From contig CAWHDR010000001.1 of the NCBI GenBank assembly GCA_963828165.1, forward strand, positions 1,152,001-1,216,000: a stretch of 64,000 nt of DNA, written 5' to 3'. Shown here in pieces: positions 1-64,000 of this stretch (position 1 is its first letter; every line of letters begins with the position of its first letter). Origin of the DNA: an uncultured Chloroflexia bacterium. Lineage in GTDB: Bacteria; Chloroflexota; Limnocylindria; Limnocylindrales; CSP1-4. The notes under the pieces were generated by a model that searched no databases, was not told the origin of the DNA, and saw nothing but the letters and a program-made list of their open reading frames with translations. The translations under genes were made by a program, and so were the position numbers.

Positions 1-54
1 GACCGCCATCATCTCGCGATGGTCTTCACCGGCCGGAGGCATTTTCGACACTGA
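1..54 (+). CDS. purH: 3' end of bifunctional AICAR transformylase/IMP cyclohydrolase (partial)
   Basis: Frame 1 reads [17 protein letters not shown], matching the conserved PurH C-terminus (AMVFTGxRHFRH); TGATG overlap with the next gene. Confidence 0.85.
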
Positions 55-1037
55 TGGAACAGCTGCTCGCGCTCGAGATGATCCGGGTCACGGAGGCGGC
101 CGCCATCGAGTCCGCGCGCTTCATGGGTCGCGGCGAGCGCGACGGCGCCGACGCGGCGGCCACCGAGGCGATGCGCAAGACGATGGACGAGATCGACTTC
201 GCCGGACGGATCGTGATCGGCGAGGGCGAGCGTGACGAGGCCCCGATGCTGTACATCGGGGAGCGGGTCGGGCGCACCGGCGCGGACCGCGATGACGTGC
301 CGCGCGTCGACATCGCGGTCGATCCGCTCGAGGGCACGAACCTCGTGGCGCACGGGCAGGCCGGTGCCATCACGGTCCTCGCCGCCTCGGAGGCGGGCGG
401 CCTGACGCATGCCCCGGACACGTACATGGAGAAGCTGTGCGTCGGACCGGTCGTCGCCGGCAAGGTCGACATCCGCCACACGCCCACGGAGAACCTTCGT
501 GCGATCGCCGACGCCCTCGGGCGAAAGGTCGGGGACATCACGATCGTCATCCTGGAGCGACCGCGCCACGATGCGCTCATCAAGGAGGTCCGCGAGGCCG
601 GCGCCCGGATCAAGCTCATCGGCGATGGTGACCTGTCGGCCGCCATCTCGTGCGCCGTGTCGGGGACCGGCGTCCACGCGGTCATGGGCATCGGGGGCGC
701 GCCAGAGGGCGTCATCACCGCGGCGGCCCTGCGCTGCCTGGGCGGCGAGATCCAGGCCCGCTTCAGGTACCGCAGCGACGACGAGCGCGAACGAGGTGCG
801 CGGATGGGCCACGGCGACGAGGACCGCGTGTACTCGACCGAAGACCTCGCCCCGGGGGAGAACCTCGTGTTCGCCGCGACCGGTGTCACCGCCGGCGACC
901 TCCTGTCGGGTGTCCGCTTCTTCGGCGGCGGCGCGCGGACGCACTCACTGGTGATGGCCTACCAGACCAAGCAGGTGCGCTTCGTCGACACGGTCCACAT
1001 GTTCGATCGCGACAGCCCGCCGCGGGTCCGGCTCTGA
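54..1037 (+). CDS. glpX: Class II fructose-1,6-bisphosphatase
   Basis: Motifs [36 protein letters not shown] and FAATGVT typical of GlpX. Confidence 0.95.
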
Positions 1038-2117
1038 CCCGAGCGGCACCCGCGAGCCGGCTCGGCGCGGCGCTGCCCGGCTTGGTGGCGTGCGCCATCG
1101 TCGCGCTGATTGCGCGGCTCATCGGGAACGCGCTGGCGCTGGGCCTCGAGACGCCGGTGGCGCTCGCCTTCGGACTCGTGATCGGCAGCGTCGCTCCGGT
1201 TCGGGCTGTCCTCCTGGCCGGGGCCGCGCCCGCCGCCCGGTTGGCTCTCCGGCTCGGGATCACGCTCCTCGGGGCCCGATTGACGCTCGACCAGTTGATC
1301 TCGACCGGTGGAGCCAGCCTGCTGGCCATCGTGCTGGTCGTCTCGGTCGCGCTGCTCCTGGGGACGTTCCTCGCGCGACGGCTCGGGCTGCGGCCGCCGC
1401 TGTCAGCGCTGATCACCGTGGGCATGGCGATCTGCGGCAACTCGGCGATCCTCGCGCTGTCACCGATCCTTCGCGCCCCACCTCGCGACACCGCCTATGC
1501 CGTGTCGACGATCACCCTGTTCGGACTCGTGGGCGTGCTGCTGCTGCCGTTCGTGGGGTCGCTCCTTGGATTGTCGGACGCGGCGTTCGGGATGTGGGCC
1601 GGCCTCGCGGTCAACGACACGGCCCAGGTGGTCGCGAGCGGGCTACGCGTTCTCGCCACCGGCCGGCGACGTGGCCACGGTCGTCAAGCTGACGCGCAAC
1701 ATCGCGATCCTGCCCGTGTTGCTCGGGGCGACCTGGCTCGCGGTTCGGGCGGCCACGGCCGATGCCTCGGCGGTGTCGGCTGGGTCGACCCCCCGGCTGG
1801 TCGCCCGCGCCGTGCCCTGGTTCGTGGTCGGGTTCGTGGTCGTCGCCGGGCTGCGCTCGGCAGGCCTGCTCGAGGGTGAGCTGTGGGGAGAATCGCTCGC
1901 CGAGCTGTTCCAGAGCGGTGCGACGGTCCTCATCCTGGTGGCGCTGGCGGGCGTCGGGATCTCGACCGATATCCGGGCGATGCTCGGGGTCGGTGCCCGG
2001 CCGTTCGTCCTCGGTGCCTCGATGTGGGTCGTCATCGGTCTGCTCGGGCTGGTCCTGGCGATGGTCCTCGTGGAACCGCCGAGCGGTGGTCTGACGGCCG
2101 TCTACCATGGGGGATAG
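1034..2117 (+). CDS. YeiH/UPF0324 family membrane protein (putative sulfate/sulfite exporter); one frameshift near 1641; start uncertain
   Basis: [30 protein letters not shown] in ORF 650..1879, continuing as [21 protein letters not shown] in ORF 1497..2117. Confidence 0.8.
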
Positions 2118-2121
2118 CGCC

Positions 2122-3523
2122 ATGGACATCGAGATCATCCTCACCCCCGGCCTGGGCAACGCGACCTACCTGCTCGCCTCGGACGGCGAGGCGATCGTGG
2201 TCGATCCGCCGCGTGACGCGTGGCGAGTCACAGCCGTCGCCGACGCCAGGGGCTGGCGGCTGACCCACGTGGTCGAGACCCACGTCCACAACGACTACCT
2301 GTCGGGCGCGCTCGAGCTGCGAGCCGCACCGGCGCGCCGAGATCGTCGCGCCGGCCCGCGGTCGCTACGCCTTCGAGCATCGGGGCGCGGACGAGGGCGA
2401 CGCGGTCGAGGTCGGCGGTCTCCGGCTCGTCGCCCGGGCGACACCGGGACACACGCCGGACCATCTCGCCTGGGAGGTACGGGCGGACGGAGCGGCCGAC
2501 CCATCGGCCGTGCTGACCGGCGGCAGCCTGCTTGTGGGGAGCGCCGGGCGGACGGACCTGCTGGGACGCCGACGCGACGGAGGATCTGACGCGCGCGCAA
2601 TTCGCCTCGCTCCAGCAGCTGGCGACGCTGCCCGACGACGTGGCGGTGCTGCCCACCCACGGACGCTGGCAGCTTCTGCGCGGCGGGGCCCGTCCACGGC
2701 GGCCGCACCTCCACGATGGGCGCTGAGCGGCGGATGAACCCGCTGCTGTCGGCATCCGACGAGACGTCGTTCCGCGTCGAGCTGCTCGGAGGCCTCGGGG
2801 CCTACCCGACCTACTACGACGCGATGGCTCCGATCAACCGGGCCGGACCAGCCGTCCTCGGCCGGCCGGCCCTGCCACCGCGGCTCGACGTTGCCGGGTT
2901 CGCCGCGGCCGTCAGCGCCGGGGCCCATGTCGTCGACGGCCGACCACGCGCCGAGTTCGCAGCCGGCCACCTGCCGGGCTCGATCAACATCGAGCTGACC
3001 GACACCTTCGCCTCGTACGTCGGCTGGTTCGTTCCGTTCGGGGCGGCGGTGGCGCTTGTGCTCCCGGAGCCGCACAGGGAGGCACTCGAGGAGGCGACCG
3101 TCCAGCTGTTCCGGATCGGCTATGACCGGGTCGTGGGGGCATTGACCGGCGGCCTGGCCGCCTGGGCGGCATCCGGTGCCCGGATCGAGACCTACCCCAC
3201 GACCACGATCGAGGCACTTCACGAGCAGGCGCTCGCCGGGCGGAACGCGTATGCCCTCGACGTCCGGGATCCCCACGAGTGGCGCGAGGACGGCGGCGTG
3301 CCGGGTGCGATCCGGATCCCGCTCGGCGACCTGTCGGAGCGGCTCGCCACGATCCCCCGCGACGCGCCGGTGACCGTCATGTGCAAGTCCGGTGCGCGCG
3401 CGTCGATCGCCGCCAGCCTGCTTGATGCTGCCGGTCTCGACGTGCGGCTCATCGACCAGGGCGGCGCACCCGACTGGCCCGCGACGAGCCCGCGCCGAGG
3501 CGGCGGACGCCACCCGTCGGTGA
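2122..3523 (+). CDS. MBL-fold hydrolase (persulfide dioxygenase-like) fused to two rhodanese domains; several frameshifts (about 2330, 2565, 2663, 3490)
   Basis: ETHVHNDY, TPGHTPDH, LTGGSLLVGSAGRTDLL, LPTHG, GHLPGS and C-terminal DVR...MCKSGARA distributed over consecutive frames; end approximate. Confidence 0.8.
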
Positions 3524-4793
3524 CGACGGCGGCGACGATCCTCGGCGAGGATCACGCCCGACGGCTCGACGCGGCCGACCCCCTGGCCGGTCATCGCGAC
3601 CGGTTCCTCCTGCCGACGGACGCCCGACGGAACGCCCAAGGTCTACCTGGCCGGACAGTCTCTGGGCGCCCAGCCGGCTGCGGCTCGGGACGAGGTGGAA
3701 GCGGAGCTCGACGCGTGGGCACGGCTCGGCGTCGACGGGTGGTTCGCCGCGAAGCGAGCCTGGCTCGACGCCGACGGCGCGATCCGTGAACCGACGGCGA
3801 CGCTGGTCGGTGCTCGACCCGACGAGATCGCGACGATGAACACCCTGACCGTGAACCTGCACCTGCTGTTCGCGACGTTCTTCCGGCCCGCGGGCGGGCG
3901 GACCGCGATCCTCATCGACGCGCCGACGTTCCCGTCCGACCGGTACGCCGTCGAGTCGCAGCTTCGCCTGCACGGCCTCGCCCCAGCGCGCGACCTCATC
4001 GTGGTCCGCCCCCGCGACGGGGAGGCGCTGCTGCGCACCGAGGATCTCGAAGGGGCCATCCACGAGCATCGGGATCGCCTTGCCGTGGCGCTCCTCGCAG
4101 GCGTGAACTACGCCACCGGCCAGGCGCACGACATCGGGACGGCTCACCGCGGCGGTCCACGATGCGGGTGCTGTCGCCCTCTGGGACCTGGCGCACGCGG
4201 TCGGAAACGTCCCGCTGACCTTGCACGATGAGGAGGTCGATGGCGCCGCGTGGTGCACGTACAAATACCTCAACGGCGGCCCTGGATCGATCGGCCAGGT
4301 GTTCGTTCACGAACGGCACGCGGCCGACGCTTCCGCCCTGCGGCTGACCGGTTGGTGGGGCAACGACCCAGCCACGCGGTTCGAGATGGCCGAGACCTTC
4401 GAGCCGGCGCGCGGCGCCGACGGCTGGCGGATCTCGACGCCGCCCATCCTGTCGCTGGCACCGATCCGCGCATCGCTCGCGATCTTCGACGAGGTAGGGA
4501 TGTCCGCCTTGCGCCGGAAGTCCGTCGAGCTGACCGCCTATTTCGAGGGTCTCATCGAGGCGCTCGTAACCGACGCCGAGATCCTGACGCCACGTGCCCC
4601 TGGAGCCCGCGGGGCCCAACTCTCGCTGCGATTCCCGGATGCGACGCGCCGGCTGGACGCGCTGGAGGCTGCGGCGGTCATCGCCGACTTCCGCGAGCCC
4701 GACATCATCCGCATGGCGCCGGTCCCGCTGTACAACACCTTCCACGACGCTTGGCGCGCCGCGCGAGCGCTCGCGGAGACGCGCTCGGCCTAG
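3520..4793 (+). CDS. kynU: Kynureninase (PLP-dependent); frameshifts near 3630 and 4140
   Basis: LDAADPL, YLAGQSLG, MNTLTVNLHLL, FPSDRY, WDLAHAVGNVP, WCTYKYLNGGPG, GWWG, DFREPDIIR, PLYN. Confidence 0.9.
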
Positions 4794-4801
4794 TCGACTA
4801 C

Positions 4802-5791
4802 TCAGCCAAGCCGCAGGTTCGGCAGCACGTCCTTGCCGAAGACCTCGATGAACTCGGCCTGATTGCGGCCGACGTTGTGGAGATGGATCTCGTCGAAGCC
4901 CATGTCCACGTAGTGCTGGATGTGCTTCGTATGTGCTTCGAGATCGCTGGTCATCAGCACCCGGTTCTTGAAGTCCTCGGGTTTGACCAGCTTCGCCATT
5001 GCCGCGAAGTCCTCGGGATTCTTGATGTCCTGCTTCGGGAACGTCATCCCGCCGTTGGGCCACTCGACCATCGCGTTCTGCACGGCCTCTTCATTGGTGC
5101 GCGCCCACGAGATGTGGATCTGGAGCATCTTCGGCGCCGTAGCCGCTGTCTTGCCGGCCTCACGGGCGCCCTCCTCGAATTTCTCCCAGAGCATCGAGAT
5201 CTTCTCGTCGGCCGCGCCGACCGTGATGATGCCGTCGGCAAACTTCCCGGTCTTCTTCGCGTTAATGGGACCGGCCGTCGCGACGTACACGGGCACCGGC
5301 ACCTCGGGGCGGGTGTAGAGCTTCGCGCTCTCGAGGGTGAAGAACTCTCCCTTGTGCTTGACGACTTTGCCGGTGAACAGCTTGTTGATGATCTCGATCG
5401 ACTCGAACATCATTGCGCTGCGGATCCCGATCTCGGGCCACACACCTCCGACGACGTGCTCGTTCAACGCTTCGCCGGCCCCCAGCCCGAGGTAGAAGCG
5501 CCCGGGGTACATCGCGCCGATCGTGGCCGCGGCGTGGGCGATCACCGCGGGGTGGTAACGGAAGCCTGGGCACGTGACCGCCGTCCCGAACCTGAGGCTC
5601 GTCCGCTGCCCGAGCGCGCCCATGAAGGACCAGGCGAATGCGCTCTGGCCTTGTTGGGGGGTCCACGGGTGGAAGTGCTCGCTGACCATGAACCCGGCTT
5701 CCAATCCGGCAGCCTCAGCCTGGGCGCACCAGTCGAGCAGGTCGTTGGGGTGGAATTGCTCGAGCATCGCCGCATAGCCGATCGTGGTCAT
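4802..5791 (-). CDS. F420-dependent LLM-class oxidoreductase, G6PDH/Adf-like (TIGR03557-type)
   Basis: LEQF, SEHFHPW...QGQS, GTAVTCP, LGLGAGEALNEH. Confidence 0.88.
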   Translation of the reverse strand: MTTIGYAAMLEQFHPNDLLDWCAQAEAAGLEAGFMVSEHFHPWTPQQGQSAFAWSFMGALGQRTSLRFGTAVTCPGFRYHPAVIAHAAATIGAMYPGRFYLGLGAGEALNEHVVGGVWPEIGIRSAMMFESIEIINKLFTGKVVKHKGEFFTLESAKLYTRPEVPVPVYVATAGPINAKKTGKFADGIITVGAADEKISMLWEKFEEGAREAGKTAATAPKMLQIHISWARTNEEAVQNAMVEWPNGGMTFPKQDIKNPEDFAAMAKLVKPEDFKNRVLMTSDLEAHTKHIQHYVDMGFDEIHLHNVGRNQAEFIEVFGKDVLPNLRLG

Positions 5792-5849
5792 CGTCGTCCT
5801 CCGTCGTCGTTCGTCGATCTGACGATTTCCGCCGTTCGGCCCTCGAGAT

Positions 5850-5878
5850 TGTACCCAATCATGTGTCGCTTGTATCTA
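5850..5878. promoter_or_regulatory. Paired operator boxes TGTACCCA (5850) and TGTATCTA (5871), 21 bp apart
   Basis: First box lies in the imperfect palindrome GATTGTACCCAATC; upstream of the 4802..5791 gene; same pattern recurs in other promoters. Confidence 0.65.
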
Positions 5879-6403
5879 TGTCCGCGCATCGTCGGCGAGG
5901 AGGACGACGCGCGTCCGGCGTGGCGCTGTACGATCCAGGCGCTCTACGTCTCGCCTACGCAGAAGGTAGCCGCTAGGACCGCGCGATGCGCGCAGGCGGC
6001 CCGTGCGAATGGCTCGACGGAGCCATCCGACCTCCCGCTTGACTAGATTCGCCGCCTCGCGCACCGACAGTGGGTCTCCAGCTTGGTAGAAGTCGCTGTG
6101 GTGACCGAGGTCGCTGTGATAGATGGGCCCCGCGTCGACAGCGTAGGTCGCTGGTCCGCCGGTGCCAGGAGGGGCGAACCGGCCCAAACTCAGCCGCGCG
6201 TCGTAAGCCGCGCGACGCTTCCCGTCCCCCAGGACTTCGTAAGCGCGGGCGATCCGCTTGAACTGTCGCTCCATCGCTGGATCATCGGAATGCCTGTCGG
6301 GATGGGTGGCGCGGGCAAGGCGTCGATACGCTGACCGGATTTCGCCAGGTGTTGCCCCAGGCTCGAGCTCCAACGTCGCATAGTGGCCGCTACGCCGCGC
6401 CAT
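5876..6403 (-). CDS. J-domain protein with C-terminal excisionase/MerR-like helix-turn-helix
   Basis: HYATLEL...IRSAYRRLARATHPD...AYEVLGD..RR..YD (J-domain with HPD); C-terminal LSVREAANLV...LRRAIRTGRLRA...YLLRRRDVE. Confidence 0.8.
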   Translation of the reverse strand: MARRSGHYATLELEPGATPGEIRSAYRRLARATHPDRHSDDPAMERQFKRIARAYEVLGDGKRRAAYDARLSLGRFAPPGTGGPATYAVDAGPIYHSDLGHHSDFYQAGDPLSVREAANLVKREVGWLRRAIRTGRLRASRGPSGYLLRRRDVERLDRTAPRRTRVVLLADDART

Positions 6404-6552
6404 GGCCCTTCTACTTGGCGCTTCGTTGGCCCGTGACGCTCGCCCCGATTGGTGCGCCCCGGCCATTCATGATCGTCTTCAAGGATTCGGCAACCTCTTG
6501 CGGGTGCGAGCGTCGCGGGGAGGAGGCACCGCGACCCTCGCAGGGATTGTTT

Positions 6553-7548
6553 CTAGACGCCGACCGTGGCCGGTTGGCCGACGCGCGGTAGGACATCGCT
6601 GGCGAGGGTCTCGATCTGGTCGAGCCAGTCCGGGAAGCGCATCCGGAAATCGAAGATCAGGAGATCGCAGCCAATCTCCTGGTAGCGCTGAACGCCGCGG
6701 ACAATATCGTCGGGCGAACCGGCCAGGATCGAGCCGTCGAGCTCCTCGATCGTCGTGAACTCGCCGCCTTCCGGCTTCAGCCAGAACTTCTGCGCGTTCG
6801 CGTTCTTGATGAGCCCGGGCACGTTCATGCGGCGTGTCGCGGCTTCGAACGAACTGTCGATGCTGGTGACCGGCACAGCGCCCGTCCAGATCATCCGCTT
6901 GCCCTGCTCGGCGGTCATGTCGCGAATCTTGGCGACCCGCGCCTCGTACGTTGAGAATGGAATCCGGCCGGGCAGCCAGCCATCGCAAAAGTCGACCGCA
7001 AGGCGCGCCGACGCGGGCGTCGCACCGCCCCACCAGACGGGCACGGGATGGAGCGGCTGCGGCTTCAAGTCCACGTCCTCGAAGTCGTATAGCTCGCTGT
7101 GCCAATCGACCGTCTCGCCGGTCCAAAGCTTGCGGGCTATGAGCGTCTGCTCCTTCATCAACTCAGGGCGCTTGAGGTCTCCCTGGCCGATCACGTCGAA
7201 TTCGTGCTGGAAGTTGCCGGCGCCGATGCCGAGGTCGAACCTCCGGCGCGTGATCCACGACAGCGACGCGATGCTTGAGGCCATGTGGATCGGGTGGCGG
7301 AACGGAATAATGGTCGCCGCACCGAGGCCGATCCTCTCGGTCACTCCGGCCAGATATGTAAGAGCCACAAACGGGTCGATGAACGTGCGGTCCGTGCCCT
7401 CCATGCCGTGCGGATGGAACACGAGGTGATCGCGCACCCACAAGGAGTCGAAGCCGAGCCGTTCGGCGAGCTTGGCGCCCTCGATCAGCAGATCCTGGTC
7501 AGCCTCGACCCCGAAGTGCGGGACGAGCAGTCCGAAACGCGTGGCCAT
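6553..7548 (-). CDS. LLM-class flavin/F420-dependent oxidoreductase
   Basis: AERLGFDSLWVRDH, DPFV, RHPI, LGIGAG, PVPVWWGG, DGWLP. Confidence 0.85.
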   Translation of the reverse strand: MATRFGLLVPHFGVEADQDLLIEGAKLAERLGFDSLWVRDHLVFHPHGMEGTDRTFIDPFVALTYLAGVTERIGLGAATIIPFRHPIHMASSIASLSWITRRRFDLGIGAGNFQHEFDVIGQGDLKRPELMKEQTLIARKLWTGETVDWHSELYDFEDVDLKPQPLHPVPVWWGGATPASARLAVDFCDGWLPGRIPFSTYEARVAKIRDMTAEQGKRMIWTGAVPVTSIDSSFEAATRRMNVPGLIKNANAQKFWLKPEGGEFTTIEELDGSILAGSPDDIVRGVQRYQEIGCDLLIFDFRMRFPDWLDQIETLASDVLPRVGQPATVGV

Positions 7549-7563
7549 GGTTCCGTACTCTCC

Positions 7564-8970
7564 TTAGGCTCCTACCGACACGGTTGTCGGCGTGGTGGTC
7601 GGTCGCGCGTGGCGACCCCGGCCCGGAAGGCCGCTGACCGTTCCATCGGCGTAGATCACCTCGCCGCGCGAGATCGTGCTGGTTACAGCGCCGCGAACGC
7701 GACGACCAGCGTACGGCGTCCAGCCACATTTGCTGAGCACGAGGTCGTCGGTGATTTCGAATTCGGCGCCGAGGTCGACGACGGCGATGTCAGCGTCCGC
7801 GCCGACGTCTAATCGGCCCTTGTCGCCGAGACCGAAGACGCGAGCCGGTGTGGTCGCCGTCGCGTCGGCGATTCGCTCGAGGCTGATCCGGCCGGCGGCG
7901 CTCGCGTCGAGGAGTAGGGAGAGGTAGAACTGTGTTGATGGCGTACCCGTGTGGGCCTTCCAGCCGTCGGTCCAACCCGGCTCCTTCTCCACACGCAGGT
8001 GCGGAGCGTGGTCGGTCGAGACGAGGTCGATCGTCCCGTCGCGAAGGGCCTCCCAGAGCGGATCGGTATTCGATTCCGGCACGTAGTACGAGAGCGCATA
8101 CGAACCGAGCCGCTCGATGTTCGACCAGTCGTTGCCCAGGAACACGGCCCACGGGTTGATCTCAGCTGAGACGACCTGGCCAGCGTCCTTTGCGCGGCGC
8201 AGTTGCTCGATCACGCCCCGCGTCTGGGTATGGAGCAGGTGGAGTCGCGTTCCGGTCGCCTTCTGAAGTCGCAACAGCAAGGCTACCGCGGTGTCCCAGA
8301 TGATCCCGTCATGCGCCGCGTACGCCTTGGCATATGCGCGGAAGTCGCGCTCGCCACGCTCCCAGTACCGCTCCTCGATCGCGGTCATGAGCGCCTGGTC
8401 GTGGGGATGGACCATAAGCGGCAAGCTCGTTTCGGCAACAGCCCCGAAGATCCGCAGCAGGTCGCCGTGGTCGTGCACGCCGATGCCGGGCATGTGCGGG
8501 TAGTCCCGACCCGTGTCGACGACCATGAACACCTTGAAGGCGGCAATGCCCATGGTCGCAAGCTCGGGGATCTCGTCGAGGACGGTGCCAGCGGCATTCA
8601 CGTTGTAATCGACGATCGACTTCTCGGCGTACAGCCGGAGAATCGACGCTAGCCGTTCCGCCGTGTTCGGGGGAGGCTGGACGTTCGGCATCGCGAATGA
8701 CGTGGTCACGCCGCCGGCCGCGCACGCCGACGTGGCACTGACGATGTCCTCCTTTTCGGTGAATCCGGGCTCGCGGTGGTGGCTGTGGACGTCGATCAGA
8801 CCCGGCAGCAGGTGACGGCCCGTCGCGTCGATGATCTTCGTCGCGTCCAGGGGCGTACCCGGATCGACGATGGCTGCGATCCGCCCATCGGCCACCGCGA
8901 CGTCCGCCGTAGCAAGACCAGTGGCGGACACCACTGTGCCGCCGCTGATCACGAGGTCGTAGGTCCTCAC
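7564..8970 (-). CDS. Cyclic amidohydrolase (dihydroorotase/allantoinase family)
   Basis: LPGLIDVHSHHREPG, AAGGVTT, MPN, FKVFM, STDHAPH, GADADI, SKCGWTPY; GTG start overlaps the upstream stop (GTGA). Confidence 0.88.
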   Translation of the reverse strand: MRTYDLVISGGTVVSATGLATADVAVADGRIAAIVDPGTPLDATKIIDATGRHLLPGLIDVHSHHREPGFTEKEDIVSATSACAAGGVTTSFAMPNVQPPPNTAERLASILRLYAEKSIVDYNVNAAGTVLDEIPELATMGIAAFKVFMVVDTGRDYPHMPGIGVHDHGDLLRIFGAVAETSLPLMVHPHDQALMTAIEERYWERGERDFRAYAKAYAAHDGIIWDTAVALLLRLQKATGTRLHLLHTQTRGVIEQLRRAKDAGQVVSAEINPWAVFLGNDWSNIERLGSYALSYYVPESNTDPLWEALRDGTIDLVSTDHAPHLRVEKEPGWTDGWKAHTGTPSTQFYLSLLLDASAAGRISLERIADATATTPARVFGLGDKGRLDVGADADIAVVDLGAEFEITDDLVLSKCGWTPYAGRRVRGAVTSTISRGEVIYADGTVSGLPGRGRHARPTTTPTTVSVGA

Positions 8971-9935
8971 GCGCCCGACGCCTCGCTGATCCCGTCGACA
9001 TACCGGATCGAAGCTTCCGGTGCCGCCTGGTGGACCGCGATATCCCCGGCTACGAGGTAGCACTGAAACCACTCGACGATCATGGGAGCGACGACATCGC
9101 GATACTGCTCATAGGCGCCGTAATGCGTCGTTCCGGTCTGTACCACCAGTCGCTTCGGGGTGCCCGCCTTCTCGTACAGCGCGTAGCTGTGGTCCTCGGG
9201 CGTCGTCCAGTCGTTCTCGACACAAATGAACATCGCTGCACGGGGTGCGATGCGGTCGACGACGTCGATCGGACGGTACTCGAAGATTGCCTCCGCGCTT
9301 GCTAGAGCCACGAGTTCTGGGATCCGATGGTCGACATCGGACTTGACTTGTGTGACCTTGCGCTCGGGCGTGGGAACCATGATGCCGTCCCGTGGCGCGA
9401 CCATCGCACCCTTCCCGGTGCGGTTTCGTTCCAGGCGATCGAGGCGAAGCTCGCTGAGGAACTCCAGCCATTCGTGTTCGCGGCGCATTCGCCGTAGCCA
9501 GTCCCGCCCGTCCGAGATCGGCACCTGCGCGACCATGGCTTTGAAGCGTGGGTCCAACGCCGCGGCCATGACAGCGTTTCCACCGCCCGTGCCACCGGAG
9601 CCGAAAGCACCCACGCGATTCGCGTCAATCTCTGGCCTGGTTTCGAGGTATGTCGCGGCGCTTATGAAGTCCTCAACCTGGGTCCTCGGATCAAGGAACG
9701 TCGCGTCGCCCTCAGAGTCCCCAAAGCCACGGTAGTCAAAGACGAGCACGGCGATGCCCGCGGTCAATAGAGCGTCGTGGTATGGCTTATATAGCTTCGC
9801 GTCGCGAAGCCCGAGCCAGCCTGGGCCCTGCGCGACCGCGGCAACGGGCCCGTCCGCCGACGCTCCGGCGGGGAGCATCAGGGTGCCGGCCAGCATCGCG
9901 CCATGACTGTAGAAGCGGACCTGCTCGATGGGCAT
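8967..9935 (-). CDS. Alpha/beta-fold hydrolase (CocE/peptidase S15-like)
   Basis: FDYRGFGDSEG, RPEIDANRVGAFG, C-terminal D..TP and THY. Confidence 0.8.
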   Translation of the reverse strand: MPIEQVRFYSHGAMLAGTLMLPAGASADGPVAAVAQGPGWLGLRDAKLYKPYHDALLTAGIAVLVFDYRGFGDSEGDATFLDPRTQVEDFISAATYLETRPEIDANRVGAFGSGGTGGGNAVMAAALDPRFKAMVAQVPISDGRDWLRRMRREHEWLEFLSELRLDRLERNRTGKGAMVAPRDGIMVPTPERKVTQVKSDVDHRIPELVALASAEAIFEYRPIDVVDRIAPRAAMFICVENDWTTPEDHSYALYEKAGTPKRLVVQTGTTHYGAYEQYRDVVAPMIVEWFQCYLVAGDIAVHQAAPEASIRYVDGISEASGA

Positions 9936-10009
9936 CGATCCCTCGGCGTGGAACTGTCAGCATGGATCCGGCCCGAACTTAGCCGGGGCGCATCCGATTT
10001 GATGGCCAA

Positions 10010-10038
10010 TGTACCCAAGTTGGCGGTGATTGTCCACA
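10010..10038. promoter_or_regulatory. Paired operator boxes TGTACCCA (10010) and TGTCCACA (10031), 21 bp apart
   Basis: Upstream of the 9935-6553 minus-strand operon. Confidence 0.7.
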
Positions 10039-10136
10039 TTTTCGAGGAGTCGCTTGCCCTGGAGTTAAAGGCCCGCCATGGGAAGGGTCGCCATCGAACG
10101 GGTTGACGTGGGCCGCCAGGGGACCGCTGCCTGACG

Positions 10137-10856
10137 TTACCGGCGTCGGTCCGCCCGCCGACGGGCCTCGGCTTCCTTGATATAGCGCCGGATGAGGACT
10201 GCGACCCGCCGGTAGTGTCCGCCCAGGTGCGCTACGGCACGATCCGCGTCACCGACCCGCACCGCTTCAAAGAAGTGCTCGTGGATCGAACTAGAGTGCT
10301 GGATGGTTGTCCAGCGCAAGACCCTAGCGACCTCCTGGCGCAAGCGCATGATCAAGCCGACGAGCCGCGGGCGGCCGGTCACCGAGTAGAGCCGCAGGTA
10401 GAAGCGCTCGCGCGACGCGAGTTGATCATCGGGGGTCGCGGCAGTTTGCATCGCACTGAACAGGACCTCAAGTTCCTCGAGGTCTTCGTCGGTCAGTAAC
10501 GGGAGCGCTAAGCGCACGGCCTCGCTCTCGAGCAGGATACGAAGGTCGTAGACCTCCTCAACATCATCGGCGTCTAGGGTGGTGACCGTGAAGCCGCGAT
10601 GTGGTTCCGACGTCACCAGACCCTCGTACTCAAGCGCTCGAAGGGCTTCTCGGACGGGGATCCGACTGGTACCGAAGACCTCTGCCAGTTCTTCTTGACG
10701 CAGACGGTCTCCAGGACCGAGCACTCCTGACAGGATCGCCTTTCGTACGGAGTCGAGCACGAGCTCCTGTGCAGTGACACTCTGCTCGCGACCCCCATCG
10801 ATGATTGCCGCGAGCTTCTCGTGTTGGTCATCCCGGGTTCGTCCGTCGCCGTCCAT
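10137..10856 (-). CDS. GntR-family regulator (FadR/FCD subfamily)
   Basis: ILSGVLGPGDRLRQEELAEVFGTSRIPVREALRALEYEGLV, VYDLRILLE; GGAGG RBS before ATG 10856. Confidence 0.92.
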   Translation of the reverse strand: MDGDGRTRDDQHEKLAAIIDGGREQSVTAQELVLDSVRKAILSGVLGPGDRLRQEELAEVFGTSRIPVREALRALEYEGLVTSEPHRGFTVTTLDADDVEEVYDLRILLESEAVRLALPLLTDEDLEELEVLFSAMQTAATPDDQLASRERFYLRLYSVTGRPRLVGLIMRLRQEVARVLRWTTIQHSSSIHEHFFEAVRVGDADRAVAHLGGHYRRVAVLIRRYIKEAEARRRADRRR

Positions 10857-11260
10857 CGCACACCTCCGACCTCGGTCCATCTGAATCGGATCGAGTCCTC
10901 GACCGTCGCGCGACGGCGCAGGCGCAGACGCCCCGATCGAACGATTTGTCCGAGCGCCGGATCCTTTCCGGCAAAGATTGTCACACTGTACCCACCTCGG
11001 TGGACACATTGGTATCCGTGGGCACGAAATGAGTAGCCTCAGGGTCTTGTGGTCAACCGCGCAGATTCGCCTAAGGCATGCACGGCGAAGACACCGGACT
11101 GAGAGGATTCACGGCTGGCTCGAACGCCTAATTCGGGCTCTGGGGTCCCAGCCTCACGATCATGGCTAGGCGGCGACATAGCTGCCAATGATTCGGTGGG
11201 AGGCATACAAACCGGTCGGAAGCACACCGCCGCCTGATCGATTTGACGACGGAGCCGTGA

Positions 11261-11310
11261 TGTGGGCAGTTTGCGGTGTGGTGTGGACAATCTTGTTGAC
11301 TTTGGATACC
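11261..11310. promoter_or_regulatory. Triple operator boxes TGTGGGCA (11261), TGTGGACA (11282) and TGGATACC (11303), each 21 bp apart
   Basis: Between the divergent GntR and ABC operon; a TTGAC -35-like hexamer sits between boxes 2 and 3. Confidence 0.7.
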
Positions 11311-11377
11311 CACTTAGTCCAGACTCGGCGAGATCGGACCCAGACTTCCTGCAAGTCGGGCGCTGGAGGAGAGCACG

Positions 11378-12442
11378 ATGAGATTGCTACGCGCGGGCAT
11401 TTCAGTGGTGGTCTGTCTTGCACTGGCTGCCTGTGTGGCGCCTGCCGCTTCCACCCCGGCCAGCGTCCCGCCCACACCGTCGACCGGGGGCGCGCAACCA
11501 AGTGCTGTTGGGTCGCAGGCGTCGACAGATGCGACCAAGACAATTTACGGGTACACCTCCAGCCCTTCGATGGACTCCCTTCCCTACCTTGTAGCGATCA
11601 AGAACATGGTTGCGGCTGGCTATGACATCAGCACCCAGCAGCTCGCCAGCAACGACCTCGGACTTGCGGCGCTGGCCACGAATCAGATCCAGATGTGGGG
11701 CACCGGGCCAGTCGAGTGGTCGCGCGTGGTCGGGCAGGCACCGATCAAGCTCATAACGGCTCGAGCCAACAATGGCTGGCAGTTGATCTCTACCGCAGAC
11801 ATCACGGAATGCAGTCAACTCGATGGTAAGAAGGTTGGCCTATTCAACCTCACCGGTATCAGCACTGCCTACCCGATGGCCTACTTCGAGCAGAACTGCC
11901 CGGACATGAAGCCAGAAATCGTGCTCATCCCGGATTCCGGGCTCCGCGCCCAGGCCATGGCGGCCGACGAGCTGGTTGCGACACCGCTACAGGCCGATGA
12001 TGCGGTCAAGCTGTTGAACCAGTATCCGGGAAAATTCAAGGTGCTTGCGAATTTCTCGGAGGACCTCGCCGAGATCGGACGCGACTACGTCGGCACGAAC
12101 TCAACGATGCTCGACGAGCACGCGCCCATCCTTCGAGAGTTCATCAAGCAGCATCTGCTGACGATCCGATCATTCTACGAGGACCCAGCCGTTGCGGTCG
12201 CCGCGGCGAAAGAGCATCTTGAAGTCGGAGACGACGCGGAGCTCGTCACGAATTTCTTCATCGACCAGAAGTTGTGGTGCGCCAACGGCGGCCTCGAGGA
12301 TAGCAATCTGGCCTCAACGCTGACGTACTTCGGCGAGTTCGGGCTGATCACCCCAGGCCTGAGTGCTGCCAACTTCCTTGCGCCCGGGCCGCTGACGGAC
12401 GTTCTGGCCGAGATTGACCGGTCCGACGCGACGGAGTGTTAG
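11378..12442 (+). CDS. ABC transporter substrate-binding lipoprotein, NitT/TauT (SsuA-like) family
   Basis: LAAC lipobox, P/S/T linker, LDGKKVG motif; followed by permease and ATPase genes. Confidence 0.82.
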   Translation: MRLLRAGISVVVCLALAACVAPAASTPASVPPTPSTGGAQPSAVGSQASTDATKTIYGYTSSPSMDSLPYLVAIKNMVAAGYDISTQQLASNDLGLAALATNQIQMWGTGPVEWSRVVGQAPIKLITARANNGWQLISTADITECSQLDGKKVGLFNLTGISTAYPMAYFEQNCPDMKPEIVLIPDSGLRAQAMAADELVATPLQADDAVKLLNQYPGKFKVLANFSEDLAEIGRDYVGTNSTMLDEHAPILREFIKQHLLTIRSFYEDPAVAVAAAKEHLEVGDDAELVTNFFIDQKLWCANGGLEDSNLASTLTYFGEFGLITPGLSAANFLAPGPLTDVLAEIDRSDATEC

Positions 12443-12477
12443 GCCAGAACCCTCCAAGCGACGACAGAGTCACGTAA

Positions 12478-13347
12478 GTGTCCGGCATCACGCGAGCAGA
12501 TCGGTTGGGAGGACAGGGCCCGATCTCCGATACGGAGATCCTCCGGTCCCGCGTCGCCACAGCGGTCGCGCAACGAGAGCGTCGACGGCAGACTTGGGGC
12601 ATCCTCCTGCCAATCGTCCCGCTCGTGGCCTTCGCGATCGTTTGGCAAGTTTATGCCGAGCAGGCGAACAGCCTTGTCTTACCCACCTTTACGGAATTCG
12701 TAGCGGCATTCGCCGATCTGCTGGTTACCTCAGAATTCTGGGAGGCCATGCTGATCAGCAATCAAGCGCTGATTGTCGGCTACCTGCTCGCGGTAGCGGT
12801 CGGTGTCCCGATAGGCCTTGCGATGGGACGAGCCGCGCGAGTCCGCAATGTTGTCGATCCTTACATCAACCTGATTCTCATCATTCCGATGGCCGTGCTT
12901 ATGCCGGTCATCCTCATCGCTCTGGGCATCAACTTCTCGTCGCGAGTCGTTGTTATCTTCGTCTTTGCCCTCCCGTTCATCGTTGTGCCGTGCCTCGCGG
13001 GCGTACGAATCATTGAGCGGCACCTACTGGATATGAGCCGCACATTCGGCTCGAACGAGCGGCAGCTCTGGCGATACATCCTGGTGCCTGGAGCATTGCC
13101 AGCCATCTTGAGCGGGCTTCGCCAAGGCCTCGCCCACGCGTTGACCGGGATGGTGGTCGTCGAGCTAACACTCATGGCCGTTGGTGTCGGGCAGCTTCTG
13201 CAGACCTACGGCTCCAACCTGCAGTACGACTACGTGTTCGCAATCGTGTTTGCGATCATTCTCGAGTCCGTCATCGGCGTGAGCATCCTTCGCTCACTCG
13301 AACGGCGAGCGGAGCGGGGGCGGCGCGCAATGGTGCCCGTCGGTTGA
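12478..13347 (+). CDS. ABC transporter permease (SsuC/TauC-like)
   Basis: GVPIGLAMG, FGSNERQLWRYILVPGALPAILSGLR. Confidence 0.88.
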   Translation: MSGITRADRLGGQGPISDTEILRSRVATAVAQRERRRQTWGILLPIVPLVAFAIVWQVYAEQANSLVLPTFTEFVAAFADLLVTSEFWEAMLISNQALIVGYLLAVAVGVPIGLAMGRAARVRNVVDPYINLILIIPMAVLMPVILIALGINFSSRVVVIFVFALPFIVVPCLAGVRIIERHLLDMSRTFGSNERQLWRYILVPGALPAILSGLRQGLAHALTGMVVVELTLMAVGVGQLLQTYGSNLQYDYVFAIVFAIILESVIGVSILRSLERRAERGRRAMVPVG

Positions 13348-14177
13348 TAGAGGTGGGCATGCAGACGGAAAGCGGGCACGTTAGGACGATCAACGGGGTG
13401 GGAAATGAACATCTCGGTATCGAACTTCGCGGCATCACGAAGCTGTTCAGGCGCCGAACGGCCGGTGGGGGCTCGGACATCTTCGCCGCCCTCGAGCACG
13501 TCGATCTGGCAATCGCCGAGTCGCAGTTCGTCAGCATCATCGGACCGAGTGGCTGCGGCAAGACCACGTTATTGCGCATCGTTGCAGGTCTGGAATATCC
13601 CCAAGCTGGCGAGGCCGTCGTGGGCGGCCGTCCCGTCCAGGGGCCGAGCCCCGAACGGGCGATGGTCTTTCAGCACTTTGCGCTTCTTCCGTGGGCAAAC
13701 GCGCTCGAAAACGTCGCGTTCGGGCTCAAGGTCGCCGGCGTCGGCAAGAAGGAGCGGGAGGAGCGGGCTCGCCATTTCGTTCAGTTGGTGGGCCTGAGCG
13801 GTTTCGAGCATGCCGCTCCTCGCGAGCTTTCGGGCGGGATGCAGCAGCGTGTCGGACTTGCGCGCGCCCTCGCAGTCGATCCAGCATTCCTGCTCCTCGA
13901 CGAGCCATTTGGCGCCTTGGATGAGATCACCCGGCGGGTCATGCAGAACGAGCTAATCACGATTTGGGAGAAGAATCAGAAGACCGCACTCTTTGTCACG
14001 CACAGCGTCGACGAGGCCGTCTTCCTATCCGATCGGATCATCGTGATGAAGTCGGGCCCGGGTCGGATCGTGGACGACATCAAGGTCGACCTGCCGCGGC
14101 CCCGCGTCCGGGATGTCGAGCAGAGCGAGGAGTTCATCGCGATCAGGGCGCACATCTGGAATACGCTCGGGCTGTGA
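13344..14177 (+). CDS. ABC transporter ATP-binding protein (SsuB/TauB-like)
   Basis: Walker A GPSGCGKT, LSGGMQQR, LLLDEPFGALD, VTHS. Confidence 0.93.
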   Translation: MIEVGMQTESGHVRTINGVGNEHLGIELRGITKLFRRRTAGGGSDIFAALEHVDLAIAESQFVSIIGPSGCGKTTLLRIVAGLEYPQAGEAVVGGRPVQGPSPERAMVFQHFALLPWANALENVAFGLKVAGVGKKEREERARHFVQLVGLSGFEHAAPRELSGGMQQRVGLARALAVDPAFLLLDEPFGALDEITRRVMQNELITIWEKNQKTALFVTHSVDEAVFLSDRIIVMKSGPGRIVDDIKVDLPRPRVRDVEQSEEFIAIRAHIWNTLGL

Positions 14178-14971
14178 TCAAGTCATCGCGATCGGCAACG
14201 TTCACTCGTCCACTGCCGCGCCCAGGGTACCCGACGTTGGCAGTGCAGGGGGTGTCCCTGCTGGCGGGCCTCATTGTCTGGGAAGTCGTCTTCGGCTACC
14301 TGCTTGACGTCAAGTTCCTGCCGCCGATCAGCGTCGTCCTGACTCGATGGGCTGAGATCTGGTCGAGCGGGGTCCTGCCGCAGGCGGTGGCTGACAGCGT
14401 CGTCGCGCTGATCCTCGGCTACGTGGTCTCGGTCGTCACCGGTGTCGCCCTGGGTGCTGCTATGGCGCAGTCGGAGAAGTTGAGCCAGATGTTCAGCGGC
14501 TACGTCTCGGCCATGATCGTGTCACCGGGCATCGTACTCGGGCCGATCTTGTTCATCCTGTTTGGCCTTGGGTCCGGCACGCTGATCGCGATCATCGTTG
14601 TCTTCGCGTTCCCGTTCATCGTGCTGAACACGATCACCGCCTTTACGGAGGTTCCGAGAGATACAAGAGAGATGGCGCGCATGTTCGGCGCCAATCGACT
14701 ACAGGTGTTCTTCCTGGTCTCGCTGCGCGCAGCGATGCCGCTGCTGACAGCTGGGCTACGGATCGGAATGGGTCGAGCCATCAAGGGGATGTTTGTCGGG
14801 CAGCTCGTGGTAACCGTCGTCGGCCTCGGGTACCTCGGCCTCCTCTATCAAGGATCGTTCGACGCCGCAGGATCCCTAGCGATCGGCTTCACGATCGTCG
14901 TGATCTCGGTGTTCGGCCTCGGCTTCGTCCTAGCCCTTGACAAGAAGGTCAACTGGTGGGCCGGTCACTAG
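14174..14971 (+). CDS. Second ABC transporter permease
   Basis: Hydrophobic; EMARMFGANRLQVF...AAMPLLTAGLRIG. Confidence 0.85.
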   Translation: MIKSSRSATFTRPLPRPGYPTLAVQGVSLLAGLIVWEVVFGYLLDVKFLPPISVVLTRWAEIWSSGVLPQAVADSVVALILGYVVSVVTGVALGAAMAQSEKLSQMFSGYVSAMIVSPGIVLGPILFILFGLGSGTLIAIIVVFAFPFIVLNTITAFTEVPRDTREMARMFGANRLQVFFLVSLRAAMPLLTAGLRIGMGRAIKGMFVGQLVVTVVGLGYLGLLYQGSFDAAGSLAIGFTIVVISVFGLGFVLALDKKVNWWAGH

Positions 14972-15698
14972 CAACTAGCGCCCCGAGCTTCACCGCCCTG
15001 AAATCGATGCCCAGCGTCCTGTAAGTCGCCCACATCTCAGCGACAGGGCCAAATACGACCGGAATGCCGAGGTCAGCCTCCAGCGCGACGATCGCGGATT
15101 CGGCGTCCCATCCAGCGCCATGGATGTACAGCGCATCGCAAGGAGCCTTGTTGGCCGCATCCCGCCCGTGGCGATAGACCTCCTGCCACGAGATCCTTTC
15201 GACATCGCGAAGTGACACTGCATAGAGTTCCTCGGTCGACTGTCCCGCGATCGGGTCCACGGCTGCCGTCATGCCGAACTCCGCGAGGTAGCGCACGAGG
15301 GCGTCGTTCAACTCCTCCTTGTAGTAGCTGATGACCGTCACTCGGCTCGCGCCGAGATGGGCCAGCGCCTCCGCATGCGCCGCCAGTGGTGGGATGACAG
15401 CCACGCCGGTGCGTTGGGCAAGCGCGGTGGCCCAGTCGGCTTCGAATTCACGGCCTCGCAGCAGGAAGGGCGGTCCCCCGCTCACGCAGAGCAGGTCGAC
15501 GCCGACTGCACAGAGCTCGTCTGCCAAGGTGTCGATTCTAGCGAACCCGTGCTCGAACGCGGCCGCGTCGCCTTTGGCGTAGCCGATATGCGTGGGTAGA
15601 ATCTCCACGCCGTCGGGAGCATTGCGGTACCAAGGCGCGAACGACTTTCCCCGCAACGTCGGCTTGATCAGTCCGATTCGGGCGCGCCAACCGTACAT
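14949..15698 (-). CDS. Maleate isomerase/arylmalonate decarboxylase (Asp/Glu racemase) family protein lacking canonical cysteines
   Basis: MYGWRARIGLI, ALAHLGASRV..ISYY, DALYI, LEADLGIPVV. Confidence 0.75.
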   Translation of the reverse strand: MYGWRARIGLIKPTLRGKSFAPWYRNAPDGVEILPTHIGYAKGDAAAFEHGFARIDTLADELCAVGVDLLCVSGGPPFLLRGREFEADWATALAQRTGVAVIPPLAAHAEALAHLGASRVTVISYYKEELNDALVRYLAEFGMTAAVDPIAGQSTEELYAVSLRDVERISWQEVYRHGRDAANKAPCDALYIHGAGWDAESAIVALEADLGIPVVFGPVAEMWATYRTLGIDFRAVKLGALVASDRPTS

Positions 15699-15732
15699 TC
15701 TGCTCCTTGAGGACGGGGGAAGATGGCCGTCC

Positions 15733-15761
15733 TGTAAACATTAACGACAATCTTGTCCGCA
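15733..15761. promoter_or_regulatory. Paired operator boxes TGTAAACA (15733) and TGTCCGCA (15754), 21 bp apart
   Basis: Upstream of the 14949..15698 gene. Confidence 0.65.
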
Positions 15762-15815
15762 TACGAACTGCCCGTCGCGCGGCCGGCCCAGCCTGCCCGG
15801 CCGGCGGCGATGCCG

Positions 15816-16610
15816 TCAGGGATGGTCGGTCGAACGAGGCTCGAGGCCTCGATCCGAGACACCTCGCGCCGCGACCATCACCTCGGTCGCAAGGCGGATG
15901 AGCGTTGCCTGCTGCCCGATCCGACGCACCGGCCCGCTGACGCCGATCGCCCCGATTGCTTCCGAATGCTCTCCGAAGACGGGGGCCGCCACCCCGGCCG
16001 TATCCAAACTCCAGCCGCGGATGTTGATCGCGAAACCACGTCGCCGAATCGCCTCGAGGGTCCGAGCGAACGCCACCCGCTCGACTATGGTGCGGCGCGT
16101 AAGCGGCTCAAGCCCTTGCGCCACGACTGCCTCCGCGGCCTCCGGGACGTAGGCCAGGATTGCCTGGCCGACCGCGGTGGCGTGCGACGGCAATCGCGAG
16201 CCGATCGGATGGCGCACGATGATCGGGCTAGACCCATCGACGTGATCGATCGCGACGACGTCGAACCCATCGAGGACTGCCAGGTGCGCGGTCTCCCCTG
16301 TGCGATCGGCAAGGTCCGCGAGCACTGGATGGGCGACCTCGCGCAGGCGCATGGGAACTGCCAGCGGGTTTCCGATGAGGTGGAGCAGCGCGGGTCCGCG
16401 GCGGTAGAGCCGGGTGGGCGTCTGCAAGGCAAAGCCATGGGTCACGAGCGTCGCGAGCATCCGGTGGGCCATGCTCGGCGCTATTCCCAAGCGCCGAGAG
16501 ATGTCCGTGACGCGCAACGGTTGCCGGGCCTGCGCGAGGATCGTCAGGAGCGAGAGGGCTCGCCCCACCGTCTGCAGTTCCCCGCTTTGGAGTGGCCCCT
16601 GTCTCTCCAT
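15816..16610 (-). CDS. IclR-family transcriptional regulator
   Basis: QTVGRALSLL, SMAHRMLATLV..GF, TGETAHLA, HATAVGQAILA, IRRRGFA, GVAAPV, GVSGP. Confidence 0.9.
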   Translation of the reverse strand: MERQGPLQSGELQTVGRALSLLTILAQARQPLRVTDISRRLGIAPSMAHRMLATLVTHGFALQTPTRLYRRGPALLHLIGNPLAVPMRLREVAHPVLADLADRTGETAHLAVLDGFDVVAIDHVDGSSPIIVRHPIGSRLPSHATAVGQAILAYVPEAAEAVVAQGLEPLTRRTIVERVAFARTLEAIRRRGFAINIRGWSLDTAGVAAPVFGEHSEAIGAIGVSGPVRRIGQQATLIRLATEVMVAARGVSDRGLEPRSTDHP

Positions 16611-16613
16611 GGC

Positions 16614-16630
16614 ATTCCCCTCAGAGGAAT
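16614..16630. promoter_or_regulatory. Palindrome ATTCC-N7-GGAAT, candidate IclR operator
   Basis: ATTCCCCTCAGAGGAAT in the 60-bp gap between divergent iclR and the hydantoinase-A gene, next to a TTGACG -35-like hexamer. Confidence 0.55.
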
Positions 16631-16670
16631 TCTGTTGACGGACACGTGAACCCGCCCAAGACTGGAGCCG

Positions 16671-18803
16671 ATGAGCGAGGCGAGAGTCAGTTCCCAGGAG
16701 CGGAATGGCGTGACGCGCGGCGAACGGTACACCATCGGTGTCGATATCGGTGGGACGTTCACGGATGTCGTCGTCGTCGGCGTCGATGGACGCATCCACG
16801 GGGCCAAGGCGCCAACGACTCCTCAGGATTTCTCTATCGGTGTGATGGACGCGCTCGGTGCGGCCGCCGATACGCTCGGCATCAGTCGACTTGAATTGCT
16901 TCACGCGACCAATCTCGTGAAGCACGGAAGCACCGTCGCGACAAATGCGCTGATCACGAGAAGCGGTGTCACCGTCGGCCTGCTGACAACACGTGGGTTC
17001 GAAGACACGCCATCGATCATGCGCGCGGTCGGGCGCGTCGATGGACTTCCCGCGGAGGAGGTCCGACGGGTCACGATGATCACGAAGCCGGAGCCGCTCG
17101 TTCCCCCTGAGCTGGTTCGAGGGGTTTCCGAACGGATCGACGCGGCAGGCACCGTCGTCGTCCCGCTCGATCATGAGGAGGTGCGGACCGCCGCGACCGA
17201 TCTCATCGAGCGGCACGCGTGCGAGGCGCTAGCCATCAGCTTCCTCCACGCCTGGCGTAACCCTGTTCATGAGCGAGCCGCGCGAGACCTTGTCCAGGCC
17301 CTCTATCCCTCCAGATCAGTGTTCTGCAGTCTCGGGAGCGACCTGTCTCTCGTGGCGGGAGAGTATGCCCGCACCAACACCGCGATCGCCGACGCATTCG
17401 TGGGTCCCCAAGTCCGGAAATACCTGGACAACCTCGAGCGGCAGCTTCGCGGGGATGGTTTCGGCGGACGGATCCTGGTCATGAAGGGCAACGGCGGACT
17501 CAGCAGCCACGATGGAGCGAGTCCCATCTCGACGCTCCAGTCCGGTCCGGCTGGCGGGATGCTTGCGACCGCTTACATGACCGACCGATTGGATCATCCC
17601 CGCGTGATCACTGCGGACATGGGCGGTACCAGTTTCGATGTCGGGGTCATCGATGGTGGCTACTGGCGGTACGCCGATGAACCAGTGTTCGAGCGGTTCC
17701 GGATCCTGCAACCGATCGTCGACATCACCTCGATCGGGGCGGGTGGCGGAACGATCGCCCGGGTTGACAAGTCGACTGGCAGGCTGCTGGTGGGGCCGGA
17801 GAGCGCGGGCGCGCGACCAGGGCCTGTGTGCTATGGCCAGGGCGGAGAACACCCGACCGTGACTGACTGCGACCTAGTCCTCGGGTACCTTGACCCCGGC
17901 TTCTTCCTGGGCGGGCGTCGTCGGCTCGACCCCGGAAGCGCCCGGGCCGCGGTCGAGGAACTGCTCGCGCGACCACTCGGCCTGACCGTCGAGCACGCCG
18001 CGGCCGGCGTGGTCCGCATCGTCAACAGCAAGATGTCCGACCTCATCCGTCGTGAGGTGATTCGCAGTGGTGGGGTTCCCACCGAATTCACCCTGTATGC
18101 ATTCGGTGGTGCCAGTCCAGCGCACGCTGTCGGATATGCCCGAGACCTGGGCGTCCCCGAGATCGTGATCTTTCCCACGTCACCCGTGTTCTCCGCTTTC
18201 GGCATCGCCGTCGCCGACATCGTCCACACTCGGCTGGCGACCCGGTCGTACGCGCTGCCGGTGGACCCTGAGGTGCTGAATGAGGATCTCGCCTCCCTCG
18301 AGCTCGAGCTGGAGCGGCAACTAGAGGGATCGTCGATCGTGAGTCCCGTATTCAACCGATACGTGACGATGCAGTTCCGCCGTCAGACGAGCGGCGAGGA
18401 GATCGCCCTGCCGTGGGACCGGTTCACACCAGGGCGCGTCGATGAGCTGGTGCAGCTCTTCGTCTCGCACTACGAGCGCCAATACGGCGAGGGCGTCGCG
18501 TATACGGATGCCGGCGTCGACATCAGCGGCCTTCGGGTCGACGCCGTCGTCGCAGTCGCGAAACCGGAGCTCCCCGAGTTCAGCGGCGGCGGCGAGAATC
18601 CCCGAGGAGCGGTCAAGGGCCATCGGGAGGCCTGGTTCGATGATGGCTTCCTCCGTACCGCTATCTACGACTACGACCGGCTCGCGCCGGAGATGCGCCT
18701 GGTCGGTCCGGCGATCATCGAGTCCACGTCGACCACCACGGTCGTGCCACCGAAGGCCGAGGCACGGGTCGACCAGTACCGCAACCTTGTCGTGCGGCCA
18801 TGA
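16671..18803 (+). CDS. Hydantoinase/oxoprolinase A (acetone carboxylase beta-like) ATP-binding subunit
   Basis: GVDIGGTFTD, HGSTVATNALI, SGPAGG, DMGGTSFDV, IGAGGG, GPESAGA, FGGA, FSAFG, STTTVVPP. Confidence 0.92.
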   Translation: MSEARVSSQERNGVTRGERYTIGVDIGGTFTDVVVVGVDGRIHGAKAPTTPQDFSIGVMDALGAAADTLGISRLELLHATNLVKHGSTVATNALITRSGVTVGLLTTRGFEDTPSIMRAVGRVDGLPAEEVRRVTMITKPEPLVPPELVRGVSERIDAAGTVVVPLDHEEVRTAATDLIERHACEALAISFLHAWRNPVHERAARDLVQALYPSRSVFCSLGSDLSLVAGEYARTNTAIADAFVGPQVRKYLDNLERQLRGDGFGGRILVMKGNGGLSSHDGASPISTLQSGPAGGMLATAYMTDRLDHPRVITADMGGTSFDVGVIDGGYWRYADEPVFERFRILQPIVDITSIGAGGGTIARVDKSTGRLLVGPESAGARPGPVCYGQGGEHPTVTDCDLVLGYLDPGFFLGGRRRLDPGSARAAVEELLARPLGLTVEHAAAGVVRIVNSKMSDLIRREVIRSGGVPTEFTLYAFGGASPAHAVGYARDLGVPEIVIFPTSPVFSAFGIAVADIVHTRLATRSYALPVDPEVLNEDLASLELELERQLEGSSIVSPVFNRYVTMQFRRQTSGEEIALPWDRFTPGRVDELVQLFVSHYERQYGEGVAYTDAGVDISGLRVDAVVAVAKPELPEFSGGGENPRGAVKGHREAWFDDGFLRTAIYDYDRLAPEMRLVGPAIIESTSTTTVVPPKAEARVDQYRNLVVRP

Positions 18804-21036
18804 AGGACATCGCGCCCAGCGTCGATCCGATCGATTTTGAGATCTTCTCTCACCGACTCTGGGCCGTCGGCGAGGAGGGCCGAATCGCCCTCCAGCGTGT
18901 AACTGCGTCGCCCATCGTGGCCCAAGGGGGCGAGTGCATGTGTTCGTTCTATGACGCGGACGGCACCATGCTGCTGGCGTGCTCGGGTCACCTCCGGTTC
19001 GCTGCCGCGACCTCAGACGCGATACGGAAGATGATCGAGTGGTTCGAGGTCAGCCCGGGTATCCACGAAGGGGACGAATTCATCTTCAACGACCCGTACG
19101 TCGCCGGCTCGCATACCTACGACACGATGCAGATCGCGCCGGTCTTCTGGGAGGGGCGGCGCGTGGGCTGGGTCGCTTCGAGCTCGCACACCGCCGACAC
19201 CGGCGGCGTGCTACGCGGTGCCGCCACCGAAATCTTCCACGAGGGCATCCGCCTGCTGGGATTGAAGATCGTCGAGCGGGGTGAGTTCCGGCAGGACGTG
19301 TTCAAGACCATCGTGGAACAGTGCCGGGACCCGCATTACGTCGGCATGGACCTGAAATCGCGCACCGCTGCGAACACCGTCTGCAGCCGTGGCTTCCGCG
19401 CGCTGATCGAGCGATTCGGGATCGAATTCTTCGAGGCCGCCGGTCGCAAGCTCGTCAACGATGCCGAGGCCATGGCCCGGGCGAAACTGCGGTCGATTCC
19501 CAATGGCACATGGCGCAGTCGGATCTACGGATCCGCACGCGATCCGCAGACACGCGGCGTGCTCCCGTACCAGGTGGTTTGCGCAGCGACGAAGGTCGAC
19601 GACGAGCTAACACTCGACTTCACCGGGTCGAGTGAGCAGTTCGCGAGCGATCAGAACTCCACGCTGCCGAGCACCACGGCGCACGTCGCGATCGCCCTGA
19701 CCAACCAGATCTTCTGGGACGTGCCATGGAGCGACGGCAAGCTAAGGCCGGTCAGGATCATCGTCCCAGAAGGCTCCGCACTGCACTGCCGCTTTCCCGC
19801 CGCATGTGGCCGCTCGCCAAGGATCGGGCAGTACGTCGTCGAGGCGGTGCGCGAGTGCCTGGCGAAGATGCTCTACGCTGCCGGCAACCGCGAAGACATT
19901 AACGCTTCGTGGGGCGGCTTCTGGTACCTCGGCGGACCCGGATTTCTTCTACGGCGGCCACAACGCACGTGGGATCCCGAATCCCGCAGGGCCTGTACGA
20001 CATCCACGGCGGGGGTCTCGGGGCTGCGCCGGTCCGGGACGGGGTCAACACCGGGGGCCAGATGAACATCCCGTCGGGCGGGATCAGCGACGTCGAACTC
20101 GTGGAACTCCAGTACCCGTTCCTCTACCTCAGCCGCAACCACAACCCGGACAGTGGCGGCTTCGGCCGATGGAGTGGTGGGGCGGGGAGCGCTCGGCTCC
20201 TCGCCGTGCAGGGCTCGGCCGACCTGACGGCGGACTTCTCGCCGTACGCTGGCATGCCTCACGGGGCGTTCGGCCTGTTCGGTGGTTATCCCTCCGGGAC
20301 TGGCGGCCTTCGCGCCATCCTCGAGCCGACTCCCGAACGCGGAGGCGCGATCACGTCCGGGTCCTACCCGACAGACGCAGCCGAAGCAATCGAACGGGGG
20401 ATCGCGACCATGGTGGTCCCCATCGGCGGACCCGGCAGGGTGCCGGTAGCCGAGGGCAGCCTGCTCTCCGACTTCGTCCAGGGCGGCGGCGGCTTCGGCG
20501 ACCCGTTGGATCGTCCCGCGGAGATGGTCGCGACCGATGTTCGCCGGCGACTCGTGTCGGGCCGGACGGCCCGGCTCATCTATGGCGTCGTCGTCGACAA
20601 GTCCGGCGAGATCGACAAGGCATCGACCGAGCGCGAACGAGCATCGATCCGTACTGCGCGTCGCGCCGAATCGCGTCCGCCGCAGACCAGCGATACCGGC
20701 AACGCTGGGCCAGAGGGCGGCGGAACCCTCGAGTTCCACGCTTCCTTGGAGCTCGTCGGCGAGCCCGCAGCCGGTGGCGTCATCCGATGCTCCTGCGGCC
20801 ACGTGCTTTGCTCCGCAGGCGACAACTACAAGCACTTTGCATTGCGTCGCGACCGGCAGCTCAAGGATCTCTCCGATCGGCCGATGCCCGACGGAAGCGA
20901 GTACCTAGCCGTGCTCCGTGAATATGCATGTCCCGGATGCGCGCGACTCCTGCAGGTCGATGTCTGGTGCCCCACGCTGCCGGGGGACCCCGACCTGTGG
21001 GACATCCAACTAGGCTATGACGCCCAAACAAACTGA
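18800..21036 (+). CDS. Hydantoinase B/acetone carboxylase alpha-like subunit fused to a C-terminal AcxC (gamma)-like domain; two +1 frameshifts (about 19943 and 19984)
   Basis: DPIDFEIF, NDPY..GSHTYD, HTADTGG, EIFHEG, DFTG, GGGFGDPLDR, then RCSCGH and EYACPGC..LLQVD. Confidence 0.85.
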
Positions 21037-22253
21037 CGGGGCTGGCGACGCCGATCGTCGCCCTGTGACCGACGAGACGCCGGACAGCCCACTCGGAGGC
21101 CTGCAGGTCCTCGAGCTCGCAACGTACGTCACTGGTCCGTATGCCGGCGCGCTGCTCGCCGACATGGGCGCCGACGTTATCAAGATCGAGGAGCGCACGC
21201 GCGGTGATCCCTTCCGGGGTTGGGGAAAGGGTGGATACAGCCCAACGTTCCGGTCGGTCAACCGCGGCAAGCGAAGCATCGCGATCGACCTGCGGACCGA
21301 GGCCGGAAGGTCGGTGGCCGAGGGCATCGCCCGCAAGGCCGATGTCGTGATCGAGAACTTCCGGCCCGGCGTCGTGGAGCGCCTTGGCATGGGCTACGAG
21401 CAAGTGGCGGCCATCAATCCGGCCGTCGTGTACTGCTCGATCTCCGGCTTCGGGTCGAGTGGGCCGTATCGCAATCGCCCCGGCTACGACACCGTCGGGC
21501 AAGCGATGAGTGGCCTGCTCGGACTACTCACGGACCTCGAGGCACCTCGGGCGATGGGCATTTCGCTGTCGGACCACATCACCGGCCTGTACGCGTGCTA
21601 CGGGGTGCTGACGGCCCTCGTCGGAAGGGGACTCAGTGGGAAGGGTCGCCACGTGGAAACGTCGCTTCTCCAGGCCACGACTGCCTTCGTGGCCGAGAAC
21701 GCGGCGCGATACCTCGATGACGGCGATGTGCCCACCCGGGCCACGCGGGCGCACATCGCTCAGGCCTACGCATTCACAGCGGGCGATGGCCGTCCGTTTG
21801 TCGTGCACCTGTCCTCACCCCCGAAGTTCTGGCTTGGATTGGTCGAGGTCGTCGGCCAGCCGAATCTCGAGCGTCGACGAGCGCTTCGTCGACCGTGCGG
21901 CACGGATCGCGAACTACGATCACCTGCACGAGATTCTTCAAGCAGCGTTCGCGGCCGCTCCTCGCGAACATTGGTTGGCGCGGCTCGAGACGGCGGACGT
22001 CCCGGCTGGGCCCTTGAACAGCATGGATGAGGCCATGACTGATCCAGGGGTCGAAGCCCTTGGCCTCGTGCAGCACGTCGTGCACCCCACGGCCGGCGCC
22101 ATGCGGCTCCTTGGGAGCGGGGTGACGCTCGATCGCCACCCGGACCTGGTGGGTCCACCGCCGCTCCTGGGGGAGCACACTGAGCCGATCCTGGTCGAGC
22201 TCGGCTACAGCCCTGCCAGCATCGCCCGACTGCGAAAGGAGGAGGTGATCTAG
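21017..22253 (+). CDS. Family III CoA-transferase (CaiB/BaiF); frameshift near 21872
   Basis: GPYAGALLADMGADVIKIE, NRGKRS, ENFRPG, SISGFG, PGYD, PPLLGEHT. Confidence 0.9.
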
Positions 22254-23057
22254 GTGCGTACGTCGCTCGGCCGCGCCGAAACCGATCGGGTCTTGGTTCG
22301 CGGACGCGACTTAACGGGCGAGCTCCTGGGAAAGACCACCTTCGCGGACATGGTGTCGATCATTCTCCTAGGGCGGCAGCCGTTGGTCGCAGAGGCCAAG
22401 ATGATCGACGCTCTCCTCGTCGCGCTCGTCGAACACGGACTCGTCAAGCCTGTGGTCGTCGCCCGTTTCGTGTACAGCAACGCGCCGGAGTCCCTGCAGG
22501 CGGCGGTCGCGGCGTCCCTGCTCGGTGCCGGCAGTCGCCACCTCGGATCGTCGGAGTGGTGCGCGCAGGTCCTGCAGGTGACGCTGCGTGGGTCGTCAAT
22601 CTCGGACGACCTCAGGACCATGGCCGCGCGTGTCGTCGACGACCACGCCGCCCGGCGCGAACGCATCCCCGGCATTGGCCACAGGACGCACCCCGACGGC
22701 GACCCGCGTGCGGAGCGGCTTTTCGAGATCGCGACCGGGACGGCCACCTACGGACGGCACTGCGCCCTGCTTCGGGAGATCTCCGACGAGGCTTCGCGGC
22801 GGCGGGAAACGCCCCTCGCGGTCAATGTGACTGGTGCGATCGCGGCCATCGCGAGTGACATGGGTTTCCGGTGGGAGATCGTCCGCGGCTTCGCGTTGAT
22901 CAGCCGAACCCTCGGGGCGCTGGGCCACATCCAGGAGGAGATGGCCGAGCCGCTCTCCGATGAGCTCGTCCGCGAGATCCAGCGCTCTGTCGAGTACGAC
23001 CCGGGCGCGGAAGTCGGGGTCGACGCCGAGTCCTCAGGGCGGCGGGATGGCGTCTGA
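22254..23057 (+). CDS. Citryl-CoA lyase / citrate synthase-fold protein
   Basis: VRGRDL, EHG, HLG, IPGIGH..H..DPRA, NV.GAIAA, R..G..GH. Confidence 0.82.
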   Translation: MRTSLGRAETDRVLVRGRDLTGELLGKTTFADMVSIILLGRQPLVAEAKMIDALLVALVEHGLVKPVVVARFVYSNAPESLQAAVAASLLGAGSRHLGSSEWCAQVLQVTLRGSSISDDLRTMAARVVDDHAARRERIPGIGHRTHPDGDPRAERLFEIATGTATYGRHCALLREISDEASRRRETPLAVNVTGAIAAIASDMGFRWEIVRGFALISRTLGALGHIQEEMAEPLSDELVREIQRSVEYDPGAEVGVDAESSGRRDGV

Positions 23058-24290
23058 GGTCGGGGCATTCACCGGGGCAGCGGGGAGCGCAGCCGACCGT
23101 CTGGCTTCTATGGACGCGACGACACCGAGAGGGACCAGGATCAGACAGGCGAGCAAGGCGCCGACGGCTCCGAAAGTCGCCGCGATGATCCCACCGAGCA
23201 ATGCCGTGGCTGGCCGCGATCCTAGGTGCGCCAGCGTGTGGATAGAAAGCACCCGGCCACGGAACTCGTCCGAGACGGTCTCCTGAAGGAAAGCGGTGGA
23301 GGACGTGAATGCCAAGGCGTGGCCGACCCCAATCACAGACAGCCCGAGCAGCCCGATCGCAACGTTCGGCGCGGTAATCGCGATGAGGAGCCCGGCACCA
23401 CCACATAGGAAGCCCGCGATCGGGACTTCGACGTGCTTACTATCGCGAAACGCCGGGAAAACACGGAAAGCCAGGAGGCCGACGACCGATCCGACGCTCA
23501 CGGCCGCGATGACTACTCCGGCGAAGGCGTCCGACCCAGCGAAGATCTCGACGGCGATTAGCGGACTCAGCGTGCGGACGATCTCCGGAAAGACCCCGAC
23601 CGCCAGGACCGCGGCCAAGGTCGCCCGGATTCGACGATGGGCCCAGGCGTGGGCGACCCCGTCCCGCATCGCACGCCCGGCGTTCGTCCCGGGGATGATC
23701 CCCGACGGCGAAAGCGGCAGGGACGACATCGCCCACACCGGGATGAGGAAGGTGATCGCGTTGAGCGCGAAGGCTGATGCTGGAGCGTCCGCCAGAAGGA
23801 ACGCCGAGGCGAGCAGGGGCCCGACGAGCTGCCCAATCGAGAATTGCATGGTGACAGCAGCGGTCGCCTCCGTCAGTTGGGCCCGCGGGACTAGCGACGG
23901 CACCATCGCGACGAGCGCCGGCTTGGCGAGGGCATACGAGCCATGCGTTGTAAACGCGACCAGCGCGATCAATGGCCACGATGCCTGCTCCGCCCAGATC
24001 GTCACGGCGGCGACAGCTGCAGCGGCGGCCGCGACCAGGTGGGTTGCGACGACGACTTGGCGTCGGTCGACGCGGTCTGACAGCACGCCCGCCGGCAAGG
24101 ACAACACCAGCAAGGGCAGGAACGAGACAAATCCCAGGATACCGACGTACAGGGCCGAGCCGGTGAGTTGGAACACAGTGACGGCGGCCACGACGTTCTG
24201 GAGCCACGTCCCGATGTTGCTCAGCATTCCCGAGACCCAGTACCGCCTAAACGCGGGCCGGCGGAAGAGCGCCACCCGATCTGCCGTCAT
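23034..24290 (-). CDS. MFS transporter (MFS_3/EntS-like)
   Basis: SNIGTWLQ, AGVLSDRVDRR, GQLVGP, RGRVLS. Confidence 0.85.
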   Translation of the reverse strand: MTADRVALFRRPAFRRYWVSGMLSNIGTWLQNVVAAVTVFQLTGSALYVGILGFVSFLPLLVLSLPAGVLSDRVDRRQVVVATHLVAAAAAAVAAVTIWAEQASWPLIALVAFTTHGSYALAKPALVAMVPSLVPRAQLTEATAAVTMQFSIGQLVGPLLASAFLLADAPASAFALNAITFLIPVWAMSSLPLSPSGIIPGTNAGRAMRDGVAHAWAHRRIRATLAAVLAVGVFPEIVRTLSPLIAVEIFAGSDAFAGVVIAAVSVGSVVGLLAFRVFPAFRDSKHVEVPIAGFLCGGAGLLIAITAPNVAIGLLGLSVIGVGHALAFTSSTAFLQETVSDEFRGRVLSIHTLAHLGSRPATALLGGIIAATFGAVGALLACLILVPLGVVASIEARRSAALPAAPVNAPTSDAIPPP

Positions 24291-24343
24291 GACCGCGCCA
24301 AGGCGGTCAAGATCCGTGCGAGGCCGCCGTCAACTGGCAAGAT

Positions 24344-24393
24344 TGCCCACGAGACCTCACAAAGTGCATACAATCACGTTGCCATTGTCCACG
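24344..24393. promoter_or_regulatory. Triple operator boxes TGCCCACG (24344), TGCATACA (24365) and TGTCCACG (24386), each 21 bp apart
   Basis: Between the divergent MFS and amidohydrolase genes. Confidence 0.7.
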
Positions 24394-24452
24394 GTACTGA
24401 GCCGCGGTTCAAGTGGGTCGGTCATGTCCCTTTATGAGAAGGAGCTCCCCGG

Positions 24453-25283
24453 ATGATCGTTGACGAGCGCGGCACCGAATACTTCGTGTTCGATGATCAC
24501 ACCCACATGGGGCCAAGGGCCAACCCGTCGCTCGCCTTTCCGTCGGCGTTCGACCTTGGCGAGATGCTCGGTGACATGGACCGCTCCGGGGTCGACATGG
24601 CCGTCGCGTTCCCGCGATCGAACCCGGTGACGGACTACCGAACGGAGAACGAACTGATCCTCTCCTTCCAGGAGAAGCACCCCGACCGGATCGCGGCCTT
24701 CGCCCGGATCCAGCCCTTCTTCAAGGCGACCGGGCCGTCCGACATCCGGGAGTACGCCGGCCGGGGCGTTCGCGGCCTCAAGTTCCACCCGATTATCGAC
24801 GGGGGCAACAACGCGGTCAACAATCGGGAGCTTATGTTCCCCTTGATGGAGGAGGCGGCCCGCCAGAAGATGACGGTTTTGATCCACAGCGGGTCGCACT
24901 GGAACTGCACGCCCTCGCTCATCGGCGACTTGGCGGCCCATTTTCCCGACGCAAAGGTCATCGTCGGCCACACCGGGCTGTGGGACAACCACCAAGAAGC
25001 GATCGCCACCGCCAAACGCGTCCCCAACCTGTACCTCGATGTCTCCGAGCTCGCAGGGCCGGCGATCGTCCGTCTCGTCGTGCGTGAGGTGGGGGCCGAG
25101 CGTGTAATGTTCGGCTCGGACCATCCCATGAGCCCGTTCGGCTTCGAGCTAGGCAAGATCGCCAAGTACGCGGAGCTCAGCGACGAGGAGCTGCATCTGG
25201 TCCTGGGCCGAAACATCGCGAGGCTGCTGGGGATCGAGCCGACCACGGACGGGCGTCCGCGCGTGCCTGTCGCCGCCCTCTAG
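24453..25283 (+). CDS. Amidohydrolase_2 family metal-dependent hydrolase/decarboxylase
   Basis: DDHTH, GLKFHP, IHSG, VGHTG, NLYLD.S, FGSDHP. Confidence 0.85.
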   Translation: MIVDERGTEYFVFDDHTHMGPRANPSLAFPSAFDLGEMLGDMDRSGVDMAVAFPRSNPVTDYRTENELILSFQEKHPDRIAAFARIQPFFKATGPSDIREYAGRGVRGLKFHPIIDGGNNAVNNRELMFPLMEEAARQKMTVLIHSGSHWNCTPSLIGDLAAHFPDAKVIVGHTGLWDNHQEAIATAKRVPNLYLDVSELAGPAIVRLVVREVGAERVMFGSDHPMSPFGFELGKIAKYAELSDEELHLVLGRNIARLLGIEPTTDGRPRVPVAAL

Positions 25284-25301
25284 GGCGGTGAGCTCTTACC
25301 G

Positions 25302-26192
25302 ATGACCGCGATGAAGATCGGCGTGATCGGCCTCGGCCGGATGGGTCGACCGATGGCTCAACACATGGTTCGGGCCGGCCACTCCGTCTACGGATACGAC
25401 CCTAGGATGGGGGAAATCTTCGGTGGCGAGACTGCTGGGATCGCGCTCCGGGGTTCCCCGGCGCTGGTGGGGGCGGAAGCCGACCTGACGTTCCTGGTCG
25501 TCGGTTTCGATGACGAGGTCCTTGAGGCCTGCCTGGGCCGCGATGGGGTCTTTTCGACCGCGCGCAGCGGCTCGATCGTCGCCATCTGCAGCACCGTCCG
25601 CGTCGAGACGATCATCACCCTTGATTCCTCGGCGGCCGAGCATGGCATCGCTATGCTCGATGCCCCGCTCTGTCGCGCCGAGCACGCGGCTGTGTCGGCT
25701 GACCTTCTCGTTCTCGTAGGCGGCGACCGAGAGACCCACTTGAAGGCAGAACCGGTGATGCGGGCCTTCGCTACCGATATCGCCTACCTGGGCGGCCTCG
25801 GCGCGGGTCAGGTGGGAAAGATGGTCAACAACTACGTGCTTTGGGCGACGGTCGTCGCGAATTACGAAGGGCTGCGGCTCGGGCAGGCAGCCGGCCTGGA
25901 ACTCGAGCCGCTGCGCCAGGCGCTGCTTCTCAGCAGCGCCGACAACTGGGCGCTGGAAACGTGGCGCAAGGGTCGCCCGATGCCGTGGGCGGAAAAGGAC
26001 ATGACCATCGTGCTCGAAGCGGCGGGATCGCTCGGCCTGGATCTTCCACTGGCGGACTCGGTCCGTGTCGCTATCGCTGAGGTCCGCGGGCTGAAGGAAC
26101 GCTGGCGAACGTCGAACGGGGTCGCCCCAGGTGGCGATGCGGACAGCATGGACGCCTTCATGTCGGCGACGGCGCCCGAGGTTCGGCACTGA
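25302..26192 (+). CDS. NAD(P)-dependent beta-hydroxyacid dehydrogenase (3-hydroxyisobutyrate DH family)
   Basis: GVIGLGRMGRPMA, LDAP, GAGQVGKMVNN, KDM. Confidence 0.88.
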   Translation: MTAMKIGVIGLGRMGRPMAQHMVRAGHSVYGYDPRMGEIFGGETAGIALRGSPALVGAEADLTFLVVGFDDEVLEACLGRDGVFSTARSGSIVAICSTVRVETIITLDSSAAEHGIAMLDAPLCRAEHAAVSADLLVLVGGDRETHLKAEPVMRAFATDIAYLGGLGAGQVGKMVNNYVLWATVVANYEGLRLGQAAGLELEPLRQALLLSSADNWALETWRKGRPMPWAEKDMTIVLEAAGSLGLDLPLADSVRVAIAEVRGLKERWRTSNGVAPGGDADSMDAFMSATAPEVRH

Positions 26193-26201
26193 GACACTGA
26201 A

Positions 26202-27050
26202 CTACCGCTGAAGGCGCTCATCGAGGAATGCGCCCACGATCCGCGCGATCGTCGGCGCGTGCTCATCGACCATGAAGACGCCGCCCTCCGGGACCATCAC
26301 GACGCGGCTGTCGCGGAACAGCCGTGCTGCGGCTTCCTGGCCGGCGCGCGACAGGACGTCTCGCCGCCCCGCGATCAAGAGCGTGGGGCAGCGAACCAGG
26401 GGCGCCCTCGGGCCGACATCGAACGGGAATGTCTCGGCATAGACTAGGTCGTAGCGCGTCGCGGCCAGCGTGTCGACCAACTCTCGATGCAACAGGTCCG
26501 GGCTGGAGGTAGGCGACAGGGCCCGTAGGCGCTCCCACTCGCGTTTGACGTGGCCCGCATCCGCCTCCGGGATCATCGGAAGGACCGTCTTCGCCCGCCA
26601 CCGCCGCTCGCGCTCTTCCGGTGTCCCGTAGTACGGAAGGCCGGCTAGGACGAGGGCACTGACGCGATCGGGCGCGATAGCCGCGATCTCGACCGCGACT
26701 TTCGCCCCGGTATGGTGGCCCATCAGAACGACGGGTCCGTCGATGCCCAGGTCGTCCAGGAATCGGAGCGTCGATTCGGCTAGGCGCGACACGCCGGAGG
26801 CGGCAGCGCCCGCGTCGGACCCACCGAACCCCGGGAAATCCATCGCGATCGGCGTGTACCCACCATCGGCAAGGAAGGGCATCACGGCCTCGTACATCCG
26901 CGAGGAGCTCGAAACCTGGTGCAGCAGGAGCATCGGCTGGCCGTCGCTGGTCCGCAGCGAGCGGTAGTGGACCTGGCGGCCGGGCGGGCCGACATAGGCA
27001 CGGGCGACCCCGTCCGACGATCCGGTGTCGGCCGGATTATCGATGCGCAC
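26202..27050 (-). CDS. Alpha/beta hydrolase-fold protein with non-canonical GHHTG elbow
   Basis: LLLHQ, DFPGFGGSD, MGHHTGA, PDRVSALVL, PTLLIAG; start approximate. Confidence 0.78.
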   Translation of the reverse strand: MRIDNPADTGSSDGVARAYVGPPGRQVHYRSLRTSDGQPMLLLHQVSSSSRMYEAVMPFLADGGYTPIAMDFPGFGGSDAGAAASGVSRLAESTLRFLDDLGIDGPVVLMGHHTGAKVAVEIAAIAPDRVSALVLAGLPYYGTPEERERRWRAKTVLPMIPEADAGHVKREWERLRALSPTSSPDLLHRELVDTLAATRYDLVYAETFPFDVGPRAPLVRCPTLLIAGRRDVLSRAGQEAAARLFRDSRVVMVPEGGVFMVDEHAPTIARIVGAFLDERLQR

Positions 27051-28761
27051 AGACGACGTCGACGAGCGCGGGCCGGCCCTCGCTCGCAACCACTTGGGCC
27101 GCTCGCTCGACGCTCGCCCTGACGTCGCCGGGTCGCTCGACGGGACCTTCAGCCCACCAGCCGAACGAGCGAGCCAGCTGAGCGAAATCGATACTCGGCC
27201 CGTCGATCTCGATGCCGATCGCCGCTCGCTCGATCGGAGTCCCGCGGTGCCGCGCCATGAGTATCTGATGGTGCCAGTCGTTGTAGTACGCCCGGTTGTT
27301 GTACATGACGAGCAGGAGCGGCAACCGATTCGTGGCGGCGACCCAAAGCGAGGCGGGATCGAATAGCAGGTCGCCGTCCGGCTGGAGGCCGACGACCAGG
27401 CGGCCCTTGCCGCGGTGGGCCAGGGCCACACCCAGCGACATACCAATCTGCGTGGCCGTACCCAGGCTCTTGCCCGGGTGCCGGTACGCGCGATCGAAGT
27501 CCCAGACCCGGGTCGCCCACTCGTTGAGCGTCCCGGCGGCGAGCACCCAATCATGCTCCCGCACGACAGACCAGACTTCCGAAGCCAGCCAGGCGGGCGC
27601 GACGGGGCGGTCATCGGCATGCTTGACGGCTTCCCGCTCCCAGTCCGATCGCATCTGGCGATGAGCGGCCCTAATCCGAGCCCGACGCTGCTCGCGTGCC
27701 TCTTGCTGCGTCCCCGCCTCCGAGCCGAGCAGTTCCTGGCATCGTGCGAGGAGGAGGGGCAGCGCAACGGCCGTGTCCGACGGCACCTGGACGTCGACGG
27801 GCAGCGGCGCGCCCTGGTGCTGGACCCAGGACGATGCGTGCAGGTCGCCGAATCCGACGTCGATCAGGCGCGCACCCTCGGCGAGGCGGGAGCTGTCGCG
27901 CGTCTGGGTCTCGGTTTGCGACACAGCCCGCAGGAGATCCTTGACGTCAAGGAAGACAACGACATCAGCGGTGTCGGGGACACCGAGTCCTGTCAGGTTC
28001 ATCGGGTGCGTGTTGGGCGCGCTGAGGCGGGAGCCGGTATCGATGATGCGAGCTCCGAGCAGCGTGGCTAGCTGCGGGATCAATGTGAACGCGGCGGGAT
28101 CACGACCGGCGTAGCCCGTCACGATCACCGGCTCCTCGGCCGCGACGAGCATCCGGGCAGCCGCATCCAGACGTTGTGGGTCGGGTCCGTGTCGGCCGAC
28201 CGACGTGATTCGTTCATCCGCGATCGATCGCCGGACCTCAGTTGGCTGTTCCTGAAGGTCCGCATCGATGGCGACATATACGGGGCCGGCAGGCTCGCCG
28301 ATGGCTAAGCGATAGGCCCGCAGGAGGCTGTCCGGGATGGCGGCGATCGAGGCTGGCTGATCGTCCCACTTCACGAAGTCCCGAACGGCGTTCCCCTGGA
28401 CGTTCGCCGTGTGGATCCAGTCGATCTCGGGTCGCCGCCTCATCGTATCCATCGGCCCTGCGCCGCCCAGGACGATGACTGGGCAGCGGTCCGTTGTCGC
28501 GTAGAACAGGCCGAGACTGCCATGGAGCAGTCCGACCACATCGTGGACTATCGCCGCCATCGGCCGGCCAGTGGCTTTGGCAAAGCCGTGGGCAATGTTG
28601 ATCGCGATCTTCTCGTGTGGACACAGGATGATCGACGGCGCGTCCGACCGATTGACAAGTGAGTCATGGATCCCGCGGAAGCTCGCGCCCGGGTTCAACG
28701 CCACATGTTCGATTCCGAGGTCGATGAGGCCATCAACCACGACGTCAGATCCATATCGCAT
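27037..28761 (-). CDS. Thiamine diphosphate-dependent enzyme (benzoylformate decarboxylase/AHAS-like)
   Basis: NPGASFRG, HE..A..AHG.AKATG, HD.VGL, QPDGDLL...NNRAY, GRPALVDV. Confidence 0.88.
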   Translation of the reverse strand: MRYGSDVVVDGLIDLGIEHVALNPGASFRGIHDSLVNRSDAPSIILCPHEKIAINIAHGFAKATGRPMAAIVHDVVGLLHGSLGLFYATTDRCPVIVLGGAGPMDTMRRRPEIDWIHTANVQGNAVRDFVKWDDQPASIAAIPDSLLRAYRLAIGEPAGPVYVAIDADLQEQPTEVRRSIADERITSVGRHGPDPQRLDAAARMLVAAEEPVIVTGYAGRDPAAFTLIPQLATLLGARIIDTGSRLSAPNTHPMNLTGLGVPDTADVVVFLDVKDLLRAVSQTETQTRDSSRLAEGARLIDVGFGDLHASSWVQHQGAPLPVDVQVPSDTAVALPLLLARCQELLGSEAGTQQEAREQRRARIRAAHRQMRSDWEREAVKHADDRPVAPAWLASEVWSVVREHDWVLAAGTLNEWATRVWDFDRAYRHPGKSLGTATQIGMSLGVALAHRGKGRLVVGLQPDGDLLFDPASLWVAATNRLPLLLVMYNNRAYYNDWHHQILMARHRGTPIERAAIGIEIDGPSIDFAQLARSFGWWAEGPVERPGDVRASVERAAQVVASEGRPALVDVVCAHR

Positions 28762-28764
28762 CGA

Positions 28765-29586
28765 TCAACCTTCCTGACGACGTGGTGTTCCAGCGGACGG
28801 GGGGAGCAGTCCGCGCTGCGAGAGAAACGCGAGGACCCGTCCGTCGTACTCCCAGGGCTGCTCGAGGTTCGGGGCGTGCCCCGCGCCATCGATGGTCTGG
28901 TGCTCGGCGCCGACGATGGATCTCGCGAGTTCGAGGCTGCCGGCCCAGGCCTTATCCTCGGATCCGGCGAGCACGAGCGTGGGACATCGGATGCGCGCTT
29001 CCGGTGGCGGGTCGGGCGCGACCGTGCTCGCGTCGTACATCCGCAAGATGCTGTCGAGGTCAGCTAGGTCGGCGCGGTCGGCGTAGATCGTCGCGAGGTA
29101 GCCCCCGATCGCCGTATCGCGGAAGCCCGGCGAGAACAGCTCGGAGACGTAATCGGCCCGGTAGCCAAGGCCACGCGCCGCGAACTCGTTTCGTCGAGCG
29201 AGCGCAAATTCACGAGATCCGGTCGGCCCACGAGTCCCGGACAGGATCAGGGCACTAACCTCGTCCGGGTGGGTCGCTGCGATCTCTTTTGCGACGCGCG
29301 CTCCTAGCGAGACGCCGGCGACGATGTAGGGCGGGGGCGCGATCCGGGTCAGGGTCGTCCAGACCGAGTCCGCGACGTCCGGGATGGTCACTCCCACGGG
29401 GGCGGGACCGGATTCGCCATATCCGGGCAGATCGACGGCGACCGTCCGGAACCAGGCCGAGAAGTGGGCCAGCTGATATGCCCAGGCCCACGAGTCGAGC
29501 GGATTCGGGTGGAGCAGGGCGAACGCCGGGCCCCTTCCGGCCTCGCGATGGAACAAGCGCCGCGGGATCACGTCAGGCCGGCCCAT
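28765..29586 (-). CDS. Alpha/beta hydrolase (serine hydrolase, PcaD/RutD-like)
   Basis: DLPGYGES, GVSLG, GSED, GAGHAPNLEQP. Confidence 0.85.
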   Translation of the reverse strand: MGRPDVIPRRLFHREAGRGPAFALLHPNPLDSWAWAYQLAHFSAWFRTVAVDLPGYGESGPAPVGVTIPDVADSVWTTLTRIAPPPYIVAGVSLGARVAKEIAATHPDEVSALILSGTRGPTGSREFALARRNEFAARGLGYRADYVSELFSPGFRDTAIGGYLATIYADRADLADLDSILRMYDASTVAPDPPPEARIRCPTLVLAGSEDKAWAGSLELARSIVGAEHQTIDGAGHAPNLEQPWEYDGRVLAFLSQRGLLPPSAGTPRRQEG

Positions 29587-30808
29587 CCGCGGCCTCCTTT
29601 CGTTTCTGGGTCGCCAAGGGATTTGCGGGCATCGTGCTCATGATCAGGGCCGCGACCAAATAGCTCGCCGCCATGAGAGTGAACCCGGCCCCGAAGCCGG
29701 CGATATGGATGATGCCACCGAGGATGACGGCCCAGAGCGCTCCGACTCCGAACGTGATTGCGAAGAAGAGGGAGAACGCCGAATCTCGCTCGCCCGGCTC
29801 CGTCCGGTCGGCGAGGATCGCCTGGAGGATGGGCGATTCGGAGAACACCGCCATCCCGAAAGGCACCAACGCGATGATCAGTGCGATGAGATTCGTCCCT
29901 GCCGCGAAAAAGAGGAGGACCCCGCCCGCGGACGCGAGGTAGTAGAGGATGGCCACCTTTCGCCGTCCGTGCCGGTCGGAAAGGTAGCCCGCGAGGAGAG
30001 GCCCGACGACGCTGCCAACGAGCAGCAGGGTATAGAGGACGGAGACCACCCCATGGGCGTATCCGAGTGGCCCGCCGAGATAGAGGAGCACGAACGGCGC
30101 GATCAGGAGTCCGCGGCCGCCCGCGACGATCGTCGCGACCGCGATGAGCGTTGCGAGCTCCCGTCGACGAGCGAACGACCACCGACGTGGAGGCGCGGCT
30201 GAGGACTGCGCGGGCCTCGCCACCGGGACCTCTCGGATCAGGATGGGGACCACGAGGCCCATGACCAGGGCCGGGATCGCGAACAGGGCGAGAGTGACGT
30301 TCCATCCGGCGAGCGCGATCATCCAGGCGCCGAGGATGGGGATCGCGACCGCTCCGAGGTTCGCCCCAGCCGTATGGGCGCTGATCGCAAGTCCGCGCCG
30401 GGAGGGCGTGACGTGATCGCTGATCAACGCCGTCCCGAGGGGATGCTGCGGACTGCCCCCGAGCCGCGCACCCGCCAGAGCGATGACGAACTGCCTGGGT
30501 CCCTGCGATAGGCCCACCAGGACGAGGCTGATCCCGAGCACGACGTAGCCGACCGCCAGCACCCGGACGCGCGACACGCGAGCGACCAGCGTCCCGTACG
30601 CGATCTGCGAGAAGCCTCCAACCAGATCGGTGATCGCGATGATCGCGCCGATCGAGGCCGCCGTTAGTCCGAACTGAGCGCTGACGGAGACGTACACGAG
30701 AGGCATCAGCGCCACCTGAGCATGGATGATCGCGTGGGCGAAGGACATCAGCCCCAGGACAGTCCGAGGCTTTGGTGCTCCGCTGAGTGGCCTGGAGGCC
30801 GTGTGCAC
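29573..30808 (-). CDS. MFS transporter
   Basis: Multiple TM segments, HP.G, RRGLAIS.H..G.NLG, GYLSDRHGRR. Confidence 0.85.
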   Translation of the reverse strand: MHTASRPLSGAPKPRTVLGLMSFAHAIIHAQVALMPLVYVSVSAQFGLTAASIGAIIAITDLVGGFSQIAYGTLVARVSRVRVLAVGYVVLGISLVLVGLSQGPRQFVIALAGARLGGSPQHPLGTALISDHVTPSRRGLAISAHTAGANLGAVAIPILGAWMIALAGWNVTLALFAIPALVMGLVVPILIREVPVARPAQSSAAPPRRWSFARRRELATLIAVATIVAGGRGLLIAPFVLLYLGGPLGYAHGVVSVLYTLLLVGSVVGPLLAGYLSDRHGRRKVAILYYLASAGGVLLFFAAGTNLIALIIALVPFGMAVFSESPILQAILADRTEPGERDSAFSLFFAITFGVGALWAVILGGIIHIAGFGAGFTLMAASYLVAALIMSTMPANPLATQKRKEAADGPA

Positions 30809-30852
30809 CTCAGACGTCGCGCGACGGTGTCGGCGACGTCCAGGCCCCAGCG

Positions 30853-31740
30853 CTACCTGCCGGCATCACGCACGATCGCCACGACGCGCTCAGCGTCTCG
30901 CACGACTCGTTCGCCCCCGGCAGCGTCGGCCATCAGAACCAGATGATCGGAGCCCGCGTCGGCCAGACGGATGGCCAATGCTGACGTGTCCCGAATGGTG
31001 TGTTCGTCCGTGCTCGTCTTGAGTTGCACGGACACCGTGACCTCGCGCGGGTCTCGCCCGATAGCTCCGCAATAGGTTCGAAGCGCCTCAAGCTTCCGAC
31101 TGAAGGCATCGAGATCGAGCCCCTTGGCAGCCGAATGGTTCCAACCATCCGCGTATCGGGCGACGAGTCGCAGACCGATTCGTTCTCCGGCGGTCCCGAG
31201 CCAGATCGGCGGCCCCCCCGACGTGCGCGGAGCAGGCTCGAATACGGCCGTCTTAGGGACTTCGAAAGACCGGTCCTGGCGCGTGACCGGGAGAGTACCC
31301 TCGGCGTGGTCCGGGGCTCCCCACAGCTGTCGGATCGACCGCAGACTGCCCTCGAGCAGGGCCATTCGCTCGGCCAACACCGGCATCGGTAACCCGAAGT
31401 CGGCGGCTTCTGTAACGTGCCAGCCGGCCCCAAGGCCGAGGACGAACCGGCCGTCAGTCGCGTGATCCATCACGGTCGCCATCTTCGCGAGCAACGACGC
31501 GTTCCGGTAAGGAACAGCCATGACCAGGTGACCGATCGTCTTCGACCCGGACCGATGCGCCAGCACGGCCAAGCTCGTCCAGCCCTCAAGGCACGGCCCG
31601 CGACCGGCGATCGGGTAGAGGTGATCGAACGACCAGAGCGAATCGAACGCCTCAGAAGCGCCCGCCGCCGCCCAGGTGCGTTCGAGCGTTTTGAAATCGA
31701 CCCATTGCGGACTGAGTTTCAGGCCAATTCGCATCGGCAT
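30853..31740 (-). CDS. LLM-class F420-dependent oxidoreductase (TIGR03560-like)
   Basis: FDSLWSFDHL, LEGWT, YRNASLLAKMATVMD, LGLGAGW, VARYADGWN. Confidence 0.85.
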   Translation of the reverse strand: MPMRIGLKLSPQWVDFKTLERTWAAAGASEAFDSLWSFDHLYPIAGRGPCLEGWTSLAVLAHRSGSKTIGHLVMAVPYRNASLLAKMATVMDHATDGRFVLGLGAGWHVTEAADFGLPMPVLAERMALLEGSLRSIRQLWGAPDHAEGTLPVTRQDRSFEVPKTAVFEPAPRTSGGPPIWLGTAGERIGLRLVARYADGWNHSAAKGLDLDAFSRKLEALRTYCGAIGRDPREVTVSVQLKTSTDEHTIRDTSALAIRLADAGSDHLVLMADAAGGERVVRDAERVVAIVRDAGR

Positions 31741-31741
31741 C

Positions 31742-32203
31742 CTAGCCGAGGCTCCGAAGGACCTCGGCGTACTCCGCGGGCTCCCGTGGATCGCGGCTTC
31801 CATTGATGACTTTCCAGCGGACGACACCGTCGCGATCCACGATGAACGTCCCTCGGAGGGCCGTGCCCACAGCGCCATCGAGGACGCCATATGCCTCGGC
31901 GACGGCGCCGTGCGGCCAGAAGTCAGACAGGAGCGCGAACGTAAAGCCCTCCTCCTCCGCCCACCGCTTCTGGGATGCGGACTGGTCGACGCTGAGAACC
32001 AGCAGCTGTGTCGCGTCGTTCTGGTAGGCCGATAGGTCGTCGCGCAGCGCGCACAGCTCCCCAGTGCAGGTCCTCGTGAACGCGCCGGGTACGAACAGGA
32101 CGACAACGTGTTTGTTGCCACGGAAACTCGAGAGGCGAACTGGCTGCTTCTGGGTGTCTAGGAGCTCAAAGTCAGGCGCCACATCCCCCACATTGACTGG
32201 CAT
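31742..32203 (-). CDS. Peroxiredoxin, AhpE-like
   Basis: VGDVAPDFEL, PGAFTRTCTGEL, LLSDFWPHG, RGTFIVDRDG. Confidence 0.88.
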   Translation of the reverse strand: MPVNVGDVAPDFELLDTQKQPVRLSSFRGNKHVVVLFVPGAFTRTCTGELCALRDDLSAYQNDATQLLVLSVDQSASQKRWAEEEGFTFALLSDFWPHGAVAEAYGVLDGAVGTALRGTFIVDRDGVVRWKVINGSRDPREPAEYAEVLRSLG

Positions 32204-32251
32204 CGAATCTCCTCACCTCGCCCGGTTGTTGGTCTGTGTGCGACCGTGATT

Positions 32252-32280
32252 AGGATACACTCTCAGCCACTTTGTATACA
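32252..32280. promoter_or_regulatory. Paired operator boxes AGGATACA (32252) and TGTATACA (32273), 21 bp apart
   Basis: The second box is a perfect palindrome; lies between the divergent ahpE-like and LLM genes. Confidence 0.72.
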
Positions 32281-32300
32281 CTAAGGCTGAACATGGCATC

Positions 32301-33326
32301 ATGATTGGAAGGCGTGCCCGCATGGTGGAAAAGTCCCGGATCGGCTTGGAGTTGCCGACCGACTTGTTAACAGGCGGTGAGGTGATCGCCCTCGGACGGC
32401 TCGCCGAGCGCGAGGGCATAGACAGCCTGTGGCTGCAGGAGACGACGACCCGGGACGTCGTATCCCTCGCCGGGGCCCTTTCGCAGGTAACGAGCACCCT
32501 ACGCATCGCGACCGGACCCATCAACGTGTGGACCCGGACGCCCTACCTGATGGCGATGACGGCTTCGGCGCTCGGCGAGCTCACCGATGGCCAATTCATC
32601 CTGGGCCTTTCGCCCGGCCACGCGCGGACAATCGAGACGCACCACGGGTTGGCCCTGATCCCCCTCGACGATGCCCCCGTGCGTGTCCAGGAATTCCTGT
32701 CCATCGTCAGCGGCCTGCTGGCTGGGAAGACTGTGACCCTCGACGGCCGGTATCTACACGTTTCCGAAGCGCGTCTGCCAGGAGCTGGTGCGACTGCCGT
32801 ACCTATCTACATCAACGCGAGACAGGGCGGGGTGCTCGAAGCCGTCGGAGAGATGATCGATGGCGCGATTCTGAGCATCGCCACGCCCCAGTGGGTTCGC
32901 GAGTTCGCCGTGCCTCGTATCGCCGCTGGCGCCGCGCGAGCGGGACGGCAGGCCACGTCCGTCGACGTCGCATACCATCCGGTGCTCTGCCTGCATGAGG
33001 ACGAGCAGCGGGCGATCGACGCCGCACGGGATGTCGTGGCGCCGTACTTCAGGAACGCCGAGGTCATCGAGCTCCTCCGCGCCTACGGCTTTGCCGACGA
33101 AATCGAGCGGATCGAGGCGTCGATGAAGAGTGGCAAGGCGGCAGATCCTTCGGATGAGCTTGTCCGTGCCATTGCCCTGACCGGCTCGCCCCAGGCCGTT
33201 GCCGAGCGGATCGCCACCTACGAGGCAGCCGGCGTCACGAACATGATCCTGCGGCCCTATCCGGTTGGCGGGGAGTCAGCCCGCGAGGCGACCGAACAAG
33301 CGATCGACCGGCTGCTGAGCGGCTGA
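32301..33326 (+). CDS. LLM-class oxidoreductase, Mer-like
   Basis: AEREGIDSLWLQE, IATGPINVWTRTP, FILGL, ALTGSP..V.ERI..Y..AGV. Confidence 0.82.
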   Translation: MIGRRARMVEKSRIGLELPTDLLTGGEVIALGRLAEREGIDSLWLQETTTRDVVSLAGALSQVTSTLRIATGPINVWTRTPYLMAMTASALGELTDGQFILGLSPGHARTIETHHGLALIPLDDAPVRVQEFLSIVSGLLAGKTVTLDGRYLHVSEARLPGAGATAVPIYINARQGGVLEAVGEMIDGAILSIATPQWVREFAVPRIAAGAARAGRQATSVDVAYHPVLCLHEDEQRAIDAARDVVAPYFRNAEVIELLRAYGFADEIERIEASMKSGKAADPSDELVRAIALTGSPQAVAERIATYEAAGVTNMILRPYPVGGESAREATEQAIDRLLSG

Positions 33327-33545
33327 CGACAGTGCGGCGCGCGGCGTCCTCATAAGAAGCCGACTCCTCAGGTCGAAGTTGCCGGGCGGATCTCGTGCAT
33401 CGAGAGGATCTTCACGTGGATGCCGGGGCAACCGCGACATCGATGGGGAGGCGCTGGGTAGAGCCCGAGGATATCGACGTCAAGTCTCGTCCCATAGGAT
33501 GCAAGGTCCAACGCTTTGTGTTCATTCCCCAACGGAGGAGCAGTG

Positions 33546-34262
33546 ATGGCCGAGCGGGTATGGGATCCTTTCCTCTCGGAGCGGGATCGCATCCGTGCGG
33601 GCTTGGGGCCCGCTCGTCGCAAGGGTGCGGGTAGGAAACCGGCGCTCCTCATGGTCGACCTGTATCGCTGGGCGTTCGGCGACACGCCAGAGCCGTTGCT
33701 CGAGGCGATCAAGACGTGGCCCGGCAGCTGCGGCCTGGCCGGCTGGGATGCGCTGCCCCACCTCGAGCGCCTGCTCGGGGAGACGCGAGCCCTCGGCTTC
33801 CCCGTCCTCCACATCACCGGTGCGCCGGACGTGCCCGGCTGGCGGGATGCCACGCCTCACGGCGGTGCGCGCGACGACCCGGCGACCCTGGAGCGTCGCG
33901 GGCGGCGCTACGACATCATGGAGAGTGTCGCGCCGATCGACGGCGAGTTGGTCCTGCGAAAGAGCGCACCCAGCGCCTTTTGGGGGACCTCGCTGGTCGG
34001 GCACCTCATCGGGCTCGGAGTCGATACGGTGATCGTCGCAGGAGAGTCGACGAGCGGGTGCGTACGAGCGACCGTCGTGGACGCCAAGAGCTACCGATTC
34101 AAGGTGATCGTGCCGGAGCCGTGTGTGTTCGACCGCGACGAGGCGTCGCACGCGATCAACCTGTTCGACGTCGACCAGAAATACGCCGACGTCATCCCGC
34201 TCGAGGAGACCCTCGAGTACCTCCGCTCGGTGGCGCCGGATGGCGCGGCCGCAGTCGGCTGA
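33546..34262 (+). CDS. Isochorismatase-family cysteine amidohydrolase (NicF/N-carbamoylsarcosine amidase-like)
   Basis: PALLMVD (Asp), RKSAPSAF (Lys), GESTSGCVRATVVDA (Cys), NLFD..KYADV. Confidence 0.88.
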   Translation: MAERVWDPFLSERDRIRAGLGPARRKGAGRKPALLMVDLYRWAFGDTPEPLLEAIKTWPGSCGLAGWDALPHLERLLGETRALGFPVLHITGAPDVPGWRDATPHGGARDDPATLERRGRRYDIMESVAPIDGELVLRKSAPSAFWGTSLVGHLIGLGVDTVIVAGESTSGCVRATVVDAKSYRFKVIVPEPCVFDRDEASHAINLFDVDQKYADVIPLEETLEYLRSVAPDGAAAVG

Positions 34263-34295
34263 CGGATCGGCCATCCGTTGCGACGGCGAGGGCTC

Positions 34296-34814
34296 CTACT
34301 CCTCGCCGGCCGGGCTGTCCGGGTGGCGTTCGATCTGGTGCAGGCCCATGGCCTTGACGGTAAACGTGTCTTGGATCGCGAGGTAGCGGGCCGTTTCGGT
34401 GTCCGAGTCGTTGAAGTGCTGATGCCACGCCCAGAGCGGGATCCCGATGAGATCGCCCTCCTCCCAGTCGACCCGCTGGACCTCGTCGCCGTCGTAGCCC
34501 ATCGTCGTGTGGCCCTTGCCTTTGACGATGTATAGGACGGCCTCGGTGGTGTGGCGATGGTTCACCGAGGCGTGGCCTGGCGGCAGTTCTGACAGATGTG
34601 GCTGGAGCCGGATCGCACCGGATAGCCGATAGAAACGGGCCATGGTGCCACGGTACTTGCGGGCCACGAGCTCGGTCGTCTTCAGGTCCTTGACGATCGT
34701 CGCTTCGTGCGGTGGATTCTTCTTGTTCCACTGCTCGCGCTGGGTCATCTCGGTGATCGCAGACCCGCTGAGGGGTTGTTCCTCGCGAGTGATCAGCTTG
34801 CTGTCGTCGGACAT
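34296..34814 (-). CDS. Cupin-domain protein (gentisate dioxygenase-like single cupin)
   Basis: HRHTTEAVLYIVKGKG and WEEGD...PLWAWHQH. Confidence 0.82.
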   Translation of the reverse strand: MSDDSKLITREEQPLSGSAITEMTQREQWNKKNPPHEATIVKDLKTTELVARKYRGTMARFYRLSGAIRLQPHLSELPPGHASVNHRHTTEAVLYIVKGKGHTTMGYDGDEVQRVDWEEGDLIGIPLWAWHQHFNDSDTETARYLAIQDTFTVKAMGLHQIERHPDSPAGEE

Positions 34815-34863
34815 TGATCCCTCCTGGGGCGTTTGGGCGAAGTGGTGCCACCGCGGTGCCCAG

Positions 34864-34892
34864 CGTAGACAATATCAGAAGGTTTGTGGACA
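34864..34892. promoter_or_regulatory. Paired operator boxes CGTAGACA (34864) and TGTGGACA (34885), 21 bp apart
   Basis: Between the divergent cupin and XDH-family operon. Confidence 0.68.
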
Positions 34893-34967
34893 TGATGGGG
34901 TTGGACCTTGGTACCATGAATGCTGGCCCGCGCCGGCGGGCACCCGAGTCCTTGCCCGAGGTCGAAC

Positions 34968-35843
34968 GTGATCCCGCGATTCTCGCTGGCCCGTCCATCG
35001 ACGCTGTCCGAGGCGTTCGCGGCCCATGCCGCGGCGGGTGGCGATGCTGCGTATCTCGCCGGCGGGACCGAGCTGCTGCAGGTCATGAAGATGGGCTTCG
35101 CCCAGTTCGGGACACTCATCGATCTCAAAGGGATCGAGGAGCTCCGCGGTATCGAGATTCTGCCCGACGGCCGATTGCGCATCGGCGCTGCGACGACCCA
35201 TCGGACGCTGGAACGCTCGCCCGTCGTGCACGCCCGCGTTCCAGCGCTCGCCCGTCTCGAGGGCCGACTGGCGAACGTCCGCGTCCGGAATACCGGCACG
35301 ATCGGGGGCAACCTCGCCTTCGCCGAACCCCACTCCGATCCAGCCACATTCCTGCTGGCCTGCGGCGCCACCGTCGAGCTAGTGGGGCCGAATGGCCGCC
35401 GGGAGCTGGGGATCGGCGAGTTCGTGCTCGGTCCACTCTTCACGGCGCGTGAACCCGACGAGGTCGTCGTCGCTGTCAACGTCCCCGCCGCCGCACCCAG
35501 GTCGGGTCGGGCCTACGAGAAGATCGCGTTCTTCGAGCGACCCGCGGCGTCGGTCGGCGTGGCGCTGACCGTGACGGACGGGGCGGTTGGTGGCGCGACG
35601 GTCGCGATCGGGTCCATGACGGAGGTTCCGGCCCTCGTCGAGGCGGCCGCTGCCGCGTTCGATGGCGTGGAGGCAAACGAGTCGACCCTCGATGCGGCAG
35701 GCCGAAGGGCCGCGGAAGCCTTTGGCGAGCTCGACGTGATCGCGGATCTCAATGGCTCCGCCGACTACAAGCGACACCTTGCCGGCGTCCTGCTCGGAAG
35801 GGCGGCGCGTAGTGCGCTCGTGGAGGCCCTCGCACGTGCCTGA
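34968..35843 (+). CDS. Xanthine dehydrogenase-family FAD-binding (medium) subunit
   Basis: LAGGTEL, RIGAATT, RVRNTGTIGGNL, DLNGSADYKRHL. Confidence 0.9.
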   Translation: MIPRFSLARPSTLSEAFAAHAAAGGDAAYLAGGTELLQVMKMGFAQFGTLIDLKGIEELRGIEILPDGRLRIGAATTHRTLERSPVVHARVPALARLEGRLANVRVRNTGTIGGNLAFAEPHSDPATFLLACGATVELVGPNGRRELGIGEFVLGPLFTAREPDEVVVAVNVPAAAPRSGRAYEKIAFFERPAASVGVALTVTDGAVGGATVAIGSMTEVPALVEAAAAAFDGVEANESTLDAAGRRAAEAFGELDVIADLNGSADYKRHLAGVLLGRAARSALVEALARA

Positions 35844-36321
35844 GACCATCGACCTCGAGCTGTCCGTCAACGCCAAGTTCCACGCGCTGCGGGTGGAGCC
35901 GCGGGAGACGCTCGGCGAGGTGCTGCGCGACCGGATGTCCCTGACCGGCACGAAGATCTCGTGCGACGCCCAGGTCTGCGGTGCCTGCACGGTGCTCGTC
36001 GACGGCCTTGCCGTCAGCGCCTGCACCTACCTTGCCGCCGACGCCGACGGGCGCGAAGTGCGTACCATCGAGGGCCTCGCGATCGACGGGCAGCTCAGCC
36101 CGGTCCAGCAGGCCTTCATCGACCACGCGGGGTTCCAGTGCGGTTTTTGTACCCCCGGCATGCTGATGGCCGCGACGTCCCTCCTCGATGAGGACCCCGA
36201 CCCGACTCGTGAGGCGGTCATCCACGGCCTGGAGGGCAACCTCTGCCGCTGTACTGGCTACGCCCAGATCATCTATGCCGTGCTCGCGGCGGCCGCGACC
36301 GCGCGGGAGACCAACCGATGA
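35836..36321 (+). CDS. Xanthine dehydrogenase-family 2x[2Fe-2S] small subunit
   Basis: GTKISCDAQVCGACTV...C, QCGFCTPG, NLCRCTGY. Confidence 0.93.
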   Translation: MPETIDLELSVNAKFHALRVEPRETLGEVLRDRMSLTGTKISCDAQVCGACTVLVDGLAVSACTYLAADADGREVRTIEGLAIDGQLSPVQQAFIDHAGFQCGFCTPGMLMAATSLLDEDPDPTREAVIHGLEGNLCRCTGYAQIIYAVLAAAATARETNR

Positions 36322-38615
36322 GACGCGTCACCGCCCGACCGACCCCTCCCTCGCCGATCGGCGAGGCCGTGCCACGGCGCGACGGCGTCGACAAGGTCAC
36401 CGGGTCTGGGCGCTTCACGGTCGACCTCGGGATGCCCGGTCTCGCCCACGCGACGATCGTCCGAAGCCCGTATCCCCACGCGCGGCTCGTCACCATCGGC
36501 ACCGAGGCCGCCCGTCGCCATCCCGGTGTGCTCGCGGTCGTCACGGCCAACGACCTGGCGGATGTCAACCTCGTCTACGGGCACTCGGTCGCGGATCATC
36601 CACTGATCGCCACGGGCAAGGTCCGCTTCGCGGGAGAGCCGGTCGTGGGCGTCGTGGCCGAGGACCTGGTGACGGCCGACGAGGCCGCCCGGCTCATCCA
36701 GGTCGAGTACGAACCGCTCCCGTTCACGACGAACGCCGCGGAGGCGCTGAGCGACGATGCGCCGATCATCCATGAGCAGCCCGGCGAGCAGCGTGCCCAC
36801 CGCGGGTTCCAGGAGGACATCGAGCGGACCCATCCGAACGTGTGCTCGCACTCGCGCCAGGCCTGGGGCGATATCGACGACGCCTTCGCGCGCGCGGATG
36901 TCGTGCTCGAGGGCGAATACCGATACCCGCGCTCCTACGCTTACGCCATGGAGCCGTATAACGCGATCGCTCGATGGGGGGAGGGCGAGCTGACGGTCTG
37001 GACGTCGGGCCAGCATCCCTACATGGTCCGCGAGGACCTCGCGCATTGCTTCGACCTGCCGCTGTCGGCGGTGCGAGTCATCGTCCCGTACGTCGGCGGC
37101 GGCTACGGCAGCAAGTCCTACACGAAGATCGAGCCACTGACCGCGGCGCTGGCATTGCGTGCCGGGCGCCCGGTCCGCCTCGCGCTGTCGATCGAGGAGT
37201 CGATCCTGACGACTCGCGGCGACGCCGCGACCGTCCGGTTGCGCAGCGCGTTCGATCGCGACGGACACATCCTGGGTCGCCAGGCCACGATCCTGCTCGA
37301 CACGGGCGGGTATGCCGAGAACTCGCCGCTCGTCGGCCGCAAGGCCGCCAATCGGCTCGGCGGCCCGTATCGCATCCCGGCGCTCGAAGTCACCTGCTCG
37401 ACGGTCTACACGAATACCGCGCCGGCCAGCTCGTTCCGTGGGTTCGGGGCGCCACAGGTCACGCTCGCCGGCGAATCGCAGATGGACGAGGCGGCCGAGC
37501 GACTCGGTCTCGACAGCCTCGAGATCCGGCGCCGGAACGTGCTCCGCCCCGGCGAGCGGCCGTGGCCGAACGTCCGCGGGATCGACGCCGATCTGCCGGC
37601 TGACCTCGACCTCGCGGCCGAGGAACTGGGTTGGGACACGCCGGTGCCAGCCGGTCGCGGGCGGGCTATCTGCATCTCCGCGTCAGACGCGGGCTCGGAG
37701 CCGATGACGACGTCGGTCCTGCGCGTCCACGCCGACGGCTCGGTGACCGTGACCTGTGGCAGCACCGAGATCGGCCAGGGCTCGTCGACGGTGCTCGCCC
37801 AGATGGCCGCCGGCGAGATCGGCGTGGAGCTCGAGCGAGTGCACCTGCTCCAGAGCGACACGGCCGCGGTCACCTACGACCGATCGACGGGCGCCAGCCG
37901 AACGACCACGCTGATGGGCCTGGCGATCGGGGCGGCCGCGCGCGACGCGCGAACGCAGCTCGTGGAGTGGGCCCAGGAGAGCCTCGCCCCGGACGGACCG
38001 ACGGTCGTCGAGGGCCGGGGCGGCGTGCAGGTCGGCGACACGTTCCACGACTGGGGTGCGGTCGTGCGGTCCTGGTTCGGCGGTGCGGCCGGCGAGGTGG
38101 TCGGGCGCGGCTACATCCGCAAGGCCGGCACGACCGAGGAGATGCCACCGTTCTGGGAGATCGGCTGCGTTGGCGTCGAGGTGTCGGTCGATGAATCGAC
38201 TGGCGAGATCCGGGTCGAGAAGCTCGTGACGGTCGGGGACGTCGGCTGCGCGATCAACCCGCAACTGGTCGAGGGGCAGGACATCGGGGCGGCCATGATG
38301 GGCCTCGGGATGGCGACTCGCGAAGAGCTCGTCTACGAGGACGGCAACCTCATGAATGGCAACCTGTTCGATTACCGCGTGCCGCGCACGACCGACCTGC
38401 CTGAGCTTCGGACCGTGATCGTCGAGCGCGGCGATGGCGTCGGCCTGTATGGCGCCAAGGGCGGCGGCGAGGGGTCGCTGAACCCGGTCGCCGCAGCCAT
38501 CGCGAACGCCGTGTGGCGGGCCGCCGGCATCCGACTGCGGGAGGCGCCGTTCACCCCTGAGCGCGTGTGGAATGCGCTCCAGGCACGCGACCGGGAGTCG
38601 GCCGGCAACGACTGA
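36318..38615 (+). CDS. Xanthine dehydrogenase-family molybdopterin-binding large subunit
   Basis: KVTG, RSPYPHA, VGGGYGSK, SSFRGFG, GSTEIGQG, ASRTT, GAKGGGE. Confidence 0.92.
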   Translation: MRRVTARPTPPSPIGEAVPRRDGVDKVTGSGRFTVDLGMPGLAHATIVRSPYPHARLVTIGTEAARRHPGVLAVVTANDLADVNLVYGHSVADHPLIATGKVRFAGEPVVGVVAEDLVTADEAARLIQVEYEPLPFTTNAAEALSDDAPIIHEQPGEQRAHRGFQEDIERTHPNVCSHSRQAWGDIDDAFARADVVLEGEYRYPRSYAYAMEPYNAIARWGEGELTVWTSGQHPYMVREDLAHCFDLPLSAVRVIVPYVGGGYGSKSYTKIEPLTAALALRAGRPVRLALSIEESILTTRGDAATVRLRSAFDRDGHILGRQATILLDTGGYAENSPLVGRKAANRLGGPYRIPALEVTCSTVYTNTAPASSFRGFGAPQVTLAGESQMDEAAERLGLDSLEIRRRNVLRPGERPWPNVRGIDADLPADLDLAAEELGWDTPVPAGRGRAICISASDAGSEPMTTSVLRVHADGSVTVTCGSTEIGQGSSTVLAQMAAGEIGVELERVHLLQSDTAAVTYDRSTGASRTTTLMGLAIGAAARDARTQLVEWAQESLAPDGPTVVEGRGGVQVGDTFHDWGAVVRSWFGGAAGEVVGRGYIRKAGTTEEMPPFWEIGCVGVEVSVDESTGEIRVEKLVTVGDVGCAINPQLVEGQDIGAAMMGLGMATREELVYEDGNLMNGNLFDYRVPRTTDLPELRTVIVERGDGVGLYGAKGGGEGSLNPVAAAIANAVWRAAGIRLREAPFTPERVWNALQARDRESAGND

Positions 38616-38631
38616 CGGTCCATCAAGCGCC

Positions 38632-39256
38632 TCAGGACCAGCGCCCAGTCTTCGTGTCCCAGGTTCCTGCCAGCTGAACCGCCTCGGCCGACTCCGCCGC
38701 CGCCACGCGTCGGCGGCGCGTTTCGACCGTCTCGCCCCAGCCGGGCGGCACCAGCCGCGGTGCCACGTCCGCCAGCGGCGCCAGCACAAACAGCCGCTCC
38801 CCGGCGTCGCGATGCGGAACTTCGAGCCGGCGGGCAGCCTTGGCCGGATCGGACGCCGCCTCGATCGAGCGCGCCGCGGCCGGCCGGTCGACCACGATCT
38901 TGTGCCGCCCGAAGACCAGGAGGTCCAGATCGAGCTCGCGTGGACCCCAGCGCCCGCGGCGCCGGCGTCCGGCGAGGCGTTCCAGCGCCTTGAGCTCGGC
39001 GAGCAGCGCGAGCGCCCCAGCCGCCGGGTCCGGTCCGGCCGGGAACGTCCACGGCCACGACGGCATTGTGGAAGTCGGGCTGGTCGGTGACGCCCCACGG
39101 CGCCGTGACGTAGAGCGGCGAAACCCCTCGTAGCCGCACCCCTGGCAGGCCCGCGAGGGCCTCGACCGCCCACGCCAGGGTCGCCGGGGCGTCGCCGACG
39201 TTCGCGCCCAGGCCGATGTAGGCGCGGACGCGACGGGTCGCCGAGCGGTCGCTCAT
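38632..39256 (-). CDS. folK: 2-amino-4-hydroxy-6-hydroxymethyldihydropteridine diphosphokinase; frameshift near 39045
   Basis: AYIGLGANVG, SPLYVTAPWG..DQPDFHNAV, then LE...GR...RWGPRELDLDLL, VPH...R.FVLAPLA. Confidence 0.88.
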
Positions 39257-39279
39257 CGGCTGCACCTTACTATCCGGCG

Positions 39280-40020
39280 GTGGATGCACCGCCCCGGACC
39301 GCACGCCGGATCCGCCGGCCCATCGTGGCGAGCGGTGGGGGCGGTTTCTCGCCCATCACCGAACGCTCCGCCGTCGAGGAGCATGTCGTCGCCCTGGCAC
39401 GCGAGGTGCGGGGCCGCGAACGGCCGCGCGTCTGTTTCCTCGGCACGGCGTCCGGCGATGACGACGCGTGGATCGCTCGCTTCCACGAGGTGTTCGCCGA
39501 CATCGCGAAGACGTCGCACCTGGAACTCTTCGACCGGACCGTCGAGGACATCGAACCATTCCTTCTCGGGCACGACGCGGTGTGGGTCGGCGGCGGCAAT
39601 ACGGCCAGCATGCTTGCCGTCTGGCGGGCGCACGGCGTGGACACCGCGCTCCGGAAGGCGCACGACGCCGGCCTCGTCCTGGCGGGGCGTTCGGCAGGAT
39701 CGATCTGCTGGTTCGAGAGCGGAACGACCGACTCCTACGGGCCCACGATCCAGGCGGTGACCGGCGGTCTCGGTCTGATCCCCGGCAGCAACTCCCCGCA
39801 CTACGACGGAGAGCCCCAGCGGCGCCCCGCGTACCACGCGCTCGTGGCGGACGGCTCCCTGCCACCGGGTATCGCCGTCGACGACCTTGCTGCCGCCGTC
39901 TACGACGGTCCGACACTCACCGAGATCGTCGCGGCGCACGACGGACCGGCGGCCTATCGTGTCGAGCGGACCGCCGATGGCGTGGTCGAAACGTTCCTGC
40001 CGGCGCGGGTGCTGCCGTGA
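39280..40020 (+). CDS. pepE: Peptidase E (S51 family)
   Basis: FLGTASGD, VGGGNT, GRSAGSICWF, PHYD. Confidence 0.82.
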   Translation: MDAPPRTARRIRRPIVASGGGGFSPITERSAVEEHVVALAREVRGRERPRVCFLGTASGDDDAWIARFHEVFADIAKTSHLELFDRTVEDIEPFLLGHDAVWVGGGNTASMLAVWRAHGVDTALRKAHDAGLVLAGRSAGSICWFESGTTDSYGPTIQAVTGGLGLIPGSNSPHYDGEPQRRPAYHALVADGSLPPGIAVDDLAAAVYDGPTLTEIVAAHDGPAAYRVERTADGVVETFLPARVLP

Positions 40021-41078
40021 CCGACGTGTCCGTCGCGATCCTCCACCCGGAGGCGGGTACCGACGCCGGCCAGCTCGTCCGCGTCGTGGCCGACGCCCGG
40101 GCCGACCTCGCGGAGCGGCACCGAGCCGGGTTCCTGGCGGCGGGCGCTGTACGGGCCCGGGTGCTCGCCGGCCCACCGGACGGCGTGCCCTTCGGCGCCC
40201 GGCTCCGGGGTCTGCTCGATGACGCCGGATCGGGCGGGCTCGTCGTCCTGGGCTCGGGCGCGGTCCCCCTGCTGAACGCCGCGGACCGACGATCCTTCGT
40301 TGCGGCCGCCGCCGCCAATCGACCCCAGGCGCTGGCGAACAACCGCTACTCGGCCGACATCGTGGCGATCGCCCGCGCCCGCGACGCCCTCGCCAGCGTC
40401 CCGGATCTGGAGAGCGACAACATGCTGCCGCGCTGGCTCGACGAGGTCGCGGGCGTGCCGGTCGCCGACCTGCGCCATCGATGGCGGCTGGGCGTCGACA
40501 TCGACGGGCCGCTGGACCTCGTGCTCCTCGGTGACCGCTGGTCCGGCGGGCTGACCGCCGCCGACCGGGAGCGCGTGGAGACGCGGCTGGTCGCGATCCG
40601 GGCTGTCGTCGCCGACGGCGCCGCCGAGGTCGTCGTCGCCGGACGGACTTCGCCCGGGACGCTCGTGTGGCTGGAGCGATCCGGCGCGGCACGAACGCGG
40701 GCTCTCATCGAAGAACGAGGGATGCGCACGAGCAGGCCGGGTCAGCGACCGGCGGCGAGCGTGCTGGGGGCCCTGCTGGAGCGGGACGGGCCGGCGTCTC
40801 TCGGGGAGCACCTGGCGCGCCTCGGCGAGGCCGCCGTCATCGACAGCCGGGTCCTGCTCGCCCACCGCCTGGGCGCCGACCAGTCCCGTTGGCCGCCAGC
40901 CGAGGACCGTCATGCCGCTGACCTCCTGCTCCACGAACGGATCGTCGACCCGTGGCTGCAGGCCGTGACGCTCGCCGCCGCGGAAGCGCCGATCCCGATC
41001 CTGCTCGGCGGGCACACGCTGGTCGGTCCGGGTCTACGTCTGGCGCTGGGTCGTAGCGGCCGCCCAAGACGGTCGTGA
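40017..41078 (+). CDS. Hypothetical protein, possibly CofC/GT-A nucleotidyltransferase-like fold
   Basis: GC3-rich ORF coupled to both neighbours; NNRYSAD, DNMLP, DIDGPLDL (resembles CofC DVDTPxDL), GGHTLV. Confidence 0.6.
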   Translation: MTDVSVAILHPEAGTDAGQLVRVVADARADLAERHRAGFLAAGAVRARVLAGPPDGVPFGARLRGLLDDAGSGGLVVLGSGAVPLLNAADRRSFVAAAAANRPQALANNRYSADIVAIARARDALASVPDLESDNMLPRWLDEVAGVPVADLRHRWRLGVDIDGPLDLVLLGDRWSGGLTAADRERVETRLVAIRAVVADGAAEVVVAGRTSPGTLVWLERSGAARTRALIEERGMRTSRPGQRPAASVLGALLERDGPASLGEHLARLGEAAVIDSRVLLAHRLGADQSRWPPAEDRHAADLLLHERIVDPWLQAVTLAAAEAPIPILLGGHTLVGPGLRLALGRSGRPRRS

Positions 41079-42301
41079 TGGACGACATCCAGCCAGGACT
41101 GCGCCGTGATCCGCCGACCGACCTGAGCGACGTCGGCGAGGACGCCGCGCTCCTGGATCGCATCCGTGTTGAGATCCGCGCAACCGGCCCGATGCCCTTT
41201 GCACGGTTCATGGAGCTCGCGCTGTACGCCCCCGAAGGCGGCTACTACCGAGCCGCCGCGGCTCGGCCCGGACGCAACGGCGACTTCATCACCGCACCCG
41301 AGCTGCATCCGATCTTCGGCCAGACGCTCTCGAGCGGGATCGAGGAGATCTGGAGGCGCCTCGGCGAGCCGAACCCATTCATGCTCCGTGAACACGGTGC
41401 CGGGACCGGCGCGCTCGGCCTGGCCATCCTGAACGAGCTCGACCGCGTCGGGTCGCCATTGCTCGAAGCGATCCGTTACGCACCGATCGAGGTCGAAGCG
41501 GATCGCATCGGGACGCTCGAGTCGCGTTTCGCGGAGGCCGGTCGGGGCGGCGTGCTCGCCGCGCCGGGCGAGACCGGCCACGTCGGCATCGTCGTCGCGA
41601 ACGAGGTGCTCGACGCCCTGCCCGTCCATCGCGTTCGTCGTCGCGGCGAGGCGCTGCGCGAAGTCGCCGTGGACGTGGATCGGGACGATGCCCTCGTGGA
41701 GGTCGAGATCGATCCGTCCACGCCCGCCCTCACGGAGCGCCTGGCGAGCGAGGCGATCGAGCTGGCCGATGGGCAGACGGCGGAGATCTGCCTCGCGCTC
41801 GACGCCTGGATCGCCGAGGCCGCGGCTTCGATCGCTCGGGGCGTGCTCCTGCTGATCGACTACGGCGCGCCGGCCGCCGATCTGTACCACCCCGTCCGCC
41901 GGCGCGACGGCACCCTGCGCGCCTACGTCCGTCACCAGGTCCACGACGACCCGTACGTGCACGTCGGCCGCCAGGACCTCACGGCCCACGTCGACGTGAC
42001 GGCGGTGGAACATGCGGCCCACGCCGCGGGTCTCACGACGATCGGGATCACGACCCAGGCCGAGGCGCTCATGGGCCTCGGCATCGAGGCGCGCCTGCAG
42101 GCGATCCAGGCGGATCCGGCCACGACCTTCGAGGACTACAGCCTGGTCAGATCCGCCCTCATGCGGCTGCTGGACCCGGCGGCGATGGGACGGTTCCAGG
42201 TCATGGCGTTCGGCCGGGACTGGCCCGACGGCGGCGGCGGCGAGGCGCCGCTCGGACTCTTCGCCTACCGCCTCCCGGCCCGTCCGTTTCTTCGCCGCTG
42301 A
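41075..42301 (+). CDS. SAM-dependent methyltransferase, MidA/NDUFAF7 family
   Basis: GPMPFARFMELALY.P..GYY, GDFITAPE, EHGAGTG, ANEVLDALP, IDYG, DLTAHVD, MGRFQV. Confidence 0.9.
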   Translation: MMDDIQPGLRRDPPTDLSDVGEDAALLDRIRVEIRATGPMPFARFMELALYAPEGGYYRAAAARPGRNGDFITAPELHPIFGQTLSSGIEEIWRRLGEPNPFMLREHGAGTGALGLAILNELDRVGSPLLEAIRYAPIEVEADRIGTLESRFAEAGRGGVLAAPGETGHVGIVVANEVLDALPVHRVRRRGEALREVAVDVDRDDALVEVEIDPSTPALTERLASEAIELADGQTAEICLALDAWIAEAAASIARGVLLLIDYGAPAADLYHPVRRRDGTLRAYVRHQVHDDPYVHVGRQDLTAHVDVTAVEHAAHAAGLTTIGITTQAEALMGLGIEARLQAIQADPATTFEDYSLVRSALMRLLDPAAMGRFQVMAFGRDWPDGGGGEAPLGLFAYRLPARPFLRR

Positions 42302-42575
42302 GCCTCCTCGGCTTACGTTCGTAATAGGGAACATGCCGTATTGCGGCACCGCCCCTTGCATCGTCACGCTGGACCCGGTCGCCATGCGACCTCACCGCCG
42401 GGGGGCGGGGTGCGATCCTGCACGCGCGCTCGGCGCAGTCCGCCCCCGGGTTGGTGTCTCGTCGGCCCTGACGCACTCGTCGGGGGCCGGCGACCAGCCG
42501 GTTCGACGTCCTCCTCGAGTCGATCCGGCCGCCCGCCGCCGGCGGCCCTCCACGACCCGGTCCACACGTGCCCGC

Positions 42576-42584
42576 TGCTAGAAT
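42576..42584 (+). promoter_or_regulatory. Extended -10 promoter element (TGcTAGAAT) for the nuo operon
   Basis: TGn-TAGAAT about 105 bp upstream of the nuoA TTG start. Confidence 0.5.
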
Positions 42585-42690
42585 GTGCATGGCGTGAGTG
42601 GCAACTCCTGCCGCCCCCTGCCCGCCGCCTCGACGGATCGCTGGATCCGATCGGCGCGGATCGGAACACGCGTCGCTCCAAGGAGTTCGC

Positions 42691-43047
42691 TTGACCGGGA
42701 TCTGGTACGTCATCGGGTTCGCCTTCGCGGGCGTGTCCTTCGTGTTCCTGACGATCGCCGCCGCGTGGCTCGTGTCCCACCGCAACCGCGGCGACGTGCA
42801 CAAGGGCCTGCCCTACGAATCCGGGATCGACACGTACGGCGACACCCATGGCCGCTTCGGCCTGTCGTTCTACATCTACGCCCTGCTGTTCGTCGCGTTC
42901 GATATCGAAGTCATCTTCATCTACCTGTGGGCGATCGCCTTCGACTCGCTGCTGCTGGGCGGCCTGGTCAGCATGCTGATCTTCGTGGGCATCCTCCTGC
43001 TCGGCCTGGCTTACGCCTGGCGCAAGGGGGCGATGTCATGGCGGTGA
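42691..43047 (+). CDS. nuoA: NADH-quinone oxidoreductase subunit A
   Basis: [36 protein letters not shown]; AAGGAG RBS before TTG. Confidence 0.93.
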
Positions 43048-43805
43048 AGCCCAAGGGTGCCGATGGGGCCGAGAACCTCGGCACCGGTCCGGCGGACGTG
43101 ACGGCGATCGGCTCCGACGCCACGACTCAGCCCGGGCTGCCCGCGACCCGTCCGTCGGATGCGCTGACGGTCCCGATCGTCGTCCCCAACTCGCTCTGGC
43201 AGGCCGCCGATCCTGAGGCCTACGACGGCGGGCGCCCGACCGACATCACCCACCTCGCCGAGTTCGAGGCGAGCGGTCTCGGTCGCCGCGACGATGCCCG
43301 CTGGGGCGGCTTCCTCGAGGTCATCCCGACGAAGGCCGACTATGTGCTCGACCTCATCCGGATGAACAGCCTCTGGCCGCTGCTCTCGGGCCTGGCCTGT
43401 TGCGCGATCGAGATGATGTCGGCGGCGACCTCGAAGAACGACATGGACCGCTGGGGCATGTTCCCGTTCCGGGCAAGCCCACGCCAGGCCGACGTCCTGA
43501 TCGTGGCCGGCACGCTGACGACCAAGATGGCGGGGCCGCTCGTCCGCCTGTGGGAGCAGATGCCCGAGCCCAAGTGGTGCGTGGCGATGGGCGATTGCAC
43601 CTGTTCCGGGGGGCGCTACAAGCGGAGCTACTCCACGGTCGAGGGCATCGACCGGGTCATGCCGGTCGACGTCTACGTCCCGGGCTGTCCGCCCCGCCCG
43701 GAGGGCCTCATCTACGGGATGATGAAGCTCCAGCAGCTCGTCAAGGACCGCCGCGGGCACTGGCCCGACCGGGCGATCGGGCCGACCGTTCCCGAGCAGG
43801 TCTGA
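43038..43805 (+). CDS. nuoB: NADH-quinone oxidoreductase subunit B (long N-terminal extension)
   Basis: [46 protein letters not shown]. Confidence 0.95.
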
Positions 43806-43807
43806 CC

Positions 43808-44356
43808 ATGGACCGCGCGTTCAAGGCCCGCCTGGAGGCCCGCTTCGCCGACCAGCTGACCGGGCCGGTCCGGCAGCGCCACGACGAGACCGAGATCCGC
43901 ATCGGCCCCGGCGACGTGACCCAGGTGATCACCGCGCTCCACGACGAGCCCGCGTTCGGCTTCGAGTTCCTGGCCGATCTGGCGGGCGTCGACACCGGCG
44001 AGGTCATGCAGGTCGTCTACCACCTGTGGAGCGCGACGACACCGGACTGGCTGCGGGTCATCGCCGACGGCCTTTCGCGCGACGACCCCCGCGTCCCGTC
44101 GGTCACCTTCATGTGGAAGGGCGCCGAGTGGATGGAGCGCGAGGCCTACGACATGTTCGGCATCACGTTCGAAGGCAACCGCGACCTGCGGCGCATCTAC
44201 ATGCCGCCCGACTACCAGAGCTTCCCCTTGCGCAAGGACTTCTTCCTGCCCGACGACGCCGCCCGCTCGCCCGGGGCGGGTGTTCGACCCATGGAGCGAA
44301 CCCACGCGCCGCGCAACGCTCCGGCGACCGCGACGGTCCGCCGTGGCGATGCCTGA
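43808..44356 (+). CDS. nuoC: NADH-quinone oxidoreductase subunit C
   Basis: VPSV..W.GAEWMEREAYDMFGI.F.G..DLRRI.MP...PLRKDF. Confidence 0.93.
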   Translation: MDRAFKARLEARFADQLTGPVRQRHDETEIRIGPGDVTQVITALHDEPAFGFEFLADLAGVDTGEVMQVVYHLWSATTPDWLRVIADGLSRDDPRVPSVTFMWKGAEWMEREAYDMFGITFEGNRDLRRIYMPPDYQSFPLRKDFFLPDDAARSPGAGVRPMERTHAPRNAPATATVRRGDA

Positions 44357-44383
44357 CCAGGCCATCACGTCCAAGGATCCCGC

Positions 44384-45634
44384 ATGACCGCGACGAAGCC
44401 CCGCCCCGACGCCCCCGCCCACGCCCAGCCGGACGCGCCGAGCGACGATCCGCGCGTCAGGCTCGACCGCGACCTCGGCGTGTTCGAGCCGGTCCCGCCC
44501 TACCCGCCCCGGACCGAGCGAGAGGCCGAGTTCTACACCCTCGGCGACGGCGAGATGTTCATCAACATGGGCCCCCAGCACCCGTCGACCCACGGCGTGC
44601 TCAGGGTCGTCCTCAAGCTCGACGGCGAGAAGGTCGTCGACCTCGATCCGGTCCTGGGCTACCTCCATCGCGGTGTCGAGAAGCTGTGCGAGAACGCCGA
44701 CTACCACCAGGCCATCTGCTACCTCGATCCGCTCGAGTACGTGAGCTCACTGTTCTGCGAGTGGCCCGGCGTCATGGCGTTCGAGAAGCTGATGGACGTC
44801 CAGGTCCCGCGCCGCGCCGAGTACATCCGCGTCCTGTCCGCGGAGCTCAACCGGGTGGCCAGCCACGCCCTGTTCCTCGGTTGGATGGCGCTCGACCTCG
44901 GCGGCCTCACGCCGATCCTGTGGTCGTTCATCGAGCGCGACGAGATCGTGGAGATGCTTGCCTCGCTGACCGGCCAGCGGATGCTGTTCAACTACTTCCG
45001 GATCGGCGGCGTGAACGGCGACCTCAACCACGAGTTCATGAGCCGGCTCGGCGACTGGATGAGCCACGCGACCGAGCAGATCGAGGCGGGCAACGCGCTC
45101 CTCAACGAGAACGAGATCTTCGTGCGCCGGATGCGCGGTCTCGGCACCATCGACTCGAAGGCGGCGCTGCGGATGGTGATGACCGGGCCGAACCTGCGCG
45201 CGACGGGCGTGCCGTTCGATGTCCGCCGGGCGCACCCGTACAGCATCTATCCGGAGCTGGATTTCGACATCCCGACGCGCACCGAGGGCGACTGCCTGGC
45301 GCGCTACCTGCTCCGGATGGACGAGGTCAAGCAGAGCCTGCGGATCATCGACCAGTGCCTGCACCAGATGCCGGACGGCCCGGTCATGGCCAAGCTTCCG
45401 CGTCTGCTCCGACCGCGTCCGGGACGCGCGTACGCCGGCATCGAGGGCCCACGCGGCCAGTACGCCGCATACGTCGTGAGCGACGGCACCGACCAGCCCT
45501 TCCGCATGCGGATCCACGACCCCTCGTTCATCCACCTGCAGGCGGTGGGGGTCATGACCCCGGGTCACTTGATCGCCGACACGATGGCGGTGATGGCGTC
45601 CCTCGACCCGATCATGGGCGGCGTCGACAAGTGA
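44384..45634 (+). CDS. nuoD: NADH-quinone oxidoreductase subunit D
   Basis: NMGPQHPSTHGVLR, GYLHRG.EK, ELNR.ASH, EGPRG, SLDPIMG.VD; no [NiFe] CxxC motifs. Confidence 0.95.
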   Translation: MTATKPRPDAPAHAQPDAPSDDPRVRLDRDLGVFEPVPPYPPRTEREAEFYTLGDGEMFINMGPQHPSTHGVLRVVLKLDGEKVVDLDPVLGYLHRGVEKLCENADYHQAICYLDPLEYVSSLFCEWPGVMAFEKLMDVQVPRRAEYIRVLSAELNRVASHALFLGWMALDLGGLTPILWSFIERDEIVEMLASLTGQRMLFNYFRIGGVNGDLNHEFMSRLGDWMSHATEQIEAGNALLNENEIFVRRMRGLGTIDSKAALRMVMTGPNLRATGVPFDVRRAHPYSIYPELDFDIPTRTEGDCLARYLLRMDEVKQSLRIIDQCLHQMPDGPVMAKLPRLLRPRPGRAYAGIEGPRGQYAAYVVSDGTDQPFRMRIHDPSFIHLQAVGVMTPGHLIADTMAVMASLDPIMGGVDK

Positions 45635-45655
45635 ACGGCCACGGAGGACTGCCTT

Positions 45656-45774
45656 GCGCGCCGCTGGACGAGCCGAGGCGAAGGCGCCGGGGAGCAGCGC
45701 AGCGAGCGCACCCCAAGGTGCGTGAGCGAAGCAGCGGAGCCGGCAACGCGCGCATCGGCCGTCCGGTGGTGCGC
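45656..45774. repeat. About 120-bp imperfect inverted-repeat element (REP/MITE-like) between nuoD and nuoH
   Basis: GCGCGCCGCTGGACGAGCCGAGGCG pairs imperfectly with CGCATCGGCCGTCCGGTGGTGCGC; inner hairpin CGCACC-ccaa-GGTGCG. Confidence 0.55.
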
Positions 45775-45789
45775 TGAAGTGACCGCCAC

Positions 45790-47130
45790 ATGACGGTCGT
45801 CGGGAGGTCTTGGGGCAGGCTGACCCTGCCCGGCAAGATCGTGTTCACGGTCGTGCCCTTGTTGCTGCTTGCGACCGTTGCATTGGTCGCGGTCATCGTG
45901 CTGTTTGGCGAGCCGATCCTCGACATCCTCGTCGCGAACCTGCCGATCGTCCGTTTCGTGGTGGCAGTGACGATCGTCCTGCTGATGACGATCCCGACCG
46001 CGTTCCTGATCATCTACATGGAGATGAAGATCATCGCCCTGATGAATCTTCGGATCGGGCCGGATCGGGTGGGTCCGTTCGGATCCCTGCTGTCGGTGGT
46101 CCACGGGCTCAAGGTCCTCATGAAGGAGGATTTCACCCCCACGGGCGCCGACCCCATCGTGTTCACGTGGGCCCCGGTCGTCGTCTACCTCGCGAGCGTG
46201 ATGACGCTGCTCGTGATCCCGTTCGCGCCGGGGCTGTACGGGCAGGACCTGAACCTGGGGCTGCTCTACTTCTTCGCGATCGGCGGGCTGTCCGTGGTCG
46301 GGCTGCTGATGGCCGGCTGGGCGAGCTACAACAAGTACTCGCTCCTCGGCGGCCTGCGCGCGGCAGCCCAGGTCATCAGCTACGAGATCCCGCTGGTGCT
46401 GTCGGTCGTCGGGCTGATCCTGTTGGCCGACACGATGAGCGTGAACCAGATCGCGGAGAACCAGGCGGGCTGGTTCACCGACTGGTACATCTTCCGCCAA
46501 CCGCTCGGGGCGCTGATCTTCTTCATCGCCGCGACCGCCGAGGCGAACCGCACCCCGTTCGACCTCACGGAGGCCGACTCCGAGATCGTCGCGGGCTTCG
46601 CGACGGAGTACTCGGGGATGCGCTTCGGCTTCTTCTTCTTCGCCGAGTACGTGAACGTATTCATCGTCTCGGCGCTGTTCGTCACGTTGTTCCTTGGCGG
46701 CTGGAATGCCCCGTTCCCCTGGCCGTGGCCGGTGGAGCTGTCGCTGGACCCGGCCGGACTCGGCATCGGCCTGCTGCTGCTGGCCGGGATCGTCCCGGTC
46801 GTCCTGACGCTGCTCTTCGCCGCGCCGTTCTGGATCGCGAGCTCGCGCATCAAGTGGTGGCAGGCCCTGCTCGCCGGCTTCGTGCTGGCGAACCTGTTCA
46901 TCGTTGCGATGCTTGGTGCGTGGGCGTACATCGGGCTCGACTGGGTCGCCGGTATCCTCTGGTTCATGCTCAAGACGTACACGCTGGTGTTCACCTTCGT
47001 GTGGATGCGCGGCACGCTCCCGCGCGTCCGCATCGACCAGCTGATGGACTTCGCCTGGAAGTGGCTGCTCCCGGCATCCCTCCTGAACCTGTTCGTGACC
47101 GCGGCGGCCATCGTCGTCGTGGGCCGGTGA
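45790..47130 (+). CDS. nuoH: NADH-quinone oxidoreductase subunit H (with extra TM segments)
   Basis: RIGPDRVGPFG, KYSLLGGLRAAAQVISYE, AEANRTPFDLTEADSE, EYSG, WMRGTLPRVRIDQLM. Confidence 0.95.
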   Translation: MTVVGRSWGRLTLPGKIVFTVVPLLLLATVALVAVIVLFGEPILDILVANLPIVRFVVAVTIVLLMTIPTAFLIIYMEMKIIALMNLRIGPDRVGPFGSLLSVVHGLKVLMKEDFTPTGADPIVFTWAPVVVYLASVMTLLVIPFAPGLYGQDLNLGLLYFFAIGGLSVVGLLMAGWASYNKYSLLGGLRAAAQVISYEIPLVLSVVGLILLADTMSVNQIAENQAGWFTDWYIFRQPLGALIFFIAATAEANRTPFDLTEADSEIVAGFATEYSGMRFGFFFFAEYVNVFIVSALFVTLFLGGWNAPFPWPWPVELSLDPAGLGIGLLLLAGIVPVVLTLLFAAPFWIASSRIKWWQALLAGFVLANLFIVAMLGAWAYIGLDWVAGILWFMLKTYTLVFTFVWMRGTLPRVRIDQLMDFAWKWLLPASLLNLFVTAAAIVVVGR

Positions 47131-47140
47131 GGGGCATCGC

Positions 47141-47824
47141 ATGAGCTTCATCCCAGGCCTCGGCATCGCGAAGGGCATGGCGCTGACCCTGCGCCGCTTC
47201 TTCGAGCCCAAGGTCACGATCATGTACCCGGAGGTGCGGGCCGACGTCCCGCACAAGTTCCGCGGCCGGCTGCAGCTGCTCTACGACGAGTGGGGCACGC
47301 TCAAGTGCGAGACCTGCTTCCAGTGCGCCCAGGCGTGCCCGATCGAATGCATCGACATGGGCGGCATCGATACCCGCGGCCGATACCACGTCCACTGGGG
47401 CGCGGCCGAGACGTACGGGGAGCGGCGCGAGGAATCCGCGCTGCGCCGGTCGGGACGGACGGTGCCGGATCCGGCCTACCTCCCGTTCGCGCCGGTCGAC
47501 CTCGCCCAGGTCGACGCGATCCTCGAAGAACACGACCACGACCCCGCACGGATGCTCGACATCCTCGAGGCGACCCAGACCGCCTACGGCTACCTGCCCG
47601 TCGCCGCGCTCAAGCGGATCAGCCACGAGACGGGAGCCTGGTACGCGATGATCTACGGCACGGCCAGCTTCTACGCGCACCTGCGCTTCGAGCCCGCGGC
47701 GTCCGCCGAGCAGGCGAAGGCCGTGGACGAGCACCGGCCGGCCGAATTCGAGCTATCTCGCGGCGCTCGATGCCGCGCTGGACGGCGGCGGGCGCCCCGG
47801 CGCTCCGGCGCGGGCCTGACATGA
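47141..47824 (+). CDS. Fusion of NuoI N-terminal half (one CxxCxxCxxxCP) and NuoE N-terminal helical domain; no [2Fe-2S] domain; possible frameshift near 47748 (alternative stop 47819)
   Basis: KGMALTLRRFF..KVTIMYPE....FRGR...KCETCFQCAQACP, then VDAILEEH...LDILEATQTAYGYLP..ALKRIS...IYGTASFYAHLRFEP. Confidence 0.85.
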   Translation: MSFIPGLGIAKGMALTLRRFFEPKVTIMYPEVRADVPHKFRGRLQLLYDEWGTLKCETCFQCAQACPIECIDMGGIDTRGRYHVHWGAAETYGERREESALRRSGRTVPDPAYLPFAPVDLAQVDAILEEHDHDPARMLDILEATQTAYGYLPVAALKRISHETGAWYAMIYGTASFYAHLRFEPAASAEQAKAVDEHRPAEFELSRGARCRAGRRRAPRRSGAGLT

Positions 47825-49119
47825 CCGAGATCCTGAAGACGCCGGCCAAATGGCCGACGATCCTCCTCGGGCGGGCGCATGCCAAGGACCCGACGGACCT
47901 CGATGCCGCCGTCGCAGCGGGCGCATTCACCGGCCTGCGCCGCGCCATCCGGGACCTGGGCCCGACCGCGATCATCGCGACGGTGGCCGAGTCCGGGCTG
48001 CGCGGGCGGGGCGGGGCGGGCTATCCGGCCGGCGAGAAATGGCGGACCGCGGCGACCACGGATGCCGACCGGCGCTACGTGGTGGCGAACGGCTATGGCG
48101 CTGACCCTGCCTCGCACACGGACCGCTCGCTGATGCTCCTGGACCCGTTCTCGGTGATCGAAGGCACGGCCATCGCCGCGTACGCGATCGGCGCGAACGA
48201 GGCCTTCATCGCCGTGCGATCGGAGGACGCCGACGTCATCGCAAGCGTGTCGGCGGCCATCGGCGCCGCGACGGACGCCGGCTTCGTGGGGGAGGACGTC
48301 TCGGGTTCCGGGCACGACATCCACATCACGGTCCGCCCCGTCCAGGGCGCATACATGCTCGGCGAGGAGACCGTCCTGCTCAAGGCGCTCGAGGGCAAGC
48401 GCGGCCAGCCCGAGCAACGACCACCGCACCCGGCCGAACGCGGGCTCTTCGACCGCCCGACGCTCGTCCACAACGTCCAGACTCTCGCGGCCGTGCCGTG
48501 GATCGTGCGCGAAGGCGCCACGGCGTTCCGCGCGACCGGGACGACCGGCAGCCCTGGGACGGTGCTCGTCCAGGTGCGCACGCCCGGCGGCAAGAACGGA
48601 GTCGCGGAAGTCCCGCTCGGCACGCCGCTGCGCGACGTCCTGGGCCTCGGCGGCAAGCTGCCGGCCGGTCGGTCGATGAAAGCGGTGCTGGTGGGCGGCC
48701 CATCCGGCGGGCTCTTGCCAGCGGACGCGCTCGACACCCCCTACGACTTCGAGCCCTTGCGGGCGGTCGGTGCGCACCTTGGATCAGGCTCTGTCGTGGT
48801 CGTCGACGATCGGACCGACCTGCTCGAGCTCGTCGGCGTCCTGACGCGGTTCTGTTCGAACGAGGCCTGCGGCAAGTCCATCCCGTGCCGGATCGGCGTC
48901 AAGCGCCTGGCCGAGATCGTCGCGCGGCGCGAGGAAGGCCTGCTGCGGCCGGTCGACATGGAGCTCGCGACGGACCTCGCGACCGACATCGTGGCCTCCG
49001 CCCTGTGCGACCACGAGCGGCTGGCCACCCTCCCCCTGACCAGCGGGATGCGATACTTCGGGTCCGACTTCGACCCTGCCCGCCGTCCCCAGCCGGCGTC
49101 GACCGAGGCCCCCCGATGA
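47821..49119 (+). CDS. NuoF/HoxF-like flavoprotein subunit with degenerate motifs
   Basis: SGLRGRGGAGYP.G.KW, GAY.LGEET, EGKRGQP, GGPSGG, LGSG, EACGKSIPCR...LC. Confidence 0.88.
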   Translation: MTEILKTPAKWPTILLGRAHAKDPTDLDAAVAAGAFTGLRRAIRDLGPTAIIATVAESGLRGRGGAGYPAGEKWRTAATTDADRRYVVANGYGADPASHTDRSLMLLDPFSVIEGTAIAAYAIGANEAFIAVRSEDADVIASVSAAIGAATDAGFVGEDVSGSGHDIHITVRPVQGAYMLGEETVLLKALEGKRGQPEQRPPHPAERGLFDRPTLVHNVQTLAAVPWIVREGATAFRATGTTGSPGTVLVQVRTPGGKNGVAEVPLGTPLRDVLGLGGKLPAGRSMKAVLVGGPSGGLLPADALDTPYDFEPLRAVGAHLGSGSVVVVDDRTDLLELVGVLTRFCSNEACGKSIPCRIGVKRLAEIVARREEGLLRPVDMELATDLATDIVASALCDHERLATLPLTSGMRYFGSDFDPARRPQPASTEAPR

Positions 49120-51782
49120 CCGACACCCTGGCCCGTCCACCCGGCCGCACCGCCACGACCGCACCGTCGGCTCCCGAGTCGTCCGCGGAGTCGCTCGCCG
49201 ATCGCCTGCTGGACACGCAGTCGCCGCAGCGCCCCCAGTCGACGCCGCGGATCCGCATCGAGGTCGACGGCCGCGTCGTCGAGGGCTTCGAGGGTCAGAC
49301 GATCCTCGAGGTCTGCCGCGACAACGGGATCGAGATCCCGACGCTGTGCTACGAACCCAAGCTGCCTGGCTTCGGTGCCTGCCGGATGTGCGTCGTCGAG
49401 GTCGAGGGCGAAGAGCACCCGCCGATCTCCTGCTCGCGCACCTGCGAGCCGGAGATGAAGGTCCAGACCCAGACCGAAACGGTCCGCCGCCTGCGCCGGA
49501 CGAACCTCGAGCTGATCTTCAGCGATCACAACGCGTACTGCCTGCCGCCATGCCAGAACAAGTGCCCGAGCCACATCGACATCCCGGGCTTCCTCAAGGC
49601 CAACGCCGAGGGCAACTTCCGCGAGTCGGCCCGCATCTTCAAGCGGACGATCCCGTTCCCATCCGTCCTCGGGCGGGTCTGCCCGGCACCGTGCGAGGAG
49701 CACTGCCGGCGCGACGAGGTCGATGAGGCGATCGCCATCCGCGATACGCACCGCTACGCCGGCGACCAGGTCCTCAAGGCGCAGCTGGACGACGGGATCG
49801 ATCCGCCGGTCCCGTTCGAACAGCAGACGAAGTCCGGTCGCACGGCCGCGGTCATCGGTTCCGGACCGGCCGGCATGGCCGCCGCGTATTACCTGCTGAT
49901 CGCCGGCCACGACGTCACGGTCTTCGAGCGCGACCCGGCACCCGGCGGCATGCTCCGCTACGGCATCCCGCAGTACCGCCTGCCCAAGGTCGAGGTCCTC
50001 GAGGCCGAGTACGAGTCGGTCATGCGCCTCGGCGCGAAGATGGTCACCAACGCCGGGCTCGGGCGCGATTTCACGCTCGACGACCTGACGATGCAGGGCT
50101 TCGACTCGGTCGTCGTGGCCATCGGCTGCTACGACACGAACAAGCTCGGGATCCCGAACGAGGACGCCGACGGCGTCATCGATGGGCTCGAGTACCTGCG
50201 CACGGCGACGCTCGGCCTGCCCTACCCCGACCACGTCGGCAAGCGCGTCGTGGTCATCGGCGGCGGCTTCACCTCGATGGACTGCTCGCGGACGTCGGTC
50301 CGCCAGGGCGCCGGCGAGGTCACGCTCGTGTACCGCCGCGACATGAAGGACATGCCGGCGGCCGACGAGGTCCACGAGGCCATCGAGGAAGGCGTGACCG
50401 CGATCTTCCAGGCCGGACCGACGCGGGTCATCACGGACGAGAAGACCGGCAAGGTCACGGGCGTCGAGTTCATCCGCATGCAGCTCGGCGAGCCGGACGC
50501 GTCCGGCCGGCGCCGGCCGGAGCCAGCGCCCGGGACGGAGTTCACGATCCCGTGCGACCGGGTGTTGTTGGCCATCGGCCAGGGACCAGAGCTCGATTGG
50601 CTGGCCCAGCCCGGCAACGAGGGCCCCGAGGCCACCAAGCAGCGACGTCTCAAGGCCGACTCCGTGACGTTCTCGACGGGCCGTCCCGGCGTCTTCGGCA
50701 CCGGCGACGTGCGGATCGGCGCGGCGACGGTGGTCGAGGCGATCGCCGAAGGCCGGCGCGCTGCCTATGCCGTGGACGCCTTCCTGAAGGGCATGGATCT
50801 CGACGCGATCCGGACGCGCCAGACGCTGGCCGAGCCCCAGCCGGAGTTCCTGTCGATCGTGCCGTTCACGGCCGAGATGAAGGAATCTCGCTACCGGTTG
50901 CAGGCCCTGCCTGCCGAGATGCGCAACCGGAGCTACATCGAGTACGAGCTGCCCTACACGCCCGAGGCGGCCGTGGCCGAGTCGACCCGCTGCCTGCAGT
51001 GCACGTGCGAGGCCATCGGCTTCTGCGACCTGCGACGGCTGGGGATCGAATACGGCACCACGCTCAAGACCCTGGAGCCGCAGAACCACCAGGGCGCGGG
51101 CTACCGGTCGGTGACGGAGAACCGGTTCACGGGCATCAACCACGACTACATCCGCGACGATTCGCACGCGTTCATCCTGCGCGAGCCCTCCCGCTGCATC
51201 GACTGCGGGCGGTGCGCGAATGTGTGCGCCGAGGTCGTCGGCGCCGCGTGCTACGACTTCATGCGCATCGGCTTCGACACGCTCGTCACGACGCCACTCG
51301 ACATGAGCCTCAACGACACCCCGTGCGTGTCCTGCGGGCGCTGCGCCGAGACGTGCCCGACCGGCGCCTTGATGCCGAAACCGCGGGTGCTCGAGAAGTA
51401 CGAAGTCGACGAGAGCCGCTGCATCCTGTGCGGGATCTGCGTCGATGCCTGCCCGTACGACGCACTGCGCGACGGCGCGGACTTCGAGCTCGCGCACACC
51501 GGCCGCGACGAGCCGAACATCGACCTCATGGCGCTCGCGGCGATCGACCGCGAGACCGAGGTCACGTACATCCGCCGCGAGCGCGACTGGGCGACGCGAG
51601 CGGCGGCCGAGGGCAGGATCATCGACCCGGGGCGGATGCTGCCGATGCTGCCACCCACGATCTCGGGCGTTCCGACGCCTGGCGCGATCGGCGCGGGCGG
51701 GAATGGACATGGGGGCAATGGACACGACCACGGCCACGATCACGGAGCGGTCGCGGCCCTCGGTCCGGGCGGGCACGAGTAG
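49116..51782 (+). CDS. Multidomain Fe-S flavoprotein: NuoG/HoxU-like [2Fe-2S], GltD/NfnB-like FAD-NAD(P)H domain, 2x[4Fe-4S], and NuoI C-terminal half
   Basis: IPTLC...GACRMC..C; HNAYCLPPCQNKCP; GRVCPAPCE..C; IGSGPAG; GGMLRYGIP.YRLP; IGGGFTSMDC..YRR; RCLQC.C...C; CIDCGRC..C; CVSCGRC..CP; KYEVDESRCILCGICVDACP.DAL....FELA. Confidence 0.88.
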   Translation: MTDTLARPPGRTATTAPSAPESSAESLADRLLDTQSPQRPQSTPRIRIEVDGRVVEGFEGQTILEVCRDNGIEIPTLCYEPKLPGFGACRMCVVEVEGEEHPPISCSRTCEPEMKVQTQTETVRRLRRTNLELIFSDHNAYCLPPCQNKCPSHIDIPGFLKANAEGNFRESARIFKRTIPFPSVLGRVCPAPCEEHCRRDEVDEAIAIRDTHRYAGDQVLKAQLDDGIDPPVPFEQQTKSGRTAAVIGSGPAGMAAAYYLLIAGHDVTVFERDPAPGGMLRYGIPQYRLPKVEVLEAEYESVMRLGAKMVTNAGLGRDFTLDDLTMQGFDSVVVAIGCYDTNKLGIPNEDADGVIDGLEYLRTATLGLPYPDHVGKRVVVIGGGFTSMDCSRTSVRQGAGEVTLVYRRDMKDMPAADEVHEAIEEGVTAIFQAGPTRVITDEKTGKVTGVEFIRMQLGEPDASGRRRPEPAPGTEFTIPCDRVLLAIGQGPELDWLAQPGNEGPEATKQRRLKADSVTFSTGRPGVFGTGDVRIGAATVVEAIAEGRRAAYAVDAFLKGMDLDAIRTRQTLAEPQPEFLSIVPFTAEMKESRYRLQALPAEMRNRSYIEYELPYTPEAAVAESTRCLQCTCEAIGFCDLRRLGIEYGTTLKTLEPQNHQGAGYRSVTENRFTGINHDYIRDDSHAFILREPSRCIDCGRCANVCAEVVGAACYDFMRIGFDTLVTTPLDMSLNDTPCVSCGRCAETCPTGALMPKPRVLEKYEVDESRCILCGICVDACPYDALRDGADFELAHTGRDEPNIDLMALAAIDRETEVTYIRRERDWATRAAAEGRIIDPGRMLPMLPPTISGVPTPGAIGAGGNGHGGNGHDHGHDHGAVAALGPGGHE

Positions 51783-51790
51783 GCCGGACG

Positions 51791-52384
51791 GTGCTCGCGA
51801 AGCTCGTCCCGATCCTCATCGCGCTCATCGTCATGGGCGCCGTCCTCGGCATCGCGGCCCTCATGCTGATCGTGCTTGGCCAGGACTGGGACGACGCACT
51901 CTTGTGGATCCTGTCCGCCGTGATGCTGGGCTCGGGGCTCCTGGTCGTGACGATGCGCGACATCATCCGCTGCGGCCTGGCGATGATCGTGTGCTTCCTC
52001 GCCCTGGCCGGGATCTACGTCCTGATGGGGGCGCCTTTGCTGGGGGCCGCCCAGGTCATCGTCTATATCGGCGCGATCAGCGTGCTGATCCTCTTCGCGA
52101 TCATGCTGACCCAGACCAAGGACGCCCCGAGCCGGCTGGTCTTCCAGACCCAGGCCGTGCCGGCGGCCATCGCGGCCGTCGTGGTCGCCATCCTCATCGC
52201 GCTGGCCGTGGCAGCGACCGACTGGGGTGAGCTGACCGAGCGTGTGCGCCTCGCCACGAGCAGGATGTCGGAGGTCCTGTTCGAGCAGTTCGTGTTCCCG
52301 TTCGAGATCGTCAGCGTCCTGCTGCTGGCGGCCGTGATCGGCGGCGTGTTCCTGGCCAAGCGCGAACCGGGCGGCCCGCCGTGA
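51791..52384 (+). CDS. nuoJ: NADH-quinone oxidoreductase subunit J
   Basis: [46 protein letters not shown]. Confidence 0.92.
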
Positions 52385-52698
52385 GCGACAGCCTCGATGC
52401 GTACCTGATCCTGTCGGGGATCCTCTTCGCCATCGGTTCTTTCGGCTTCCTGGCCCGGCGTAACGCGATCAGCATGCTGATGTCGATCGAGCTGATGCTC
52501 AACGCCGTCAACCTCGCCATCGTGGCCTTTGCCGCGTTCAGTCCGGCCCTCGACGCACAGGCCCAGGGCTCGGTCATCGCCCTGATGGTCATGGCGGTAG
52601 CCGCCGCCGAGGCCACAGTCGGGCTGGCCATCGTCATCGCGATCTACCGGAACAAGAAGACCCCTCTCGTTGACGAATACGACGCGATGTCCCGGTGA
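52381..52698 (+). CDS. nuoK: NADH-quinone oxidoreductase subunit K
   Basis: LFAIG..G...RRN...[25 protein letters not shown]. Confidence 0.95.
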
Positions 52699-54701
52699 GC
52701 CTCGAGTCGCTGATCCCGCTGCTTGTCATCCTGCCCATCGCAGGCTTCGCGGTCACGGCGCTCGTCGGGCGACGGCTGGGCAAGCAAGCCCACTGGGTCC
52801 CGGTGCTCGTGATCCTCGGCGCGTGGGCCATCGCGATGGCCCTGGCCTTCCAGGTGCTGACGGGCGCCGCGCCGCTGCTTGAGGGATCCGAAGAGGCACA
52901 CGGGTACGCCCTTCACTGGTTCACCTGGATCCCGGCCGGCGACTTCGTCGTGGAGGTCGGCTTCGTCGTTGACTCGCTGACGGCGTGCCTGCTGATCGTG
53001 GTCACGACGATCGGGCTGCTCGTCCACATCTATTCGGTCGGCTACATGAGCCACGACCCGGGGTACTGGCGCTTCTTCGCCTACCTGAACCTGTTCATGT
53101 TCTCGATGCTGCTGCTGGTCCTCGCGGATTCTTGGCTCGTGGTGTTCGTGGCGTGGGAGCTGGTCGGCCTGTGCAGCTACCTGCTCATCGGCTTCTGGTA
53201 CCGCAAGCGCTCGGCCGCGCTGGCCGCCAAGAAGGCGTTCATCGTCAACCGCGTCGGCGACATCGGTTTCGCGCTCGGGATCATGGCCATCTGGGTCAAC
53301 ACCGGCGCCGTGGGCGAGGCGACGCTGAACATCCGCGAGTCCATCCATACGATGCTCGAGGCGGGCGATGCCAACCCGATCCCGCTCTTCGCGACCGCGT
53401 TGCTCGTGTTCGCCGGAGCCATGGGCAAGAGCGCCCAGTTCCCGCTCCACGTCTGGCTCCCCGACGCGATGGAGGGCCCGACCCCGGTGTCGGCGCTCAT
53501 CCACGCGGCCACCATGGTCAACGCCGGCGTGTACCTGGTCGCCCGGGCGAACGAGCTGTTCGCCTCCGCCCCCGACGCGATGGTCATCGTCGCCGCGATC
53601 GGCATCTTCACGGCCATCCTCGCGGCGACGATCGCCATGACCCAGACGGACATCAAGCGGGTCCTCGCCTATTCCACGCTGAGCCAGCTCGGCTACATGT
53701 TCGCGGCGCTCGGGGTGGGCGCGTTCACCGCGGCGATCTTCCACCTCATGACCCACGGCTTCTTCAAGGGCCTGCTGTTCCTGGGTTCCGGTTCGGTCAT
53801 CCACGCCGTCCACGAAGAGCAGGACATGCGCCGGATGGGGGGCCTCGCCTCGAAGATCCCCATCACCTACGCGACGATGTTCATCGGCTCCATCGCGATC
53901 GCCGGCATCCCGCCGCTGGCAGGCTTCTTCAGCAAGGACGAGATCCTGGGTGAGGCCTTCAAGTTCGGCTTCTACTGGGTCTGGGGGATCGGCCTGTTCG
54001 TCGCGTTCCTGACGGCCTTCTACATGTTCCGGCTGATGGGTTTGACGTTCTGGGGCGCGTTCCGAGGTCCCAAGGAGCTCTGGGACCGCATCCACGAGTC
54101 ACCGCGGGTGATGACCGTGCCGCTCATCCTGCTGGCGATCCCGTCGATCTTCCTGGGCATGGTGCTCGGCCTCCCGCTCGGCGACAGCACCCTCCATCAC
54201 TGGCTGGAACCGGTCTTCCACCATTCGACCGAGGAACTGCTCCACCTCCCGCACGAGCCGTACGCGCTGTTCGGCATCGACGGCGGGCTGATCCTTGCGA
54301 GTGTCACGGTCGCCGCGATCGGCGTGGCCCTGGCCTGGCGCCTGTTCGGAGCCGACGTCGGCGCGCTGCGCCTGCCGGCCCGACCCGAGCGGGTGCGCGA
54401 GATCAGCTCACGTCCCGGCCTCTCGTTCCTCTATCGGGCATCGCTCAACAAGTGGTGGTTTGACGAGCTCTACCACTTGCTGTTCATCGTTATCGGTGGT
54501 CGGATCGCGGCGGCGATGTGGTGGTTCGATCGGGAGGTCGTCGACGGGACCGTGAACGATGTCGGCCGGGCCACGGTCGGTGCGGGGCGCGGGCTGCGGC
54601 GCGTGCAGACCGGTCGAGTCCAGAACTACGCGCTCGGGATCGCCCTCGGCCTGATCGTCATGGCTGGTTCCTACCTGATCCTCGTGGGGAACCCGCGATG
54701 A
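52695..54701 (+). CDS. nuoL: NADH-quinone oxidoreductase subunit L
   Basis: [68 protein letters not shown]. Confidence 0.96.
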
Positions 54702-56359
54702 CGCTCAACGCGTTCCCGATCCTGTCGCTGGTCACGTTCCTGCCGTTGGTCGGGGCCTTGGTGGTGGCGATCCTGCCCTCCAGGTTCACCCGACCGGTCG
54801 CGCTCGGTTTCGCGCTCGCGGCGTGGGTGGTCTCGCTGCTCCTGCTGATCGGCTACCTGCCCGGGCGGCTGGGCACGCAGTTCCTGTACGTCGAGGTGTA
54901 CGACTGGATCCCGATCTTCGGCATCCAGTACAAGCTCGGCGTCGATGGGTTATCGGCCGCCCTGGTCGTGCTCACGACCACGCTGACCTGGATCTCCATC
55001 CTGGCGAGCTGGAAGCCGATCCAGACCCGGATCAAGGAATACATGATCAGCTTCCTGGTCCTCGAGGTGGGGATGATCGGCGTCTTCCTCGCCCTGGACA
55101 TGTTCCTGTTCTACATCTTCTGGGAGATCGTCCTGGTCCCGATGTACCTGATCATCGGCATCTGGGGCGGCGCGAACCGGATCTACGCGACGATCAAGTT
55201 CGTCCTGTACACGCTCGTCGGGTCGCTCCTGATGCTCGTGGCCATCCTGGCGACGGCATTCGCCTACCAGGCGGCCAACGGCGGCTCGTGGGTCGGCGCC
55301 TTCGACTTTGAGACGTTGCGCACGTTTGCCAGCGGCGGCGGCTTCTCGCCGGCCCTCCAGGTGGGTGCCTTCCTGGCCTTCTTCCTGGCGTTCGCGATCA
55401 AGGTCCCCATGTTCCCGTTCCACACGTGGCTGCCCGACGCGCATACCGAGGCGCCGACCGCGGGCTCGGTGATCCTGGCCGCGATCATGCTCAAGCTCGG
55501 CGCGTACGGGTTGATCCGCTTCGCGGTGCCGCTGTTCCCGGACGCGGCCCTGACGTTCGCGCCGGTCGTGATCGTGCTCTCGCTGATCGCGATCATCTAC
55601 GGGGCGATCGTGGCGCTCGTCCAACCGGACCTCAAACGGCTCGTGGCCTTCTCATCGGTCAGCCACATGGGCTTCGTGACGCTGGGCCTGTTCGTCTTCA
55701 CGGAGCAGGGCGTCCAGGGCGCGATCCTCCAGATGATCAACCACGGACTCATCACGGGTGGCCTGTTCCTCCTGGTCGGCGTCATCTACGAGCGGACCCA
55801 CGACCGGACGATCGCGAAGATGGGCGGGCTCGCGGCGCGGATGCCAGTGTGGGCCGCCGTGTTCGGGTTCTTCGCCTTCGCGTCTGGCGGGCTGCCGGGC
55901 CTGTCCGGCTTCGTCGGGGAGTTCCTCACGCTGGTCGGGACGTTCGACGTCAGCCCGCTGGGCGCGACGATCGCGGCCTTCGTGATGGTTCTCGCGGCGG
56001 GGTACCTGCTGTACATGTACGGGCGCATCGTCTTTGGCGAGGTCTCCGGGTTCATCGCAGGCCTTGGGAATCACCTGGCGGACATGACCCCGATCGAAAC
56101 GCTGACCCTTGTGCCGCTGGCGACGCTGATCGTCGTGTTCGGCTTGCAGCCGGGGCTGCTGCTCGACCTCGTGCGGGGGACGGTGCGTGAGACGCTGGGT
56201 GCCGCGTCGACGGGCGCGCCCCTGTCGGTCGGCCCAGAAGTCGTGCTGATCGGTGTCGCCATCGTCGTGCTGGCCGTGATCGCCCGGATCGCGTTCGCCC
56301 TGCGACCGGGGCGGTCGGAGCCCGCAGGGACCGTGGCCGCCGAAGGCGGCGCCCATTGA
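54698..56359 (+). CDS. nuoM: NADH-quinone oxidoreductase subunit M
   Basis: LGVDGLS, FYIFWE..LVPMY, KVPMFPFHTWLPDAHTEAPTAGS, SSVSHMG, GLPGLSGFVGEF. Confidence 0.96.
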   Translation: MTLNAFPILSLVTFLPLVGALVVAILPSRFTRPVALGFALAAWVVSLLLLIGYLPGRLGTQFLYVEVYDWIPIFGIQYKLGVDGLSAALVVLTTTLTWISILASWKPIQTRIKEYMISFLVLEVGMIGVFLALDMFLFYIFWEIVLVPMYLIIGIWGGANRIYATIKFVLYTLVGSLLMLVAILATAFAYQAANGGSWVGAFDFETLRTFASGGGFSPALQVGAFLAFFLAFAIKVPMFPFHTWLPDAHTEAPTAGSVILAAIMLKLGAYGLIRFAVPLFPDAALTFAPVVIVLSLIAIIYGAIVALVQPDLKRLVAFSSVSHMGFVTLGLFVFTEQGVQGAILQMINHGLITGGLFLLVGVIYERTHDRTIAKMGGLAARMPVWAAVFGFFAFASGGLPGLSGFVGEFLTLVGTFDVSPLGATIAAFVMVLAAGYLLYMYGRIVFGEVSGFIAGLGNHLADMTPIETLTLVPLATLIVVFGLQPGLLLDLVRGTVRETLGAASTGAPLSVGPEVVLIGVAIVVLAVIARIAFALRPGRSEPAGTVAAEGGAH

Positions 56360-57852
56360 TCGCCCAGGACTTCGTCACGATCTCCCCGCTTATCGCGGCC
56401 GTGCTGACGGCCGCCGCGGTCCTCGTCGCGGACCTGATCCGGCCCGGCCGTTCCGGCCCCTCGGTCGCGACCGCGCTCATCGGACTCGCCCTGACGGCGC
56501 TGATCACGCTGTCCGTCGGCAGCACGGAGGCCACGGCCTTCGGCGGCTCGTACACGGTCGACCCGCTGACCACGTTCCTCGACATCCTGTTCATCGCCGT
56601 GATCGTGATGACGATCCTGTTCGCCCCCGATTACCTCCTGCCACGCGGGCTGCCGGTGGCGGAGTTCGCGACCGTGCTGATCTTCGCGATGAGCGGCGCG
56701 ATGCTGCTCGCCGGCTCCAGCGACCTGCTGCTGCTCTTCCTCGGCCTCGAGCTCATGGTCCTCCCGGGCTACCTTCTCGCCGGCTTTCACAAGACCGATG
56801 GCTTTTCGACCGAGGGCGCCATCAAGTACTTCCTGCTCGGCTCGTTCAGCTCGGCGATCTTCCTGTTCGGGCTGGCCTTCGTGTGGGGTTTGACCGGGAC
56901 GACGCTCGTGGCCGGTCCGGACGGCATCGCGGCCAGGCTGGCGGCGATCGTCGCGGGTGAGGCGCCGCTGTCCGCGGGCCTGGCGATGGGCCTCGCGTTC
57001 ATGACGACGGGTGTCGCATTCAAGATCGCGGCCGTGCCGTTCCACTACTGGACACCAGACGCGTACCAGGGCTCGCCGACACCGGTCACCGGCTATCTCT
57101 CGGTCGGCCCCAAGATCGGCGCGTTTGCCCTGATCCTGCGGCTGTTCGTGGAAGCGCTTGGGCCGCTTGCCGACGTGTGGCTCCCGGTCGTCATCATCCT
57201 GGCCGCGTTCACGATGACGCTGGGCAACCTCGTGGCCCTCACGCAGGACAACGTCAAGCGGATGCTTGGCTACAGCTCCATCGCGCACACCGGCTACATG
57301 CTCGTCGGGCTCGCCGCGTACGCGGCCGGCGAGCTCCAGGGCCTGTCGGGCCTGCTCTTCTATCTCGCCGCCTACGCATTCATGAACCTCGGGGCGTTCG
57401 CCGTGATCGCCGCGCTCCAGAAGCGCGCCGGGGTGACCTCTCAGCTCGACACGTTCGCCGGGCTCGGCCGGCGGGAGCCGCTCCTGACCGTGCTCATGAC
57501 GCTGTTCCTGCTGTCGCTCATCGGGATCCCGCCGACCGCCGGGTTCTTCGCCAAGTACGAGATCATCGTGGCCGCGGTGCAGGCCGGCGGGGCGCTGACG
57601 TGGCTCGCGGTCCTGGTGGTCCTCAATGCCGCAGTGGCCGCCTTCTACTACCTGCGGGTCGTCGTCTACATGTTCATGCGCGATCCCGCGACCGACGCAC
57701 CGGCGCTCCGCCACGGCGCGCTGATGTGGGGTGGCCTCGCGGCCGCGACCGTCCTGACGATCCTCCTGGGGCTGTTCCCGACGGCGCTGCTCGGGATCGT
57801 CGACCAGGCTGCGCAGGCGCTCCTGGGCACGGCGGGCATCGCGGGGACCTGA
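56356..57852 (+). CDS. nuoN: NADH-quinone oxidoreductase subunit N
   Basis: EGAIKYFLLG, FKIAAVPFH.WTPDAYQGSP, KRMLGYSSIAH.GY, GIPPTAGFFAK, YYLR. Confidence 0.96.
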   Translation: MIAQDFVTISPLIAAVLTAAAVLVADLIRPGRSGPSVATALIGLALTALITLSVGSTEATAFGGSYTVDPLTTFLDILFIAVIVMTILFAPDYLLPRGLPVAEFATVLIFAMSGAMLLAGSSDLLLLFLGLELMVLPGYLLAGFHKTDGFSTEGAIKYFLLGSFSSAIFLFGLAFVWGLTGTTLVAGPDGIAARLAAIVAGEAPLSAGLAMGLAFMTTGVAFKIAAVPFHYWTPDAYQGSPTPVTGYLSVGPKIGAFALILRLFVEALGPLADVWLPVVIILAAFTMTLGNLVALTQDNVKRMLGYSSIAHTGYMLVGLAAYAAGELQGLSGLLFYLAAYAFMNLGAFAVIAALQKRAGVTSQLDTFAGLGRREPLLTVLMTLFLLSLIGIPPTAGFFAKYEIIVAAVQAGGALTWLAVLVVLNAAVAAFYYLRVVVYMFMRDPATDAPALRHGALMWGGLAAATVLTILLGLFPTALLGIVDQAAQALLGTAGIAGT

Positions 57853-57875
57853 GCCCGGCCGCCCGTGGCGGCCCG

Positions 57876-58772
57876 CTAGAGACGTTGCGCCAGGGCGAGG
57901 AGCAGCCGACCGACCTCACGTGGCGACCCGAGGTAGAGGTCGGCGAGCCCGAGGAGCTCGGCAGGAGCCGGCTTGGTGGCACCTTGGACGGCCACGGTCG
58001 TCGCGGCGAGGGTCGCATCCTGCTGCCGAGCCGCGATCACGGCCTCGAACGCGTCCACGTCGCTCAATTCGTCGCCAAGGACCACCACGGCGCCCGGCCG
58101 GTGTCGCTCGAGCAGTCGCTCGACCGCCTCGCGCTTGCCGCCGGCATGGGCCGGACGCAGGTCCACGACCGACCGGCCACGGTAATGGGCGAGGCCGTGG
58201 TCGCGGATCCCCTCACGCGCCTCGACCGTCGCGATCGCGGCGACCACCGCCGCCCGCGCCGCGTCGACATCGTCGGCCTGGCGAACGTGGAACGCCACCG
58301 ACGGCCCCTTCCGCTCCACGAACAGCCAGGGCGGCGAGCCCAGCTCGTCCGCGACGGCGTCGGCCAGGCTCGCCGCTGGATCGCGGTGGGTATCGAAGGC
58401 CGGATCGGTGACCACCGGCAGGTGCTCCGCCCGCGCCCCGCGCGCCAGCGTTCCGTGCTCGAGGCCATGGTCGCCCAGGTACTCGACGCCACCGACCCGG
58501 ACGCGGGCCGCGACGTCCGACACGACCCGCCCGGTCAGGACCACGACGTGGACGCGGGCAGGTCGCTCGGTCGCGACCCGCGCGAGTGACCGCAGGCCGC
58601 GCTGGGCGACGGGCTCGATGAACGCCACCGCGGGGTCGCGCGCGCCGACGGCCAGCGTTCCGTCGAAATCGGCCACCACGAGTAGCGGGGGCGGAGCGGC
58701 GGCCAGGTGGTCCAGCGCTCGGGCGACGTCGGCCGCCGACGAGATCGGCGGCGGCCCGTCGGCCGCGGTCAC
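57876..58772 (-). CDS. otsB: Trehalose-6-phosphate phosphatase (HAD IIB)
   Basis: DFDGTL, LTGR, GDHGLE, ERKG.SVAFH.R, GK, GDELSDVDAF. Confidence 0.85.
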   Translation of the reverse strand: MTAADGPPPISSAADVARALDHLAAAPPPLLVVADFDGTLAVGARDPAVAFIEPVAQRGLRSLARVATERPARVHVVVLTGRVVSDVAARVRVGGVEYLGDHGLEHGTLARGARAEHLPVVTDPAFDTHRDPAASLADAVADELGSPPWLFVERKGPSVAFHVRQADDVDAARAAVVAAIATVEAREGIRDHGLAHYRGRSVVDLRPAHAGGKREAVERLLERHRPGAVVVLGDELSDVDAFEAVIAARQQDATLAATTVAVQGATKPAPAELLGLADLYLGSPREVGRLLLALAQRL

Positions 58773-59449
58773 GGCGTGATGTCGACGCCAGGCATGATCG
58801 CCGACAGGCCGCGGGCCATGATGTCCGGCCCGATCCCGCCGAGCGCGCCATCGCGGATGATCCCGTCCTTATCGATCCAGAAGTGGACGGGCAGGGCCAG
58901 CGCCTCCCAGCGCGCCTGCGCGGAGCCGTCGCTGTCGAGTCCGATGGGGAACGTGGCGGAGAGGCTCTCGGCGAAGGCTGCGACGGCGCCTTCCTCCTCC
59001 TTGACGTCGATGGCCAGGACCACGAGGCCGTCGTCGGCGTAGCGGGCCGCGAAGCCGTTCATGAGCGGGAACTCGTCGAGACAGGGCGGGCAATAGGTCC
59101 CCATGAAGTTGACCCAGACCGGCTTCCCGCGCAGGTTCGCGAGGTCGATCGTGCCACCGCCGACCTGGGGCACCGCGAGCGCCGGGGCTGGCTCACCGAC
59201 GTGGAACAGGCCTGCCGACCCGGAGCTCGAGGCGCCGGCGGTCGGCAGCGCTCCGGAACCCGAAGGACTCGGCGAGGCGGGCGTGCCGGCGGGCGACGGG
59301 GAAAGCACCGGGATCGAGACGGATGGCACGGGCGCGGGCGTGGCCGCCGAACCGCGCTCGGGAGCCAGGGCGAGGATCCCCCCGAGCACGAGCAAGGCGA
59401 CGGCGACGCCGGCGAGCAGGCCGGCGATGATCGACAAGCGTGGCGACAT
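58769..59449 (-). CDS. Membrane-anchored TlpA/ResA-type thiol-disulfide oxidoreductase
   Basis: N-terminal TM, P/S linker, LRGKPVWVNF.GTYCPPC..E.P, LP.H.WIDKDG. Confidence 0.88.
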   Translation of the reverse strand: MSPRLSIIAGLLAGVAVALLVLGGILALAPERGSAATPAPVPSVSIPVLSPSPAGTPASPSPSGSGALPTAGASSSGSAGLFHVGEPAPALAVPQVGGGTIDLANLRGKPVWVNFMGTYCPPCLDEFPLMNGFAARYADDGLVVLAIDVKEEEGAVAAFAESLSATFPIGLDSDGSAQARWEALALPVHFWIDKDGIIRDGALGGIGPDIMARGLSAIMPGVDITP

Positions 59450-59520
59450 GATCGCGCGGAGGGTACCAGTACGGACGGTCGGAAGCGTGACGATGATGCT
59501 CCCGCTACGCTTCCGCTCTC

Positions 59521-60207
59521 ATGGGCGATCGCTTCGATTTCTTCCGCACCCGATTGCTTCCGGCCCTGCTCACCGCGGGTGGCGTCACGCTGCTCGCGGC
59601 AGGCCTGCTGACCTACACGGTCCCGGTCGCAGCGGAACCCGTTGCCACGCCCACGCCGCGAGCGACGGCCGCGGCGACCCCCACGCCGCCACCGCGCGTC
59701 ACGCTCCCGCCGATCGGGACGCCGACACCGGCCCCCCCGACCGCGAGCCCCGACCCCAACCGGGTCGCGACGCGTGTCCGGATCGCCGCGCTGGACATCG
59801 ACATGCCGGTCATCAAGGGCCCGGCCGGGTATCCACCCTGCGACGTCGCGATGTACATCAAGGAGCTCTACCAGCCAGGGCAGGACCGGGCGATCTACAT
59901 CTTCGCGCACGCCAGGCCAGGGATGTTCGAGCCGCTGCTCAAGACCAAGGCTCCTGAACAGCGCGGCAGCGTGGTCGAGGTCTGGACGAGCGACGACCAG
60001 CTCTTCCTCTACGAGATCGTCGAGGTCCGGCGTGGCCAGACCGATCTCGAGGACGCGATCGCCGCCGATACCGAGGAGCTGTGGCTCCAGACCTCGGAAG
60101 GCCCGCGTGGCACCCCCGGCAAGACCCAGGTCATCGCCAAGCCGCTGTCCAGCGGCCCGGCCGATCCGGCCGACGCCCACCCGAAGGCCGAGCCGCGGGC
60201 CTGCTAG
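59521..60207 (+). CDS. Sortase-fold (class F-like) membrane-anchored protein with Ser at the catalytic Cys position
   Basis: TM and Pro/Thr linker, RVRIAALDIDMPV, PGQ..AIYIFAH, GSVVEV...YEIVE, LWLQTSEG, VIA. Confidence 0.7.
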   Translation: MGDRFDFFRTRLLPALLTAGGVTLLAAGLLTYTVPVAAEPVATPTPRATAAATPTPPPRVTLPPIGTPTPAPPTASPDPNRVATRVRIAALDIDMPVIKGPAGYPPCDVAMYIKELYQPGQDRAIYIFAHARPGMFEPLLKTKAPEQRGSVVEVWTSDDQLFLYEIVEVRRGQTDLEDAIAADTEELWLQTSEGPRGTPGKTQVIAKPLSSGPADPADAHPKAEPRAC

Positions 60208-60220
60208 CCCGACCCGGAGC

Positions 60221-61270
60221 CTAGATCCAGCCGATCCGCCGCAGGAACAGCGCCAGGCCGGTCGCCCCGACGACCGTGGCACCGGTGACGACCCAGAACC
60301 CGCCGGCGTTGGTCGCCTCGCTCATCCCGAACAGACCGCCGACCGCGCCGATGCCGGCCAGGATGACCGTCACGCCGGTCAGTCGCTTCATGATGATCGA
60401 GAGGTTGTTGTTGACCTGCGTCAGGTACACGTCCAGGGTGGCCGCGGCCAGCTCGCGGTAGTTATCCAGCTCGTCGGTCAGACGGATGATGTGGTCGTAG
60501 ATGTCGCGGAAGTAGACGATCTCCTCGGGGTCGATGAGCGGGGTCTCGCGGTTCGTGAGCTGGTTGAAGACCTCGCGCACGGGCCCGACGTGCCGACGCA
60601 CCTCGATGAGCTTGCGCTTGAGGTGGAACAGGCGATGGAGCGCGTCGGGGTTCGCCGTGAGGACGACCTCGTCCTGGACCTCGTCGATGGCATCGCCGAT
60701 GCGGTCCGCGAACGGGAAGTAGCTGTCGACCAGGTCATCACTGATCGCCCACAGCAGGTGGTCCGGCCCGTGCTTCAGCATCGGCCCCACACCGGAGCGC
60801 AGGTGGTGGGAGGCGCGCGGGTCCCACGTTCGATCGTGCGCCGTCATCAGGAACCCGAGTCCGAGCACCAGGTCGATCTCGGTGATGACGACCTCATCGG
60901 TGTACTCGAGGTCGAACATCACGATGTGGACGACGCCGTCCGTCAGCTCGATCTTGGCGCGCTGGTTGCCCTCGAGGATGTCCTCCACGATGAGCGGATG
61001 CAGCGAAAGGAGCGCGCCGACCTGCTGGACCTGGTCGGCGGACGGTCCGGTCAGATCCACCCACACGGACGCGTCGGAATGGCGCAGGAGGTCCGGCAGC
61101 TTGGTGAGGGCGGTCGGGCCCTCCCATTCCTCGGCCCTGCCCTCGACGTAGGCGGAGACTCGCACCGTACCGGGGCCCTGATCGGCTACTGGGGGGCGGT
61201 GAAGGGCGACCGGCTCGCCGGCGCGGCCGGTCGGACGCTCAGAGGATGACACCGGGGTCCTTGTTGCCAT
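60221..61270 (-). CDS. corA: CorA-family Mg2+/Co2+ transporter; start uncertain
   Basis: WVDL, LHPLIVEDI...QRAK, DLVDSYFP, YFRDIYDH, MKRLT, GLFGMS. Confidence 0.85.
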   Translation of the reverse strand: MATRTPVSSSERPTGRAGEPVALHRPPVADQGPGTVRVSAYVEGRAEEWEGPTALTKLPDLLRHSDASVWVDLTGPSADQVQQVGALLSLHPLIVEDILEGNQRAKIELTDGVVHIVMFDLEYTDEVVITEIDLVLGLGFLMTAHDRTWDPRASHHLRSGVGPMLKHGPDHLLWAISDDLVDSYFPFADRIGDAIDEVQDEVVLTANPDALHRLFHLKRKLIEVRRHVGPVREVFNQLTNRETPLIDPEEIVYFRDIYDHIIRLTDELDNYRELAAATLDVYLTQVNNNLSIIMKRLTGVTVILAGIGAVGGLFGMSEATNAGGFWVVTGATVVGATGLALFLRRIGWI

Positions 61271-62936
61271 CGCCGGTGAGCATACGCGGGTCGTCTCGCA
61301 GCGTCGGGTCGTCCGCCAGTGCGGGCCTTCCGCGCGTCGCGCCGCCGAGCGCCAGCGCGGGCGGAACGGCCGCGACCGTCACGAGCGCCGCGACGACGAA
61401 CAGCCCGACCATGATCGAGGCGGCTTCGCGCGAGGCCCACGACTCGAGCGCCTCCACGACCAGCGGATCGCGCAGCGGCCGGTCGCGGAGGTTCTCGGGG
61501 ATGAACGCGAGGTACGAATCGGGCGTGGCGTAGATATCGGCCGACAGGCGATCGATGGTCGTCGACCCATACGCGGTCAACACGGCGAGCCCGATCGCCA
61601 TGCCGATCATGCGGGCGACCGTGACGACGGACGATGCGACACCGAAGGCCGCTCGACCGGCGGCCTCCACCGCGGCCGTCGATCGGGGCGTGACCGCCAG
61701 GCCGAACCCGAAGCCGAAGACGCCCAGCCCGAGCGCGGCGGCGCGGATGTCCGTCGCCGGGTCCCACATGGCCATGGCGGCCAGTCCGGCGACACTCAGC
61801 GCAAGCCCGGCCAGGGTGACCACGCGGTAGCTCAGGACACGGACGGCGAAGCCGGACACGAGTGCGCCGACCGCGGTCGCCGCCGCCAGTGATCCGAGTG
61901 CCAGGCGCTGTTCATCCGGACCGCCGTACAGCACGCGATCGACGAACACCGCCCCACCGATGATCGCGGTCGCAAACGCGTACCCGGTCAGGAGCGACAC
62001 GAGGGATGCCGCGCTGAACGAGCGGCTGCGGAACAAGCGGACGTCGAGGAACGGGTCGGCCGCGCGCAGCGCACGGGCGATGGCGACCAGCGTCGCTGCA
62101 AGCGCGAGAACACCGAGACCGGTCGAAACAGCACCGGGGTCGAGGTCCGTGCCGGCGATCGCCGTCGCGCCCAGCAAGGTCAGCCCGATCAAGCCCGAGG
62201 CCAGCGCGATCCCGAAGAGCGCGGCGCCCACGACGTCCAACCGTCCGGCCCGCCTGGGCGTGTCCCAGCCCGCACCGGCGGCCCATGCGAGGACGATCCC
62301 GACGAGGCCGATCGGCACGTTGATGTAGAAGATCCAGCGCCACGCAGGGACCGCGATGTCGGCCATGACCGAGTTCGCGAGGCCGGCCGGGATCAGGGCC
62401 TCCTCGGGGTGCACCGCCGAGAGGATGGCCGCCCCAAGGAACGGCCCGGCGGCCATGCCCAGGAAGGTCAGGGCGCCGATGACTCCAAGCGCCCGCGGTC
62501 GGGCTGCGCCCGCGAAGAGGTGGGCCGCTGCCGCCGTACCGACCGGGACGAGGATCCCACCCCCCACCGCCTGGACGAGCCGCGCGGCGATGAGCTGATC
62601 CAGGTCCTGGGCCATGCCGGCGAGCGCGCTGCCGATGGTGAAGATCGCGAGCGCGGCGATGAACGGCCGCCGGGCCCCCCACAGGTCTGCGATCCGGCCG
62701 GCAAGCGGCATCATCAGGATGTACACGAGCAGGTATCCATTGATGATCCAGCTCGCCTTGCGCAGCTCGATCCAGGCCGAGGTCCCGTCCGCGTCGACGA
62801 GGTCGGCCAGGATCGATGGCAGTGCGACCGCTGTGATCATCAACTCGAGCCCGGCGAGGAAGACCCCGGCCCCGAACACCGCGAGCAACGCGTACGCCGA
62901 ACGGCGGTCCGTGACGCGCTCCGGCGTCCCGCTCAC
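61239..62936 (-). CDS. MFS transporter, DHA2 (EmrB/QacA-like)
   Basis: ALPSI, WIINGYLL, GRIADLWG.R, ARLVQAVGGG, WRWIFYINVPIG, PFLD.RLF. Confidence 0.88.
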   Translation of the reverse strand: MSGTPERVTDRRSAYALLAVFGAGVFLAGLELMITAVALPSILADLVDADGTSAWIELRKASWIINGYLLVYILMMPLAGRIADLWGARRPFIAALAIFTIGSALAGMAQDLDQLIAARLVQAVGGGILVPVGTAAAAHLFAGAARPRALGVIGALTFLGMAAGPFLGAAILSAVHPEEALIPAGLANSVMADIAVPAWRWIFYINVPIGLVGIVLAWAAGAGWDTPRRAGRLDVVGAALFGIALASGLIGLTLLGATAIAGTDLDPGAVSTGLGVLALAATLVAIARALRAADPFLDVRLFRSRSFSAASLVSLLTGYAFATAIIGGAVFVDRVLYGGPDEQRLALGSLAAATAVGALVSGFAVRVLSYRVVTLAGLALSVAGLAAMAMWDPATDIRAAALGLGVFGFGFGLAVTPRSTAAVEAAGRAAFGVASSVVTVARMIGMAIGLAVLTAYGSTTIDRLSADIYATPDSYLAFIPENLRDRPLRDPLVVEALESWASREAASIMVGLFVVAALVTVAAVPPALALGGATRGRPALADDPTLRDDPRMLTGDGNKDPGVIL

Positions 62937-63946
62937 TGCGAGGCGACCCGGAAGCCGATGTGCTTGTCGCCGTACGTCGGTGGGTCTTCGTAGTGCCGGT
63001 AGGCCGAGCGCGCCACGAACTCGTTGCTCCCCCACCAGCCGCCCTTCTCGACCTTGGTGGTGCCGGTCGCCGGACCGGTCGGATCGGTATCCGGGCTGGT
63101 GGCGTAGTAGTCGGCCGCCAGCCAGTCGGAGACCCATTCCATGGCGTTCCCGGCCATGTCGTTGGCGCCCACCCAGCTGACCCCGGTCGGGTAGCTCCCG
63201 ACCGGGGTAGGGGCGACGCTGTTGACGACGTTGGCGCGGTCGGTATCGAACGTGTCGCCCCACGGGTAGATCGGGGACTCAGGTCCACGAGCCGCGTACT
63301 CCCACTCGGCCTCGGTCGGAAGACGGCCGCCACGCCAGGCCGCGTACGCATTTGCCTCGAACCAGGTCAGGCACATCCGGGGCTGATCCGGCACATCGCC
63401 CTGACAGTGGAGCGGCAGGCGAGCCGCATCCTTCCCGCCCAGCCACGCCCATCCGTCAGGTGACCAGAGCGCCTGATTCGCATAGCCCCCGGCCTCGACG
63501 AAGCCCGCGAATGCCCGGTTCGTGACCTCGTCCCGGTCGATCCAGTAGCCCTTCGTGAGCGTGACCTCGTGCGCGGGCTGCTCGCTCGGGAACTCGCTGG
63601 CGACCCACGGCGGCGGGTCTGCCGCGGTCAGGGCGGCGATGGCCTCCGCGTCGGTGCCCATCGTGAAGGTCCCGGCCGGCACCCAGACCTGGTCGATCCC
63701 GAACGGGTCGGTGCGTTGCTGGCCGGCCGTCTGGCCGTCGGACGGGACCGGGGTGGGGGCCGCAGATGGCGCCTCACTCGATGCGACGGACGCCGCTGCA
63801 CTCGGCGCGCTGGAGGTGCTTGCCGGCGTGGTCGCCGACGGCGCTGCGGTCGAAGGGGTCCCGCCCGAGCAGGCGGCGAGCAGTAGCGTGCCGGTCAGGA
63901 GGATCGCGCCCGCGCGGGCACGACCGAGGGGTAGGGAGGACTGCAT
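62933..63946 (-). CDS. FGE-sulfatase (SUMF1/EgtB/PvdO) domain lipoprotein
   Basis: LAAC lipobox, P.GTFTMG, EVTN, RLPTEAEWEYAARG, DMAGN..EW, GFR. Confidence 0.88.
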   Translation of the reverse strand: MQSSLPLGRARAGAILLTGTLLLAACSGGTPSTAAPSATTPASTSSAPSAAASVASSEAPSAAPTPVPSDGQTAGQQRTDPFGIDQVWVPAGTFTMGTDAEAIAALTAADPPPWVASEFPSEQPAHEVTLTKGYWIDRDEVTNRAFAGFVEAGGYANQALWSPDGWAWLGGKDAARLPLHCQGDVPDQPRMCLTWFEANAYAAWRGGRLPTEAEWEYAARGPESPIYPWGDTFDTDRANVVNSVAPTPVGSYPTGVSWVGANDMAGNAMEWVSDWLAADYYATSPDTDPTGPATGTTKVEKGGWWGSNEFVARSAYRHYEDPPTYGDKHIGFRVASQ

Positions 63947-64000
63947 CGGCTGATGCTACCCGTACGGATGGGAGAGATCGGTCCGGCCCTTGCTACCACG

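Follow-up and report, generated by a model that had tools for sequence, protein, structure and literature searches.

Among the closest described systems are the Nfn-type BfuABC transhydrogenases, for which NfnABC/StnABC structures have been solved from C. saccharolyticus (9BOV/9BP5), S. ovata (8OH5/8OH9) and T. sibiricus (9N5U/9N5V). According to the account of a solved NfnABC complex, the FAD-A7-A6-A3-A2 steps lie within 15 Å, and A2-A4-A5 constitutes a side branch that is electron-carrying in formate dehydrogenases (PMC11829005). The closest published idea to the system presented here is the predicted 'Nuo-Bfu' of Geobacter, Deferribacteres, Planctomycetes and Nitrospirae, described in a survey for which BfuB homologues having a ferredoxin-type domain were chosen (Schut et al. 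2022, PMC9304861). In mbx-like operons of Thermotoga and proteobacteria, a gltD-related flavoprotein takes the place of NuoI in complexes of the Mbx/Mrp type and was proposed to be the site of NAD(P)+ reduction (Degli Esposti 2015, PMC4758237). No published description of a complex I with an NADPH module and a split NuoI was found in the literature.

A complex I operon with a divided NuoI

The 64,000-nucleotide stretch analysed here (the window; contig CAWHDR010000001.1, positions 1,152,001 to 1,216,000) derives from an uncultured bacterium of the class Limnocylindria, the source bacterium being one of soil and freshwater. ORF calls and Pfam matches revealed the gene order nuoA-B-C-D-H-IE-F-G-J-K-L-M-N on the forward strand, with neighbouring genes overlapping or abutting. 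The genes upstream of the IE-F-G cassette comprise nuoA (42598..43047; Oxidored_q4, 5.6e-30; start codon uncertain), nuoB (43038..43805; Oxidored_q6, TIGR01957 above cut-off), nuoC (43808..44356; Complex1_30kDa, 9.9e-38), nuoD (44384..45634; Pfam match in two pieces, 1-172 and 199-271) and nuoH (45790..47130, 446 aa; NADHdh, 1.4e-105). The nuoB product is longer by ~90 residues at its N-terminus and displays the N2-type cysteine pattern CC...C...CP. Downstream of the cassette are nuoJ (51791..52384; Oxidored_q3), nuoK (52381..52698; Oxidored_q2), nuoL (52695..54701; Proton_antipo_M/N/C), nuoM (54698..56359; Proton_antipo_M) and nuoN (56356..57852; Proton_antipo_M). Within the window's genome (87.7% complete), no second complex I was found beyond this nuoABCDH-[..]-JKLMN operon, nor was an intact NuoI or a NuoD other than that encoded at 44384..45634. 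Short contigs 90-100% alike over IE, F and G were present in four metatranscriptome libraries from four studies, these libraries lacking a DNA control and thus not constituting proof of transcription.

G, a flavoprotein of the NfnA/StnC type

The G gene (49116..51782, 888 aa) was shown by translation, Pfam, structure homologues and alignment to encode an NfnA/StnC-type FeS flavoprotein carrying the C-terminal half of NuoI at its end. An N-terminal [2Fe-2S] domain of the NuoG/HydA type (49248..49475, residues 45-120; Fer2_4, 5.8e-20) with invariant C78, C89, C92 and C106 is followed by a partial NADH-G_4Fe-4S_3 match (residues 127-143) and by a GltD/NfnL-type unit (49539..50795, residues 142-560), the latter defined by Fer4_20 (142-221), Pyr_redox_2 (245-546), invariant columns and alignment to 9bov_A, 9n5u_A and 8oh5_C. 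This unit contains two [4Fe-4S] sites (C150, C189, C193 and H212 ligate one of them), an FAD motif (G248-G253) and an NAD(P)H motif (G382-G384 with Y406-R407-R408). The preliminary description had quoted PPCQNKCP, GRVCPAPCE, IGSGPAG, IGGGFTSMDC and VYRR from this protein, all of which are present in the translation (144-151, 186-194, 247-253, 381-390 and 405-408, respectively), and had rightly placed the GltD unit as an interruption of a His-ligated cluster motif, between H138-x3-C142 and the C626/C629/C631/C637 group. The 2x[4Fe-4S] motifs that it saw resuming thereafter correspond to a ferredoxin-like domain (51174..51371, residues 687-752; Fer4_Nqo3, Fer4_7) with invariant C694/697/700/704 and C737/740/743/747, and the absence of the large Fdh-like domain was borne out by Pfam, which detected no molybdopterin-type domain in G.

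The end assigned previously, 51370, marks only the end of this 2x[4Fe-4S] domain, as the ORF continues to 51782. The overlooked portion includes the C-terminal half of NuoI (51384..51518, residues 757-801; TIGR01971 positions 71-115 of 121; Fer4, 762-785), with the second CxxCxxCxxxCP motif (C769, C772, C775, C779, P780) and invariant cysteines; this is the last motif in G. The remaining tail (51519..51782) is little conserved, has a Gly/His-rich end (GNGHGGNGHDHGHDHG) and is missing from families f3 and f4 (defined below).

The earlier proposal of a StnC-like architecture holds well beyond chance: phmmer aligned G collinearly with 9bov_A (E 1e-160, residues 46-779) and with StnC itself (8oh5_C, E 7e-137), the alignments spanning residues ~45-781, and the ligands are invariant. 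The YRR of the GltD unit is presumably the 2'-phosphate site of NADPH. It occupies the same columns as in three solved homologues demonstrated to oxidise NADPH (PMC10482914, PMC11829005, PMC12018979), indicative of probable NADPH use at the FAD site of the GltD unit; the preliminary description had linked this signature to NADP(H) binding in GltD/NfnB/SudA proteins.

IE and F

The IE gene (47141..47824, 227 aa) was identified by Pfam, NuoI models and structure homologues as a fusion of the N-terminal half of NuoI and a NuoE remnant. The former (47168..47386, residues 10-82; NF004536/TIGR01971 positions 1-63 of 121) carries the first CxxCxxCxxxCP motif (C56, C59, C62, C66, P67), its cysteines being invariant in the IE alignment, and extends beyond the mere Cys motif to the N-terminal part peculiar to NuoI (positions 1-40 of the model). 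IE and G thus cover complementary, non-overlapping parts of the NuoI model (1-63 and 71-115/116 of 121), and compared with a canonical NuoI of the same class their halves are 44% identical to residues 74-145 and 49% identical to residues 156-192, respectively. The NuoE remnant (47492..47701, residues 118-187) is a NuoE/StnA-type N-terminal helical domain matching only positions 2-64 of 145 of Pfam 2Fe-2S_thioredx; its best solved matches are 9bov_C 20-89 and 8oh5_A 14-86, and neither Pfam nor alignment revealed [2Fe-2S] ligands (N1a/C1 site) in it. Relative to the three nearest relatives (blastn; L041, L042 and L043), an extra T at 47746..47747 shifts the frame of the last ~24 IE residues; the relatives share a conserved tail (...YLAAL...), and one RNA-library contig lacks the extra T.

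The F gene (47821..49119, 432 aa), located between IE and G and hence between the NuoI halves, encodes a trimmed NuoF/BfuB core with Pfam matches to Complex1_51K and NADH_4Fe-4S only, N- and C-terminal cluster domains being absent by Pfam. It scores 347 bits against TIGR01959, under the 558-bit cut-off, and its best solved match is NfnB (9n5u_B, 5.3e-93). The FMN loop GRGGAG and GEET are retained, and the N3/B1 motif reads C-G-K-S-I-P-C, the second Cys being lost and three remaining. For each of the three proteins the best solved relatives are NfnABC/StnABC subunits, and the flanking genes are nuoA-D,H and nuoJ-N, which supports IE, F and G as a Stn/Nfn-type module inside a membrane complex I operon. 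The preliminary description had recognized such a module on a membrane complex I, but missed the graft point, i.e. a split NuoI with its halves fused to the first and last proteins.

Distribution and conservation

Every one of the 151 Limnocylindria genomes sampled contained a G homologue, and in 135 the best match extended into the NuoI half (residue 793 or beyond). Intact NuoI above cut-off was detected in only five of the 151, so that without the halves on IE and G the other 146 would have no NuoI. Among the nearest 80 loci, IE-F-G was observed in 68/68 having room upstream, and nuoJ followed G in 69/69 having room downstream.

Conservation was assessed on 14 sequences from four families (f1-f4), 46-81% identical to the window. 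No variation occurs in this set at any Cys/His ligand, in the glycine motifs for FAD and NAD(P)H, in YRR or in either NuoI motif. In F, GRGG[AS]G is present in 13/14 and GEE[TS] in 14/14; by alignment to NfnB, the equivalents of T. sibiricus NfnB Glu-286, which selects NADH, and Arg-303 are present in 14/14 and 13/14, respectively. The exception is the single f2 sequence of the set, with an FMN loop GHGGGG and Thr at the Arg-303 position. The Asp of NADEGDPG (NfnB Asp-195) is Tyr or Met in all 14, NADE being replaced by GY[GDE] or LM[AG]. The second Cys of N3/B1 is Ser, Thr or Ala in 9/9 f1, f2 and f4 sequences (the window's lineage), and the full CxxCxxC occurs in 13/13 sequences of f3 and other classes. 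An F tree gave support of 88 for the split-type group and 73 for deep nodes, and did not resolve a Bfu origin.

Predicted electron path and alternative explanations

The observed gene content, domain order, ligand conservation and distribution are, as a whole, probably best explained by a split-NuoI complex I with non-bifurcating NADPH and NADH input; judged from sequence, a proton pump that oxidises both nucleotides and reduces quinone is the most likely function. Its electron-input part would be encoded by three genes that derive from, or have common ancestors with, enzymes of the NfnABC/StnABC type. This cassette interrupts nuoI where the loop joining its two [4Fe-4S] motifs is encoded, and in the NfnA/StnC-like protein the C-terminal half of NuoI stands where an Fdh-like domain would otherwise end the polypeptide. 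On NuoB/D/H, the NuoI halves are predicted to come together as the N6a/N6b ferredoxin fold and so to tether the module to the membrane arm. The FAD of the GltD unit would accept electrons from NADPH and pass them via the two GltD clusters to the NuoG-type clusters. They would then exit by the branch along which electrons go no further in soluble NfnA and arrive at quinone via the NuoI clusters and N2, powering proton pumping. NADH would deliver its electrons to the FMN of the NuoF-like subunit, from where they would feed into this common chain, with flow predicted to run from NAD(P)H to quinone. The absence of the parts needed for electron bifurcation argues for a non-bifurcating enzyme. If this is correct, NADPH would probably serve this proton pump as fuel alongside NADH.

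A dual dehydrogenase appears more likely than the NADPH-specific enzyme of the preliminary description, since the NuoF-like subunit keeps the FMN loop and the residues holding and selecting NADH. In an NADPH-only complex, which we consider unlikely, F would be a structural relic in the window's lineage and all electrons would enter via the GltD FAD. The N3/B1 cysteine lost in 9/9 sequences, owing to which the FMN-to-chain link may be altered or lost, the NADE replacement, the missing N1a domain and the deviant f2 sequence would fit such a relic, but a dead site would hardly be expected to stay conserved across sequences 46-81% identical, as the FMN site does. The other three N3/B1 cysteines are retained, f3 and other classes have the full motif, and a CxxXxxC...C arrangement commonly marks a [3Fe-4S] cluster, through which electrons can still pass, arguing against a dead FMN branch. 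Somewhat less likely still is the GltD site as an outlet, at which NADPH would be made either by NADH:NADP+ transhydrogenation along the common FeS chain or from quinol by reverse flow powered by the pmf, complex I being reversible in principle. The FAD-FMN chain is the one used by StnABC; Stn also acts as an NADPH:NAD+ oxidoreductase, and Nfn/Stn can run in both directions (PMC10482914). Against this, PntB, encoded in the window's genome, is available for NADPH formation, and the complex is the only complex I in 146/151 sampled class genomes, so its tasks must include NAD(P)H oxidation in the forward direction. PntB also weighs against the main explanation, as it offers the two nucleotide pools a connection other than NADPH oxidation by complex I.

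Some GltD-family members prefer NADH, and the GltD unit could accordingly provide a second NADH site, or an FAD site for another pyridine-nucleotide-like substrate; the YRR, invariant in 14/14 and aligned with that of the NADPH-oxidising enzymes, makes this improbable. Coupling of NADPH, NADH and ferredoxin to quinone by bifurcation or confurcation is suggested by the Nfn-like module and by the predicted membrane-bound Bfu, with BfuABC in mid nuo operon (PMC9304861), but F has the B1 site only and IE lacks C1 ligands, rendering it highly improbable. We assign an equally low probability to IE-F-G being a soluble enzyme that merely shares an operon with complex I, its NuoI-like motifs being ordinary ferredoxin motifs. 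Short B-D-IE-F-G or B-IE-F-G clusters apart from membrane-subunit genes do occur in f3 and other classes, but these still hold nuoB, with or without nuoD; all five f3 genomes checked have NuoD in the cluster and NuoH elsewhere, four of them without another NuoD or NuoH match. Discounting the halves would also deprive those 146 class genomes of any NuoI, and the N-terminal half exceeds a Cys motif.

Comparison with known systems

Residues 142-560 of G share fold and motifs with GltD, the small subunit of NADPH-dependent glutamate synthase (TIGR01318, 314 bits). The unit differs from GltD proper in scoring under every GltD model cut-off, in being embedded in a NuoG-type FeS protein and in having no GltB partner in the operon.

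The cassette resembles NfnABC/StnABC in its three subunit kinds and their order, i.e. C/A-like (NuoE type), B (NuoF type) and A/C (NuoG-N with GltD/NfnL insert), and G is collinear with NfnA/StnC over ~735 residues, including all cluster motifs, FAD and YRR. Unlike in those soluble enzymes, the genes of the module form part of a nuo operon, the C-like subunit lacks the [2Fe-2S] cluster, the B-like subunit lacks the thioredoxin-like N-domain and the 2x[4Fe-4S] C-domain, half of NuoI replaces the Fdh-like domain, and at the first cluster after FAD a His occupies the position of a Lys that is strictly conserved in all described NfnA/StnC. These differences render IE-F-G non-bifurcating by published criteria, and argue against its being a working Stn.

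With mbx-like operons, the locus shares a GltD-type NAD(P)H flavoprotein on a complex-I-like membrane module, but it keeps both NuoI cluster motifs and combines an Nfn/Stn-like module including NuoF with a true Nuo membrane arm (PMC4758237). Shared with 'Nuo-Bfu' is the idea of a Bfu-type module in mid nuo operon replacing the NADH module of complex I; 'Nuo-Bfu' differs in its full bifurcating BfuBC core, 14-subunit Nuo (A-N) and proposed NADH plus ferredoxin confurcation, and the available sections of its description mention neither a GltD unit nor a split NuoI (PMC9304861). The split-NuoI family probably falls outside that survey, as F has no ferredoxin-type domain.

Like canonical complex I (T. 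thermophilus Nqo1-14, E. coli Nuo), the operon encodes NuoA, B, C, D, H and J-N with normal Pfam matches, the N2-type NuoB pattern and a NuoF-like FMN subunit. It departs from the canonical enzyme in that NuoI is divided over two polypeptides, NuoE is cut to its helical domain without N1a, NuoG lacks its large C-terminal domain and carries a GltD flavoprotein insert and an extra [4Fe-4S], N3 has three cysteines in the window's lineage, and the N-module genes, instead of following nuoD, are placed after nuoH/I' and before nuoJ.

NuoI is divided over two genes of a nuo operon

The NADH-input module and the single-chain NuoI (TYKY) subunit are treated as invariant cores of complex I, an enzyme that ranks with the most thoroughly studied in bioenergetics. 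The nuo cluster examined here (42598–57852, forward strand) consists of tightly packed genes and, based on Pfam matches, encodes all ten Q- and P-module core subunits together, with nuoA, B, C, D and H at 42598–47130 and nuoJ, K, L, M and N at 51791–57852, both on the forward strand. Three further forward-strand genes are located between nuoH and nuoJ, i.e. IE (47141–47824, 227 aa), which combines the N-terminal half of NuoI with a remnant of NuoE; F (47821–49119, 432 aa), which encodes a trimmed NuoF-like protein; and G (49116–51782, 888 aa), which encodes an NfnA/StnC-like protein that ends in the C-terminal half of NuoI.

Residues 10–82 of IE were shown to correspond to the N-terminal part of NuoI (NCBIfam), and residues 757–801 of G to positions 71–115 of the 121-position model. 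A six-frame search of the window genome (3.31 Mb, 6 contigs, 87.7 % complete) identified NuoI half matches to positions 1–63 and 71–116 on two proteins, as well as a single NuoD, and no one-polypeptide NuoI with two CxxCxxCxxxCP motifs above the TIGR01971 cut-off. When compared with the intact NuoI of a canonical nuo operon from the same class (locus L038 of genome G022), residues 7–78 of IE aligned with NuoI 74–145 (44 % identity) and residues 757–793 of G with NuoI 156–192 (49 % identity), and these consecutive alignments place the break in the loop that joins one CxxCxxCxxxCP motif to the other.

Beyond its NuoI half, IE retains no more of a NuoE/StnA-type protein than the helical domain at its N-terminus (positions 2–64 of the 145 of Pfam 2Fe-2S_thioredx; best solved matches 9bov_C 20–89 and 8oh5_A 14–86). 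Pfam and structure-chain alignments showed that the Cys ligands of the [2Fe-2S] cluster (N1a, or C1 of BfuC) are absent from the IE of the window. In an alignment of 14 homologues from four families (46–81 % identity to the window), residues C56, C59, C62, C66 and P67 of IE were invariant (14/14). The IE proteins of loci L033, L028, L027, L029, L031, L032 and L040 are 273–282 aa long and keep a thioredoxin-like remnant, in which the first Cys pair (CxCxxC) is kept and the second is replaced by GAGA/PGA; in the subclade of the window this part is gone altogether. Judging by these substitutions, the remnant looks like the fossil of a lost [2Fe-2S] site. An extra T at 47746–47747 (GAATTC versus GAA-TC in the three nearest relatives, L041, L042 and L043) shifts the frame of the last ~24 residues of IE, a stretch in which these relatives have a conserved tail in common (...YLAAL...GGGRPGAPARA), and could either stem from faulty assembly or be a variant without harm.

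Several other subunits of the operon also deviate in sequence. NuoB (43038–43805) carries ~90 additional N-terminal residues, and residues ~318–386 of the 446-aa NuoH (45790–47130) are unalignable in family f4, both of which may be adaptations to an unusual peripheral arm. NuoD (44384–45634) of operons with the IE-F-G cassette, designated here as split-type, is matched by Pfam in two pieces (about 1–170 and 197–271), whereas NuoD of the canonical operon in the same genomes gives a single continuous match (G251, G299, G275, G189 and G340). This difference suggests that the entire Q-module of split-type complexes may be a lineage of its own.

G is an NfnA/StnC-like protein

Pfam analysis of G identified Fer2_4 (residues 45–120), a cut-off match to NADH-G_4Fe-4S_3 (127–143), Fer4_20 (142–221), Pyr_redox_2 (245–546), Fer4_Nqo3 (687–752) and Fer4 (762–785). 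The protein scored well below the cut-offs of the NuoG model TIGR01973 (94 bits versus 470) and of the GltD models TIGR01317 (233.7 versus 447.7 bits) and TIGR01318 (314.3 versus 482.95 bits). Its best solved relative was found to be NfnA of Caldicellulosiruptor NfnABC (9bov_A; E 1e-160, residues 46–779 versus 4–699), followed by Thermococcus NfnA (9n5u_A; 1.5e-140) and Sporomusa StnC (8oh5_C; 7e-137), each of which is collinear with G. NuoG chains matched the first ~100 residues alone (1e-13 to 1e-22).

All cysteines of the [2Fe-2S] domain are invariant across the 14 aligned sequences, as are H138, C142, C146 and C150; C189, C193, C197 and H212; C626, C629, C631 and C637; both ferredoxin motifs; and the motif of the NuoI C-terminal half. 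The same applies to the FAD and NAD(P)H glycine motifs and to Y406, R407 and R408. This YRR signature occupies the same alignment columns as that of three NADPH enzymes, and its position after the second Rossmann strand is one that we take to hold the 2'-phosphate of NADPH.

The preliminary description had placed a GltD/NfnB-type unit within a NuoG-like subunit at 49116–51370; it holds with regard to the GltD unit and had overlooked the division of NuoI between IE and G. Every motif quoted in it was recovered in the translation of G, and the reported absence of an Fdh-like domain agrees with the lack of any molybdopterin-type Pfam domain in this protein. Position 51370 was shown to be the end of the 2x[4Fe-4S] domain, with the open reading frame running on to 51782. 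The terminal part of this frame (51519–51782) is poorly conserved, contains a Gly/His-rich run (GNGHGGNGHDHGHDHG), is confined to relatives in family f1 and is missing in families f3 and f4.

F retains a putative NADH/FMN site

Compared with the NuoF model TIGR01959, F scored 347 bits (cut-off 558), with the FMN loop and GEET motif kept and the N3 motif, C-G-K-S-I-P-C, retaining three of four cysteines. Its closest solved relatives were NfnB (5.3e-93), 9bov_B, HydB and StnB, followed by respiratory NuoF (1.5e-81). F aligns exclusively with the core (about residues 112–521; e.g. NfnB 117–521) of these 584–630-aa B subunits, and its Pfam content is limited to Complex1_51K and NADH_4Fe-4S. Consistent with this, neither Pfam nor alignment revealed the N- and C-terminal extra cluster domains of the B subunits (sites B2–B5) in the 432-aa F protein.

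Residues described for Thermococcus Nfn in the accessible portions of PMC12018979 were carried onto F through the F–NfnB alignment. According to these portions, NfnB Glu-286 is said to select NADH over NADPH and Arg-303 to hold the beta-phosphate. The equivalent of Glu-286 is the second Glu of GEET and is kept in all 14 F sequences, as is the GEE[TS] motif as a whole; the Arg-303 equivalent and the FMN loop, GRGG[AS]G, are each present in 13/14. The NADEGDPG motif is replaced by NGY.ADP, NAYDADP or NLM.ADP, and the Asp-195 equivalent is Tyr or Met in 14/14. The CxxCxxC motif of N3/B1 is intact in family f3 (5/5) and in other classes (8/8), and its second Cys is replaced by Ser, Thr or Ala in all nine sequences from families f1, f2 and f4, including that of the window. 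Three-Cys patterns of the CxxXxxC type usually mark [3Fe-4S] sites.

From these residues, the NADH/FMN site of F is read as still functional, its first cluster having changed. Retention of the nucleotide-site residues speaks for such entry of NADH, and the substituted cluster ligand goes with a live alternative, namely that the enzyme in the lineage of the window uses NADPH only. A non-bifurcating complex I that accepts both NADPH and NADH is considered the fairly probable reading.

Family f2 has streamlined genomes of 1.0–1.4 Mb, and in the one that was analysed (G011, locus L028) F has GHGGGG as its FMN loop and Thr at the position equivalent to Arg-303; the NADH site of this particular protein may be decaying. 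Most F proteins (e.g. those of L033, L034 and the f3 and f4 loci) end in a conserved C-x4-5-C motif such as CPAGVC, which is missing from F of the window and of L028.

Distribution and gene order

Homologues of G were detected in every genome of a class sample comprising 151 genomes, 5 families and 35 genera. In 135/151, the best of the listed matches reached at least residue 793 of G and thus included the NuoI half; for the other 16, matches were shorter or outside those listed, several of the listed ones starting a few bases from the contig start. NuoI half matches were likewise found in 151/151 genomes, and an intact NuoI above the model cut-off in 5/151. Excluding seven unpublished genomes (G123, G096, G087, G112, G091, G106 and G067), the corresponding numbers are 144/144 for G and 5/144 for intact NuoI. 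A scan of species genomes revealed at least 589 stretches encoding a relative. The homologues and loci are publicly named as Candidatus Limnocylindrales/Limnocylindria or as Chloroflexota, and nearly all are labelled metagenome-assembled genomes (MAGs).

Among the 80 nearest loci, IE-F-G was observed in 68/68 with sufficient upstream room and nuoJ after G in 69/69 with sufficient downstream room. Families f1, f2 and f4 display the gene order of the window. In family f3, the cluster is short (B-D-IE-F-G) and nuoH lies apart from it: in all five f3 genomes checked, NuoD is encoded in the short cluster and NuoH on another contig, with no further NuoD or NuoH match in four of them and a second, weaker pair on one contig in G034. 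Outside the class, full-length matches were obtained in 30 of 268 phylum genomes (families f10, f20, f25, f29 and f47; the sample includes the unpublished G185 and G354, neither of which is among the 30). Seven of eight such loci exhibit the order B-IE-F-G and one A-B-C-D-H-IE-F-G, and all five of the genomes checked encode, in addition, an intact NuoI together with a second, ordinary-type NuoD. The split-type complex coexists with a canonical one outside the class (five genomes) and is usually alone in Limnocylindria.

IE-F fusions suggested by ~690-aa open frames proved largely to be stop-to-stop artefacts: 72 loci yielded just two IE-F frames and one F-G frame. The rare continuous frames (protein representative P0111; L078 and two other loci) are G-nuoJ (1075 aa, PF00499), IE-F (2/72) and F-G (1/72), and represent either natural fusions supporting physical association or frameshift errors.

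Origin of the cassette

A FastTree phylogeny was constructed from 156 NuoF-type cores, i.e. 22 of the split type, the canonical L038, a soluble Stn-like protein (L127), the second NuoE-NuoF of the window genome and 131 of the 150 nearest representatives in a library of 1.84 billion proteins; the NuoF fragment of L039 and the other 19 representatives, with <340 residues covered, were left out. All split-type F proteins fell into a single 28-row group with five short representatives and P0213 (support 88). This group was placed outside a 65-row clade (support 98) of canonical NuoF and NuoE-NuoF fusions, and also apart from the group formed by Bfu-type proteins that are extended at both the N- and the C-terminus. 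F of family f3 grouped with that of other classes (support 99), and deeper nodes were weak (73). A Bfu origin of F was not borne out by this 156-core tree. An Nfn/Stn origin is well supported for G and possible for F.

Locus L127 (G302:C22), from another Chloroflexota family with a genome of ~1.4 Mb, encodes NuoE, NuoF (602 aa) and an NfnA/StnC-like protein (~1243-aa open frame), with no nuo genes found over about 5 kb of upstream and 10 kb of downstream sequence. This soluble-type cluster indicates that Nfn/Stn enzymes of the ordinary form also occur within the phylum.

Expression and related loci in the window genome

RNA screening covered 20 runs with 5–10 % of the sampled words each, and four metatranscriptome runs were compared. 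Short contigs (80–312 nt) with 90–100 % likeness to parts of IE, F and G were found, one of which (X5, 47680–47877) crosses the IE/F junction; none in the four runs crossed the F/G junction with 31 nt on either side. These contigs, which may derive from relatives, hint at expression of the three genes.

PntB is also encoded in the window genome. A fused NuoE-NuoF of 623 aa with a full [2Fe-2S] domain is located at ~1.709–1.711 Mb in locus L132 (G000:C1:1708470–1713811), adjoining Fdh-type pieces (Fer2_4/Fer4_Nqo3/Molybdop_Fe4S4 and Molybdopterin plus Molydop_binding), which rule it out as a spare input for complex I; a predicted nucleotide cyclase gene lies in between. Based on its domains, this Fds-like locus probably encodes a soluble, NAD-linked enzyme of the formate dehydrogenase type, which may be disrupted. 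Another GltD-type protein of this genome (698 aa; G000:C1:865855–867951, reverse strand; L133 3855–5951) carries a C-terminal 2x[4Fe-4S] domain and shares 38 % identity with the GltD part of G.

Proposed electron flow and significance

The complex I variant encoded by these genes is new, and we infer its function, i.e. assembly of the NuoI halves, nucleotide use and direction of flow, from the domains and ligands observed and from their conservation. NADPH would reduce the FAD, from which electrons would pass through the two GltD clusters to the NuoG-type clusters and exit via the second ferredoxin-domain cluster (A4). The last Cys of A4 (C747) lies 21 residues from C769, the Cys with which the NuoI half starts its motif. 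From A4, electrons would proceed through the reassembled NuoI clusters to N2 and quinone, while NADH would enter at FMN. The nested GltD unit noted in the preliminary description is confirmed, and its interpretation as an NADPH:quinone proton pump is partly supported and extended by the split NuoI.

A more comprehensive scenario is put forward tentatively. Limnocylindria, together with the second complex I that several further Chloroflexota families possess, would represent a separate complex I lineage, in which the input module was gained independently of NuoEFG through insertion of a trimmed Nfn/Stn-type NADPH/NADH cassette in the middle of nuoI. Such a pump would oxidize NADPH directly, and NADH too; the dead-end branch of NfnA would have become the exit wire to quinone, and N3 of the window lineage would be a three-Cys, probably [3Fe-4S], cluster.

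A whole bacterial class, common in soil and freshwater MAG collections, appears to rely on a complex I with a two-polypeptide NuoI, whose input module derives from the world of transhydrogenases and hydrogenases and bears an NADPH-type flavin site. If the proposed function is true, it would constitute a natural NADPH:quinone proton pump, to our knowledge known solely as an engineered E. coli variant. In this case, the complex I core would also have recruited an input module for a second time and independently, which would open the modular-evolution model of this enzyme to direct testing. The complex would further indicate that a bifurcating enzyme can be stripped to a plain dehydrogenase, and would require respiration and NADPH balance of these organisms to be modelled differently.

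Comparison with Nfn/Stn, Bfu and Nuo-Bfu systems

No published description of this architecture was found in the accessible portions of the literature covered, including PMC4758237, PMC10482914, PMC9304861, PMC11829005, PMC12018979 and bioRxiv 10.1101/2021.08.23.457424; the supplementary files of Schut et al., outside this scope, could list related clusters. According to the available text of PMC10482914, PMC11829005 and PMC12018979, StnC/NfnA is a NuoG domain with a GltD/NfnL insert, electrons follow the path FAD-A7-A6-A3-A2-A1-B1-FMN, and the bifurcation site B1-FMN-C1 needs B3/B4 as well. The A2-A4-A5 clusters are described as a dead-end side branch in Nfn that carries electrons in formate dehydrogenases (PMC11829005, in part).

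G likewise possesses a [2Fe-2S] N-terminal domain, an NfnL/GltD insert and NuoG-type clusters in collinear order. However, the FAD-adjacent cluster (A7/C7) of the NfnA/StnC proteins described in the accessible parts of PMC10482914 and PMC11829005 is held by three Cys and by a Lys (K170) that is strictly conserved, whereas the aligned residue of G is His-212 in 14/14. Furthermore, alignments of G stop near residue 700 of the 1172–1178-aa NfnA/StnC chains: in place of their Fdh-like C-terminal domain, G ends ~100 residues past the 2x[4Fe-4S] domain. BfuB and BfuC, in turn, possess the B2–B5 domains and the C1 [2Fe-2S] cluster, which F and IE lack. Since C1, B2–B5 and the Fdh-like domain are all absent, the module cannot bifurcate by published criteria. 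The nearest published idea is the 'Nuo-Bfu' predicted by Schut et al. 2022 (PMC9304861), which, in its accessible text, has a complete BfuABC for NuoEFG in a 14-subunit Nuo (A–N) including NuoI, whereas in the complex described here the B and C subunits are trimmed and NuoI is split.
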